A DNA stretch of 50,043 nucleotides, from assembly GCA_964632105.1 (NCBI GenBank), contig CAZWFH010000001.1:1-50043 (forward strand). Direction: 5' to 3'. Origin of the DNA: an uncultured Atribacterota bacterium. Its GTDB lineage: Bacteria; Atribacterota; Phoenicimicrobiia; Phoenicimicrobiales; Phoenicimicrobiaceae. Positions 1-50,043 of the stretch are shown here, piece by piece. The position numbers and the translations under genes were made by a program. The notes under the pieces are model-generated. The model had not been told where the DNA came from, ran no database searches, and saw only the letters and a program-made list of their open reading frames with translations. Within the stretch, counting starts at the first letter, position 1; each line of letters begins with the position of its first letter.

Positions 1-5
1 AGGGT

Positions 6-135
6 GTTCACTTTTAAAATTTAAATGGTTCACTTTTAAAATTTAACTAACACTACTTATAGATATTTTTTACTCATTACTATCTAAAAGATAAAACCGG
101 ACTGTTTTTTAATGATTTAAAGTTTAAAAGTGGAC
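6..135. repeat. Transposon-end-like site array: two exact 19-bp direct repeats plus one inverted partial copy
   Basis: GTTCACTTTTAAAATTTAA occurs at 6-24 and 28-46 (22-bp period). TTTAAAAGTGGAC at 123-135 is its reverse complement with 1 mismatch. The array lies just upstream of a truncated transposase-like ORF. Confidence 0.5.
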
Positions 136-202
136 TAACTTAGAACGGTAAAAAAAGATGTAATCTAGAACTAAATCTTAAAGGGGAAAGAGGTTCTAAA
201 TT

Positions 203-517
203 ATGTCCAAACAATTACACAAAAACCTTATCGATTATCAGGTTAAATCATTTTTTAAAGGTTATCTGGATAAAAAAATAAAGATTAATTATATTTTGCA
301 AATGCTTAATATCAAGAGAAGTAGATTATTTGAGTTGTTAGTAAAATATCGTAAAGATCCAGATAGCTTTTCTATCCAATATGAAAAAAAAACAATTAAT
401 CGAAAAATAAATCCAGATATCGAGAAAAATATTATAAAAGAACTAGTCTTTTCCCCGCGCAATGACAGAGGGACTAAAACTAACAATAATTTACCTAAAA
501 ATGGGGAAAGTGTGTAA
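203..517 (+). pseudogene. Truncated transposase/integrase N-terminal HTH fragment
   Basis: 104-aa ORF with RBS AAAGGGGAAAGAGG upstream. The segment IKRSRLFELLVKYRKDPDSFSIQYEKKTINRKINPDIEKNIIKEL resembles the N-terminal HTH and linker of DDE transposases (IS481/Mu-like). No catalytic core follows; the ORF ends in low-complexity sequence. Confidence 0.35.
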
Positions 518-703
518 AACCTGTGGAAAAATAGCTTCTTAAAAGCCTTGTAAACAAAGGGTTTCAGAAAGGGATAAACAGTAACATAGAACCCTATCTA
601 TTTAATTTAAAAGCAAAAAATATTAATTGTCTAAAAAAAATGGGAAGTTTTTCTATTTATTTAAATAAGACAAATAAAACGTCCCTCGTCTTATTCTATT
701 TTT

Positions 704-2191
704 TTAAATCGTTTTATTAATATAATAAGCAACTGGTGCAAAATTATCAGTCAAAATTGGAATATCCGCATCAACCGTCTTTTTCCATAAATGCTGCAAA
801 TATTCATTTAGCTTTGGATCACTGTCATTAAAAGTTTGATCTTTTTCAGATTTTAGGGCTACTAAAATTATGTTTTGAACTATATTGCTGGCCCCCGAAT
901 CTCTCACAGGAAATAAATAAACTTGTGGGAAAAGGCTTTTATATGTTGCGTATTCTGCTCTTAAAAATTTACCTTTTTCGCCTTCTATCGCTGAAATAAT
1001 GTTTAATATAACAATCCCATCATCATTCAAAATATTATATTTTTTTTGCACCGCTTCTTTTGTTGTTAATTGGTATGGCAAAGAATAACGAGAACTAAAA
1101 GCATCTCCAAAAATTACATCATATTTTCCTTGTGTTTTGTTTAAAAATACCCTTCCGTCTTCATGATAAATAGTTAGCCTTGGATTTTCTTCTAATCTAA
1201 AGTATTTTTTTGCGAGCTCGGTCACTTTGGGATCAATTTCAACTACATCAATTGTTGCCTCGGGATATTTATGTAAAAAGTCTTTGGGATATGAATACCC
1301 TGCACCGCCAAGCATCAATGTTTTTTTAAAATTCGGATTAAAATGTTTTGCCAAATGATAATATTTTGTGTATTCGTTAACTAATTCGTCACTATCTAAA
1401 AACATCGACGAATGATTCTCGTTGTTGATTCCCATCATTTTAACTATCTTATTTGTCCTAAAATCAATACGATTATAAATCCAAATACGATTATAGGCCG
1501 TATCAACATCTATAAATCCGCTTTTGGGGAGCATATAATTAAGTCCACTAATTGCAAGCCAACCAATAACAACAATAGCAAAAACAGATAGCTTGATCCT
1601 AGTGTCTTTTTTTGCAGAAAGTGCCAACGAAATAATAATTAATGTTATTGATAAAATAATCAATAATTTATTTGTGCCGAAGTGTGGAATTAAATAAAAA
1701 CCGGCCAAAAATGTTCCGAAGATGCTTCCAGTGGTCGATATTGCATAAAGATTACCTACCGTTGAGGCCGAAGTATTTAAGTTCTTTATTTTTAATTTTA
1801 CAGCATAAGGAGAAACCATTCCCAAAAACACGCTGGCTGGCAAAAATAAACTAAGAGATGCTAAAACCGAGGAAGTTCGGATATCTGTAAAACTATTTTG
1901 CAAAACAAAAAGCCAAAAGTCTTTTATTAAAACCGTCAGGCCAATTGAAATTGCCGCTAAAAAAATAATCAGGGATAAACTTTTAAAACTGGATTTTTTA
2001 TCTGCAATTTTTCCGCCTAAATAGTAACCAAGACTAAGACTCCCCAAAATAATACCTATCAAGCTAGTCCAAACGAAAAGCGATGTTCCAAAATATGGTC
2101 CAAGCACTCTTGAACCAACAAGCTCAAACATCATAACGACCGCTCCACACACGAATACTACAATTTCTAAAAGATATTTACTGATTTTCAT
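704..2191 (-). CDS. Membrane-fused spermidine synthase-like protein
   Basis: 495 aa. The N-terminal ~200 aa are multi-TM. The C-terminal half carries spermidine-synthase-type motifs (LMLGGAGYSYPKDF, VEIDPKV, DVIFGDAFSS). Confidence 0.8.
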   Translation of the reverse strand: MKISKYLLEIVVFVCGAVVMMFELVGSRVLGPYFGTSLFVWTSLIGIILGSLSLGYYLGGKIADKKSSFKSLSLIIFLAAISIGLTVLIKDFWLFVLQNSFTDIRTSSVLASLSLFLPASVFLGMVSPYAVKLKIKNLNTSASTVGNLYAISTTGSIFGTFLAGFYLIPHFGTNKLLIILSITLIIISLALSAKKDTRIKLSVFAIVVIGWLAISGLNYMLPKSGFIDVDTAYNRIWIYNRIDFRTNKIVKMMGINNENHSSMFLDSDELVNEYTKYYHLAKHFNPNFKKTLMLGGAGYSYPKDFLHKYPEATIDVVEIDPKVTELAKKYFRLEENPRLTIYHEDGRVFLNKTQGKYDVIFGDAFSSRYSLPYQLTTKEAVQKKYNILNDDGIVILNIISAIEGEKGKFLRAEYATYKSLFPQVYLFPVRDSGASNIVQNIILVALKSEKDQTFNDSDPKLNEYLQHLWKKTVDADIPILTDNFAPVAYYINKTI

Positions 2192-2830
2192 ATTTTTATC
2201 TTAGGCCTTCCTTTCGGCTTTAACTTAAAAAGCCTCTTAAGCTGTCCTTCAAGTCTTTCTATAAAATCATTGGGTCCAAGAGGTCGGCCTGCTCTGGTCT
2301 TTTCCCTAATCCCTTTCATTTCATCGGGATTATCAGGCGCCTCTATAAATTTCTTCCATTCTTTTGGTTCTTTCTCAATATAATCAAAAAGCTGGTTGGT
2401 TACCAAGGGGTCATCTTGATCGATTCCGCAATGTATTCTTGCGCTTGAGTAGGACCATTGCAACGATTCGGGCTATTCTTGGCATATATAGATTATAGGT
2501 TTTCGCAGAGGTGATGTAAAAGAAAATAGATGTCTATCCCTATTTTCTTCCTGTCACACTTCGATTCCCTACTCAATCCTTGAGTTCATAAACCGTTGAT
2601 GATATATTATATGCAGATTTACCATCAATCAAAGGTTAAAACCTAAACTCAGTCTGGGAGCATACAGGCTAAATAATAAGTTGAGAAGTTTGTAAATAGT
2701 CTCATATAAAATAAGGCTATATTATGCTAAACTCGGTCGCTTTCAACAGAGAAGACCTTAGGTGTTTGGCACTAGGCAAACTGTACAGTTAACCTCATGA
2801 TACTTATCCCTGCCAACAAAGAAGTTGAGG
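2188..2830 (-). pseudogene. Decayed IS200/RAYT-like (COG1943) Y1 transposase
   Basis: ORF 2188-2463 (WSYSSA...RAGRPLGPNDFIERLEGQLKRLFKLKPKGRPK) matches the typical C-terminus of this family. Upstream minus-strand frames hold broken matches (YNLYMPRIARIV; KYHEVNCTVCLVPNT*GLLC, compare AYCLMxNHxHLL) cut by stops and frameshifts. The upstream limit is approximate. Confidence 0.5.
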
Positions 2831-2873
2831 TGGCCGGTTAGCTGCGTTAAAATATTTACATAAGGAGGATTTC

Positions 2874-3131
2874 ATGAATCAGACATTGATTATCCTGGCA
2901 ATTGCAGTAGCGTCGATTATCTCATATTTCTACCGGATAAGGAGTCGTAAGGGAGTGGGAAAACAACGCGCCTTATGGCAGGAATGCCGCCAAAAACTTC
3001 GACTTCCTCTAAAGGTCGCCGATGAAACCATTGAAAGGCATATAAAGAGCTTGAAAAAAAGCCATCCAAACCACCCAGAAGAATGGTACCTGGAAAAGAT
3101 TATTTATGATTTGGACAGGGATCGTAGATAA
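2874..3131 (+). CDS. Hypothetical small membrane-anchored protein
   Basis: 85 aa with RBS TAAGGAGG 7 nt upstream of the ATG. One N-terminal TM helix is followed by a charged soluble tail. Confidence 0.5.
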   Translation: MNQTLIILAIAVASIISYFYRIRSRKGVGKQRALWQECRQKLRLPLKVADETIERHIKSLKKSHPNHPEEWYLEKIIYDLDRDRR

Positions 3132-3154
3132 AAGTTCTTCTGAATCCTTCTTTT

Positions 3155-3754
3155 TCAACGTATATATGTAAACAATATCAGTCCTATTGAAGATAGAGAG
3201 ATTACCGAGGAAATAAACGCTACTATTAAATTGATCTTCTCCTCAACCATGGCAGCTACCGTAGTCCCTATTAATATGAAAACAATACAAAGTACCAGAA
3301 CTGTATTATAAAACCATTCCGGAGTCGAATGAATACAGTCTACGACGATTAGTGGATACCAGGGAGCCCATAGTGAGTAACCGGTCATGATGAGTAAAGC
3401 TTCGAATCTACCGTTTCCACCGAACTGCTTACATAAAATATGAAGTACACCTGTACCTAAGATCCACATCAGGAATACCAGGGGTAGGAGGTAGAAAGCC
3501 TGTACCAGGTAGTAAACATCTTCCGGTAACTTGATCCAGGGTTTCACAAATTGAATAAAACCTCTAAAGTACAACCAGAGTGATCCCATCACATAGATCA
3601 GGCAGTAGACCAGTACACAAAGCCAACTACTGCTCTTTCGTCCCTTAGATATTTCCATATAAAGAGATTTAGGTGAGTAAAAAACTCGAATGAAATCCTT
3701 ATAATGTATTCTTAGTTTCCCTGCCACTCTTATCACCCATCTTCCCTTTGGCAC
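3155..3754 (-). CDS. Yip1-like polytopic membrane protein
   Basis: 199 aa with about 5 TM helices after a short cytoplasmic N-terminus. The family assignment is tentative. Confidence 0.45.
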   Translation of the reverse strand: MPKGRWVIRVAGKLRIHYKDFIRVFYSPKSLYMEISKGRKSSSWLCVLVYCLIYVMGSLWLYFRGFIQFVKPWIKLPEDVYYLVQAFYLLPLVFLMWILGTGVLHILCKQFGGNGRFEALLIMTGYSLWAPWYPLIVVDCIHSTPEWFYNTVLVLCIVFILIGTTVAAMVEEKINLIVAFISSVISLSSIGLILFTYIR

Positions 3755-4129
3755 TCTATCACTAAATTTACGGGGGTCAAATCTTTATTCTTGACAGATA
3801 CATTTCATTCTTTTTAAATAACAACACATCCTATTTTTTCTATGGTTTAGCTTTCCATTTTACGAAGTCTTCCTTTGGGACGTCTATCGAAAATAATATC
3901 TAAAGCCTCAACCATCCGGGCAAGAAACTCCTCAGATCCTATAGGTTTTCCGCTTAAAGATACCGAATTATTGACTTGGTACACCTTCCCTATTTATTCC
4001 CAATTATATTTTTTTATATTTTGTGAACTTGTGAAGCCTGACCCCGCATCCCCTTATTCAAGTATTTATCATTACAGTTTGGCATATCGAAGAAATTTAA
4101 TTATATTTTTTATAATAAGGAGGTTAATT

Positions 4130-4387
4130 ATGCAAATTTATTTAGTTTTAGCGGCGATAATTTCTATTTCTATTGTCATTTTTTCCTTTCAAAATCCCTT
4201 TCCCCTTATGGTTTATTTTCTTAATTGGGAAGTAAAAAGCTCCCTTACATTCATTTTAATTATTACCTTTATTGCCGGAATATTAACCAGCTTTTTAGTA
4301 ACTACTATATCAAGAATAAAAAGAATGCGACTAATTGCACGTCAGAAAAAGAAAATTGCTGAACTAACCAAAGAAGAAATAAGATAA
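4130..4387 (+). CDS. LapA-domain (DUF1049-like) small membrane protein
   Basis: The internal ATG at 4130 is preceded by AAGGAGG. 85 aa: two TM helices, then the basic tail RIKRMRLIARQKKKIAEL. The longer track ORF from 3875 has no RBS. Confidence 0.6.
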   Translation: MQIYLVLAAIISISIVIFSFQNPFPLMVYFLNWEVKSSLTFILIITFIAGILTSFLVTTISRIKRMRLIARQKKKIAELTKEEIR

Positions 4388-4624
4388 GGGAAGAAATAAA
4401 ATATATAGAATATTAAATCATAATAATAGCACTTTTTATTATAAACTTTAATCACCAAATAAAGATTATGAATCATTTATCCTATATTCCACTAAAATCA
4501 AATAGAAGCTGTGACAAAAGGATATAAAAGTACTTTAATTTTTTTGCCTATTATTCAAAAAAATATGCATAAATTAAATTAGATAAAATAAAGAAATTTT
4601 CTTTTTCTTCTCTTTCTACAACTC

Positions 4625-5558
4625 CTACAACCATTTTTTCTTCCTGAAAAAAATTAGCATTATAATACTTACGACTGCCATTATAAACAAAGCAGCAAAA
4701 TATCCCCAACAAAATTGAAGTTCTGGAATATAGAAGTTCATTCCATAAATGCCAGCAATAAAAGTTAAAGGAATAAATATAGTAGCTATTATGGTTAATA
4801 CTTTCATCACTTCATTCATTTTATTGCTAATACTTGAAAGATAAATATCAAGCATCCCAGAAATCATATCTCGGAATGTTTCTATTGTATCAATTACCTG
4901 AATGCTATGGTCGTAAACATCCCTTAGATATATACCGGTAGATTCTTCAATAAGCGATGATTCTGTTCTTTCTAAGCCGCTTATTATTTCTCTTAAAGGC
5001 CAAACTGATTTACGTAAAAATATCATGTCTCTTTTTAAGTTGTGAATTCCTTGTAAGGTATTTGGTGTAGGATTAGCTACTAATTTTTCCTCCATTTCCT
5101 CAATCTTTTCACCAGTTCCTTCTAAGATTACAAAATAGTTATCAACTATGGCATCTATTCAAGGTATATGCAAGATAATCAGCTCCTGATTTTCTCATTC
5201 TTCCCTTTCCTCTTCTAATTCTCTCTCTGATAGAATTGAAAACGTCACCTTCTCTCTCTTGAAAAGAAATAACGAAATTTAAACCAAGAATTAAGCTAAC
5301 TTGCTCGATCTCTATTTCACTCTTTTTTTCATTATAATAAATCATTTTCAAGATAATAAAGATATAATCTCCAAAATCTTCTATTTTGGGACGTTGATCA
5401 GTATTCATAATGTCTTCTAATAGAAGAGGGTGCAAACCTACATATTCTCCGATTTTTCCCATGATTTCAGCGTCGTGAATGCCATTTATGTTTATCCAGG
5501 TAACAGCGGGCTTATCCCCCAAAAGGAAAACATTCCTCCTGCACCTTGCACCTTGCAA
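4625..5558 (-). pseudogene. corA: Magnesium/cobalt transporter CorA, frameshifted and 5'-truncated
   Basis: The C-terminal ORF carries YGMNF and two TM helices. The N-terminal ORF carries VTWININGIHD...HPLLLEDI. Shifting frame near 5150 restores TL-IDAIVDNYFVILEGTGEKIEEMEEKL. About 45 N-terminal residues are missing, and the only 'start' is a TTG inside a TTGCAAGGTGCAAGG repeat word. Confidence 0.8.
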
Positions 5559-5621
5559 CCTGAAACTTACAGCTCTGACCTACACATACTAAATACTAAC
5601 GACCAACAACTGACGACTATT
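5540..5621. repeat. Mosaic word-repeat patch (CAAG words plus ACTAACGACCAAC words)
   Basis: CACCTTGCACCTTGCAACCTG and AAATACTAACGACCAACAACTGACGACTATTTTG. The latter is nearly identical to 38545-38577. Confidence 0.75.
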
Positions 5622-5951
5622 TTGCAAATTGATATCCACCGCCCGGATAGAATCATCTTTTTAAGAAAAGAAGTTAAACTAACTCCTACAGGATTTTCCT
5701 TGCTCTATCTTCTGGCTCAACATAGAGAAAAGGTAGTTAGTTATGAGGACATTTTAAAGGACTTGTGGAAGGGTGAAGAGGATGCAATTTACACCCGGAT
5801 AAATTATCATATGTGTAAAATTAGAAAAGATATTTCAAAAATAATGGATAAAAAAGAAGATAGCATAAAGAAGATTGAAAATATTTTTAAAGCAATCCCC
5901 GGCAGAGGTTTGATGTTAGACATTAAAGAAAGAGAATTAAAGTTAATTTAA
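5622..5951 (+). CDS. Stand-alone OmpR/PhoB-type winged-helix domain protein (possibly a regulator remnant)
   Basis: IDIHRPDRIIFLRKEVKLTPTGFSLLYLLAQHREKVVSYEDILKDLWKG...IPGRGLMLD fits the trans_reg_C pattern. There is no receiver domain, only a TTG start at 5622 and no clear RBS. The track ORF portion 5430-5621 is antisense to corA. Confidence 0.4.
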   Translation: MQIDIHRPDRIIFLRKEVKLTPTGFSLLYLLAQHREKVVSYEDILKDLWKGEEDAIYTRINYHMCKIRKDISKIMDKKEDSIKKIENIFKAIPGRGLMLDIKERELKLI

Positions 5952-5977
5952 AAGTTTAATTTCTCAATCCATATTTT

Positions 5978-6229
5978 TTATTTTTTTTCTTTATATTTTG
6001 AATATAGTTTACAAAACTCTTCTAAGCTTATCTCTAAATCTTCTCTGATTATTGTACGCAAAAGCCCTTTAGGTATATCTTTATTTTTATGAACGGGGAT
6101 AGTAGTCACTCTTTTTTGGTCTTCAGTTCTTAATCTTACATGGGAGCCCTTCGTTCTAACAATTTTAAAACCCAAAGATTGCAAAAATTTTATAAATTCC
6201 CTGCCTTTAATTGTGGGCAATTTATGCAT
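5978..6229 (-). CDS. hicA: HicA-family mRNA interferase toxin
   Basis: 83 aa. GREFIKFLQSLGFKIVRTKGSHVRL...IPVHKNKDIPKGLLRTIIREDL is a typical HicA signature. Confidence 0.85.
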   Translation of the reverse strand: MHKLPTIKGREFIKFLQSLGFKIVRTKGSHVRLRTEDQKRVTTIPVHKNKDIPKGLLRTIIREDLEISLEEFCKLYSKYKEKK

Positions 6230-6443
6230 TTTTAACTATTTCCAATTCTCTAAATCCTATAAATTTATTAATTTCTTCTACATCAGTTTCTTCAAGACAC
6301 ATCTGAATAACTTCTTTTATGTTTTCTAAAGCCTCATCAATAGTTCCGCCATAAGTATGACAGCCTTTAAATAAAGGACAACTTACAATATAATAACCAT
6401 CCTCATCAAGTTCAATAATTATGGGTAAATGTAATTTTTCCAT
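6222..6443 (-). CDS. hicB: HicB-family antitoxin (UPF0150 fold)
   Basis: Start at ATG 6443, preceded by AGGAGG. IIIELDEDGYYIVSCPLFKGCHTYGGTIDEALENIKEVIQMCLEE. Overlaps the hicA start by 8 nt. Confidence 0.8.
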   Translation of the reverse strand: MEKLHLPIIIELDEDGYYIVSCPLFKGCHTYGGTIDEALENIKEVIQMCLEETDVEEINKFIGFRELEIVKNA

Positions 6444-6552
6444 TTTCCTCCTCTTATTATAACAAGATAACACTTTTTTATTAATTATATCATAAAATCA
6501 AATATTTTATTTTCCAAAGTAAAACCATTTTATTCATAGATATTTCATCGGT

Positions 6553-6606
6553 AGAAATTCGGTTGAAATTCATTTGAAATTCAGTAGAAAACAAGGAGAA
6601 AACTCG
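6553..6606 (+). repeat. Five helically phased 11-bp direct repeats (iteron-like)
   Basis: AGAAATTCGGT TGAAATTCATT TGAAATTCAGT AGAAAACAAGG AGAAAACTCGA, about 80 bp upstream of the Rep-like gene. Confidence 0.55.
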
Positions 6607-6685
6607 ATACAGGAAAAATTTTTTATGATGTAATTATAGTGGTTGGCCAACCGATAATGACTATTTTCTACGAAGGAGAAAATCT

Positions 6686-7264
6686 ATGCAAAAAGAAAAA
6701 TTAAATAGACAAACCAAATCATCCAAAGAAGGTTATATCATTATGCCAAATAATTTTTTAGCAGAATGGATAAGGGTAATGGGTAAAGGTCCGGTTTTAC
6801 TCTATATCCAACTGCTTACCTATTGTCATAAAGAAAAAGATATAGCCTGGCCTGCACTGTCCACTTTAGGCGATAGTCTAAATATGTCCAAAAATAGTCT
6901 GATCAGTTATCAAAAAACTCTCCTTGAGTATGGCCTGATTAAAAAGATCACAGGAAGAAGAACTGCTCAGGGAAATTATCGGTCTAACCTCTATAAGGTT
7001 ACTCCTATAAGGAGTCCAAAAAATGGACCCGGCCAGGTCCAAAAAATGGACACGGGAAGTCCAAAAATTGCACTTGACCAGGTCCAAAATTTGCACCCTA
7101 ACAGTACTAATCTTAACATTACCAAATCAACAACAACAAATGGAGAAAATGTTGTTGTTAATTTTAAAAAATTAAAAGAGAAAGGAGAAGAAAAGATACT
7201 GGCAATTAGAGAACAGTTGATTAACTTAGATATTGAAGAAAGCTTAATTGAGAAATTGCTTTAA
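6686..7264 (+). CDS. Replication initiator-like winged-helix protein (phage O / DnaD-like organiser), ended by an in-frame TAA
   Basis: RBS GAAGGAGA. IMPNNFLAEWIRVMGKGPVLLYIQLLTYC...WPALSTLGDSLNMSKNSLISYQKTLLEYGLIKK fits the HTH_36-type Rep N-terminus. The ORF contains four internal iterons. Confidence 0.6.
   Translation: MQKEKLNRQTKSSKEGYIIMPNNFLAEWIRVMGKGPVLLYIQLLTYCHKEKDIAWPALSTLGDSLNMSKNSLISYQKTLLEYGLIKKITGRRTAQGNYRSNLYKVTPIRSPKNGPGQVQKMDTGSPKIALDQVQNLHPNSTNLNITKSTTTNGENVVVNFKKLKEKGEEKILAIREQLINLDIEESLIEKLL
7014..7096 (+). repeat. Four dyad-symmetric 15-bp iterons at 22-23 bp spacing inside the Rep-like ORF (candidate origin)
   Basis: GTCCAAAAAATGGAC at 7014 and 7037, GTCCAAAAATTGCAC at 7059, GTCCAAAATTTGCAC at 7082. 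An AT-rich stretch follows. Confidence 0.6.
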
Positions 7265-7591
7265 AACTATCCTGCTGAAAAGATCGAAGAGAAAATAGAC
7301 CTGCTTCTTATCAAGAGGAATATCCAAAGTCCCGCCGGCTGGCTGATGGCAGCACTTAAGAATGATTATCAGGATTTGGAACAGGAAGGATTTGATGAAG
7401 AACCTGTAGGAGGAAGCGAGGATCTCAAATGTAGGGGCACGATGCATCGTGCCCTCAACGAATCGGGACAGATAAATCCGTCCCCTACAGAAACAAAGAT
7501 AAACTCTGGAGATAATAAAAAAATCCTCTCCAGTGAAGAAGTAATAAGACGGTTTAAACTTCTAAGACAAGAATTAATGGCAATGAATTAA
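7265..7591 (+). pseudogene. In-frame continuation of the Rep-like gene (C-terminal domain), cut off by a TAA stop
   Basis: Same frame as 6686-7264. NYPAEKIEEKIDLLLIKRNIQSPAGWLMAALKNDYQ is a typical Rep/DnaD-like C-terminal motif. It also carries an in-frame palindromic insertion at 7430-7457. Confidence 0.45.
7430..7457. repeat. TGTAG-family palindromic hairpin (copy inside coding sequence)
   Basis: TGTAGGGGCACGATGCATCGTGCCCTCA. The core GGGCACGATGCATCGTGCCC is a perfect 20-nt palindrome. Confidence 0.8.
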
Positions 7592-7603
7592 TGCACAAGA
7601 ATT

Positions 7604-7660
7604 TGTAGAGACACGGCGTGCCGTGTCTTCTTCTTCACCACGGCACGCCGTGGTGCTACA
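7604..7660. repeat. Compound double-hairpin repeat (type B), copy 1
   Basis: TGTAG-AGACACGGCGTGCCGTGTCT-TCTTCTT-CACCACGGCACGCCGTGGTG-CTACA. A near-identical copy lies at 9311-9367. Confidence 0.85.
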
Positions 7661-7707
7661 TTTCGTATCTTGTAACTAAAAACTATTTTGATAAAGGAGA
7701 AAAATAC

Positions 7708-8022
7708 ATGTCCGAATTAAAAGAATTAATCGCTAAAGCCAAACAAAGAAACGTAAAAGCAATGGAGGAACTGTTCAACCAATTTAAACCTCTGTTGAAA
7801 TCAAGAGCCAGGAAGTATTCTCTATACGGTTTAGAATATGAGGATGTTTTTCAGCAGGCCGCCCTGCTCTTTATCCTGGCTGTTTACCATTATAAAGAAA
7901 AACCTCCTACTACCTTTGCCGGTTATATGAAAAAGAGAATCGACTGGGGATTGTGGGTCTATTATCGGGAATATCTTAAACAACAGATAGAAATATCCAG
8001 TGGCCTAAAAATAGGTGATTGA
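7708..8022 (+). CDS. Sigma-70 family region-2-only protein (RsoA-like half sigma)
   Basis: ATG 7708 follows AAAGGAG. ELFNQFKPLLKSRARKY...YEDVFQQAALLFILAVYHYKEKPPTTFAGYMKKRIDWGLWVYYRE fits sigma region 2.1-2.4. There is no region 4. The track ORF start at 7618 lies inside a hairpin repeat. Confidence 0.7.
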   Translation: MSELKELIAKAKQRNVKAMEELFNQFKPLLKSRARKYSLYGLEYEDVFQQAALLFILAVYHYKEKPPTTFAGYMKKRIDWGLWVYYREYLKQQIEISSGLKIGD

Positions 8023-8027
8023 GACTT

Positions 8028-8055
8028 GTAGGGGCGTATTGCCATACGCCCCTAC
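8028..8055. repeat. TGTAG-family palindromic hairpin in the sigma r2/r4 junction
   Basis: GTAGGGGCGTAT-TGCC-ATACGCCCCTAC: 12-bp arms and a 4-nt loop. Confidence 0.85.
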
Positions 8056-8075
8056 CAAATATCAGAAGGAGGATA

Positions 8076-8282
8076 ATGCTTTTGAGTAGATTAGAAAATA
8101 TCTTACTAAACAATAATTTAGAAGAAAATTATAATCTTTTGACTAAAAGAGAAAGAAAAATTATCAATTTGTATTATCTTGAGGGATATAAGGATAAAGA
8201 GATAGCAAAGATTTATGGTGTTTGCCAGCAATCGGTAAACGAAAGTCGTAAAAAAGGAATAAAAAAATTAAAATATTTTTAA
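8076..8282 (+). CDS. Sigma-70 family region-4-only protein (SigO-like half sigma)
   Basis: ATG 8076 follows AGGAGG (8067-8072). LTKRERKIINLYYLEGYKDKEIAKIYGVCQQSVNESRKKGIKKLK is a region 4.2 HTH. Confidence 0.7.
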   Translation: MLLSRLENILLNNNLEENYNLLTKRERKIINLYYLEGYKDKEIAKIYGVCQQSVNESRKKGIKKLKYF

Positions 8283-8437
8283 TTTTTTTTAAAACTACCC
8301 TGTAAAATCACCTCTTTTTTGCTCTTACTAAGTAGAGGAAGTTTTTAGCTATGCTAAAAACTGTGATGAGTAATAAGTAATGAGTGATAAGCCTAATTAT
8401 TTAAGTAATTGTATACTCATTACCTGTCACATATTAC

Positions 8438-8461
8438 GCAATTAACCTACAGGTTAATTGC
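8438..8461. promoter_or_regulatory. Perfect 11-bp inverted repeat just upstream of the RBS of the 8486 gene
   Basis: GCAATTAACCT-AC-AGGTTAATTGC, followed by TAAGAAGGAGGTG. Confidence 0.4.
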
Positions 8462-8485
8462 TAAGAAGGAGGTGAAAAAAATAAG

Positions 8486-8758
8486 ATGGCCAGCGAATTA
8501 GGAGAAGTAACCAGTTATAAGAGACTGTATATGCAGTTTAGAGATAGTGCAGCTAAAACCATAAATCTAACCTTGAATAATCCCAAGAACGTAGATGATG
8601 GAGACTATGCTGACTTTGCGGCACAAGATGTCGCTGTTGAAGGAGTGATGGATACTATCATCGCCAAGAACATCTTCCATAATGATGGTAATGACTTAGT
8701 AGCCAAAGTAAATGCAAGAATCCTTGATTATAAGTCTACTGATGTTATGGATGTGTAG
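8486..8758 (+). CDS. DUF2922/DUF1659-like small protein
   Basis: 90 aa with RBS GAAGGAGG and no signal peptide. The pattern YKRLYMQFRD...KTINLTLNNPK...MDTIIAKNIF...LVAKVNARIL resembles the small DUF1659/DUF2922 proteins that accompany YvrJ in Firmicutes. Confidence 0.4.
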   Translation: MASELGEVTSYKRLYMQFRDSAAKTINLTLNNPKNVDDGDYADFAAQDVAVEGVMDTIIAKNIFHNDGNDLVAKVNARILDYKSTDVMDV

Positions 8759-8760
8759 GA

Positions 8761-8790
8761 AATAATGGTTAACCATTATTTCCAGTTTTT
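8761..8790 (+). terminator. Putative intrinsic terminator
   Basis: The palindrome AATAATGGTTAACCATTATT is followed by TCCAGTTTTTT. Confidence 0.4.
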
Positions 8791-8809
8791 TGTTTATAGT
8801 TTTTAGTTT

Positions 8810-8837
8810 GTAGGGGCGTATAGCGATACGCCCCTAC
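8810..8837. repeat. TGTAG-family palindromic hairpin
   Basis: GTAGGGGCGTAT-AGCG-ATACGCCCCTAC. It differs from the 8028 copy only in the loop. Confidence 0.85.
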
Positions 8838-8910
8838 CACTTGCAACATGCAACCTGTATTTCTAATTGGTCAATCGGTAAATTAACAAACGAGTGAAAG
8901 GAGGAAATCC

Positions 8911-9291
8911 ATGTTAGAAGCAATATTAAGTAAGTATCTACTCAATGCCCTACTATTATCTCTCGTCTCTATCTTTTACAGTTTTCTAAAGAACAAATTA
9001 GGAGAAGACAGAGCAAGTACCATTAAAGAGGCTATTCTTGCTGCCATGCTCTGGGCTGAAGAAGAGCTGGGGATAGGAAATAGTAATCAGAAATGGGATA
9101 TAGCCTGGAAGAATTTAATAGAGATACTGGCTGATAAGAATATCAGTTTAAGAAAGAGCGAGGAGAAAACAGTAAATATGATGATGAAGGCCAATGTGGA
9201 CAGGATCAATCGGCAGACCTATGATGTCCTGTTGAAGAAGAAATTAATAAAAGATAAAGGCCCTATCCAGCAGTCACTGTTGATTAAATAA
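8911..9291 (+). CDS. Holin-like protein (LL-H-type pattern)
   Basis: 126 aa with RBS AAAGGAGG. An N-terminal TM helix is followed by AILAAMLWAEEELGIGNSNQKWDIAWKNLIEILADKNISL, which resembles LL-H family phage holins. It sits directly upstream of a peptidoglycan peptidase gene. Confidence 0.45.
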   Translation: MLEAILSKYLLNALLLSLVSIFYSFLKNKLGEDRASTIKEAILAAMLWAEEELGIGNSNQKWDIAWKNLIEILADKNISLRKSEEKTVNMMMKANVDRINRQTYDVLLKKKLIKDKGPIQQSLLIK

Positions 9292-9310
9292 CCTCTCGTG
9301 AGGAGGATTT

Positions 9311-9367
9311 TGTAGAGACACGGCGTGCCGTGTTTTCTTTTTCACCACGGCACGCTGTGGTGCTACA
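9311..9367. repeat. Compound double-hairpin repeat (type B), copy 2
   Basis: TGTAGAGACACGGCGTGCCGTGTTTTCTTTTTCACCACGGCACGCTGTGGTGCTACA. Confidence 0.85.
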
Positions 9368-9461
9368 CTCACTCCTTGCAACTCATATCTTGTATTTTAA
9401 TTGGTCAATCGGTAAATTAGTGAATTGGTCAATTAACTAACGACTGAAAGGAGTTTGTTCC

Positions 9462-9842
9462 ATGCAAATGTTAAATAGTATAAACAATATAAACATCGCT
9501 CCACACTTCAACTTATCTGAATTTGCCTGTCCCTACTGTAAGAGAATAATGTTACGTCCCCTTCTCTTAGAAAAATTAGAAAAACTAAGAAAGATAATTG
9601 AAAAACCGATTCACATCACTTCCGGATATCGCTGCTCGAGATATAACCATCAAATTGGAGGGGTAACAAACAGCTACCACTGTATCGGACTGGCAGCAGA
9701 TATTAAAGTAAAAGATATCAATCTGATTACCCTTTTGGAGATATGTGAGAATATAGATTTTACTGGAATCGGGTTTTATGAGAAGAAGAACTTCCTGCAT
9801 CTGGATGTGCGGCCTACCGAACGCACCCGCTGGAGGGAATAA
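9462..9842 (+). CDS. Peptidase M15A (Peptidase_M15_3) zinc cell-wall peptidase, endolysin-like, no signal peptide
   Basis: HFNLSEFAC...ITSGYRCSRYNHQIGGVTNSYHCIGLAADI...FLHLDVR supplies the H/D/H zinc ligands of the LAS/M15 fold. Confidence 0.8.
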   Translation: MQMLNSINNINIAPHFNLSEFACPYCKRIMLRPLLLEKLEKLRKIIEKPIHITSGYRCSRYNHQIGGVTNSYHCIGLAADIKVKDINLITLLEICENIDFTGIGFYEKKNFLHLDVRPTERTRWRE

Positions 9843-9843
9843 A

Positions 9844-9884
9844 AAGTTGCCCAAAGGTGCCTGGCACCTTTGGGCAACTTTTTG
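9844..9884 (+). terminator. Strong stem-loop with T-run
   Basis: AAGTTGCCCAAAGGTGCC-T-GGCACCTTTGGGCAACTT followed by TTT. It ends 17 nt before the next start codon. Confidence 0.7.
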
Positions 9885-9900
9885 AGAAAGGAGTGAAGTA

Positions 9901-10170
9901 ATGGATGTTAAAACATTGTCTGAAGTGATCGCTAATCAGGGCTTCCCTATCGCCTTATCGATACTCTTAATCTTTCGCATCGATAGATTTATGCAGGAGA
10001 TAGTAACTGCCCAGAAAGATGGTTATCGTCAAATATTAGAAAATACTAAAGAGATACATAATACAATCACTAGCTTAAACCAGCAAAATCGAGAATACTA
10101 TTCGTTGCGCTTTTCGGAAGTGCAGAAAGAACTCTCCGGAATGAAGATAGAGTTGGGAAAAATTGAATAG
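9901..10170 (+). CDS. YvrJ-like small membrane protein
   Basis: VIANQGFPIALSILLIFRIDRFMQEI matches the YvrJ-family core (N-GFPI-hydrophobic-LL-R-I/E). RBS AAAGGAG. Confidence 0.45.
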   Translation: MDVKTLSEVIANQGFPIALSILLIFRIDRFMQEIVTAQKDGYRQILENTKEIHNTITSLNQQNREYYSLRFSEVQKELSGMKIELGKIE

Positions 10171-10192
10171 AAATAAAAATGCAATAAAATCA

Positions 10193-10243
10193 GGGTAAGC
10201 TATAAAAAAATTAGCGTCTTTTCTTTAGCTTACCCTTTTTTTA
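10193..10243 (+). terminator. Putative terminator closing the island
   Basis: GGGTAAGCTA...TAGCTTACCC followed by TTTTTTT. The loop is long. Confidence 0.5.
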
Positions 10244-10426
10244 TTTTGTCATCAAATTTGCCAATATGTAACTACCTTATAACTATATTTCAAATCATAA
10301 TATAAATTAAGATAAATCCCTTGAGTCTTAGAAATAATTTTAAAAATTTAGCGAATAGATAATATGATTTATATACTGATAGTTAATAATCTAATCTCTC
10401 TTTTCTAAATAATTACAGTCACAGTT

Positions 10427-11323
10427 TTAATCGAATTTTATATATTTCTTGTTAAATTCAGCAACCCCGATTACCGTATCTGCTCCGCCATAATAGACCA
10501 GGATTCTGTCACCAATCTCTACCTGACCACAGCTAAATACCACTTTGGGGATATATCCATTTATTTCCCAATCGAGTTCGGGTTCCAAGATTGGCTGAAT
10601 CTGTCTGGCCAGAACCTTTGAAGGGTCATCTAAATCGAGTAATGCTGCCCCCAGGCAGTAACCTTTTTCCTTGCTTGTGCCGTGGTATATTAAAAACCAA
10701 CCCTGCTCTGTTTTGATGGGAGGACCGGCTATTCCAATTTTATTATATTCCCAATCTGAATCAGGTATGGGCTTCATTATAATCTTATGATCATACCAGG
10801 TCTCTAAATCATCAGAATAGGCTATCCAGATATCCGGTTCCCTTCGGTGAAACATCACATACTTGCCTTTAATCTTCTCGGGGAACAGGGAAGCATCTTT
10901 ATTGGGTTCATCAAGGACTATTCCCTGTCTTTCCCAGTGGATAAGGTTTTTGGAAGTTGCCAGACAAATTCTGAAGTCTTCCGGGAATCTACCCCTATAT
11001 CCGGTATACATCATATAAAATATATCACCTATTTTAATTATTCGGGGGTCTTCGGGACCCCGAGCCTCCTGTTCTACATCATTGGGTAAAATTGGTTGTT
11101 CTAAGCGGTTGAAGTGAATCCCGTCTTTACTTACTGCATAGCCCAAGCGATTAATATAGGGTCCTTCTTTACCATTGGGGGCAATATCGGTAGCTCGGTA
11201 GATCATATGTACCAAACCATTGTCATATATTGCGGCACAGTTAAATACTGCGGTTGCTTCCCAGGGATGCTCTTTTTTTGGTAATAAGATAGGTTGTTTT
11301 GATAGTCTTTTTAGTTTTATCAT
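10427..11323 (-). CDS. GH130 family beta-mannoside phosphorylase/glycosidase (short form)
   Basis: 298 aa. NCAAIYDNGLVHMIYRA, GPEDPRI, YMMYTGY, DASLFPEKI, YHG and YYGGADT are five-bladed propeller GH130 hallmarks. Confidence 0.85.
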   Translation of the reverse strand: MIKLKRLSKQPILLPKKEHPWEATAVFNCAAIYDNGLVHMIYRATDIAPNGKEGPYINRLGYAVSKDGIHFNRLEQPILPNDVEQEARGPEDPRIIKIGDIFYMMYTGYRGRFPEDFRICLATSKNLIHWERQGIVLDEPNKDASLFPEKIKGKYVMFHRREPDIWIAYSDDLETWYDHKIIMKPIPDSDWEYNKIGIAGPPIKTEQGWFLIYHGTSKEKGYCLGAALLDLDDPSKVLARQIQPILEPELDWEINGYIPKVVFSCGQVEIGDRILVYYGGADTVIGVAEFNKKYIKFD

Positions 11324-12534
11324 ATAACTACCTCTCTCAATTTTTGATCATTTTTGATATCTTTTATCATATCTTTCCATAATAAGCGAATTTTAAAATA
11401 TTCTGGAACTAACTTTTTTGCCCTTTCTTTGGCATAATTAATAAACTCTCGGGCTTCCTTTTCAGGTTCTGTTTCAGCTATGTTTTTATCAGATAAGACC
11501 TTTGCAAGTTTCTCCTCTGAATCAGAAAAAACTTTACCCTCGAAAAAACTACCCGGATATGGCATTAATTCCTCAATATCTATATTATTTAAATTATTAT
11601 ATTTTTTTACTTGCTCAATTTTTTCTTTTTCATAAATAAATCGCAAGATATCTTGTTTTAGTTGGGAAATATTAGCTCCATTATGGGTATTTTTATAATC
11701 AGGTTGCAAATGAGTTATATTTAATTCTTTATCTAAAAAGAAATTAAGCCCTTCCATTTTTGCATTTATTAAATAATCAATATCTTCTCCTCTGGTATTG
11801 TAGGGGTCAAAAGATATTCTTTCTATAGTTGTGCGGGGAAATACCATATTTCCACCAAAGACTACAGGGGTTTTAACCAAACGCCCCTCTGTATGGTCTA
11901 ATCTATCATAGGTTAAATCCATAATGTAAGATTTTTTGTCAAAGAGATTTTCTAATTTCTCTTGTCCCTCAACTTTTAATCTATGATTCCCTTCTCTATC
12001 TAAATAGTAGCCAGCTACTCCTGCTATAAAATCTCCTTTGTATTCTTTCCCCACATATTCAGCTGCTTTATATAAATAATTACTATCATTAATTACTTCA
12101 TCATCATCAATGCCAACAACCACATCACTATTATTAATATAAGACACAATCAATTGTAAGTTTCTTATATTATTATAATTTTCCAGGTTAATCTCTTGTA
12201 AAATCTTGTAATGCCCAAGTTCAAATAATCTTTCTCTCAATATCTTTAATTTACTATAGGAAAAATGTTTTATCCCAAATTTATTCTTAAACTTATCAAT
12301 GATTCCCTGAACTCTTTTCTCTACTTTTTCCGCAATCTCCACATTTGTGGAAGCTGTTATTACCAAAATATTAAAATTAGGATAATTTATCTTCCTAAAA
12401 CTTTCCAATGTTCTGGCTAATGTTCCATCTAAATCAAGGGGAGTTGGATGATCGAAAATGAAACTCTCCCTCTTACTCTTAATATCGGTAGGCCAGGTCC
12501 AATAAGTCGGTATAACTACAGTTACTTTCTGCAT
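11320..12534 (-). CDS. GT-A fold glycosyltransferase-like protein (family uncertain)
   Basis: 404 aa. VVIPTYW at the N-terminus, DxD-like GIDDDEV, GGNMVF and RGEDIDY. Overlaps the downstream GH130 start by 4 nt. Confidence 0.4.
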   Translation of the reverse strand: MQKVTVVIPTYWTWPTDIKSKRESFIFDHPTPLDLDGTLARTLESFRKINYPNFNILVITASTNVEIAEKVEKRVQGIIDKFKNKFGIKHFSYSKLKILRERLFELGHYKILQEINLENYNNIRNLQLIVSYINNSDVVVGIDDDEVINDSNYLYKAAEYVGKEYKGDFIAGVAGYYLDREGNHRLKVEGQEKLENLFDKKSYIMDLTYDRLDHTEGRLVKTPVVFGGNMVFPRTTIERISFDPYNTRGEDIDYLINAKMEGLNFFLDKELNITHLQPDYKNTHNGANISQLKQDILRFIYEKEKIEQVKKYNNLNNIDIEELMPYPGSFFEGKVFSDSEEKLAKVLSDKNIAETEPEKEAREFINYAKERAKKLVPEYFKIRLLWKDMIKDIKNDQKLREVVI

Positions 12535-12605
12535 TCTAAATCCTCCAATAAATATATATTTATTAACCGTAACATTTTTTAATTTATCAAAATTTTCTTA
12601 TATAT

Positions 12606-14198
12606 TTAGAGTTCTTTTAAAGGAATAATGTCACATAATCTTGCAGAGGCTACCCCTATTACTTGATCTCCTCCGCCATAATACATCATAAGTTCATCAG
12701 TATCATTAATTATTTGATCTGAATTTTTATTTTTAGGGACAATTCCATTAGTAAATACTACATTAGGAGCCCAGCCATAAAATTCATAATTCTTTTCCGG
12801 AACAAATATTGGCTCAGGAGAACGGTATATTACTTTTGTCGGATCATTCAAATCTAATAATGCTGCACCTATCATATAACTCCTTCTTCCTTTATTAATT
12901 CCAACTCCATGATAAATCAATAGCCATCCATATCTACTCTTTAAAACCTGTGCCCCGGCCCCTACCCGTTCAGAATCCCACATTCTGGGCCGGGTTTTAA
13001 TAATTTCTACAAAATTGTTTTTCCAGGGTGGTTCCAGAGTTTCGGAAAAACTAATGGCGATATTTCGTATTTTTCCCCGTATTGGCCTTCTTAATAATAC
13101 ATATTTTCCATCTATTTTTTCAGGGAATAACACTGCATTTCGATCGTATACATTAGAGAACAAGGGACCATATTTTATCCATTTTTTCTTAATTTCTGAT
13201 TTTGGAGTATTAGGTATTTTAATAAAATCTTGAATCTTAATCGATGCCATTGCTATCTGAAGTACATTACTATAGGCACTATAAGTCATATAAATCCTAT
13301 CGTCAATTAAGGTTAATCTTGGGTCTTCACACCCTCCTTTCTCTCGATCTCGATTTTTCAATACCTCTGTTTCATCAAGTTCATATTCAGTATCTGGTGT
13401 AAAGATAGGATAACTTAACCTTCCATCTATATTAATACCATCTCTACTCCAGGCAAGACCTAAACGAGAGATATTATCATTTCCTAAAGTCCGATATATA
13501 ATATAAGTTACACCATCTATCCGAATTGCAGCAGGATTATAAACTAACTTTGCTTCCCAATAATTCTCTGGAATCGGTTTTAAAATAGGATTTCCTTCAT
13601 ACCTCTTTAAAATTCCAACTTTTTCAAAAAGAATATTCAGTGGTTGATCAAATAGTTTCTTACGAAACTGATAACTTGATCCACTTATATAAAAAACCTC
13701 AAAATTTGAAAACTCTAATAATTTATTAAAGGTTATTTCTCTGCCATCAATATTAAATATTTTATTCTTGATTATTTCACCTACGCTCGAACATACTCTA
13801 ACTTTTCTAATTATTCCTTTATCTAAAATTATCAAATCTGTTAGAAATTGTTCTTTTTCGGTTTTTACTTTTTCTTCATCTAATTGTTCTACCAAAAAAA
13901 GTATACTTTTTGATTTTGCTTCAATTTCCTGTATTATGCAATCAATTATTATAGCGCTTCTTTCTATTTTCCCTTTTAAAATCTTCGTCTTTCCTAATAT
14001 TGCCGCACCTTTCTCTACCTGGACATTTTCTCCTAACTCAACTTCTTTTCCCCAAAGAATTCCACCTTTTAACTCTATCCCTAAACTATTCCTTAGTGCA
14101 GAGTTTTTAAATAATTTTTTTATTTTTTCACGTAATTCCTGGGTTCGATCATAATCTGACTTTTTATTCATGAATTCTGATAAATTTAACTGATCCAT
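12606..14198 (-). CDS. GH130 family phosphorylase with a ~190-aa N-terminal extension
   Basis: 530 aa. The C-terminal ~330 aa carry GH130 motifs (NPAAIRIDGVTYIIYR, GCEDPRL, YMTYSAY, NAVLFPEKI, YHG, YYGGGD). I could not place the N-terminal region. Confidence 0.8.
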   Translation of the reverse strand: MDQLNLSEFMNKKSDYDRTQELREKIKKLFKNSALRNSLGIELKGGILWGKEVELGENVQVEKGAAILGKTKILKGKIERSAIIIDCIIQEIEAKSKSILFLVEQLDEEKVKTEKEQFLTDLIILDKGIIRKVRVCSSVGEIIKNKIFNIDGREITFNKLLEFSNFEVFYISGSSYQFRKKLFDQPLNILFEKVGILKRYEGNPILKPIPENYWEAKLVYNPAAIRIDGVTYIIYRTLGNDNISRLGLAWSRDGINIDGRLSYPIFTPDTEYELDETEVLKNRDREKGGCEDPRLTLIDDRIYMTYSAYSNVLQIAMASIKIQDFIKIPNTPKSEIKKKWIKYGPLFSNVYDRNAVLFPEKIDGKYVLLRRPIRGKIRNIAISFSETLEPPWKNNFVEIIKTRPRMWDSERVGAGAQVLKSRYGWLLIYHGVGINKGRRSYMIGAALLDLNDPTKVIYRSPEPIFVPEKNYEFYGWAPNVVFTNGIVPKNKNSDQIINDTDELMMYYGGGDQVIGVASARLCDIIPLKEL

Positions 14199-14207
14199 AC
14201 TTATTTA

Positions 14208-14714
14208 TTATCCTTTCAACCCCGCTGTTTTTACCCCTTCGATGAAATATTTTTGTGCTAATACAAAGACTATTACTATTGGTAAAATGGACATCGCTGA
14301 GGCTGCCATCATTAATGGCCATTGGGTTAGTCCTTCTCGGAAACCCTTAAAACCAGCAATACCAAGAGCAAGGACTTTCATATTATCCGTGTTTATTACA
14401 ATAAGCGGGTAAGTAAAATCATTCCAGGCAGAACCAAAGGTAAATATAGCCATCGCTGCCAGTGCTGGCTTTACCAATGGTAACATTATACTCCAAAATA
14501 TTCTAAAAGGACTTGCTCCATCTATAATAGCTGCCTCTTCTAATTCCTTAGGTATGGTAAGGAAAAACTGTTTCAATAAAATACACTGAAAGCCCCACCG
14601 AATGCTCCCAGTGCATGAGGAATAATCAGAACCTGATAGGTGTTAATCCAATGTAAATTTTTTTTACTCAAGATGAAAATTAGCAAATTTAAATAGATTC
14701 AGAATTCGTTTCAT
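14208..14714 (-). pseudogene. Carbohydrate ABC permease remnant (internal deletion plus frameshift)
   Basis: The C-terminal half is intact (EAAIIDGASPFRIFWSIMLP...). An upstream frame reads LHWINTYQVLIIPHALGAFGGAFSVFY*. A 16-aa N-terminal stub MKRILNLFKFANFHLE* follows an AGGAGG at 14714. The middle TM segments are missing. Confidence 0.7.
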
Positions 14715-14868
14715 CGCCTCCTTTCCCCCTTTTGTTTGATTCATACTTCCTCAATACTACTTCTAATAATGTAATTTTACTTTTGTATTTACTGTTAAAA
14801 TCTTTTTTCTATATAATTTATATTTTCCCTCCTCTTCTCAAATTCTTTTATATTAATATTCTCCTATA

Positions 14869-15999
14869 TTAACCTAATTTTTTAACGCTCTTCCTAAATA
14901 TCATTTTAGGGATTAATGCTATGTGCACCTTATCATTTTTGTTTTCAACCTTCGTATTAAAATCAAATTTCATCTTTGGAAATTCTTCTAAATAACCTAA
15001 TTCTCTTAATATTATATTCGCTCCTAAAACACCCATATCATATATAGGTTGTGAAAATGTAGTTAAATCAAGATACTCAGATAAGGGGTTATCATCAAAA
15101 CCTATTAATGAAACATCATTTGGTACTTTTAAACCAGCTTCTTCTAAAGCTTTTTCTGCCCCTGCAGCTTGATAATCACTTGCTGCAAAGATTGCTGTTA
15201 ATGAATTAGTATCTTCTTGTAATAAAAATCTTTTCATTGCTTTATTTCCGGCTTTAAAGGTAAAATGATCTATAGAAATAAATTTATTATCTAATGCAAT
15301 TCCTTTGTCTTGGTAAAACTTTTTAACACCTAATAATCTTTCATAACCTGAGGTAGTGGATTGAACCCCCATAATATAACCAATAGATCTATGGCCTTGT
15401 TGAAAAAGATAATTAACCGCGTTATAAGCTGCAGAAACATTATCAATATAAACAGAGGATAAATTATCTCTTTGTGAATCGATTAATACAATGGGATAAT
15501 TTTTGGGAATTAAATCAGGTTTTAATTTAGATTCCGGTAATAAACTGATAATTACACATCCATCAGTTTTGCTCCGAATAGAGAAATTTTGAATTCTTTT
15601 AATAAGTGTTTTCACTTCTTCCGCATTGTCTAACCAGTTTAATATCATGTCAAAGTTAAATTTTCTTAACTCAGTTTGAATGCCTCTAACCACATTCGTT
15701 CTAAAACCTGTAAAATCATGTAATAAATATACTGTTATTGTATTTGTTTTTTTAGAAGAAAGACTCCTGGCTATAGCATGAGGTTGATAACCTAATTCTT
15801 TAATAACTTCAATTACTCTCGCCTTGGTTGCGGAACTTACATGCTCTCTTTTATTTAAAACCCTGGATACTGTTCCTATCCCAACTCCAGCCTTTTTTGC
15901 TACCTCTTTAATCTTTATCCTTCCGATGTTTATCACTCCTTTCAAACTTACTATTTTTTCATTGATTATAAATTGTAGAAAAATTCCCTTAATCATCAA
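14869..15999 (-). CDS. LacI/GalR family transcriptional regulator (start uncertain)
   Basis: IKEVAKKAGVGIGTVSRVLN HTH plus a periplasmic-binding-fold sugar domain. The RBS AAAGGAG lies 8 nt from an ATC codon (GRIKIKEV...). The only canonical start is a TTG-ATG 27 codons upstream, which has no RBS. Confidence 0.85.
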   Translation of the reverse strand: MMIKGIFLQFIINEKIVSLKGVINIGRIKIKEVAKKAGVGIGTVSRVLNKREHVSSATKARVIEVIKELGYQPHAIARSLSSKKTNTITVYLLHDFTGFRTNVVRGIQTELRKFNFDMILNWLDNAEEVKTLIKRIQNFSIRSKTDGCVIISLLPESKLKPDLIPKNYPIVLIDSQRDNLSSVYIDNVSAAYNAVNYLFQQGHRSIGYIMGVQSTTSGYERLLGVKKFYQDKGIALDNKFISIDHFTFKAGNKAMKRFLLQEDTNSLTAIFAASDYQAAGAEKALEEAGLKVPNDVSLIGFDDNPLSEYLDLTTFSQPIYDMGVLGANIILRELGYLEEFPKMKFDFNTKVENKNDKVHIALIPKMIFRKSVKKLG

Positions 16000-16134
16000 G
16001 ATTTTTTAAAATTCCGATGCCACAAAGTATAATTTTATCAAAGTTGTTACTTGGAAACGTTTCCAATTTATCTTAAAAAACAACTATTTATTTTCTATAT
16101 TAACATACTACTAATATAAATTGCAAATTATAAT

Positions 16135-17865
16135 TCAATAAATCTTTAACCATATAATTTGATATGGTTTTAGAGATATTTTTTCTGTATCTATTACTTT
16201 CTCAGAGATTATATCAAAATATTCTTTTTTATTTAACCCGTACTGATTTTTTACAAAACAACATTTCTGTATATTGTCTGTGACATTATGTAAGCTTATT
16301 ATTTTTTCCTTGCCATCCGGAGAAGTCCGTAATAAAGAAAATATTCCTCTCTTCAAAAATAATACTTCTTGTTTTCCATTGGGATGAAAGGCTTTTTCAT
16401 ATTTTCTTTTATTAATTAATTTCATGAACTCTGTAAATATTTTATGTTTTCTGGAATCCGAATTTGCTAAATTCTCTTTTAATTTATCATATTGAAATTT
16501 TCTTCGATTAATAGTTCTTCTCTGACCTGTTTTCTCTACTCCTTCCAGATAATTTTCCGTTCCGAACAGGCTATGGATATAGATTCCCGGAATACCTAAT
16601 AAAGATAATATTATTGCTTGCGAAGCGATAAATTTTTTTATATTTAATTTTTCACTATTTTTAGAATCGGCAATAGCGCTATAATAAGTAGAATTCATTT
16701 CGTATGGTTCTTCAACCCCATTTTTTGCAGTTTTATAAGATACAAATCCACCTCTTTCTTTTATATTATCTGCAATATCTCTTATTTCTTTGTCTGTTAA
16801 AATAGCTTTAACCGGAACAACCCCCAGACCGTCATGGGTAGCAAGCACATTAAAGAAAGCCGTTTTATCAGAAATATTCTCAATGCGGGATGCCCATTCA
16901 AGAAGGTGGGAGGCATCACCAGTACAGAAGGTATGTAATACTAATAAGGGGAGGGCAAATTGATATACCAATTGGACTTCATTGTAGCCATTGCCAAAAT
17001 AACTAATATTCTCTTTGTGCGGTACATTTGTCTGTGTAAGCAATAGTGTATCAGGATAAACTTCATTAAGAATAGCCCTAATTAATTGAATTATATAGTG
17101 CGTTTCTTTTAAGTTAATACAACTTGTCCCTAATATTTTCCAGATATGGCCGATTGCATCCAGGCGTATAACTCCGGCCCTTTTACTGGCATAAAATAAT
17201 ATTACATCGATGATCTCTAGTAGTACATTTTCATTTGCGAGATTAATGTCTATCTGGTCCGGACTATAAGTCGTCCAGAGATAAATTTCTTCCCCTTTTC
17301 TTTTAAATTTTGTTAATAACGGATGGGTTCTTGCCCTTGTAACTGAAGATAGATCAGCATCTTTATCAACACTAATAAAATAGTCATCATATTTGGGGTT
17401 ACCTTTTAGATATTCTTTAAACCATATGCTTTCAGAGGAAATATGATTGGCTACCAGGTCAAACATCAAATTGAATTTTTGACCTATATCCTCAATGTCT
17501 TTCCAATCTCCTAAATCTGGATTAACTTTTTTATAATCTATAACCGAAAATCCATCATCAGAAGAGTAAGGATAAAATGGTAGTATATGAATAATATTTA
17601 TTGCCTGATCAAGATATTCATCTGCAAATTTAAATAAGGATTGAAGGGGGTTTTTGTTGGTTGTTTGAATATTATCTCCATAGGTAATTAAGACAACGTC
17701 TTTTTCATTTAAATAACCAGCTTTTGTAATTTTGCTGGTACTATTCTTCTGATACCTATCGATTAATTCTTTAATTTTTTTATATATATTTTGAGCTCTA
17801 TCCTTACCATAAAGGAACCCCAGTTTGTTTATTATTGTTCCTCGACCTACTTTAGATACTGGCAT
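16135..17865 (-). CDS. GH13_18 sugar phosphorylase, YcjM/glucosylglycerate phosphorylase-like
   Basis: 576 aa. LPFYPYSSDDGFSVIDY, FDLVANHIS, IRLDAIGHIW, NVLATHDGLGV. Length and N-terminal extension resemble the glucosylglycerate phosphorylase clade as I recall it, not the ~490-aa sucrose phosphorylases. Confidence 0.75.
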   Translation of the reverse strand: MPVSKVGRGTIINKLGFLYGKDRAQNIYKKIKELIDRYQKNSTSKITKAGYLNEKDVVLITYGDNIQTTNKNPLQSLFKFADEYLDQAINIIHILPFYPYSSDDGFSVIDYKKVNPDLGDWKDIEDIGQKFNLMFDLVANHISSESIWFKEYLKGNPKYDDYFISVDKDADLSSVTRARTHPLLTKFKRKGEEIYLWTTYSPDQIDINLANENVLLEIIDVILFYASKRAGVIRLDAIGHIWKILGTSCINLKETHYIIQLIRAILNEVYPDTLLLTQTNVPHKENISYFGNGYNEVQLVYQFALPLLVLHTFCTGDASHLLEWASRIENISDKTAFFNVLATHDGLGVVPVKAILTDKEIRDIADNIKERGGFVSYKTAKNGVEEPYEMNSTYYSAIADSKNSEKLNIKKFIASQAIILSLLGIPGIYIHSLFGTENYLEGVEKTGQRRTINRRKFQYDKLKENLANSDSRKHKIFTEFMKLINKRKYEKAFHPNGKQEVLFLKRGIFSLLRTSPDGKEKIISLHNVTDNIQKCCFVKNQYGLNKKEYFDIISEKVIDTEKISLKPYQIIWLKIY

Positions 17866-17932
17866 ATTATAACACTTCTCCGATATGGTTTTTCAAAAAT
17901 AATAGCAGATTATTTAATAAGGTCCTATCGTT

Positions 17933-18946
17933 CTAAGTAGAATTTCTGATAATTAATTTTGGCTGAAAAATAATTCTTTGGTGTGTATAGTTCTCAGGAT
18001 TTTTCAAATGTTGATTCAAAATTTTTATTGCCCCTTCTGCCATCTTTTTTACAGACTGGCTAATTGTTGTCAAGGCTGGATAATAGTACTCTGATAATGG
18101 AATATTATCAATTCCAAGAATTGCAATATCCCGGGGTATTTTTAGTCCTTTTTCCTGAATAGCATGATAAACTCCTATTGCCCTCTGATCACCGGAGACA
18201 AAAAGGGCATCAGGAACTTCTTCTTCTAAAATATTCTTCATTTTTTCATAAGCAAATTTGGGGTTCATAATTCCATAATCAATATGCCTTAATTCACTCT
18301 TGATATGATAATCATTAAAAGCTTGAATAAATCCTTTTGCTCTATCCTGGTTTACCGTAAAATTTTCATCCCCCAAAAAAAATCGAATAGACTTATTCCC
18401 TCTTTTGATAAGATGCTCAGCTCCCAAATAACCTGCTTTAACATTATCAAGGTTAACAAAAGAAGTAGATTCATAGACATTATCCCTACCGACAATAACA
18501 AAAGGAATATCCCTTTCCACAAGATAGTCAATCCGGCGATCAATTTCCCGAGTATCAAAAATTATAGCACCGTCTGCAAAGCCATTTTTAAGCAAATAAA
18601 AACCATCATGTTTATTTTCTTCAACTTTGGAAGCTGAAGACTTTGAAACTATTAATTTATACCCTAATCTATTGGCTTCACTATCTAAAAACCGGATAAA
18701 AACATTATGGAAATTTCCTATATAATTTGCCGCATTTTTTTCTACAAAGACCATCAAAATCCCGGTTGTTTTTTTTCTAAGTGATCTGGCAATAAGATTA
18801 ACCTGGTACCCGGTTGATTTAATGATTTTTAATATTTTATCTCTTGTTTCTTTCTTTACTTTTTTTTCTTCATTTACAACTCTGGAAACCGTCCGTGGGG
18901 AAACGTTGGCGATTTTTGCGATGTCTTTAACAGTATATTCCTTTAT
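17933..18946 (-). CDS. LacI/GalR family regulator whose HTH lies upstream of the track ORF; no canonical start codon
   Basis: The minus frame upstream of 18757 reads KEYTVKDIAKIANVSPRTVSRVVNEEKKVKKETRDKILKIIKSTGYQVNLIARSLRKK, in frame with the track ORF. RBS GGGGGTGA lies 7 nt before an ATA codon at 18946-18944. No ATG, GTG or TTG occurs between the upstream stop and the HTH. Confidence 0.75.
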   Translation of the reverse strand: MKEYTVKDIAKIANVSPRTVSRVVNEEKKVKKETRDKILKIIKSTGYQVNLIARSLRKKTTGILMVFVEKNAANYIGNFHNVFIRFLDSEANRLGYKLIVSKSSASKVEENKHDGFYLLKNGFADGAIIFDTREIDRRIDYLVERDIPFVIVGRDNVYESTSFVNLDNVKAGYLGAEHLIKRGNKSIRFFLGDENFTVNQDRAKGFIQAFNDYHIKSELRHIDYGIMNPKFAYEKMKNILEEEVPDALFVSGDQRAIGVYHAIQEKGLKIPRDIAILGIDNIPLSEYYYPALTTISQSVKKMAEGAIKILNQHLKNPENYTHQRIIFQPKLIIRNST

Positions 18947-18969
18947 TTCAAATCACCCCCATAAAATCA

Positions 18970-20313
18970 TTATACAATCATTTTTAATTTTTCTTCTAAG
19001 CTTTCATGGGAAAAAAATTTCCTTCCTAATTGGAAATTTTTTTCAACTATCTTTCCTCTGTAATATTTATCTATAAGTAATTTTATACATTCTCCAGCAG
19101 CACGCTTTATTACTCCTTCACTTACCTTTGCCAGGCCGTATTTATCAAGCTCGTATTTGTCTCCTAAAGAAATGACTTTAAATCCTTTTCCTTTGATATC
19201 TTCTTTGTAAACATTGTATTCAAATACTAACATCGGTTTTTTAGCAAATAAATCTTCTAAAAACTGATTTCCCCATCCCTCCTGAATGCTCGGATAGGTT
19301 ACTATATCTGCAAAAACATACGTATCCCATAAGGAATATATCTTGTTATTGTTTTTTGTACATCTTGAATGTTCAACCAGACTATTGACAAACAGCAATT
19401 CTACATTGCTTTCTTTGGCCCTGGTTTTAAGCCTTTCAACATAATCATCTGCAGTCTCTATCATCCCCGCTAAAACGAGTACGATCCTGCTATTCTCTTC
19501 AAAACTTTGCCCATTATATAATTTTGCTTCTTCGAGTTTCTTCCTATTTTCTTTTTTCTGCATTTCCTCAACCACATCTATAGCCAGTTCAATTGCTTTT
19601 CTATTAGTTACCCTAGTTGCCTGCAGCATAAGAATATCATTATCTTTAATGCCTAATTTTTCTCTAAAATCTTTATTGTAATTATCAGTTTCCCATAACT
19701 TCTCATTAAAATCAAATACATTAGGTATAATAACAGAATCCAAACCTCTTCTCGCTTTTAATTCCTTTTGGACAATACTATTAATTACTACATGTGAAAT
19801 CAAATCATCTTTTGGGGGATAGTATTCCTCCAGAGCTTTGCGAACGAAATTGCATGTTGGATGAGAAAAATTTTTCCTTTCCCAGTAAAAATCATGATGA
19901 TGTCCGATACATCTAATACCCAATTCCTTAATGACGTTAGTGAACGCCATAGCAGTAGGGATGCTTCTGCCGATTGATAAAATATTATTGGGAATAATTA
20001 AATCTATCTTATTTTCTATTAAGATTTTTTTCAAATTTTCTTCAATTTTCAAAGTTTGCCTTCTTATGGCTTCTATTAATTCGTCCTCATCCTGATAGTC
20101 TTCTAATTTTAAATAGGCATTTCTTTCAATTTTCAAATCCTCTTTAAACCTATAATTCATTTCCGGTATAATATAACCATCAGATGTCCCTGTACTGCCG
20201 GCAATAAAATATACTTTATGTCCCATATTTTCTAAAACTTTTTTCCATTTATCCATCTCCAGGGAAACCCCATCAGTTTCACCAACCCGGTAATGACATA
20301 ACGCTATATTCAT
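18970..20313 (-). CDS. GT4-like (GT-B fold) glycosyltransferase
   Basis: 447 aa with two Rossmann-like halves. C-terminal FADIVTYPSIQEGWGNQFLED resembles the E-x7-E region of retaining GT4 enzymes. Confidence 0.65.
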   Translation of the reverse strand: MNIALCHYRVGETDGVSLEMDKWKKVLENMGHKVYFIAGSTGTSDGYIIPEMNYRFKEDLKIERNAYLKLEDYQDEDELIEAIRRQTLKIEENLKKILIENKIDLIIPNNILSIGRSIPTAMAFTNVIKELGIRCIGHHHDFYWERKNFSHPTCNFVRKALEEYYPPKDDLISHVVINSIVQKELKARRGLDSVIIPNVFDFNEKLWETDNYNKDFREKLGIKDNDILMLQATRVTNRKAIELAIDVVEEMQKKENRKKLEEAKLYNGQSFEENSRIVLVLAGMIETADDYVERLKTRAKESNVELLFVNSLVEHSRCTKNNNKIYSLWDTYVFADIVTYPSIQEGWGNQFLEDLFAKKPMLVFEYNVYKEDIKGKGFKVISLGDKYELDKYGLAKVSEGVIKRAAGECIKLLIDKYYRGKIVEKNFQLGRKFFSHESLEEKLKMIV

Positions 20314-20338
20314 GCTATCCTTCCTTTATATAATAATT

Positions 20339-21424
20339 CTATATCTCCTCATGACTTTCATAATTAAAAAATAATATTTTTTCCTGCTTAAAATTAATAA
20401 AAAATATGTCCTCAGGTTTGATTTTTGTTTCACCCGAAATAACTAATTTTGCTATTTTACCATTAATCTTAAAAACAATTACTTGATGGGACCCTTGAGG
20501 CTCAACTAATAAACACTTTACTTTCATAATAGCATCCTTTTCGTCAGCAACCATTATATTTTCAGGTCTGATACCGATTATCATTTTTCCATTATTATAA
20601 TCTTTTAATTGGTGAGCTATTTTATCATTTAAGATAATTTTAAAATCAGGATTAACCAGATTATATTTGCCATCTTTTATGGTTATAGTGACCTCTATAA
20701 AATTAGTAGGAGGCATACCTATAAAATTAGCTACAAACATATTTTTGCAATTGTGATAGACCTCATCAGTTGTTCCGGTCTGAACAATCTCCCCATCCTT
20801 CATAATCACAATTCTATCAGCCAGGCTCATAGCTTCAGATTGGTCATGTGTTACAAAAATTGTGGTTGCCTTTGTCTTTTTATGAATTTCCTTAAGTTCT
20901 GTTCGCATATAAACTCTTAATATAGCATCAAGATTGGATAAAGGTTCATCCATTAAAAAGATTCTAGGTTTAACTGCAACTGCTCTTGCTACAGCAACAC
21001 GCTGTCTTTGGCCACCCGATAATTGATTCGGGTAACGTTCAAGATATATAGATATGTCAGTCATTTCTGCGACTTCTTTAACAATTTTATCAATCTCCTT
21101 TTTAGACATCTTTTTTAATTTTAAGGCATAAGCTATGTTTTGATAAACCGTCATATGAGGCCAAACTGCATAACTTTGAAAAATCATACTCATATTCCTC
21201 TTCCAGGGTGGTAAATTTGTTATATCCTCTTCATCTATGGTAATTCTTCCCTTAGTAACCTCTTCAAGGCCAGCGATCATTCGTAAAGTTGTCGTTTTAC
21301 CACATCCCGATGGACCTAATAAAACCAGGAATTCTCCATCATGAACTTCCAGGCTTATATCTTTCACAGCTAAAATATTTTTACCAAATCTCTTGGTGAT
21401 ATGGTTTAATTTTAAATTAGCCAT
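20339..21424 (-). CDS. Sugar ABC transporter ATP-binding protein (MalK/UgpC/MsmX type)
   Basis: Walker A GPSGCGKTT, signature LSGGQRQRVA, Walker B IFLMDEP, and a C-terminal TOBE-like domain. Confidence 0.9.
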   Translation of the reverse strand: MANLKLNHITKRFGKNILAVKDISLEVHDGEFLVLLGPSGCGKTTTLRMIAGLEEVTKGRITIDEEDITNLPPWKRNMSMIFQSYAVWPHMTVYQNIAYALKLKKMSKKEIDKIVKEVAEMTDISIYLERYPNQLSGGQRQRVAVARAVAVKPRIFLMDEPLSNLDAILRVYMRTELKEIHKKTKATTIFVTHDQSEAMSLADRIVIMKDGEIVQTGTTDEVYHNCKNMFVANFIGMPPTNFIEVTITIKDGKYNLVNPDFKIILNDKIAHQLKDYNNGKMIIGIRPENIMVADEKDAIMKVKCLLVEPQGSHQVIVFKINGKIAKLVISGETKIKPEDIFFINFKQEKILFFNYESHEEI

Positions 21425-21452
21425 AATTCTCTCCTTTTAATAAGTAATTTTT

Positions 21453-22514
21453 TTAAATTTTAACTCCACCCCACATCTGATTAATATACTTGCGAATAAA
21501 TAAGGTAAAGAGTACCATCGGTATGGCCATTAAGATTCCCCCTGCTGCCGCTAAATTTACCTGATCGACAGCACCAAGTACGCTTTGATAGACAACAACA
21601 GCAAAAGTAGGATTAAATTGGGTTAAAATAATCGCTGAAACAGTTTCGTTCCATGCCCCTATAAAGGCAAACATTGCACATGCTGCTAAACCAGGCAAAG
21701 CAAGTGGTATGGTAATATTAATAAAAGTCCTTAATTTCGTTGCTCCAAATATCTGTGCTACTTCTTCTAATTCAACAGGGATACCCAAAAAAATACTCGC
21801 AGTAATCCAGATGGTAAGAGCAATGGTTCCTACCGAATATACCAGTGATAAGCCAATCGGTTTATCATAAAACCCTATTGTAGCAAGGATTATAACCATA
21901 GGCATAGCAATGGCAACAGCCGGAAAAACCCTTACAAATAGAACGCTGACTTTCAAGGCGTTCTTCCCTATAAAAATATATCTGGCAAAAGCATATCCTG
22001 CCATTCCTCCGATTGATAAAGAGATAAGAATTGTAAGGCCCGCTACCTGAAGGCTTCTAATTAGGGCGGGGATAGCATCGCGAGTTATAGCAAAAAATGT
22101 TTTATAATTATGTAGAAGTCCTTTATAGCTTTTAAAATAAACCTCATTTTGCTGATCTAATTTCGAAATATAATTTTCCAGCTTTTCTACAGAAACATCC
22201 ACACTTAACTGCAATTTCATATATCTTGACATTTTTTCTATATTCTTGGTATCAATCATAGTTTGATATTCTCTATCCCCTTTCTCGTAAATGGATAGTA
22301 AATAACCTTTATCCCCTTTTTCTAATTTAAATTCAGAAGAAATTGCCGGTACCAGCGGGAGAGGATATTGATAGGCTTCTCTTGAGGATAAAAACGATAA
22401 AGAAACCAGAAAATATAATGGCGTAATTATTATTATGCCTATGCCTGTTATTAAAATATAAAAAAGAGTTTTTTTAGCAAATTTAGAGACAGTACTTTCC
22501 CACATTTTTTTCAC
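21453..22514 (-). CDS. Carbohydrate ABC permease with a ~100-aa extracytoplasmic insertion after TM1
   Basis: 353 aa with an EAA-like loop (LEEVAQIFGATKLRTFINITIPLALPG). Overlaps the upstream permease by 4 nt. Confidence 0.85.
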   Translation of the reverse strand: MKKMWESTVSKFAKKTLFYILITGIGIIIITPLYFLVSLSFLSSREAYQYPLPLVPAISSEFKLEKGDKGYLLSIYEKGDREYQTMIDTKNIEKMSRYMKLQLSVDVSVEKLENYISKLDQQNEVYFKSYKGLLHNYKTFFAITRDAIPALIRSLQVAGLTILISLSIGGMAGYAFARYIFIGKNALKVSVLFVRVFPAVAIAMPMVIILATIGFYDKPIGLSLVYSVGTIALTIWITASIFLGIPVELEEVAQIFGATKLRTFINITIPLALPGLAACAMFAFIGAWNETVSAIILTQFNPTFAVVVYQSVLGAVDQVNLAAAGGILMAIPMVLFTLFIRKYINQMWGGVKI

Positions 22515-23458
22515 ACCACTTCCTTCTTGCTTATATCAAATGCACCTGAAACTTTTAAATAGACTACTGCCGCTATAGTTACGATTATAGAAGTTATGAC
22601 CGCATAGGTCGAAGCTATTTGATAGCTGTTGTCGAGGCGTGATAATTCCTCTTTATAATAGATTACCCTTTCCAGTAAAAGTGGAATTCTGTCAAATCCA
22701 AAAAGTATGACCACAATAAGCCAGATTTGAATGGCCGAAATTAATCTCAAGATAACTGCTGTTATAATGGTTGGTTTAAGCATCGGTATGGTAATCTGTC
22801 TTAAAACTGTTAATCCATTTCCTCCGAAAATATATCCTGCTTCCTTAGCTTCTTTAGATAAATTTTGTAATCCGGCAAGTAAGATTATCATCATCGATGG
22901 TATTACCTGCCAGGTATCAATAATAATAATTAACCACAAAATCGAAAATTTAGATCCGGATAAAAATAATAATTTCTCCCCTTTTTCTAAAAAACCTAAA
23001 TAATAAAGTAGGCTATTCATCCAACCATATGTGGTTAGCCCGGTTTTCCATATTGCAGCGGCTCCAACAGCTGGAATCGCCATGGGGACCATGGCAATAA
23101 ATAGGAAAATCGCTGAACCTTTAAATTTTTTATTAATCAATAAAGCCAGAGCTAAAGCGAAAAAAAACTCTATCACAATCGAGATACCCGCAATAAAAGC
23201 AGTATTCCCAAATGCTTCCCCAAAAGAAGTAGTAGTGAAAACATTAATGTAGTTCTGTAAAGTAAAACTTCCATCTACACCCTTAAAGCTACTATAAATA
23301 GAGGTGATAACCGGGTTAAGCCAGAAGAAGATATAGTAAATTACAGTCGGAGCAATTAACAAATAGGGGGTCCAGTTTTTATTTTTCTTCAAATTCGAAA
23401 GGTTAATTGTGTCCACTCCTTTCAATAAATTAGACGGGGGGATTATAATTTCTGTCAC
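22511..23458 (-). CDS. Carbohydrate ABC permease
   Basis: 315 aa, 6 TM, EAA loop KEAKEAGYIFGGNGLTVLRQITIPMLKP. Confidence 0.85.
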   Translation of the reverse strand: MTEIIIPPSNLLKGVDTINLSNLKKNKNWTPYLLIAPTVIYYIFFWLNPVITSIYSSFKGVDGSFTLQNYINVFTTTSFGEAFGNTAFIAGISIVIEFFFALALALLINKKFKGSAIFLFIAMVPMAIPAVGAAAIWKTGLTTYGWMNSLLYYLGFLEKGEKLLFLSGSKFSILWLIIIIDTWQVIPSMMIILLAGLQNLSKEAKEAGYIFGGNGLTVLRQITIPMLKPTIITAVILRLISAIQIWLIVVILFGFDRIPLLLERVIYYKEELSRLDNSYQIASTYAVITSIIVTIAAVVYLKVSGAFDISKKEVV

Positions 23459-23475
23459 ATATAACTTATCAAATA

Positions 23476-23510
23476 ATATAACCGAGGAAATTATGTTTCC
23501 TCGGTTATAT
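23476..23510 (-). promoter_or_regulatory. Intercistronic stem-loop between the binding-protein and permease genes
   Basis: ATATAACCGAGGAAA-TTATG-TTTCCTCGGTTATAT: a 15-bp perfect stem. Confidence 0.5.
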
Positions 23511-23549
23511 TATTTTTATGAAATGAGAAAATATCTAAAACTGATTTAT

Positions 23550-24791
23550 CTACTTCCTCAAAGCATCTAATTTGACTTTTGCTTCATCTAAAAGGGTTTT
23601 ATTCACAGTTCCATCACCATTTAAGACCATTTCAACAAAGACATCATCAAATACTTGCTTAACTGCTCCCCAATCCTGGAAATCCCCACCGGGAACACCA
23701 GAGACCCTGCCTTTACTTAGAACCATAACAGCCTTTGCAACTACTTCATCTTCCGGGTCATCACCTAAATAATTAAGCGCTTCTTCTACTGGAGGGATAA
23801 ACCCACCGGTACCTTTAGCAATTTTAACCTGCATATCAGGTCTGGTAATATATTCAAGGAATTTTATTGCCAAGTCTTTATGTGGGGCATTTTTCAAAAT
23901 ACCGTATCCACTGACTCCTGCAATACTACCGATACCTGCAGGACCTTCCGGTACTGGAGCTACTACAAAATTAGCTGGATTCGAACTATAGACCTGGCCG
24001 GCACGGGCACAATGCATCCAGCTTAACCATGCTTCTTGCCTTTTCATAGGGGCAACACAAGAATCTATGTTTAATACAGCGGGAATAAAGTCATCTTTCA
24101 TTGAAACCAATACTTCCCACGCCTTTATTGCTTCAGGAGTATTGATATCCGGGAAAGTTGCCCCATAAGATAAGGATATTGCTCCAAATTGGTATACAAG
24201 AGATTTCATCGGAATACCTGTTACCACAGTTTTTCCTTCGCCTTCACCTTTAGCAATAGCATTTGACCATTTTGCAAAATCTTCCCAGGTTAACTTATCC
24301 AGGTCAGCATCTTTGGATAAATATTTTACGGCTTTCTTATTAGCAATGGTAAGATAAACATCAGCGCCTACCGGGATAAAATACTGTTTGCCTTCAAAGT
24401 TTGTACCATATTCAAATGTTGGACTAAAATGCCGGTCATTCCATGATTTAACATTGGAAGTTAAATCTTCTATATATCCGTTCTCAATCCACTCAGGCAT
24501 ATTAGCAACATAGGCACAAACAATATCCATGGTGGGATGATCAGTTTTTAGTTGAAGCTCTGCTCTTTCTAATAGCTTTTTATCATCCAGGATTTGAAAA
24601 TTAACTATGCAATTGTTTTCTTTCTCGAAAGGTTTAATTACATAGTCGATGATAAATTCCTGTTCCGCAGGAGGGCTCCATAATCTTGAAGAAAATGAAA
24701 GCACCTCTTTGTCAGCAGCCAGAGCAAAAGTACCTAAAACCATCACCAGCAAAATACTAATAAATACTACCGAAAACAATCTACTCTTCAT
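23550..24791 (-). CDS. Extracellular solute-binding protein of a sugar ABC importer
   Basis: ATG 24791 follows AAGGAGG. Signal peptide MKSRLFSVVFISILLVMVLGTFALA, then a family-1 SBP-like sequence. Confidence 0.85.
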   Translation of the reverse strand: MKSRLFSVVFISILLVMVLGTFALAADKEVLSFSSRLWSPPAEQEFIIDYVIKPFEKENNCIVNFQILDDKKLLERAELQLKTDHPTMDIVCAYVANMPEWIENGYIEDLTSNVKSWNDRHFSPTFEYGTNFEGKQYFIPVGADVYLTIANKKAVKYLSKDADLDKLTWEDFAKWSNAIAKGEGEGKTVVTGIPMKSLVYQFGAISLSYGATFPDINTPEAIKAWEVLVSMKDDFIPAVLNIDSCVAPMKRQEAWLSWMHCARAGQVYSSNPANFVVAPVPEGPAGIGSIAGVSGYGILKNAPHKDLAIKFLEYITRPDMQVKIAKGTGGFIPPVEEALNYLGDDPEDEVVAKAVMVLSKGRVSGVPGGDFQDWGAVKQVFDDVFVEMVLNGDGTVNKTLLDEAKVKLDALRK

Positions 24792-24976
24792 AACAATTAT
24801 CCTCCTTAAATTAATATATTTTATCAGCGACAACATTTAAATACAATTTTAGTGTGTAATTTTTAATAATGCCATCGTTGACATTATTCATATTAACATA
24901 GTGATAAATAAATTGCAAATTTTAAATCACTTTTTTTCTGCAGAACGAATTTTATAGTAGTTAGTACAATTTAAGA

Positions 24977-26212
24977 TTATTTAAACTTATTACTCCCCTG
25001 ATATATCCTCATTTTTAAAGCTAACCTCAGTTGCACTGCATCATCAAACTTTTTTGGGTCTAAACTAGTTATCTCTTTAACCCTTCTTAATCTATAAAGC
25101 AAAGTATTACGATGTACATAGATAGCTTGAGCAGTTTTTGAAATACTTAAATTATTATCAAAAAAGGCTTTTAAAGTTTCTAATAATGTTTCGTTTATTT
25201 TCTTCTCTTTATTATTTTTTGTAGAATAAATAGTTTTTCCCATAAATTCTTGTTGACTTTCTTCTCTTATTTCTGCTAACAGCTTGCCTACACCCAGATT
25301 GTCTACATGATAAATATCTCCCGCCCCTTCCAATTTAGTCCCTACATCTAATGCCTGGGTAGCTTCTTTAAATGATTTATTTAAACCTTGAATACCTCCA
25401 TGATATTCTCCGATTCCGATGGTTACTTTAAATTTCATTTTCTGAGAAATGGTATCTTTTATTCTCTTTCCAATTCTAAATAATTTTCTTCTTAGAATTT
25501 CATCTGAATCTTTAAGATAAATAGTTTTCAGAACTACAAATCTATCCCCCCCCGTATAAGTTACAATTTCCTGGGGGGTATCCACAAATATCCCTTGAAT
25601 AGTTTTTAATACATCATTCTTTAATCTTTGTAAATGAATTTCTCCTTCTTTCGACCCTTTGAATACCTGCAAACTCTGCTTAGCGGTCTTTTCAAACTGA
25701 TAAATATCCATAACTAAGGCTACTCGGGGAATTAGGATATCATACCCCACAATTTGCCCTCGAGTTAAAAATAAATCTGAATCATTTCCAATTCTTCCGG
25801 AGATTAAATCTTGAATAAAATTTTCTCGAGCTTGTTGCTCTAATTGTAATTCCTTTAATAAAAATTCCTGCTCTAGCATCATCTCAACAGTCATCTTTAT
25901 CACTTCACCAAAAGGGCTAACTTCGTTTGGCTCACCGGTAATACCCACCACCCCAATAATTTTGTTATTATGTTCTATGGGGAGATTAATCCCTGGCTTT
26001 GCTCCTACTAAATGATTTATATCTTTGGAATAGATTTCTAACTTCTTCCCTTCTTTAATTACCTGAGCTGCCCCTTCATGAAATTGATTTAAACGACTTT
26101 TATCTCCTGAACCGATAATTACTCCTTCTTCGTTCATAATATTAATGTTTTTCCCCAAAATACTCATGGTTTTATCAACTATATCTTGTGCTAATTGATG
26201 GATAATCTTCAT
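24977..26212 (-). CDS. CdaR/PucR-type sugar-diacid regulator
   Basis: N-terminal diacid-recognition-like domain (IAQDIVDKTMSILGKNINIMNEEGVIIGSGDKSRLNQFHEGA). C-terminal PucR HTH (ISKTAQAIYVHRNTLLYRLRRV). Confidence 0.8.
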   Translation of the reverse strand: MKIIHQLAQDIVDKTMSILGKNINIMNEEGVIIGSGDKSRLNQFHEGAAQVIKEGKKLEIYSKDINHLVGAKPGINLPIEHNNKIIGVVGITGEPNEVSPFGEVIKMTVEMMLEQEFLLKELQLEQQARENFIQDLISGRIGNDSDLFLTRGQIVGYDILIPRVALVMDIYQFEKTAKQSLQVFKGSKEGEIHLQRLKNDVLKTIQGIFVDTPQEIVTYTGGDRFVVLKTIYLKDSDEILRRKLFRIGKRIKDTISQKMKFKVTIGIGEYHGGIQGLNKSFKEATQALDVGTKLEGAGDIYHVDNLGVGKLLAEIREESQQEFMGKTIYSTKNNKEKKINETLLETLKAFFDNNLSISKTAQAIYVHRNTLLYRLRRVKEITSLDPKKFDDAVQLRLALKMRIYQGSNKFK

Positions 26213-26240
26213 CAGTTACCACCTCCCTTTTAATAAAATT

Positions 26241-27230
26241 TGTATCGAGTATCGAGTTAAGAAAGAGAAAGAAAAGAAAAGAAATTAAAAAAACAGTATT
26301 GTAGCAGATGTATCGTTAAGAAAGAAAAACAATAATACTGTATTAAGTATATAATATCGAGTTAAGAAGATAAAATTCGTATCTCGTATATAGTATCGAG
26401 TATCGAGTATCGTGTATCGAGTCAAGAAAGAAAAAGAAAAGAAATAAAAAACAGTATTGCACTAAATATATTGTATTAAGTATATAATATCGAGTTAAGA
26501 AGATAAAATTCGTATCTCGTATCTCGTGAATCGTATCTCGCAAAGATAATAAAAACTAAGAATCAGAATAAATTTCTATTGCATATATAGTATATAGTAT
26601 CGAGTAACGTGTATCGTGTATCGTGTAAAGAAAGAGAAAGAAAAGAGATTAAAAAACAATATAGTACCAAATGTATCGTCAAGAAAGAGAAAGAAAAAAA
26701 CCATTCTACTTTTTATCTACCTCAATAAAGTTTATATCAGAAAATTGTCTTTTACAATTATCTTATTCGATAGAATAGGCAAAAATCCTTCTTTAATTAT
26801 ATATGATGATTTAAAAATTACAACATTAGACAAAAAAAGTATTATATAGTATCGAGTTAAGAAAGAGAAAGAAAAAAAATTAAAAGACAGTATCGTGCCA
26901 AATATATCGTTGAGGAAGAGAAAGAAAAATACTATTCTGCTTTTTATCTAAAAACTATAAACTAAAAACTAAAAACTTGTATTTATACTAACGACTAATT
27001 TAACCGGCAAACTGGTTAACCAGGTAACTGGATAACTAATATCCTATACGCTAAACGCTGATTAAATACTATCGACTATTTTAATTGGCAAATTTTTGTA
27101 TCTTGCATATTGTGGTTTTAATTGGTGAATTGGTAAATTGGTCAATTAATTTATTTTCTTTCCCTTTCTTAACTCGATACTATATACTCAATACTCGATA
27201 CTGTTTTTTAAATCGGTAAATTAATTACAA
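26241..27230. repeat. ~1 kb mosaic word-repeat array (four ~100-nt U units, two ~50-nt V units, then a chain of 7-8-nt tandem words)
   Basis: U copies start near 26241, 26391, 26587 and 26844 ((GTATCGA)n-AAGAAAGAGAAAGAAAAG-AAAAAACAGTAT...). V copies lie at 26339-26390 and 26471-26522. Words at 26945-27215: CTAAAAA, ACTAACGAC, CCAGTT/AACTGG, TACGCTAAACGC, AATTGGTN. An inverted U-type end lies at 27150-27208. Confidence 0.85.
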
Positions 27231-27488
27231 ATATTTTAATAAAAAAAGAGGAATTTGCTTTAAAAAATAGAATATATATAATATAAAATAGAAAAGTCTT
27301 TAATTCTTAAACTAAAAAATTAAAATAATTCGGTTCAAAAATGATATAATAAAAATAAGTTAAAAAAATTTTAATAAAAAAAGAGGAATTTTAAAAGTAA
27401 TGTTGAATATATAATTATTAAGTGTAAATTCTTTTAGTCGATTTTTTCGATTTTATCCGTAAAATTATAAAATAATAAAAAAGAAAGG

Positions 27489-28601
27489 ATGGTAGATATG
27501 TATAGAGAAAATTTGAAATTAAGTTTTGTAATCTTTTTAATAATTTTATTAGCCCTTTTTACTACCACTGTCTTTGCCAGCAGTGAAACAGAAAAATTAT
27601 TGCAAGAAATCATAGAAGGCAAAACCATGAAACCTGACATCTTTGCTTTCATCAATATGGGAAACTTTTATTGTTCGTTAGACCTATATGAACCTGCGGA
27701 AAAAGAATACGAAAAAGCTTTGGGTTTAGATGAAACGAATATATTGGCCGGGATAAATCAGAGTTATGCTTTGTACAAAATGGGGGAAAAAGAATCAGCT
27801 CTTACCAATCTATCTCAAATTATTATCGAAGACTCCAATAATGCCTTTGCCTATTTTGTAAAGGGAATGATATACAAAGAAACACTCGAATATGACTTAG
27901 CTATAAATGAATACGAAAAAGTTGTTGAACTCATTCCCCAAAATGACAAGCTTATTTCCGAATTAGCCCAGCTCTACCAGGATAATGACCAACTAATTGA
28001 AGCTACGGAAACATATATAAAATTGGGTAAACTTAAACCCAGCCCTTATATCCTGGACAATTTTTTAGCTTACCAGGAAAGTGCTGCCTGTTATTTGAAT
28101 TTGGGTGATTATTATAGTAGTGTGGGAAACATTGATCAAGCTGTATTTGCCTATAATAAAGTTACTCAATTTACCGAAGATAAACGGTCAATAGCTATAG
28201 CCCATTATCGATTAGGACTTATTAATCTAAAAGGTAAAAAATACGAACAAGCCATAATGGAAAAAGTATTATCCCAAAAATTTTACCCATTATACATCAA
28301 AGATTTTACTTTTGATAATTTTGCCCAGGCTTTTATTGAAATAGGCAACATGCATTATAATGCGGGAGAACTCCAAAAGGCTTATCAAAATTATGAACTG
28401 GCTCTCCAATTAGCAGATTCAAATTATATCCTCTCAGAAGCACATTATAAATTAGGACTATCTTATTACCGCAGCCAGGATTACGAAAATGCTGTAAGAG
28501 AAGGAGAAATTGCCTTAAGTCTAAATCCCGAATATTTATCTGACCAACAAAGATTAATTGACCTTTTGATTGCTAATGCTTGGTCTAATTTTACTAAATA
28601 A
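27489..28601 (+). CDS. Secreted tetratricopeptide (TPR) repeat protein
   Basis: Signal-like N-terminus, then repeated A-x3-Y-x(n)-G TPR units (GNFYCSLDLYEPAEKEYEKALGLD and others). The start is either 27489 or 27498. Confidence 0.75.
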   Translation: MVDMYRENLKLSFVIFLIILLALFTTTVFASSETEKLLQEIIEGKTMKPDIFAFINMGNFYCSLDLYEPAEKEYEKALGLDETNILAGINQSYALYKMGEKESALTNLSQIIIEDSNNAFAYFVKGMIYKETLEYDLAINEYEKVVELIPQNDKLISELAQLYQDNDQLIEATETYIKLGKLKPSPYILDNFLAYQESAACYLNLGDYYSSVGNIDQAVFAYNKVTQFTEDKRSIAIAHYRLGLINLKGKKYEQAIMEKVLSQKFYPLYIKDFTFDNFAQAFIEIGNMHYNAGELQKAYQNYELALQLADSNYILSEAHYKLGLSYYRSQDYENAVREGEIALSLNPEYLSDQQRLIDLLIANAWSNFTK

Positions 28602-28860
28602 AGAATAAAATAGTATCGAGTATATAGTATACCGTATGATAGAGTAGAGCGGATAGGATATTAGTTATGCAGTTACCCGGTTAACCAGTTTGCCAGTTAA
28701 TAAGTTTCGAGTTACAAGTTTCTGGTTTCAAGTTTACAGAGAGAGGTAGGGGCTTGATTTATCAAGCCCGCAAAACTCGAGACAGATAACCCGTATACTA
28801 TAAACTGTTTTTTTACTAACGACTATTCACTAACGACTATTAAAATAAATTCGAGGTGAA
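28602..28860. repeat. Mosaic word-repeat patch with a TGTAG-type hairpin
   Basis: GTATCGAGTATATAGTAT; CCGGTTAACCAGTTTGCCAGTT; GTTACAAGTTTCTGGTTTCAAGTTTACAG; hairpin GTAGGGGCTTGATTTATCAAGCCC (28747-28771); ACTAACGACTATTCACTAACGACTATT. Confidence 0.8.
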
Positions 28861-28863
28861 AAA

Positions 28864-29883
28864 ATGAAATCGAATAAAATAATTAATGGTTTAACCTTAT
28901 TGCTTATTGGAATAATCCTTTTAGCCAATACTTTAAATATATTAGAGTGGTCTGTTTGGTCAAATATAATTAAACTATGGCCTTTGCTTTTGGTAAGTTG
29001 GGGTATATCTTTAATCTTCAGAGGAAAGAGTCTTTCATTTATGGGACCACTAATTGTTTTCCTGGCAATTATATTGGGAGTGGGAGCAAGTTATATGGGA
29101 ATTGGTTTAGAAAGAGAAATGGTAAGGGAAGTAAAAACTCTAAGCCGAGAAATAGTTATTGAAGCTGAAAAAGTTCCTGAAACTGAAGTAGCACCAGAAG
29201 TTGAAATAACCCCAGAAACCGAAGCGGCTCCGGAAACCGAAATAACTCCCGAAACAGAAACATCTTTAGAAACGAAAGAATATCCCAAAATCGAAAGAGC
29301 TTCAATTGAATTAAATCTTGATGTAGGGAAACTTGCTCTAGGCGAATCCACCCCTCTACTTTATGAATGCATCTCTCAATATCGATATAAAGAATTTGAG
29401 CCTTTTGAAAAATTCTCCCATACCGAAAAAGAGGCCGACATACTTATCTACCATTCGCCGGTAACAAAAAAAGTGATATCTAATAATATTAAAAATAACT
29501 GGCAGTTAAAATTAAACAATGAAATAATATATAATCTATCAGTTGAAACAGGTGCTATCAATACAGATTGTAACTTATCAGGTTTTAAAGTAGAAAAACT
29601 ATATATTGAAAGTGGAGCAAGTAATATTAACTTGGTTTTACCTCAATATAATTCTAAGATAATTATAGATACCGGAGTATCTAATATCGATATCGCTATA
29701 CCTAAAAATGTGGGAGCAACAGTGAATATTGATTCGGGAATTGCTATAAAAAACTTAGATAATTTTATCAAGAGAAATGACACCTACATTTCCCAAAATT
29801 ATAATGACTCAGAATTCAAAACAGATATAGAGATTGACTGTGGGGTTTCCCACATAAACATTCATTATACAGATATTCCCTAA
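28864..29883 (+). CDS. LiaF-like / DUF4097 (toastrack) membrane protein with a PETE-rich linker
   Basis: N-terminal 3-4 TM helices; acidic repeat PETEVAPEVEITPETEAAPETEITPETETSLETKE; C-terminal beta-rich repeats (IESGASNINLVLP, DTGVSNIDIAIP, DCGVSHINIHY). Confidence 0.5.
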   Translation: MKSNKIINGLTLLLIGIILLANTLNILEWSVWSNIIKLWPLLLVSWGISLIFRGKSLSFMGPLIVFLAIILGVGASYMGIGLEREMVREVKTLSREIVIEAEKVPETEVAPEVEITPETEAAPETEITPETETSLETKEYPKIERASIELNLDVGKLALGESTPLLYECISQYRYKEFEPFEKFSHTEKEADILIYHSPVTKKVISNNIKNNWQLKLNNEIIYNLSVETGAINTDCNLSGFKVEKLYIESGASNINLVLPQYNSKIIIDTGVSNIDIAIPKNVGATVNIDSGIAIKNLDNFIKRNDTYISQNYNDSEFKTDIEIDCGVSHINIHYTDIP

Positions 29884-30052
29884 AATAAATAATTATTTTT
29901 TTAACAAATTATCTTATATTTAAAAAAATATTCAAGATATGGGATAGAAATAATTTCGTTTTGAGACTCTAATAAAATAGTTCTTGTGTGATTATTGGAA
30001 AATTCTAAAAAAGAATTAAAAGTAAATTTTAAATGCATTTAAAATAATATCT

Positions 30053-30931
30053 CTATTTAACTTCTTCTTTTCTTAGATAGACTACCTGTCTGGGGAAGGG
30101 AATTTCTATTCCTTCTTTATCAAAAGCATCTTTAATTCTTCGTTTAAGTTCTCTCTCTGCTCCCCAATGAGTCATTGGCTTAACTTTAATTGCTATTCTT
30201 AAAATAACATCTGAAGAACCGAGAGATAATACCCCTTGAATAATTGGAGGTTCTAAAACAATATTTTTATTCTCCTCAGCCCATTTATTGGCAATTTCTT
30301 CTAAGGCTTTCATTCCTCTTTCTACATCTTGTTCATAGGCTACCCCTACTTCAACAATGGCTCTCATATACCCTTTATTAAAATTACCAAAACTAGCAAT
30401 TTCTCCATAAGGGATTACTCTTAACTCGCCTGAAAACTTCCTTAAATGAATATTCCTTAAACCAATAACTTCCACTGTTCCAGAATGTTCTCCTACGTTA
30501 ATAGAATCTCCCACCGAAATCACCCCTTCAAAAAGTAGAAAGACACCTGAAATAACATCTTTCACTAGAGATTGAGCTCCAAAACCAACTGCTAAACCAA
30601 CAACTCCGGCACTGGCAATAATCGCGGTAGTATCTATCCCTAATTCTCTTAATACTATTACTCCGGTAATAAAATAAATTACATATTTAGAAACACTCTG
30701 CAAAAGCGGAATAAGAGTATTCGCTCGAGAAATTTTCTTCTGATAATTTTTAGATTTTTCTAAAGGGGTTAAAGATTTTTCTATTAGTTTATTAATTACA
30801 GATAAAGCTATCTTTGCTACCACTAATATTATAATAATTGTTATAAATTTTCCCCACCACAGAATAAGATTTTCCGGACTAAAAATACTTAATACCGCTT
30901 GCCAAAAACTGTTCATATATTGCATAAACAT
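30053..30931 (-). CDS. Small-conductance mechanosensitive channel (MscS family)
   Basis: ATG 30931 lies 8 nt after AAGGAG. Three TM helices, then GAQSLVKDVISGVFLLFEGVISVGDSINV of the MscS pore/beta domain. Confidence 0.85.
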   Translation of the reverse strand: MFMQYMNSFWQAVLSIFSPENLILWWGKFITIIIILVVAKIALSVINKLIEKSLTPLEKSKNYQKKISRANTLIPLLQSVSKYVIYFITGVIVLRELGIDTTAIIASAGVVGLAVGFGAQSLVKDVISGVFLLFEGVISVGDSINVGEHSGTVEVIGLRNIHLRKFSGELRVIPYGEIASFGNFNKGYMRAIVEVGVAYEQDVERGMKALEEIANKWAEENKNIVLEPPIIQGVLSLGSSDVILRIAIKVKPMTHWGAERELKRRIKDAFDKEGIEIPFPRQVVYLRKEEVK

Positions 30932-30964
30932 TAAAGTCTCTCCTTTACAATTTATATTTGTCAA

Positions 30965-31137
30965 TAAATTAATTTACCAATTTACCGATTAGTCGATAGT
31001 ATTTAATTAGCGTATAGCGTACAGCGGGTAGCGTATAGGCACGGGGAACAATTGCGGGAAAAAATACGAATACTAAAGACGCAAAAATTTCCCACAGTCT
31101 GCCCGTAGGACAGGCGTCTCGCCTGTCTAAAGTAAAT
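30965..31137. repeat. Mosaic word-repeat patch plus hairpins downstream of clpB
   Basis: TTACCAATTTACCGATT; GTCGATAGTATTT; AGCGTATAGCGTACAGCGGGTAGCGTATAGG; hairpin GACAGGCG-TCTC-GCCTGTC. Confidence 0.75.
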
Positions 31138-33732
31138 TTATATTTTTTTGAAAATTATTTTCTCATTTTTTTCATCCAAATCGGTTTCTAATTTATCCCC
31201 CTCTTTAAAAACTCCTTCTAAAATTTGCAAGGCCAAGGGGTCTTGAATGTACCTTTGAATGGTTCTCTTTAAAGGTCGAGCACCATAATGAGGGTCATAT
31301 CCTTTTTCAGCTAAAAATTCTTTTGTTTTTTGAGTAATTTTTAAATAAACTTTTTTAGTTACTAATCTCTTTTTTAAAATATTGAGCTGGATATCCACGA
31401 TTTTAATAATCTGCTCTTTATCTAAATTGTTAAAGATAATTATCTCATCAAGTCTATTTAAAAATTCTGGCTTAAAGTACTCACGAAGAGAATCGTTTAC
31501 TTTTTGCATAACAGACTCTCTATTCCCCTCATTCATTTCGTAGATCCACTGACTACCAATATTCGAAGTCATAATCAAAATAGAATTTTTAAAATTAACT
31601 ACCCTTCCCTGTCCGTCAGTTAGACGGCCATCATCTAAAATCTGCAACAAAACATTAAAAACATCGGGATGAGCTTTCTCAATTTCATCAAAGAGAATAA
31701 CTGAATAAGGTTTGCGCCTGACAATTTCAGTAAGTTGACCACCTTCTTCATATCCTACATAGCCTGGCGGAGCCCCGATTAACCGGGCTACACTGTGTCT
31801 CTCCATATATTCAGACATATCGATACGCACTAGAAAATTTTCATCATTAAATAAAAAATCAGCCAAACTACGAGCGAGCTCAGTTTTACCTACTCCTGTA
31901 GGCCCCATAAAGATAAATGATCCTACTGGTCTATTGGGATCCGCTATCCCCACTCGGGATCTCCTGATAGCATTAGAAACTAACCTAATCGCCTCATCTT
32001 GTCCAACAACTCTTTGTTTAAGCTCTTCTTCAATCCTGACTAATTTATTTGCTTCCCCCTCCATAAGTCGGCCAATAGGGATGCCGGTCCATTTGGAAAT
32101 AATTTCTGTAATATCCTCTTCATCAACTTCTTCTTTAAGCATTTTATGTTCTTTTTGCAAAGTAATTAGTTTTTTATTCTCTTCCGCTAAATCTTTTTGT
32201 AGTTGAGGGAACTTTCCATATTTTAATTCTGCTACTCGATTAAGATTACCTTCTCTCTCTTCTTTCTCAGCTTCTATTTTATTCTTTTCAATACTACTTT
32301 TTATTTTTCGTATTCTCTGGATTGATTCCTTCTCATTCTTCCATTTTAATTTCATCCCATCTCTTTTTTCTTTTAAAGAACTTAGTTCCTTTTCTATTTT
32401 ATTTAAATGTTCCTGAGAAATAGAATCTTTTTCTTTCTTTAAAGCATGCTTTTCTATTTCTAATTGAATAATTTTTCTTTCCACTTCATCTATCTCTATA
32501 GGCATACTATCGATTTCCATCCTCAAACGGGAGGAAGCTTCATCTATCAGATCAATTGCCTTATCTGGCAAAAATCTATCGGTAATATAGCGATTAGATA
32601 ATATGGCTGCAGCAACTAAAGCTGAATCTTTAATTCTTATTCCATGATACACTTCATATTTCTCTTTTAATCCTCTTAAAATGGCAATAGTATCTTCTAC
32701 TGAGGGTTCCTTTACTAACACTGGTTGGAATCTTCTCTCCAATGCAGCATCTTTTTCGATATATTTTCTATATTCCTTTAAAGTTGTAGCTCCGATACAA
32801 TGCAATTCGCCCCGAGCTAAAGCCGGCTTTAACATATTGGAAGCATCTATTGCTCCTTCAGCTGCTCCTGCTCCCACTAAAGTATGGAGTTCATCAATAA
32901 AAACAATTATTTTACCTTCCGCTTTTTGGATCTCTTTTAAAACTGCTTTTAAACGATCTTCAAATTCACCTCTATATTTTGCGCCAGCTACCATAGAACT
33001 AATATCTAAAACCAGTACCTTTTTATTTTTTAATCCTTCCGGAATATCTCCACTTACAATTCTCTGGGCTAAACCTTCAGCAATTGCTGTCTTACCTACT
33101 CCCGGTTCACCAATTAAAACAGGATTATTTTTAGTACGCCGTAAAAGTATTTGCATAACCTGTCGTATTTCATCATCCCGCCCAATTACCGGATCAAGTT
33201 TCCTTTCTCTAGCTAAATCAGTTAGATCACGAGCATATCTTTCTAAAGCTTGATATTTTTCCTCTGGATTTTGATCAGTTACCCGCTGATTTCCTCTAAT
33301 ATTCACTAAAGCCTGATAGATTTTATCTTTATTAATCCCTTCTTTTTTTAATAAATCACTAACTATGGTTCCTTCTGCTTCAACCAAAGCAATAAATAAA
33401 TGTTCCGTACTAACATATTCATCTTTTACTTTTTGGGCTTCTTGTTGAGCTGTATTCAATATATTATTAAGTTTATTCCCTATATGTTGTCCTCCTGTTG
33501 CTCCATAAACCTGAGGAATTTTTTCTAGCAGCCTTTCTAATTTAACTTTGAGTTGTTCAAAATTAATTTCTAACTTCTGCAATATCGAAGGCACAACTCC
33601 GTCTTTTTGATTAATTAAAGCCAGTAAAAGATGCTCCCCCCTAATCTCTTGGTGATTATAACTACTGGCAATTTGTTGAGCTTCTCCAATAGCTTCTTGA
33701 GCTTTTACTGTAAACTTATCAAATTTAATCAT
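31138..33732 (-). CDS. clpB: ATP-dependent chaperone/disaggregase ClpB
   Basis: Two AAA+ modules ([18 protein letters not shown]) with a long coiled-coil middle domain between them. ATG 33732 follows AAGGTGG. Confidence 0.95.
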
Positions 33733-33786
33733 CTTATTCACCACCTTCTTAACTATAAGGATATTAAAAAATAATTCATTGACAAA

Positions 33787-34881
33787 TTAGATTTTAAAAT
33801 ATCTTTGACAGCTTTTCAACCCATCAATTAAAATATCATTCTCCTCTTTATTCCCTACAGTTATACGTAAAAAATATCTGGAGCTTGAAAAAACGGGATC
33901 CGAAACCGTTTGGACTAAAATTCCTTGTTCTAATAAATTATTATAAACTAAGTCTGTATCTTCTTTAGAGCCCGCCTCAACCAAAACAAAGTTGGTCTGA
34001 GAAGGATGAGTTTTAAAAGGGGTAATTTCGTTTATTCTGTCTGTTAATCTTTCGCGTTCTTTAATAATCTTCTCTATGTTATTTTTTAAAATTTCTTTAT
34101 TTTCAAAAACCACCTGGGCTGCTAGTTGGGAAAAAGTATTTACATTAAAAGGATTTTTTACTTTTCTCACTTCATTAATAATTTCAGGATTAGAAAGTAA
34201 ATATCCCACCCGTAAACTGGCTATACTGTAAGCTTTAGAAAAAGTTCTAAGAATAACTAAATTGTCGTAACGAGATATAAGGGGTACAAAAGTCTTTTTT
34301 CCAAACTCATAGTAAGCTTCGTCCACTACTACCAGACAACCTGATTCTTCAATTATCTTTATAATCTTATCCTCGGCAAAATAGTTTCCGGTGGGGGCAT
34401 TGGGATAAGCTAAAAAAATTATGGAAGAATCATCCTTTTTTGCTTCCTCTAAAATTTTATCCTCATTTAAACTAAAATTGCTCTGACTTAAAGGAATCTG
34501 TACAAAATTAGATCCATTAACAATTGAATAAATTTTATACATGGCAAAAGAGGGTGCAGTAGTAATAACCTTTCTCCCTTTTTCTGAGAAAGCCTTAATT
34601 AAATAATCAATAAGTTCATCAGAACCATTTCCTATAACTATATTATCTCTGGTTAAACCCCAAAAAGCAGAAACGGCTTCACTTAATTTCACAGAATTTG
34701 CGTTAGGGTAACGAGAATATTTTAAATTTTTAGCTTTTCTTAATATTTCTTCAATAATCCCTTCTGGTAAACCATAAGGATTTTCATTAGCATTTAATTT
34801 CACTTTATAAGGAACTTCATGAGGGTCGTAAGGCTTTAGTCCCTTTATACTATCACGATAAAATTTATTATTTTTTTCCAT
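33787..34881 (-). CDS. hisC: Histidinol-phosphate aminotransferase
   Basis: LNANENPYG, GNGSDELI, YPNAPTG, VVVDEAYYEF, RTFSKAYSIASLRVGY (PLP lysine motif). Confidence 0.85.
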   Translation of the reverse strand: MEKNNKFYRDSIKGLKPYDPHEVPYKVKLNANENPYGLPEGIIEEILRKAKNLKYSRYPNANSVKLSEAVSAFWGLTRDNIVIGNGSDELIDYLIKAFSEKGRKVITTAPSFAMYKIYSIVNGSNFVQIPLSQSNFSLNEDKILEEAKKDDSSIIFLAYPNAPTGNYFAEDKIIKIIEESGCLVVVDEAYYEFGKKTFVPLISRYDNLVILRTFSKAYSIASLRVGYLLSNPEIINEVRKVKNPFNVNTFSQLAAQVVFENKEILKNNIEKIIKERERLTDRINEITPFKTHPSQTNFVLVEAGSKEDTDLVYNNLLEQGILVQTVSDPVFSSSRYFLRITVGNKEENDILIDGLKSCQRYFKI

Positions 34882-34945
34882 ATCTTATATTATTGCTCCC
34901 TTCTTACTATTCTTACTATATTAAATAAATATCTCCTGATGCAAT

Positions 34946-35650
34946 TTAAAAATCTATTTTAATCTCTCTATTATTTCGATTCAATAAATCAGTAGTTAAT
35001 TCTGCTTTGCACTGCTCGATTAACAATTTTGCCAATTCATCTCTTGCTTCCTCTATAATCGATTGAGGAACTGCCCCGATTCCATCAATATTAATAACCA
35101 TTCTTTTGGTATTTTCAGTAATTTTACTAAAATCACCATTTCGCCAATTCCATCTCCTACACATCACCTTCAAAGTTTTATCATCAAAATAAATTACCTC
35201 TCCGGGTTGAGGATTTTCTTCTTCTTCACTACCCAAAGCAACAAACCATTCATTCCCCTTGGCAAAGCAAAGATGCAAATTTCCTTCTATTTTATCTGCA
35301 TCATCACCGCCGCAAGGGATAAGATATTTTATAGAAATATAATTAAATAAGGCAACTACTGAGTTAATAAAAGGAAACCCTCCACCTTGTTTTATTCTTT
35401 TTAAAAGTGCTGTTATCGAAGGTGGAAACTTGTGCGGATCAGAACCAAACTTTAAATGTGCTTCATTCCAGGCCTTTACAAAAGGATGTTCAATTAAATC
35501 TTCCTTCATCCTCTTTTCAATCTCTTTATTTAAAGGTTTCTTTATTCTTTTGTTACCAAGCGCATTTTCTACATCTCTAACAATTATAATCCCTCTTTTA
35601 AAATCAGGAAATTGAACAAAAATTTCTGGATCTATTATTACTTTTCTCAT
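34946..35650 (-). CDS. B3/B4 tRNA-binding domain protein (COG3382-like)
   Basis: 234 aa whose overall pattern resembles stand-alone PheT B3/4-domain proteins. Assigned from memory only. Confidence 0.55.
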   Translation of the reverse strand: MRKVIIDPEIFVQFPDFKRGIIIVRDVENALGNKRIKKPLNKEIEKRMKEDLIEHPFVKAWNEAHLKFGSDPHKFPPSITALLKRIKQGGGFPFINSVVALFNYISIKYLIPCGGDDADKIEGNLHLCFAKGNEWFVALGSEEEENPQPGEVIYFDDKTLKVMCRRWNWRNGDFSKITENTKRMVINIDGIGAVPQSIIEEARDELAKLLIEQCKAELTTDLLNRNNREIKIDF

Positions 35651-35806
35651 AATCTATTTATTTTCACTTTTCACTTAAAATTTATGTATTTTGCTTAATT
35701 TATTTTCCTTAAAATGTTCTTCCAATCTTGATTAATTTGATGCTTTTTTGTTTTAATAATCTGGTATGAGCTAATAGTTTTTGGAGAAAATGAAGGGAAC
35801 AAAAAA

Positions 35807-36334
35807 TTATTTCTTTTCTAAGCTCCTGATTTGATCCCGTAATTTAGCAGCTTCCTCGTAATTTTCTATCTCTATTGCTTTCTGCATCTTTTGTTGTAAC
35901 TCGACAAGTTTTACTTCTTTTTCATTCTCTAAGGTAACTTTCTCTGTAGAAGCCTTATTTAATACTTCTTCGGTTACGTAAATAGGGGCGTTTGCCCTCA
36001 GGGCTAAAGCAATAGCGTCACTCGGTCTGGCATCAATTTCTTTTTCCGTTTGATTTGTTTTTAATCTAACTGAAGCAAAATAAGTATTATCTTTAATATT
36101 GCAAATTACTACTCTTGTTACAACTACGCCAAGGGAATCTAAAATATTTTTTATTAAATCATGGGGTAAAGGTCTTACTGGTTTTACTTTTTCCAAAGCT
36201 AAAGAAATCATCTTTGCTTCGTAATGCCCTACCCAGATAGGAAGCCACCTTTTTTCAGTTTCATCTTTTAAAATTACCACAAAACCTTTTGTCACCGGGT
36301 CAATTGCTACACCGGAAATTTTTACCCTTATCAT
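35807..36334 (-). CDS. Bifunctional nuclease (DUF151) with a C-terminal UVR motif
   Basis: LPIWVGHYEAKMISLAL, RPLPHDL, DARPSDAIALALR, and the C-terminal EIENYEEAAKLRDQIRSLE. Confidence 0.8.
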   Translation of the reverse strand: MIRVKISGVAIDPVTKGFVVILKDETEKRWLPIWVGHYEAKMISLALEKVKPVRPLPHDLIKNILDSLGVVVTRVVICNIKDNTYFASVRLKTNQTEKEIDARPSDAIALALRANAPIYVTEEVLNKASTEKVTLENEKEVKLVELQQKMQKAIEIENYEEAAKLRDQIRSLEKK

Positions 36335-36485
36335 TTTTATCCCTCTTTTTTATTTTGTATTTTACCATATTTTACTTTTAATTTTAAGAGTTTTTCTTTT
36401 TCTCTATATATTATATTCTACAACAAATGTAAAATCCCTGCATAAATTTTATTTTTTTTCAAAATTTTTTCAGTTATAAATTAAT

Positions 36486-36990
36486 TCACCAATTCTCCAA
36501 TTTGCCAATTTGCCAATTTAAAAAACAGTATCGAGTATTGAGTATATAGTATCGAGTTAAAAAAGGGGAAGAAAATAAATTAATTGACCAATTTGACAAT
36601 TCTCCAATTAATAAAATTTGTAAGATATAATATGCGAGATTCAATAAAAAGATGCAAGATACAAAGATTACAATTAACCGATTAAGCAATATAGTAATTT
36701 GCCAATTTGCCGCTTAGCCAATTAAATTAGTCGTTAGCAATAAACCTAGCGTATAGTGTATATTGTTTAGCGTATAGTAATTTAGAATCGTATATTGTGT
36801 ATTAGTTACCCAGTTACCTTGTTCACCAGTTTCCAGTTTCTTTAAGATAAAATCTTCTCTAACTTCTATCTCTATTTGCCAGATTCTCAAATCTTGAAAG
36901 TTTTTTATCTTCTCAGTCATTCTTCTCTTTCTTTTTCCTTCTTTGCTCGATACTCGATACTATATACTCGATACTATCTTTATATCAATT
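36486..36990. repeat. Mosaic word-repeat region holding two long dispersed-repeat copies
   Basis: 36521-36612 is ~90% identical to the reverse complement of 27116-27208. 36745-36872 is ~87% identical to the reverse complement of 43281-43408, with a ~50-nt perfect core. Track ORFs 36486-36689 and 36714-36920 and the first ~55 codons of 36943-38109 are repeat artefacts. Confidence 0.85.
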
Positions 36991-37107
36991 GATTACCCTT
37001 TAAAGAAATGTTATAATTTTTTAAGTTATAAAGATAATATTTTTTATTATATTACAATTAATTTTATAAAAATAAAATACTTCGGCCTTGGGAGGAATAT
37101 ACTACAT

Positions 37108-38109
37108 TTGCTCAATTTATGGCTCTTATTTTTAATATGTGCCCTGATAATTATTTTTACGGGAACTAAACTGACCCGCTACGGAGATATAATTGCTGAA
37201 AAAACCGGATTGGGAAGGGTCTGGATTGGAGCTGCATTAATCCCATTAGCTACCTCTCTTCCTGAACTTACTTCCAGTTCCGGTGCCGCCTGGATCAATG
37301 CCCCTAATTTAGCTATTGGAAATATCTTCGGCAGTATTATGTTCAACTTATTAATTATCGCTATAGCAGATTTTGCTCATGGTCCCGGTCCACTCCTTAG
37401 AGAAGTATCTTCCGGCCAAATTCTAACTGCTATTTTAGGAATATTTCTATGTGCAATTGCTGCCTTGAGTATGTTGATAAAACCACCATTTCTCCTTGCA
37501 GGGGTCGGCATAGATTCTCTAATTTTAATAATTCTGTACTTTTTAGGTATTTTAGTAATATTCAAATATAGTAAAAGAAATAAACCCGATGATGTCCTGG
37601 GAGTCCCTGAGGAAAATTATGCTACCTATTCTTTACCCTTAACCAATATCAAATTTTTAATAGCAGCTATAATTATAATCTTTGCCGCCATGAAGTTAGC
37701 ACAAGTAGCCAATAGTTTAGCAGACCTTACCGGATGGGGAACAACTTTTATGGGCACTATAATGTTAGCCATCATTACTTCTTTACCAGAATTAGTTACC
37801 GCCCTTGCGGCTATTAGAATAAAGGCTTATGACCTTGCGGTAGGCATTGTCCTGGGAGCAAATATTCTTAATATGACTATACCATTCTTCTCAGATATAT
37901 TTTATGATGGCCCACCAATTTTAAGTGTAGTCTCACCCCAGCATATTATTAGTGCTCTAATAGCTATAATTCTCACCAGTATTGCTATTACCAGTGTGGT
38001 ATACAGACCTAAAAAATCATTATTTAATTTAGGGGTAGCTGGCTGGTTAATTTTTATAGTATATTTCCTGGGAATTTTCTTAATCTTTAAAATAGGAATA
38101 AAAATATAA
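37108..38109 (+). CDS. Ca2+/cation antiporter (CaCA, YrbG-like) membrane protein
   Basis: Two alpha-repeat Na_Ca_ex motifs (ATSLPELTSS, ITSLPELVTA) and about 10 TM helices. The probable TTG start at 37108 lies downstream of GGAGG (37091-37095), but the start is uncertain. Confidence 0.75.
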   Translation: MLNLWLLFLICALIIIFTGTKLTRYGDIIAEKTGLGRVWIGAALIPLATSLPELTSSSGAAWINAPNLAIGNIFGSIMFNLLIIAIADFAHGPGPLLREVSSGQILTAILGIFLCAIAALSMLIKPPFLLAGVGIDSLILIILYFLGILVIFKYSKRNKPDDVLGVPEENYATYSLPLTNIKFLIAAIIIIFAAMKLAQVANSLADLTGWGTTFMGTIMLAIITSLPELVTALAAIRIKAYDLAVGIVLGANILNMTIPFFSDIFYDGPPILSVVSPQHIISALIAIILTSIAITSVVYRPKKSLFNLGVAGWLIFIVYFLGIFLIFKIGIKI

Positions 38110-38183
38110 AGAATTTTTGACTTTTTCTAATATATATGTTATCTTATTAAAAATTTAATATTTGTACCTCACTTTTTTCTTAA

Positions 38184-38368
38184 GTGAGGTGGAGGCGCGA
38201 GCAATAATCAGTACTGGTGATGAGATGAGCATCTTTGATTCGCCAGGAAAGGCATTCTCGCCGAAGCGTTAAAGATAACAGCTCTAATCTTTATGCTGGG
38301 TTTATGGTTAAAAGCCATAAGACTGTCATCAGAATCTATACCCTGGTTTCTGATGGAGCGCTATCTCA
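38184..38368 (+). promoter_or_regulatory. Lysine riboswitch (L-box) aptamer
   Basis: Conserved blocks in order: GGAGGCGCGAGC, GGAAAGGC, TCGCCGAAGCG, CTGGG, GACTGTCA, TGGAGCGCTATC. P1 pairs TGAGGT (38184-38189) with ATCTCA (38363-38368). It lies upstream of lysA. Confidence 0.85.
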
Positions 38369-38413
38369 TCTGATGAGAGAAATGGGAGTAAATTTAATTG
38401 TTAGATTAATTTC

Positions 38414-38456
38414 AGGCAATTGATGAGCATAGCGTTTGTCAATTGCCTTTTTTTTA
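38414..38456 (+). terminator. Riboswitch expression-platform intrinsic terminator
   Basis: AGGCAATTGA...TCAATTGCCT followed by TTTTTTT. Confidence 0.75.
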
Positions 38457-38580
38457 TTTATGAATTTGAATTGCCTGTCTATACAAATGTAGGGATTTGA
38501 TTTATCAAACCCTCTTATACCTTATGCCATTGCAGCTTAAAACTAAATACTAACGACCAACGACTAACAACTATTTTAAG
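38457..38580. repeat. Mosaic repeat patch between the riboswitch terminator and the lysA RBS
   Basis: Hairpin TGTAGGGATTTGATTTATCAAACCCT (38488-38514) and AAATACTAACGACCAACGACTAACAACTATTTT (compare 5591-5624). Confidence 0.8.
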
Positions 38581-38589
38581 GAGGAATTA

Positions 38590-39927
38590 ATGAATAATCA
38601 AAACAATATAACACCTCGAATTAATCGAGAAGGTCTTTCCCTAAATAAATCTGGAAATTTAGAATTCGACCGATGTGAGCTTGTAAAATTAGCCCAAAAA
38701 TATGGAACCCCCTGTTATATTTTTTCGGAAAGTATAATTAGAAAAAAATGTCGGCAATATACTTCTGCTTTTTCTAAAAGAAACATTGATTTTGAAATAA
38801 TTTATGCTGGTAAAGCCTTTTTGGTTAAAGCAATGTGTAATGTCTTAAAGGAAGAGGATTTAAGTCTGGATGTTTCTTCTGGCGGAGAATTATATACTGC
38901 CCTTTCAGTAGGATTCCCACCGGAAAAAATATTTTTCCATGGGAATAACAAATCCAAAAAAGAAATAGAATTCTCTCTTAAAGAAAAAATTGGCACCATG
39001 ATGGTAGATAGTGAGTATGAACTCAACGTAATTAGCCAGGTTGCAGAAAGTTTAAATACGAAGGTGGAAATAATTCTCCGGGTAACTCCGGGAATAGATA
39101 CTCATACTCATAAATATATTCAAACCGGACAGGTAGATTCAAAATTTGGAATCAGTATTGATAGTATCCCTGATTTCATAAAAAAAGTTCTTTCTATGAA
39201 AAATATTTCATATAAGGGTCTGCATTTTCATCTCGGTTCACAAATTTTTGATCTATTTCCTTATGTCCTAGCTATCAAGGAAATGGCAAAACTTATTAAG
39301 CAAATAAAAGATCTTTGGGGAATAGATACCCCTAATCTAAATTTGGGTGGAGGTTTAGGGGTGAAATACCTTGAATCTGATCAACCTCCTTCCGTAGAAT
39401 ATTTTGTAAATTTAATTGTTGATAATCTTGCAAAAGAAATAAAAGAAAATAATTTAGTAATGCCTAAGATATTGATAGAACCAGGAAGGTCTATAGTGGC
39501 GGAAGCAGGCATTACTCTCTATACTATCGGTAACATAAAAGAAATACCGGGAATTAGAAAATACCTTATTGTAGATGGAGGTATGGCTGATAATCCTCGA
39601 CCAATCCTTTATCAAGCAAAATATGAAGCTGTTTTAGTAAATAAAGTAAATGATAATCTTCCTAAGGAATTGGTAACTATTGCCGGGAAATGTTGTGAAT
39701 CAGGAGATATTTTAATAAAAAATTTGAAACTTCCTTCAGCTTCACCGGGGGATCTTTTAGCAGTATTTACCACTGGGGCTTATCATTATTCTATGTCCAG
39801 CAATTATAACCGACTTCCCCGGCCAGCGGTCGTCCTGGTAAATCAAGGAAAAGATGGTTTAATGGTAAAAAAAGAAACTTATAGTGATATTGTAAGAAAC
39901 GATACCATACCAGAGTGGTTTAAATAA
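38590..39927 (+). CDS. lysA: Diaminopimelate decarboxylase
   Basis: 445 aa. YAGKAF (PLP lysine), HFHLGSQ, EPGRSIVA, CESGD and AYHYSMSSNYN are typical LysA blocks. Confidence 0.9.
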   Translation: MNNQNNITPRINREGLSLNKSGNLEFDRCELVKLAQKYGTPCYIFSESIIRKKCRQYTSAFSKRNIDFEIIYAGKAFLVKAMCNVLKEEDLSLDVSSGGELYTALSVGFPPEKIFFHGNNKSKKEIEFSLKEKIGTMMVDSEYELNVISQVAESLNTKVEIILRVTPGIDTHTHKYIQTGQVDSKFGISIDSIPDFIKKVLSMKNISYKGLHFHLGSQIFDLFPYVLAIKEMAKLIKQIKDLWGIDTPNLNLGGGLGVKYLESDQPPSVEYFVNLIVDNLAKEIKENNLVMPKILIEPGRSIVAEAGITLYTIGNIKEIPGIRKYLIVDGGMADNPRPILYQAKYEAVLVNKVNDNLPKELVTIAGKCCESGDILIKNLKLPSASPGDLLAVFTTGAYHYSMSSNYNRLPRPAVVLVNQGKDGLMVKKETYSDIVRNDTIPEWFK

Positions 39928-39951
39928 AAAAATATACATAAGGTGATATTT

Positions 39952-41187
39952 ATGAGAATAATCGTAAAATTTGGCGGAACCAGCGTTCAGGATCCTGAAA
40001 GGATTAAAAAAGCCGCCCAATCAATAATTCAACAAGCAAAAAAAGGATATGAAATAGTAGCTGTTGTTTCAGCAATGGGTAATACCACTGACACTTTAAC
40101 TTCTTTACTTAAAGATTCTGTTAAAGACCGTATAGAGGATAGAGATTATGCTGATTTTGTTTCTATGGGAGAGCGGATAAGTACCAGGGTTCTTGCGGCA
40201 ACCATTAAATCTATGGGATTTTCTTCGAGATATTTTGACCCGGCAGATAAGGATTTTCCTATTATTACTGATGTAAATTTTAGTCAAGCTAAAATACTGT
40301 TTGAGGAGAGCAAAAAAAAGTGTCAAAAAATAATCGAACCATTGCTAAAAAAGGGTGTTATTCCTATAGTATGCGGTTTTTTAGGTAGAAGTTATGAAGA
40401 TGGAAGCATAACAACTCTTGGCCGGGGCGGTAGCGATATCACTGCTTTTGCCCTGGGAAACTTTTTAGAAGCCGATGAAGTAATAATCGTAACTGATGCA
40501 GTAGGAGTTTTAAGTGCTGATCCCCGAATAATAAAAGAACCCGTAACTTTAAAAAAAATAAGTGTGGAAGAGATGGGAGTCCTTGCTGAAGGTGGAGCAA
40601 AAGTTTTACATCCACAGGCCTTAAAATATAAAACTGATAGAATGAAAGCAAAAATTATTCATTTTCAAAACGGAAATTTATCCGCAGAAGGAACAGAGAT
40701 AATAGGGGCTTTTAAAAGTAAATTAACTCTTTTCAAAGAAAAACTAACTATGTTAACTATTCTGGGAACGGAAATTTTTAATACCCCAGGACTCTTAAAA
40801 AAGACGATTACCCCTATTTCCGATAATCATATTAGTCTATATGGAGTTTCCATCGGGACAAAACATATCGGAATCTATGTTATGGAGAATTATGCCCAGC
40901 AATCTTATGATTTGATTCATCCTACTGTAATTGAAGATGAAAGGCTAAAGTCAGTTACTTTAAAAAATAATATTGCTTTAATCATTGCCAGAAGCAGGGA
41001 TTTTATAGAAACACCTGGTATTATCGAGAGGATTACCCGGCCCTTAGCTGAAAATAATATAAATATAATTGAAATGACTACTATCAAAACAGATATTTTA
41101 ATCTTTTTGGAATGGAAAGATAGAGAATTTGCCTACCAAATAATAAATAAATCATTGAAAGAGGCAGGAATCAAGGTAAATAATTGA
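39952..41187 (+). CDS. lysC: Aspartate kinase
   Basis: ATG 39952 follows AAGGTGA. KFGGTSV, VVSAMGNTTD, and tandem C-terminal ACT-like domains. Confidence 0.9.
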   Translation: MRIIVKFGGTSVQDPERIKKAAQSIIQQAKKGYEIVAVVSAMGNTTDTLTSLLKDSVKDRIEDRDYADFVSMGERISTRVLAATIKSMGFSSRYFDPADKDFPIITDVNFSQAKILFEESKKKCQKIIEPLLKKGVIPIVCGFLGRSYEDGSITTLGRGGSDITAFALGNFLEADEVIIVTDAVGVLSADPRIIKEPVTLKKISVEEMGVLAEGGAKVLHPQALKYKTDRMKAKIIHFQNGNLSAEGTEIIGAFKSKLTLFKEKLTMLTILGTEIFNTPGLLKKTITPISDNHISLYGVSIGTKHIGIYVMENYAQQSYDLIHPTVIEDERLKSVTLKNNIALIIARSRDFIETPGIIERITRPLAENNINIIEMTTIKTDILIFLEWKDREFAYQIINKSLKEAGIKVNN

Positions 41188-41470
41188 ATTTGGCACAAGC
41201 CAAATTCGTATCGCGTATCGAGTATCGAGTATTGCGTAAAGAGAAAAAGGAGTTACAAGATACAAGGTGCAAGTTGCAAGTAGGGGCGTATTGCATACGC
41301 CTTAATAGCGTATAGCGTATAGTTAAGAAAGAAGGAGTCAGAATATAGAAACCAAATTAATATGTGGTGTATATAGTAAATAAAAAAGAAATCAGGAGGC
41401 AAAATTCAGGAATCAAAATAAATTCGTACGCGATACGCAATGCGATATACGATATACGAAAATAAAAAAG
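41188..41470. repeat. Mosaic word-repeat patch inside the lysine operon
   Basis: CGTATCGCGTATCGAGTATCGAGTATTGCG; CAAGATACAAGGTGCAAGTTGCAAG; degenerate hairpin GTAGGGGCGTATTGCATACGCC; AGCGTATAGCGTATAG; TACGCGATACGCAATGCGATATACGATATACG. Confidence 0.8.
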
Positions 41471-41482
41471 GAGGAAACAAAA

Positions 41483-42367
41483 ATGTTTAAAGGATCCTTA
41501 GTAGCTATGATTACCCCATTTACCAAAAATGATGAGGTCGATGAAAAAGGAATAAAAGAATTGGTGGAGTTTCATATCAAAAATGGAACCAATGGTATTG
41601 TCCCCTGTGGTACTACCGGGGAATCCCCTACTCTTTCTCATGAAGAACATAAAAGAGTTGCGGAGTTAACCATAAAAGCAGTAGCGGGAAGAGTCCCGGT
41701 AATTGCCGGAACCGGCTCCAATTGCACTCGAGAGGCCTTAGATCTAACTTCTCATGCTAAAGAAGCAGGGGCAGTCGGTGCTCTCATAATCACCCCTTAT
41801 TACAATAAACCAACTCAGAAAGGATTGTATCTGCATTTTAAAAAGATAGCAGAAGAAGTAGATATACCAATTGTAGTCTATAATGTCCCCTCCCGAACCG
41901 GAGTAAATATGTTACCTGAAACATTAGCGGAATTAGCTGAATTAAAAAATATTGTGGCGGTAAAAGAAGCCAGCGGGAATTTAGATCAGATGACTCAAAT
42001 AGTTGAATTGTGCGGAGATAAAATAACTCTTTTATCTGGAGATGATAAGTTGTTACTTCCATTATTATCTATTGGAGGGAAAGGGGTAATCTCGGTTGTT
42101 GCCAATATTATCCCCCGGGATGTATCTGATGTAGTCAGGGAATTTGAAGAAGGAAATTACCAAAAGGCTAAAGATATTTTCCTATCTAAAGTCTATCCCT
42201 TAAGTAATGCTATGTTTTACGAAACCAATCCCATCCCGGTTAAAACCAGTACCCGGTTAATGGGGTTGCCTTCCGGTAATCTACGATTACCTTTGAGTCC
42301 AATGAGTGAAAATAATCTGGCAAAATTAAAGGCGGACTTAATAAAATTTGGTTTACTGGAGGAATAA
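41483..42367 (+). CDS. dapA: 4-hydroxy-tetrahydrodipicolinate synthase
   Basis: GTTGES, YYNKPTQ, and VAVKEASG (active-site lysine). 294 aa. Confidence 0.95.
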   Translation: MFKGSLVAMITPFTKNDEVDEKGIKELVEFHIKNGTNGIVPCGTTGESPTLSHEEHKRVAELTIKAVAGRVPVIAGTGSNCTREALDLTSHAKEAGAVGALIITPYYNKPTQKGLYLHFKKIAEEVDIPIVVYNVPSRTGVNMLPETLAELAELKNIVAVKEASGNLDQMTQIVELCGDKITLLSGDDKLLLPLLSIGGKGVISVVANIIPRDVSDVVREFEEGNYQKAKDIFLSKVYPLSNAMFYETNPIPVKTSTRLMGLPSGNLRLPLSPMSENNLAKLKADLIKFGLLEE

Positions 42368-42370
42368 TAA

Positions 42371-43171
42371 ATGATTAATGTCATTATCTGTGGCGGCTGT
42401 GGAAAAATGGGTTCCGCAGTAGCTCGGTTAATTCATCAGAATGAAGATATGAAATTAGTAGGCATAATTGAATCCCCTTCTCATCCAGATAAAGGAAAAG
42501 ATTGGGGAATAGTAGCGGGCTTGGGAGAAACTGGAATAATTATCAAAGATAATTTGGAAGAGATAATTCAAAATACCGACCAGGTAGTTGAATTTACTAA
42601 TCCCCAAGTTTCTCTAAAACATCTGGAAATTATCTCAAAATATAAAAAAGCTATGATTATGGGAACTACCGGGTTCTCCTCAGAAGAAATCGAAAAAATC
42701 AATAAATTAGCTCAAGGCATTCCTTTTCTTCTTTCACCAAATATGTCTTTGGGAGTAAATTTACTATTTAAACTTGCAGCTGAAACTGCTGCTGCTTTGG
42801 GCGATGATTACGATATAGAAATTGTGGAGGCACATCATCGGTTTAAAAAAGATGCCCCTAGTGGTACAGCAAAAAAGTTGGCTCAAGAAATTGCAAAAGC
42901 TAAAGGGGTGAACCTGGATGAGGTAGCAATTTATGGCAGAGAAGGAATAACCGGAGAAAGAAAAAGAGGAGAGATTGGTATCCACTCAATTAGGAGCGGA
43001 GATATTACCGGTGAACATACAGTGATGTTCACTGCCTTAGGCGAGAGATTAGAATTAACTCATAAAGCCCACAGTCGGGATACTTTTGCCTATGGGACCA
43101 TCCAGGCAATAAAATTTATGAAAGGCAAACCCGCAGGTTTTTATGAAATGAAAGATGTGCTGAACATATAA
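42371..43171 (+). CDS. dapB: 4-hydroxy-tetrahydrodipicolinate reductase
   Basis: N-terminal GGCGKMG nucleotide-binding loop, EAHHRFKKDAPSGTA, HSIRSGDITGEHTV. Confidence 0.95.
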   Translation: MINVIICGGCGKMGSAVARLIHQNEDMKLVGIIESPSHPDKGKDWGIVAGLGETGIIIKDNLEEIIQNTDQVVEFTNPQVSLKHLEIISKYKKAMIMGTTGFSSEEIEKINKLAQGIPFLLSPNMSLGVNLLFKLAAETAAALGDDYDIEIVEAHHRFKKDAPSGTAKKLAQEIAKAKGVNLDEVAIYGREGITGERKRGEIGIHSIRSGDITGEHTVMFTALGERLELTHKAHSRDTFAYGTIQAIKFMKGKPAGFYEMKDVLNI

Positions 43172-43425
43172 AACAGAAGTCAGGAGCCAGAATAAAATCG
43201 TATCTCGTATCTCGTGAATCGTATCTCGTTGAGAAATAAGTATCGAGTATATAGTATAGAATATTTAGTTAAGGAAATAAGAGATAGAGGTTGGAGAAGA
43301 TATCATCTCAAAGCAACTGGTAAACTGGTGAACAAGGTAACTGGGTAACTAATACACAATATACGATTCTAGATTATTATACGTTAAACGCTGTATGCTA
43401 TACGCTAGTAAAGGAAAAAATCATT
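43172..43425. repeat. Mosaic word-repeat patch between dapB and dapF
   Basis: CGTATCTCGTATCTCGTGAATCGTATCTCG (43199-43228) is identical to 26511-26540. 43281-43408 is the long repeat shared with 36745-36872. Confidence 0.85.
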
Positions 43426-44286
43426 ATGAAAATTGATTTTGTAAAAATGCATGGATTAGGGAATGATTTTATTTTAATCGATTGTATAAATAAATCATTG
43501 GGTGACTCTTTATTTCTCTCTTATCTGGCAAAAAAACTTTGCAACCGTAACTTTGGAATTGGTGCAGATGGACTAATACTTATCTTGCCCTCATCTAAGG
43601 CAGATTTAAAAATGAGAATTTTTAACTATGATGGTAGCGAAGCCCAGATGTGTGGAAATGGAATTAGATGTTTTGCTAAATATGCCTATGAAAATAATTT
43701 AATTTCAAAAAATAAATTTGCTGTAGAAACCTTAGCAGGTATAATCACTCCTGAACTAATTTTTCAAAATTTAAAAGATAAAAAAGTTTTAAGAATCAAA
43801 GTAAATATGGGAACCCCAAAATTAAGAAGAAGAGAAATACCTATGACCGGTGAAGATACTCCCACAGTAGTGGATGAAACATTGAAGATAAATTCCGAGC
43901 AGACTTTTAAAGTCACCTGTGTCTCTATGGGAAACCCTCATTGTATAGTCTTTGTAGATGATGTACAATCTATACCAGTAGATAAAATTGGCCCAAAAAT
44001 TGAAAATCATCCCCTCTTCCCTGAAAAAACTAACGTAGAATTTATTCAAGTTATAAATAAGAAAGAGATAAACTTCAGAGTATGGGAAAGAGGAGTAGGA
44101 GAAACTTTGGCTTGCGGAACCGGAGCATGTGCAGCTTTGATAGCTGCAGTTTTGAATAAAAAGACCGATCGGAAAGCTACAATTCATTTATCTGGTGGAG
44201 ATTTAGATATCCTATGGGCTGATGATGGATATGTCTATATGACTGGCCCAGCAGAATTAGTATTCAAGGGAGAAATAATTATTTAA
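43426..44286 (+). CDS. dapF: Diaminopimelate epimerase
   Basis: KMHGLGNDF, MCGNGIRC and ACGTGACA (the two catalytic cysteines). Confidence 0.9.
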   Translation: MKIDFVKMHGLGNDFILIDCINKSLGDSLFLSYLAKKLCNRNFGIGADGLILILPSSKADLKMRIFNYDGSEAQMCGNGIRCFAKYAYENNLISKNKFAVETLAGIITPELIFQNLKDKKVLRIKVNMGTPKLRRREIPMTGEDTPTVVDETLKINSEQTFKVTCVSMGNPHCIVFVDDVQSIPVDKIGPKIENHPLFPEKTNVEFIQVINKKEINFRVWERGVGETLACGTGACAALIAAVLNKKTDRKATIHLSGGDLDILWADDGYVYMTGPAELVFKGEIII

Positions 44287-44350
44287 TTGACCAATTCACC
44301 AATTAATTTTAGTTAGCCAGTTTGCCGGTTAACCAGTTTACCAGTCGAAT
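44287..44350. repeat. Word-repeat patch (CCAATT/CCAGTT words) between dapF and dapL
   Basis: TTGACCAATTCACCAATTAATTTTAGTTAGCCAGTTTGCCGGTTAACCAGTTTACCAGTCG. Confidence 0.8.
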
Positions 44351-44413
44351 GCACATTAAAAAATATTAAAATAAAATAATGATAAAATTTATTAACAAAA
44401 GGAGAAATTGTAG

Positions 44414-45583
44414 ATGAAAATCGCACAAAGGATACAAACCATTCCACCTTATCTATTTGCAGAAATTGATAAGAAAAAAGAAGAAGCTATAAAAAGAGGA
44501 GTCGATATTATTAACTTAGGCATAGGCGACCCTGACCAACCTACACCTAATAATATAATTAAAAAATTAAGAGAAAGCGTTAAAGACCCTAAAACCCATA
44601 ATTACCCACCCTATGCGGGAACAGCTGAATTTAGGCAGGCAGTTGCCTTATGGTATAAAAATAGATTTGGTGTTGACTTAGACCCAGATAAAGAAGTAAT
44701 GGCTCTTATCGGCTCTAAAGAGGGAATAGCTCATATCTTTCTGGCTTTTATTGACCCGGGAGACTTTAGTCTTATACCTGACCCTGCTTATCCGGTTTAT
44801 AAAACAGGAACTTTATTTGCCAATGGCTTCCCTTATATTATGCCTCTATTAGAAGAAAATAATTTTCTGCCTGATTTAGAAAAAATAGATGAAGAAATCG
44901 CACAAAGAGCTAAATTAATGTTTGTAAGCTACCCTAACAACCCTACTGCTGCAGTGGCTAATAAAGATTTTTTTGAAAAGGTAGTAAAATTTGCTAAAAA
45001 ATATGATATCTTAGTCTGCCATGATTTCGCTTATTCCGAGATGACCTTTGATGGTTATAAAGCTAACAGTTTTTTAGAAATAGATGGAGCCAAAGAGGCA
45101 GGAATTGAATTTCATTCTTTATCCAAAACTTATAATATGACCGGCTGGAGACTTGCTTTTGTAGTAGGAAATAAGGATGCTATTTCCGCTCTCTCTATCA
45201 TAAAAACCAATATTGATTCTGGAATCTTTAAAGCTATCCAACAAGCCGGAATAGAAGCCTTAACTGGCCCGCAGGACAATATAGAGAAGATGAATAAAAT
45301 TTATACCGGTAGACGAAATGTAGTGATAAATGGACTAAATAAATTAGGATGGAATTTAAAGCCAACTAAAGCTACTTTTTATATCTGGCTTCCCACTTTG
45401 AACAAAATGGATTCTATGGAGTTTTCTAATCTCTTATTAGAAAAAACGGGAATAATTGTAACTCCGGGAATCGGCTACGGAGATTACGGAGAAGGATATG
45501 TAAGAATTGCCCTAACCGTAGAAGAAAAAAGATTAGAAGAGGCAATAGAAAGAATAAAAAAAGCTGTTCTTAGCCAGGAATAG
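44414..45583 (+). CDS. dapL: LL-diaminopimelate aminotransferase (class I/II aminotransferase)
   Basis: PPYLFAEIDKKK, INLGIGDPDQPTP, SYPNNPT, HSLSKTYNMTGWRLAF. Operon context with dapA, dapB, dapF and lysA and without dapD, dapC or dapE. Confidence 0.75.
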   Translation: MKIAQRIQTIPPYLFAEIDKKKEEAIKRGVDIINLGIGDPDQPTPNNIIKKLRESVKDPKTHNYPPYAGTAEFRQAVALWYKNRFGVDLDPDKEVMALIGSKEGIAHIFLAFIDPGDFSLIPDPAYPVYKTGTLFANGFPYIMPLLEENNFLPDLEKIDEEIAQRAKLMFVSYPNNPTAAVANKDFFEKVVKFAKKYDILVCHDFAYSEMTFDGYKANSFLEIDGAKEAGIEFHSLSKTYNMTGWRLAFVVGNKDAISALSIIKTNIDSGIFKAIQQAGIEALTGPQDNIEKMNKIYTGRRNVVINGLNKLGWNLKPTKATFYIWLPTLNKMDSMEFSNLLLEKTGIIVTPGIGYGDYGEGYVRIALTVEEKRLEEAIERIKKAVLSQE

Positions 45584-46832
45584 AAGATAAAGGTACAACT
45601 GTATTCCCCGAGGGAAGAATATAGGCCTGAAAATCTTCGCCATATTTTTCTTTAATATATTCTATGGCTTGTGAAATATCCTCCATAGGAATAAAAAATA
45701 ATTTACGAACTTTATCCGAAGGAAGGGAAGAAATTAAAATCACTTCCACTTCTTTTGTTAATTTTGCTATAGCATAGGCTTTGTGCCCACCTAAAACAAA
45801 TTTTTTCTGCAAGCGCTTGATTATATCATCAGGAATATTTGCTTCTTCTATCCACTTTTCAAAAGTAGGTTCTCCATAACCCTCAGAACACTCAGCAAGT
45901 AGTATAATTGTTCCTCCGGGTATTATCGCCTGATAGGCATTATTCAAAGCTTTCTGAGCTTGATAGACATTAATATCTTTAGGGTAACCTCCAGCACTGG
46001 CAATTACCACCTCTGCTTCCTGTTTGATGGGGCAAAGATATATCTTCTTACAAACTTCTACACCTTTTTGCCATGATTTATACAATTCGCCCGCAACAAT
46101 TTCAATAATTTCATGGTTTTCATTAGTTACTACATTGATGTTAAAATCTACTCCTACCTTTTCTGCCGCTTCCTGCATCTCTTGGTGAACAGGATTGCCT
46201 TTAAGATTTCCTGAGCAGGCATTAGGATGAACCATATTAGAATGATTAGCTTCAATAGTCTTTCTCCCGCAAATACCGGGAAGGATGGATTTTCTTCCTC
46301 CGGAAAAACCGGAAAAATAATGAGGAACTATTACCCCGGTAGTAATTATAAAATCTGAATTAGATATTATTGGGTTAATCCAAAGTTCGTTACCACTTTT
46401 TAATTTTCCCAAATATTTCAAATTTGGATTATCGCAATCATGGTTAATAAACTTATAATTTAAAAATATATCTTTCCCGAATATTTCCTTTACTTCTTCT
46501 GGGGAGTTACTGCGGTGTATGCCAGTTGCAATTATAAAAATTATATTTTCTTTTTTAATCCCAATCTGCCTTAATTCATCTATGAGTAGAGGTAAAATTA
46601 CTTCATAAGGCGTAGGTCTGGTTATATCGTTTACAATAATTAAAACCTTTTTGGCTTTTTTCTGAATAATTAAATCTCTCAAAGAAGAACTATTAATCGG
46701 GTTTTTAAAAAGTTCTTTTAAACTATTTTCCGGATTTAACAGAGCTTTTTGTTTTTTTAAATTTAGTATTTTTATTATATTTTTATCTTCAATTAGTAAT
46801 CGAACTTTCCCTTTACCATATTTTAATTTCAT
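45570..46832 (-). CDS. LarA-like (DUF2088) nickel-pincer-dependent racemase/epimerase family protein
   Basis: 420 aa. IVNDITRPTP and the overall pattern resemble the lactate racemase N-terminal domain. Substrate unknown. Confidence 0.65.
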   Translation of the reverse strand: MKLKYGKGKVRLLIEDKNIIKILNLKKQKALLNPENSLKELFKNPINSSSLRDLIIQKKAKKVLIIVNDITRPTPYEVILPLLIDELRQIGIKKENIIFIIATGIHRSNSPEEVKEIFGKDIFLNYKFINHDCDNPNLKYLGKLKSGNELWINPIISNSDFIITTGVIVPHYFSGFSGGRKSILPGICGRKTIEANHSNMVHPNACSGNLKGNPVHQEMQEAAEKVGVDFNINVVTNENHEIIEIVAGELYKSWQKGVEVCKKIYLCPIKQEAEVVIASAGGYPKDINVYQAQKALNNAYQAIIPGGTIILLAECSEGYGEPTFEKWIEEANIPDDIIKRLQKKFVLGGHKAYAIAKLTKEVEVILISSLPSDKVRKLFFIPMEDISQAIEYIKEKYGEDFQAYILPSGNTVVPLSSIPG

Positions 46833-46929
46833 TTTTTGTCCTTATTAAAATACTAATTAATTCTATATTAATATTTTCTATTATTGTATTTTTACAATAC
46901 TACAACTATAAAATTCTTTACTATTTATT

Positions 46930-48105
46930 TTAGATTCTTGCTACTCCGCTTTTTATTGCCGCCTGAGCTACCGCTTCTGATTCTACTTTTACTACTCGGG
47001 GGTCAAAGGCATTGGCAATAATAATACCTTTATCTAAATCCTCTTCACTTATTAGAGAAGCAAGAGCATAAGATGCAGCTAATTTCATCTCTTCGTTTAT
47101 CTGGCTGGCTCTTACTTTTAGCGCTCCTTTGAAAATAGCGGGGAAACCAAGGCAGTTATTGACCTGGTTGGGGAAGTCAGAACGGCCAGTAGCTATGATA
47201 CGAGCTCCGGCTTCTTTGGCTTCATCAGGCATAATCTCAGGAGTGGGGTTAGCCATAGCAAAGATAATGGGGTCAGAGGCCATCGATCTTACCATTTCTT
47301 TACTTAAGGCTCCAGCTACCGATAGTCCGAGGAACACATCGGCTTCAATTATGGCATCAGCCAGGGTGCCTTTTAGGAGTTCTCTATTAGTAACCTTAGC
47401 CATTCCTTCTTTGACCGGATTCATATTCTCTTTTCTGCCTTCATAAATAATCCCTTTAGAATCACAAAGAATGGCATTTTTCACTCCTGCAGACATAAGA
47501 AATTTTAATACCGCTATAGCTGCTGCACCAGCACCATTTACCGTTATCTTAATCTCTTTTATATCTTTACCTACTATTTTTAAGGCATTAATCAGACCGG
47601 ATAAAACAATTACCGCAGTACCATGCTGGTCATCATGGAATACAGGGATATCCAGTATCTTTTTAAGTCTTTCTTCTATTTCAAAACAACGAGGGGCACT
47701 GATATCCTCTAAGTTGATTCCTCCAAAGCTGGGAGCTATTAAAGTTACAGCCTCCACAATCTTATCCGGGTCTTTAGTAGCCAGACAGATAGGAAAGGCA
47801 TCTATCCCGGCAAAGTGCTTAAAGAGAACGGCTTTACCTTCCATTACCGGTAGAGCTGCCTCCGGACCTATATCTCCCAGACCTAAGACTGCGGTTCCGT
47901 CACTTACTACTGCTACCATGTTTCCTTTGGAAGTATACTTGTATACTTCTGAAGTTTTATCATGAATCTTTCTACAGGGTTCAGCTACCCCGGGGGTATA
48001 GACTACAGCTAAATCATGCAGATCTTTTACTTCCGTTTTACTTATTACTTCAATTTTACCTTTGTTCTCTTCGTGCAGCTTTAAGGACTCTTCATAAATA
48101 TTCAT
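46930..48105 (-). CDS. NAD(P)-dependent malic enzyme (short form)
   Basis: LAVVYTPGVA, VVSDGTAVLGLGDIG, FGGINLEDI, GAGAAAIA. Confidence 0.9.
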   Translation of the reverse strand: MNIYEESLKLHEENKGKIEVISKTEVKDLHDLAVVYTPGVAEPCRKIHDKTSEVYKYTSKGNMVAVVSDGTAVLGLGDIGPEAALPVMEGKAVLFKHFAGIDAFPICLATKDPDKIVEAVTLIAPSFGGINLEDISAPRCFEIEERLKKILDIPVFHDDQHGTAVIVLSGLINALKIVGKDIKEIKITVNGAGAAAIAVLKFLMSAGVKNAILCDSKGIIYEGRKENMNPVKEGMAKVTNRELLKGTLADAIIEADVFLGLSVAGALSKEMVRSMASDPIIFAMANPTPEIMPDEAKEAGARIIATGRSDFPNQVNNCLGFPAIFKGALKVRASQINEEMKLAASYALASLISEEDLDKGIIIANAFDPRVVKVESEAVAQAAIKSGVARI

Positions 48106-48139
48106 TTTACAATCTCCTTTTTTAGTTAAATTTATTTAA

Positions 48140-48694
48140 TTATTTTTTATATTTTGGTGGTTCTGTTTCATATAAATTATTTCCTGCTGAATCTATCACC
48201 ACTATTGCAGGAAAATCCTCTACATAAAATCTAAAAACTGCTTCTGCCCCTAAATCTTCATAAGCTATTACTTCAGATTTTTTAACCCTTCGAGCAATTA
48301 AAGCTGCTGCCCCTCCTACTGCTGCAAAATATACTGCTTTATTCTTTTTCATACTATCAATTACTTCTTTAGAGCGAAACCCTTTACCAATCATACCTTT
48401 AAGTCCTCTTTCTAATAAAGAAGGCGTATAGGGATCCATGCGATAAGAAGTGGTAGGTCCTACTGAACCACATGGATATCCGGGCTTAGCTGGAGTCGGT
48501 CCAGCATAGAAAATGATCTGTCCTTTAATTTGAATTGGAAGTTTTTGACCTTTCATAATTAATTCAAAAATTCTTTTATGAGCAGCATCTCTGACGGCAT
48601 AAATATTCCCGGTTATTTTTACTAAATCTCCAGCTTTTAATTGGATAACTTTTTCTTCATCTAAAGGAGTGGTTATTTTTATCGCTTTTTTCAT
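48140..48694 (-). CDS. Fe-S type hydro-lyase beta subunit (class I fumarate hydratase / tartrate dehydratase)
   Basis: Start at MKKAIKITTPL (48694). GNIYAVRDAAHKR, GPTTSYRMD and AVGGAAAL are typical of the beta subunit. Confidence 0.8.
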   Translation of the reverse strand: MKKAIKITTPLDEEKVIQLKAGDLVKITGNIYAVRDAAHKRIFELIMKGQKLPIQIKGQIIFYAGPTPAKPGYPCGSVGPTTSYRMDPYTPSLLERGLKGMIGKGFRSKEVIDSMKKNKAVYFAAVGGAAALIARRVKKSEVIAYEDLGAEAVFRFYVEDFPAIVVIDSAGNNLYETEPPKYKK

Positions 48695-48725
48695 AGATTT
48701 TATTCCTGGTTTAAAATATTTCTTT

Positions 48726-49571
48726 TTATAATATTCCTTCTGCATGCCGGGCTGCATGACAGCACACATTTACTGCTACCGGCATACCGGCTATATGGGT
48801 AGGTAAATAATCTATATGTACTGCCAAACAAGTAATATTCCCTCCTAAGCCTGCTGGGCCAATACCTAAATTATTTATTTTAGTTAAAATTTCATTTTCC
48901 AAGGTAGCATATTTTGAGTTTTTATTAGATTGACCAATTTTGCGAATAATTGCTTTTTTAGCTATTACCATTGCTTTATCGATAGTACCTCCGATGCCTA
49001 CACCGATTATAGTTGGAGGACAAGGGTTAGGACCGGCCTTTTTTACCGTTTCTACCACAAAATCTACAATTCCTTCCTCTCCATCAGCTGGTTTTAACAT
49101 GGCTATGGTACTCATATTCTCACTGCCAAATCCTTTGGGCGTTACTAATAATTTAATCTTATCTCCAGGGACTATATCAGTATAGATAATCGCTGGAGTG
49201 TTGGTTTTGGTATTCTTTCTTTCAAAGACCGGGTCATCCACTACTGATTTTCTAAGATATCCTTCCTGGTAGGCTTCTTTAACTCCCTGGTTTATGGCTT
49301 CGGTAAAGTCACCACCTACTAAATGAACTTCCTGACCCACTTCCACAAATACTACCGCTAGTCCGGTATCCTGACAGATGGGCACCTCTTCTCTTGAGGC
49401 AATCTTATTATTTTCTATAATCATCTTTAAGACATATTTCCCTATAGGAGAAGTCTCCTCTTCTAAGGCCTTTTTCAGCCGTTGCATAAGATCTGGGTTT
49501 ATATAAAAATTAGCCTTGAGGAATAGCTCTTTCACTTTATTTTTAATCTGATTAGCTTTAATTTCTGTCAT
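48726..49571 (-). CDS. Fe-S type hydro-lyase alpha subunit (class I fumarate hydratase / tartrate dehydratase)
   Basis: ATG 49571 follows AAGGGG. ICQDTGLAVVFVE, GFGSENMS and CPPTIIGVGIGG are typical of the alpha subunit. Confidence 0.8.
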   Translation of the reverse strand: MTEIKANQIKNKVKELFLKANFYINPDLMQRLKKALEEETSPIGKYVLKMIIENNKIASREEVPICQDTGLAVVFVEVGQEVHLVGGDFTEAINQGVKEAYQEGYLRKSVVDDPVFERKNTKTNTPAIIYTDIVPGDKIKLLVTPKGFGSENMSTIAMLKPADGEEGIVDFVVETVKKAGPNPCPPTIIGVGIGGTIDKAMVIAKKAIIRKIGQSNKNSKYATLENEILTKINNLGIGPAGLGGNITCLAVHIDYLPTHIAGMPVAVNVCCHAARHAEGIL

Positions 49572-49734
49572 CCTATACCCCTTATACACTTAAGACACTT
49601 TTTAAATAATTAATAATTAATTAGGTTTATTTATTATAATATACTATATTTATTTGAAAAATTCTTATTTTTTGGAAATTTTTTTGGAAATTTTCTGTAA
49701 GCCTTGTTTTAGCTGCTCTTTTTGATAAGAGAAA

Positions 49735-49950
49735 AAAATGGGGAAACACGGTGGTTTCCTTCTTCCGCGGGAACGACAAAGGAAAGATACAAAAATAATA
49801 ATGAAAAGACGAAATAGTGTATCGCATACAATTTTATAATAATTTTTGGTTTATTGGTTGTAACTGGTTGTAGGGGCACAATGAATTGTGTCCTCGCCAT
49901 ATTACTGCCTGATTTTTTTCTGCGGGCACGATGCATCGTGCCCCTACATC
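49735..49950. repeat. Hairpin repeat cluster (TGTAG family and related)
   Basis: GGAAACACGGTGGTTTCC; TGTAGGGGCACAATGAATTGTGTCC (degenerate); GGGCACGATGCATCGTGCCCCTACA (49924-49948), which has the same core as 7430-7457. Confidence 0.75.
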
Positions 49951-49995
49951 ACTGTTTTATTTACTTTTTAGGTTATAATCATACTAATTTAATTA

Positions 49996-50043
49996 TTATT
50001 CTTTTTTTAATATCTTTTTTGCTTTCTGGATAGATTCTCTTAC
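49996..50043 (-). CDS. 3' end of an unidentified gene running off the window
   Basis: The minus frame reads ...VRESIQKAKKILKKE*. It is too short to identify. Confidence 0.2.
   Translation of the reverse strand, partial: VRESIQKAKKILKKE

Follow-up and report, generated by a model that had tools for sequence, protein, structure and literature searches.

REP sequences are palindromes preceded by GTAG, arranged in BIMEs and mobilised by TnpA-REP/RAYT (PMC8266576, PMC3733652); Atribacterota are not among the phyla listed in a 2013 survey of GTAG REPs (PMC3733652). Another described group is formed by heptamer repeats: the cyanobacterial STRR of Calothrix and Nostoc, the GGGNATC repeats of Xanthomonas and Nostoc (Rehm 2015, PMC4692102), and the TAACTGA repeats of Beggiatoaceae (MacGregor 2015, PMC4679880). 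The over-representation of heptamers and the slippage hypothesis are established according to Mrazek 2007, as cited in PMC4692102 and PMC4679880, and for the repeats of Beggiatoa and Nostoc, authors have suggested effects on regulation as well as binding partners yet to be found (PMC4679880; bioRxiv 10.1101/2022.06.06.494920).

Here we analyse a window of 50,043 nucleotides of Atribacterota DNA (the whole stretch under study), for which an earlier note reported three long dispersed matches, termed below blocks a, b, and c, and proposed that short word repeats belong to larger mosaic elements. On balance, we favour the view that the matches are copies of lineage-wide, non-coding, non-autonomous modular repeats, which are REP/BIME/REPIN-like and incorporate heptamer arrays of the STRR/GGGNATC type. 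The combination of word arrays and hairpins in mosaics seems to be undescribed so far.

Comparison with known repeats

The Atribacterota elements and the REP/BIME/REPIN sequences of E. coli and Pseudomonas (Di Nocera 2013, PMC3733652; Corneloup 2021, PMC8266576) are both strictly intergenic, and both form mosaics of few conserved motif types in both orientations, contain GC-rich palindromes of 20-30 nt after GTAG, often as inverted doublets, lie mainly downstream of genes and within operons, and show presence or absence among strains together with sequence families conserved over long times. In contrast to REP/BIME, most of the mass of the Atribacterota elements consists of arrays of 7/8-nt GT words and purine tracts, not palindromes; blocks a, b, and c are devoid of any palindrome; the arrays enter the GTAG head in register; and no RAYT was seen with the elements.

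With the heptamer repeats, the arrays share the 7-nt period and the intergenic location, and with the GGGNATC repeats also the strand rule, sense just after stops and antisense just upstream of ORFs. The vocabulary was previously described as different, which is not wholly so: GTATCGN, or G(N)GTATC, is a low-GC form of the Xanthomonas/Nostoc GGGNATC heptamers, and words of the GACCAAT(T) and TAACTG types recall the cyanobacterial and Beggiatoa repeats (GACCAATT versus GACCAAT/TTGGTCA, TAACTGG versus TAACTGA). Both kinds of repeat vary much between close relatives. However, at least ten word families occur here in one genome, versus one to three; the arrays are short (2-5 units), follow a fixed irregular order, and are each copied as a whole; 8-nt periods exist too, as do low-GC forms without G-quadruplex potential; and the arrays are chained together and with hairpins into long composites.

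Pneumococcal BOX elements are modular, with the structure boxA-boxB(n)-boxC. Like BOX elements and MITEs, the Atribacterota mosaics are small modular elements of intergenic, non-coding DNA in which the number of internal units varies, and some likewise have inverted terminal arms (36521-36574 / 36928-36981). Unlike in these elements, neither target-site duplications nor constant termini were definable, the arms are word arrays, and the module repertoire is far larger.

The long matches and their modules

All three long matches claimed in the earlier note exist, with coordinates one base off in two of the three cases. Match a, between the reverse complement of 43275-43408 and 36746-36877, is real at 88% identity over 134 aligned columns with two 1-nt indels, the ungapped register reported before being off by one; both copies share an exact 49-nt core, beginning at 43323 (+) and 36783 (-). 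Match b is also real, at 93% identity over 105 nt (36507-36611 and the reverse complement of 27118-27222) and 88% over 127 columns when extended (36507-36640 versus 27096-27222); its best ungapped register begins at 27117, not 27116, and its ends fall within CCAATT arrays. The 30-mer of match c was found in exact copies at 26511 and 43199, extending to 40 nt at 93%. As had been claimed, the copies keep no ORF in common: owing to the indels, the short ORFs that overlap a and a' are in different frames. Within-window repeats account for 1403 of 9943 intergenic nucleotides, compared with 36 of 40100 genic ones.

Block a (43275-43413, +) is composed of the GAGATAGA-linker, AACTGG octamer words (family E, reversed), the linker ACAATATACGATTCTA, and TACGCTA heptamer words (family B, reversed), and ends 12 nt upstream of the dapF ATG. 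Its inverted copy a' (36746-36877, -) occupies the centre of the spacer between the divergent BFN-nuclease and Na-Ca-exchanger genes. Block b (36507-36640, +) is a chain of CCAATT words, AAAAAACA, GTATCGA/GTATTGA/GTATATA words, a purine tract, CCAATT words, and CAAG-type words, and its inverted copy b' (27096-27222, -) lies upstream of a TPR gene. Block c with the next array (43189-43290, +) starts directly after the dapB stop codon and comprises the end of a run of CAGNANT words, GTATCTC GTATCTC GTGAATC GTATCTC, GTATCGA/GTATATA words, and a purine stretch; the second copy of block c is at 26501-26540 (+).

Further mosaics have similar constituents. A higher-order tandem (26213-26990, +) has units about 165-230 nt long, each consisting of a GTATCGN array and a AAGAAAGAGAAAGAAAA purine tract, followed by AAAACTN words. 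Next to it is a B-E chain (27000-27059, -) of TAGCGT words, ATTAGTTA, and CCAGTT words, which together with its inverted partner at 28641-28700 brackets the TPR gene (60 nt, 88%). The full chain after the stop of this gene (28602-28863, +) consists of GTATCGA words, degenerate B words, E octamers, GTTNCAA words, a GTAG hairpin, and ACTAACG words before the RBS. CCAATT and TAGCGTA words followed by a GTAG hairpin (31105-31130) lie between clpB and the MscS gene (30965-31137, +). The mosaic core of the divergent spacer (36521-36981) has the inverted arms given above, made of GTATCGA words and a purine tract (54 nt, 76%; DNA fold z = -2.9). The chain at 41188-41305 (+) runs from the small hairpin TTGGCACAAGCCAA through GTATCGN words, a purine tract, and CAAGNTN words to a GTAG hairpin; it is followed by TAGCGTA words and then reversed CGATAC/CGATATA words directly before the dapA RBS (41306-41482, +). 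CCAATT words overlapping the dapF stop, followed by CCAGTT/CCGGTT octamers (44287-44350, +), are complementary to 43316-43352.

The lineage-wide vocabulary amounts to about ten word families, nearly all of which begin with GT and have periods of 7 or 8 nt (168 and 66 arrays, respectively, compared with 31, 1, 1, and 1 for periods of 6, 9, 10, and 11); 222 of these 234 arrays are intergenic. The GT/GTA autocorrelation has peaks at lags 7, 14, and 21 in intergenic DNA only, with a ratio of 5.4 in the window versus 1.05 in distant DapB relatives, where it is absent. The arrays, of 2-5 words, start 0-40 nt downstream of stop codons and are oriented inward, from the gene border towards mid-spacer (odds ratio 9, p = 1e-5). 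The proposal that the words are parts of larger mosaic units with a conserved internal order is borne out. Within each array type, the order of the words and the flanking sequences are constant and certain neighbours are preferred, and the irregular unit GTATCTC-GTATCTC-GTGAATC-GTATCTC recurs at several loci and in several species. Arrays link into preferred chains, such as TAGCGTA words, GTTNNCCA words, CAAGNTN words, and GTAG hairpin, which often end in register at a GTAG-tagged, GC-rich, REP-like hairpin. The particular module order proposed earlier (GTATCGA words, purine tract, GAGATAGA, CCAGTT words, ACAATATACGATTCTA, TACGCTA words) is complete at 43172-43425 (+) and 36990-36745 (-), and partial at 26213-27060, where GAGATAGA and ACAATATACGATTCTA are missing.

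Conservation and turnover among relatives

The 99-nt core of block a (43315-43413) occurs at the same site in L124, L131, L141, L160, L163, and L170 with 84-93% identity, the orthologue of block b in L121 is 94% identical, and the block c region (92-99% overall) matches at 97/98 positions in L138 and 90/98 in L164, its irregular word order being kept in L027, L045, L114, L131, L133, and L139. Relative to its orthologous copies, unit a is 84-92% identical. Modules altogether are 84-99% identical, whereas four-fold sites of the flanking dapB and dapF are 41-73% identical, and the non-repetitive linkers within modules are also far more conserved than these sites. Since ordinary non-repeat spacers are fairly conserved too (0.71-0.87 versus L133), this excess is suggestive rather than proven. 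Orthologous copies are 92% alike versus 88% for two paralogues in the window, which, together with the conservation above four-fold sites, could indicate host-level selection rather than selfish spread.

The claim of dispersed units holds: modules are found in 11 of 33 window spacers, spread over 40 kb, as well as in some 50 related contigs, and relatives also carry them at non-orthologous sites; the same words recur at 11 loci in about eight MAGs labelled Atribacterota, of several species. Six relatives have a dapB-dapF spacer of 0 nt; in others it reaches more than 420 nt, and the sets of modules differ. Very close strains show gain, loss, and exchange of discrete blocks: with flanks 95-99.5% identical, blocks of 298, 119, 108, and 76 nt are present or absent, the last being a REPIN-like doublet. 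The 108-nt block, orthologous to the chain at 41188-41305, is present in L124 and absent in L121 (flank identity of 99.5% over 2.8 kb). Block a' is absent from its spacer in L121, L122, L126, and L133; the centre of this spacer (36335-37099) is replaced wholesale in relatives, with both core promoters conserved, and in L121 it holds the reverse complement of a composite that L124 and L133 carry between dapB and dapF. The same composites thus occur at non-orthologous sites in both orientations. Several strain differences are replacements, not simple insertions, many of them flanked by shared arrays, and no target-site duplication or sharp common terminus was definable at the presence/absence junctions. 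Single words are gained and lost through slippage, as in the close relatives L152/L153, L157, and L159, which have (GTATCGA)2(GTATATA)2 versus 1+2 versus 2+1 words.

Alternative explanations

The last observation is also the starting point of a reading without a dedicated enzyme, which we consider rather unlikely. The arrays would be long simple-sequence repeats made by polymerase slippage under the heptamer bias of bacteria and retained as neutral filler, and mosaics would arise because the shared words offer scattered micro-homology, through which ectopic gene conversion or template switching could take place from one intergenic region to another. Replacements between shared arrays, the ends of block b inside CCAATT arrays, the unequal divergence on the two sides of the L141 dapB-dapF spacer (four-fold identity of 0.48 in dapB and 0.74 in dapF), the lack of any transposase found, and the literature on heptamer excess and slippage (as reported from Mrazek 2007) all agree with this reading, but it does not predict the orientation rule; short arrays with a fixed irregular order across loci and species are unexpected from local slippage and drift; and the conservation of modules, including their non-repetitive linkers, and the presence or absence of the hairpin doublet and of array-hairpin blocks as discrete units argue against it.

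Alternatively, and with about the same low probability, the word arrays might be selected cis-elements, namely tandem binding sites for a host protein, in which case the mosaics would serve the host in regulation or structure and would not be mobile DNA. Candidate binders would be a protein that binds single strands and covers about 7 nt (e.g., a cold-shock-domain protein) or a nucleoid protein, acting on DNA or on untranslated parts of mRNA. With at least ten unrelated word families, several such binders or one very loose binder would be required, and neither a binding protein was identified nor does any functional class stand out among the genes flanking the elements. Nevertheless, the strict 7/8-nt period with the common GT start, the primary sequence conserved well above neutral sites without RNA structure, the greater likeness of orthologues than of paralogues, the proximity of array starts to stop codons, the position-dependent orientation shared with GGGNATC repeats, and the regulatory roles proposed for the Beggiatoa/Nostoc heptamers (PMC4679880; bioRxiv 10.1101/2022.06.06.494920) are consistent with it. 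It is made doubtful by close relatives whose loci lack elements or carry other sets, including the dapB-dapF spacer of 0 nt.

Structured RNAs (small RNA genes, intercistronic processing stems, or gene-bracketing 5'/3' UTR pairs) are a highly improbable explanation, although complementary arrays bracket the TPR gene (27000-27059 / 28641-28700) and dapF (43316-43352 / 44309-44345), and the spacers inside the lysine-riboswitch operon must be transcribed. This explanation is largely refuted: on neither strand is the fold of the dapB-dapF spacer better than that of shuffled sequences (z = +1.5, +0.3), and the alignment of nine copies of unit a has a consensus of -3.6 kcal/mol with no compensatory pair. 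Searches against Rfam gave no match except the lysine riboswitch. The two flanks of a gene, or the two halves of a spacer, are barely more complementary to each other (means of 18.2 and 18.7) than mismatched pairs are (17.7), and E< upstream and E> downstream of dapF co-occur weakly across relatives. Finally, an origin of the matches by chance in AT-rich DNA of low complexity, or by a small number of local duplications restricted to this region, is rejected as next to impossible despite the low GC content (~32%) and the short words: exact repeats in the window reach 51, 41, and 30 nt, versus 16-19 nt for the longest repeat in ten first-order Markov simulations of the window, and the modules recur across 11 spacers, some 50 related contigs, and MAGs of several species.

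GTAG hairpins and possible mobilisation

In the view that we favour, the matches are copies of non-autonomous modular repeats: modules of 30-100 nt (7/8-nt word arrays, purine tracts, and GTAG-tagged GC-rich hairpins) are chained in preferred orders into mosaics of 100-600 nt, which occupy dispensable DNA from a stop codon to the next ribosome-binding site or between divergent core promoters. A putative trans-encoded HUH/Y1 (RAYT-like) enzyme might recognise the GTAG hairpins and copy blocks from site to site on single-stranded DNA, with word arrays riding along as 5' extensions, and modules may be shuffled by recombination at shared words; the replacement events fit recombination as well as transposition. 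The elements would be dispensable passengers at any one locus, and any effect on mRNAs running through them (e.g., that of the riboswitch-controlled lysA-lysC-dapA-dapB-dapF operon) would be secondary.

No transposase of any kind, including Y1/RAYT, was found among the ~49 ORFs of the window, and no ORF with the HUH-Y1 motif in ~600 kb of redundant relatives; as this samples about 5% of a genome, the missing transposase carries little weight. Blocks a, b, and c are free of hairpins and REP palindromes, therefore they are not BIMEs in the strict sense, and for them mobility by a hairpin-recognising enzyme is an extrapolation. The BIME likeness suggested earlier lacks a transposase and definable termini or target duplications, but otherwise goes further than was apparent from the earlier note: GTAG hairpins, some of them inverted doublets, share the mosaics, arrays run in register into GTAG heads, and array-hairpin blocks are present or absent between strains. 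GT occurs at -7, -14, and -21 in 23-27 of 159 heads, versus about 7.5 at other offsets, in-phase arrays preceding only ~12-15% of the heads. Outside gene interiors, the window scan returned 16 GTAG hairpins, and one more (38489-38515) was read directly from the sequence. Single ones also lie at 8028-8055, 8810-8837, 28746-28770, and 41280-41305, and four pairs form inverted doublets, at 7431-7488 (REPIN-like), 7605-7659, 9312-9366, and 49870-49947; the hairpin regions 7599-7660 and 9306-9367 are 94% identical.

Results

Long Matches in the Spacers

The window has a GC content of about 32% and an ordinary housekeeping gene content, and all three long matches reported for it in an earlier note are present, with the positions of the third (the exact copies of the block c 30-mer at 26511 and 43199) correct and those of the other two one base off. 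Block a, in the dapB-dapF spacer (43172-43425) of the lysA-lysC-dapA-dapB-dapF operon, aligns at 43275-43408 with the reverse complement of 36746-36877 over 134 columns with 88% identity, two single-base indels, and an exact core of 49 nt. This inverted copy, a', shares with block b the spacer between the divergent BFN-type nuclease and Na/Ca exchanger genes (36335-37099); block b (36507-36611) in turn matches the reverse complement of 27118-27222, in the spacer between the PucR-type regulator and TPR-protein genes (26213-27488), with 93% identity over 105 nt and 88% over 127 columns. No open reading frame is common to the copies. Over the whole window, the longest exact repeat is 51 nt versus 16-19 nt expected from ten Markov simulations, and repeats cover 14% of the intergenic versus 0.09% of the genic DNA.

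The lysine riboswitch at 38182-38371 (110 bits), which heads the lysA-lysC-dapA-dapB-dapF-aminotransferase operon and stands beside a terminator-like hairpin (38414-38448), is the sole match in the window to known RNA families and tRNAs. Three repeat-filled spacers (41188-41482, 43172-43425, and 44287-44413) lie inside what is presumably a single transcript of this operon. Promoter and terminator predictions were as numerous as in shuffled sequence, and only the conserved promoter of the Na/Ca exchanger gene (36989-37017, TTGATT-17-TATAAT with TG), outside the mosaic, stands out. The mechanical ORF call places the start of this gene at a false TTG at 36943, within a repeat arm; the conserved promoter and the position of the ribosome-binding site set the real start near 37100. 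Upstream of the TPR gene, a 39-nt sequence containing the RBS-like AAAGAGGAAT occurs twice in direct orientation with 90% identity (27218-27256 and 27353-27391); it is not part of the word vocabulary described below.

Words, Arrays, and Chains

Tandem arrays of short words are concentrated at periods 7 (168 arrays) and 8 (66 arrays), whereas periods 6, 9, 10, and 11 account for 31, 1, 1, and 1, respectively; 222 of the 234 period-7/8 arrays lie outside genes, and 158 of the 168 period-7 arrays are intergenic. Autocorrelation detects the recurrence of GT and GTA at lags 7, 14, and 21 in spacers and not in genes. About ten word families can be named: the heptamer-type families GTATCGN/GTATCTC, GTATAGC (= TAGCGTA), GTAATNN, GTCAGGA-type, GTTGCAA-type, ACTAACG, and AAAACTN, and the octamer families ATTNNCCA (CCAATT), GTTNNCCA (CCAGTT), and GTTAGCTG. 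The arrays are modular: within each type the order of the words is fixed and often irregular, the flanks are constant, and certain neighbours are preferred. They are thus dispersed sequence elements rather than locally generated microsatellites. In one chain, TAGCGTA words are followed by ATTA-GTTATCCA-GTTACCCG-GTTAACCA-GTTTGCCA, CAAG words, and a GTAG hairpin; in another, CAGNANT words lead to GTATCTC-GTATCTC-GTGAATC-GTATCTC and then to a purine tract. The module order previously seen to be conserved between loci is one instance of such chains.

The arrays obey an orientation rule: in the left half of a spacer they read forward on the top strand and in the right half on the bottom strand (odds ratio 9, p = 1e-5, for independent loci comprising the window and ten MAG loci), and sense-strand arrays start at a median of 0-40 nt past stop codons. 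The same rule was described for GGGNATC repeats by Rehm et al. (PMC4692102). Specific partner pairing was rejected as its source, complementarity of spacer halves or gene flanks being barely above that of mismatched pairs; as a specific effect, complementarity bracketing genes or within spacers is negligible against mismatched pairs. The AACTGG/CCAGTT arrays upstream and downstream of dapF co-vary weakly, and phylogeny confounds the signal.

GTAG Hairpins

Outside gene interiors the window contains 16 detected GTAG-preceded GC-rich hairpins and one more read by eye. A GC-rich palindrome preceded by GTAG is the defining look of REP and REPIN sequences (PMC3733652, PMC8266576). Four pairs form inverted, REPIN-like doublets (7431-7488, 7605-7659, 9312-9366, and 49870-49947), and the regions around two of these, 7599-7660 and 9306-9367, are 94% identical. 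Single, REP-like hairpins are found at 8028-8055, 8810-8837, 28746-28770, 31105-31130, 38489-38515, and 41280-41305. A GT lies 7, 14, and 21 nt before the head in 23-27 of the 159 non-redundant GTAGGG heads of this lineage, compared with about 7.5 for other offsets, so the arrays keep their heptamer register as they lead into the GTAG head.

Turnover and Conservation among Relatives

Scanning metagenomes with DapB as the anchor brought up close relatives (DapB identity 72-95%) on about 50 syntenic contigs. Six of these relatives have no dapB-dapF spacer, the dapB stop overlapping the dapF start, and in the others it measures from 120 to more than 420 nt with differing sets of modules. In the spacer at 36335-37099 both core promoters are conserved and the centre has been replaced wholesale. 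In the closest relative, L121, with genes about 90% identical to those of the window, block b is retained at 94%, and the site of a' is occupied by about 250 nt of composite sequence, which in L124 and L133 stands in reverse-complement form between dapB and dapF.

Between close strains whose flanks share 95-99.5% identity, discrete blocks are present or absent. One, of 298 nt (L157), is a mosaic with GTATCG arms in inverted orientation, and another, of 119 nt, combines a CCAATT array with a hairpin. A third, which the window has at 41188-41305, measures 108 nt and leads from a hairpin through GTATCGN words, a purine tract, and CAAG words to a GTAG hairpin. The fourth is a 76-nt inverted hairpin doublet, GTAGGGGCAGACC...GGTCTGCCCCTAC, present in L121 and absent in L155 (flanks 95%). 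Single words are also gained or lost. Given these blocks and the same composites in relatives, the matches are not confined to a few loci; it is such confinement that, by the earlier note, would have refuted a dispersed family.

The modules are at the same time well conserved. Compared with same-site copies in L124, L131, L141, L160, and L163, the 99-nt core of block a reaches 84-92% identity; for block c the values are 92-99% (L164 and L138), against 41-73% at four-fold sites of the flanking dapB and dapF (whole-gene nucleotide identity 79-91%). Within-genome homogenisation is not the cause, since orthologues resemble each other at least as closely as do the two paralogues of the window (88%). 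Conservation above four-fold sites suggests constraint, which we regard as suggestive and not as proof because ordinary spacers are also fairly conserved (0.71-0.87 against L133 by global alignment, a gap-inflated and rough comparator).

With the window as reference, four-fold identity in L141 is 0.48 in dapB versus 0.74 in dapF and the next gene, and a divergence jump across the dapB-dapF spacer is seen in L141, L160, and L163. Such a jump suggests that recombination break-points lie in or close to this repeat-filled spacer. In L121, a 1.56-kb insertion (4342-5907) directly after the Na/Ca exchanger stop adds two genes, one for a membrane transporter and one that, judging by eye from its translation, likely encodes a methylglyoxal synthase; the insertion contains no transposase and has no word arrays at its junctions.

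Distribution in Other Genomes

When 185,579 species genomes were scanned with three GTATCGN words, at least 11 loci in at least about eight MAGs labelled Atribacterota were found to carry the same word families and even the same composites, which makes an origin of the window in this phylum most probable; a check of related genomes for the vocabulary had been proposed in the earlier note. An exact-protein search with DapF found nothing. More distant relatives (DapB 49-59%) show no 7-nt periodicity. Among the matches listed for the three GTATCGN words are many GC-rich genomes of other phyla with GTATCGG (= GGGTATC, of the GGGNATC class) beside other heptamer arrays. These GTATCGG arrays are intergenic in Planctomycetota, Acidobacteriota, Nitrospirales, and other phyla (L004, L011, L022, L052, L064, L070, L075, L076, L086, and others); their neighbours are GGCTACA, CAATACC, GGGGTTC, and CTGCTTT arrays, often in inverted pairs around 100-150 nt. 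A link between GTAGGG and GTATCGG in other phyla (2.6-fold denser within 200 nt) was too weak to build on, the control being partly similar. A viral origin was rejected, two module patterns giving 1 and 0 matches in IMG/VR. In the literature searched we found no description of such repeats in Atribacterota, no report of GTAG REP-like hairpins in them, and none tying them to RAYTs.

Discussion

Comparison with Known Element Classes

The resemblance to BIMEs noticed earlier holds for the way in which the system works and fails for the long blocks themselves: a REP is a 20-50-nt imperfect GC-rich palindrome preceded by GTAG, and blocks a, b, and c contain none. REP-type hairpins occur elsewhere in the same mosaics (for example, 28746-28770 and 41280-41305), and the four hairpin doublets, none of them inside blocks a-c, may correspond to the BIME arrangement, in which two REPs of inverse orientation flank a linker and the whole is often reiterated. 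These doublets, and not the blocks, also have the features of REPINs, discrete inverted REP pairs that are present or absent between strains.

The arrays share their period, location, and strand rule with the STRR, GGGNATC, and TAACTGA heptamer repeats (PMC4692102, PMC4679880): head-to-tail 7-nt units are over-represented versus other periods, are intergenic, and have a strand preference relative to ORF ends. Unlike these, they comprise many families, keep their words in fixed order, include octamers, and are chained with hairpins. Repeats of the heptamer class iterate one unit almost perfectly, with slippage setting the copy number; here single words do come and go, but the irregular word orders are conserved across loci and species. 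The four or more G3 tracts of a GGGNATC G-quadruplex are lacking, the window words being GTATCGA/C/T without G runs; the GTATCGG form belongs, among the matches listed, to other, GC-rich phyla. As far as the account in PMC4692102 goes, heptamer repeats were first reported in cyanobacteria (Calothrix). Inverted arms occur in some mosaics, including the 298-nt block of L157, but the combination of terminal inverted repeats and target-site duplication expected of MITEs was not found, no duplication being seen at any presence/absence junction. Integron attC sites, in which the inverted core sites R''(RYYYAAC)...R'(GTTRRRY) close a mobile cassette at its 3' end, were rejected. The order in the spacers is the reverse, with GTT-type words to the left and AAC-type words to the right; the words also depart from GTTRRRY, and the genes are those of a housekeeping lysine operon. 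SARP-type heptamer binding sites were rejected on sequence and spacing.

Origin of the Mosaics

On balance, we lean towards a population of REP/BIME/REPIN-like non-autonomous elements, the units of which are word-array chains ending in GTAG hairpins. A RAYT-like enzyme with its gene elsewhere would mobilise such elements on single-stranded DNA, recombination at shared words would shuffle their modules, and they would be dispensable at each locus. Genomes with REPs of the E. coli type are expected to encode a cognate RAYT/TnpA-REP, typically between REPs. The search for an association with a transposase, including Y1/RAYT genes, that the note had proposed gave no candidate in the sequence covered: Pfam scans of the approximately 49 ORFs in the window detected no transposase, integrase, reverse transcriptase, or RAYT/TnpA-REP, and a motif scan of about 600 kb of relatives detected no ORF with an HUH-Y1 motif.

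Two further explanations, neither exclusive of a non-autonomous element population, are rather unlikely. Slippage and ectopic recombination might produce the mosaics without any enzyme; single-word changes of the kind expected from slippage are seen, yet irregular word orders are fixed across loci and species. Equally doubtful is that the arrays are selected because they bind a host protein, a reading with which the suggested constraint is compatible and beside which the six relatives without any dapB-dapF spacer must be set. An origin in structured RNA or by chance similarity is essentially excluded, the block a unit having no conserved secondary structure in a consensus fold of nine copies, the dapB-dapF spacer RNA folding no better than shuffles on both strands, and the exact repeats far exceeding the simulated lengths.

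A still less probable and largely speculative reading is that the 7/8-nt arrays are produced or read by a specific machine and are not passive cargo. They might be the "stutter" of a GTAG-recognising HUH enzyme, which would explain the register of the heptamers with the GTAG heads and their common GT start, or else sites in tandem, each matching the roughly 7-nt footprint of a single-strand binder. In either case, an intergenic "code" under selection would exist in Atribacterota, and the unexplained excess of heptamers (STRR, GGGNATC, TAACTGA) across bacterial phyla, in several of which GTATCGG arrays adjoin other heptamer arrays, would be accounted for.

REP and BIME elements have long been known in enterobacteria; the origin, spread, and function of these elements and of heptamer repeats are debated, and the two are treated as separate phenomena. 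We rate the repeats of the window as a known kind of element (REP/BIME/heptamer type) in a new form. In this lineage heptamer arrays and REP/BIME-type hairpins occur within one system, which connects simple-sequence-like arrays with hairpin-based mobile DNA in a concrete and testable way and provides many natural "filled versus empty" sites usable for studies of mechanism. In practical terms, the mosaics break Atribacterota metagenome assemblies, shift gene-start calls, and may mark recombination break-points.

Other Features of the Window

A small-gene cluster at 6686-10170, which looks phage-derived, encodes an HTH protein, a split sigma factor, DUF2922, holin-like, and YvrJ-like proteins, and an M15 peptidase, and its genes are spaced by hairpins and CCAATT/CAAG word arrays. 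The ORF of the HTH protein contains 22-23-nt direct repeats, AGTCCAAAAAATGGAC, at 7013-7096. The sigma-70-type factor is divided between two ORFs, with region 2 in 7618-8022 and region 4 in 8019-8282, and the split point is the perfect GTAG palindrome 8028-8055, which may be a REP-like insertion within a gene. The corA gene is likewise in two ORFs (C-terminal part 4625-5095, N-terminal part 5142-5558) and is probably a pseudogene; an overlapping opposite-strand ORF (5430-5951) has a winged-helix Trans_reg_C domain only. An ABC permease fragment (14208-14576) and a LacI-family regulator lacking the N-terminal HTH in the called ORF (17933-18969) are possible frameshifts or pseudogenes, and the spacers of the sugar-utilisation cluster that holds them are free of word repeats. 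Finally, a HicA/HicB pair is encoded at 5978-6473.
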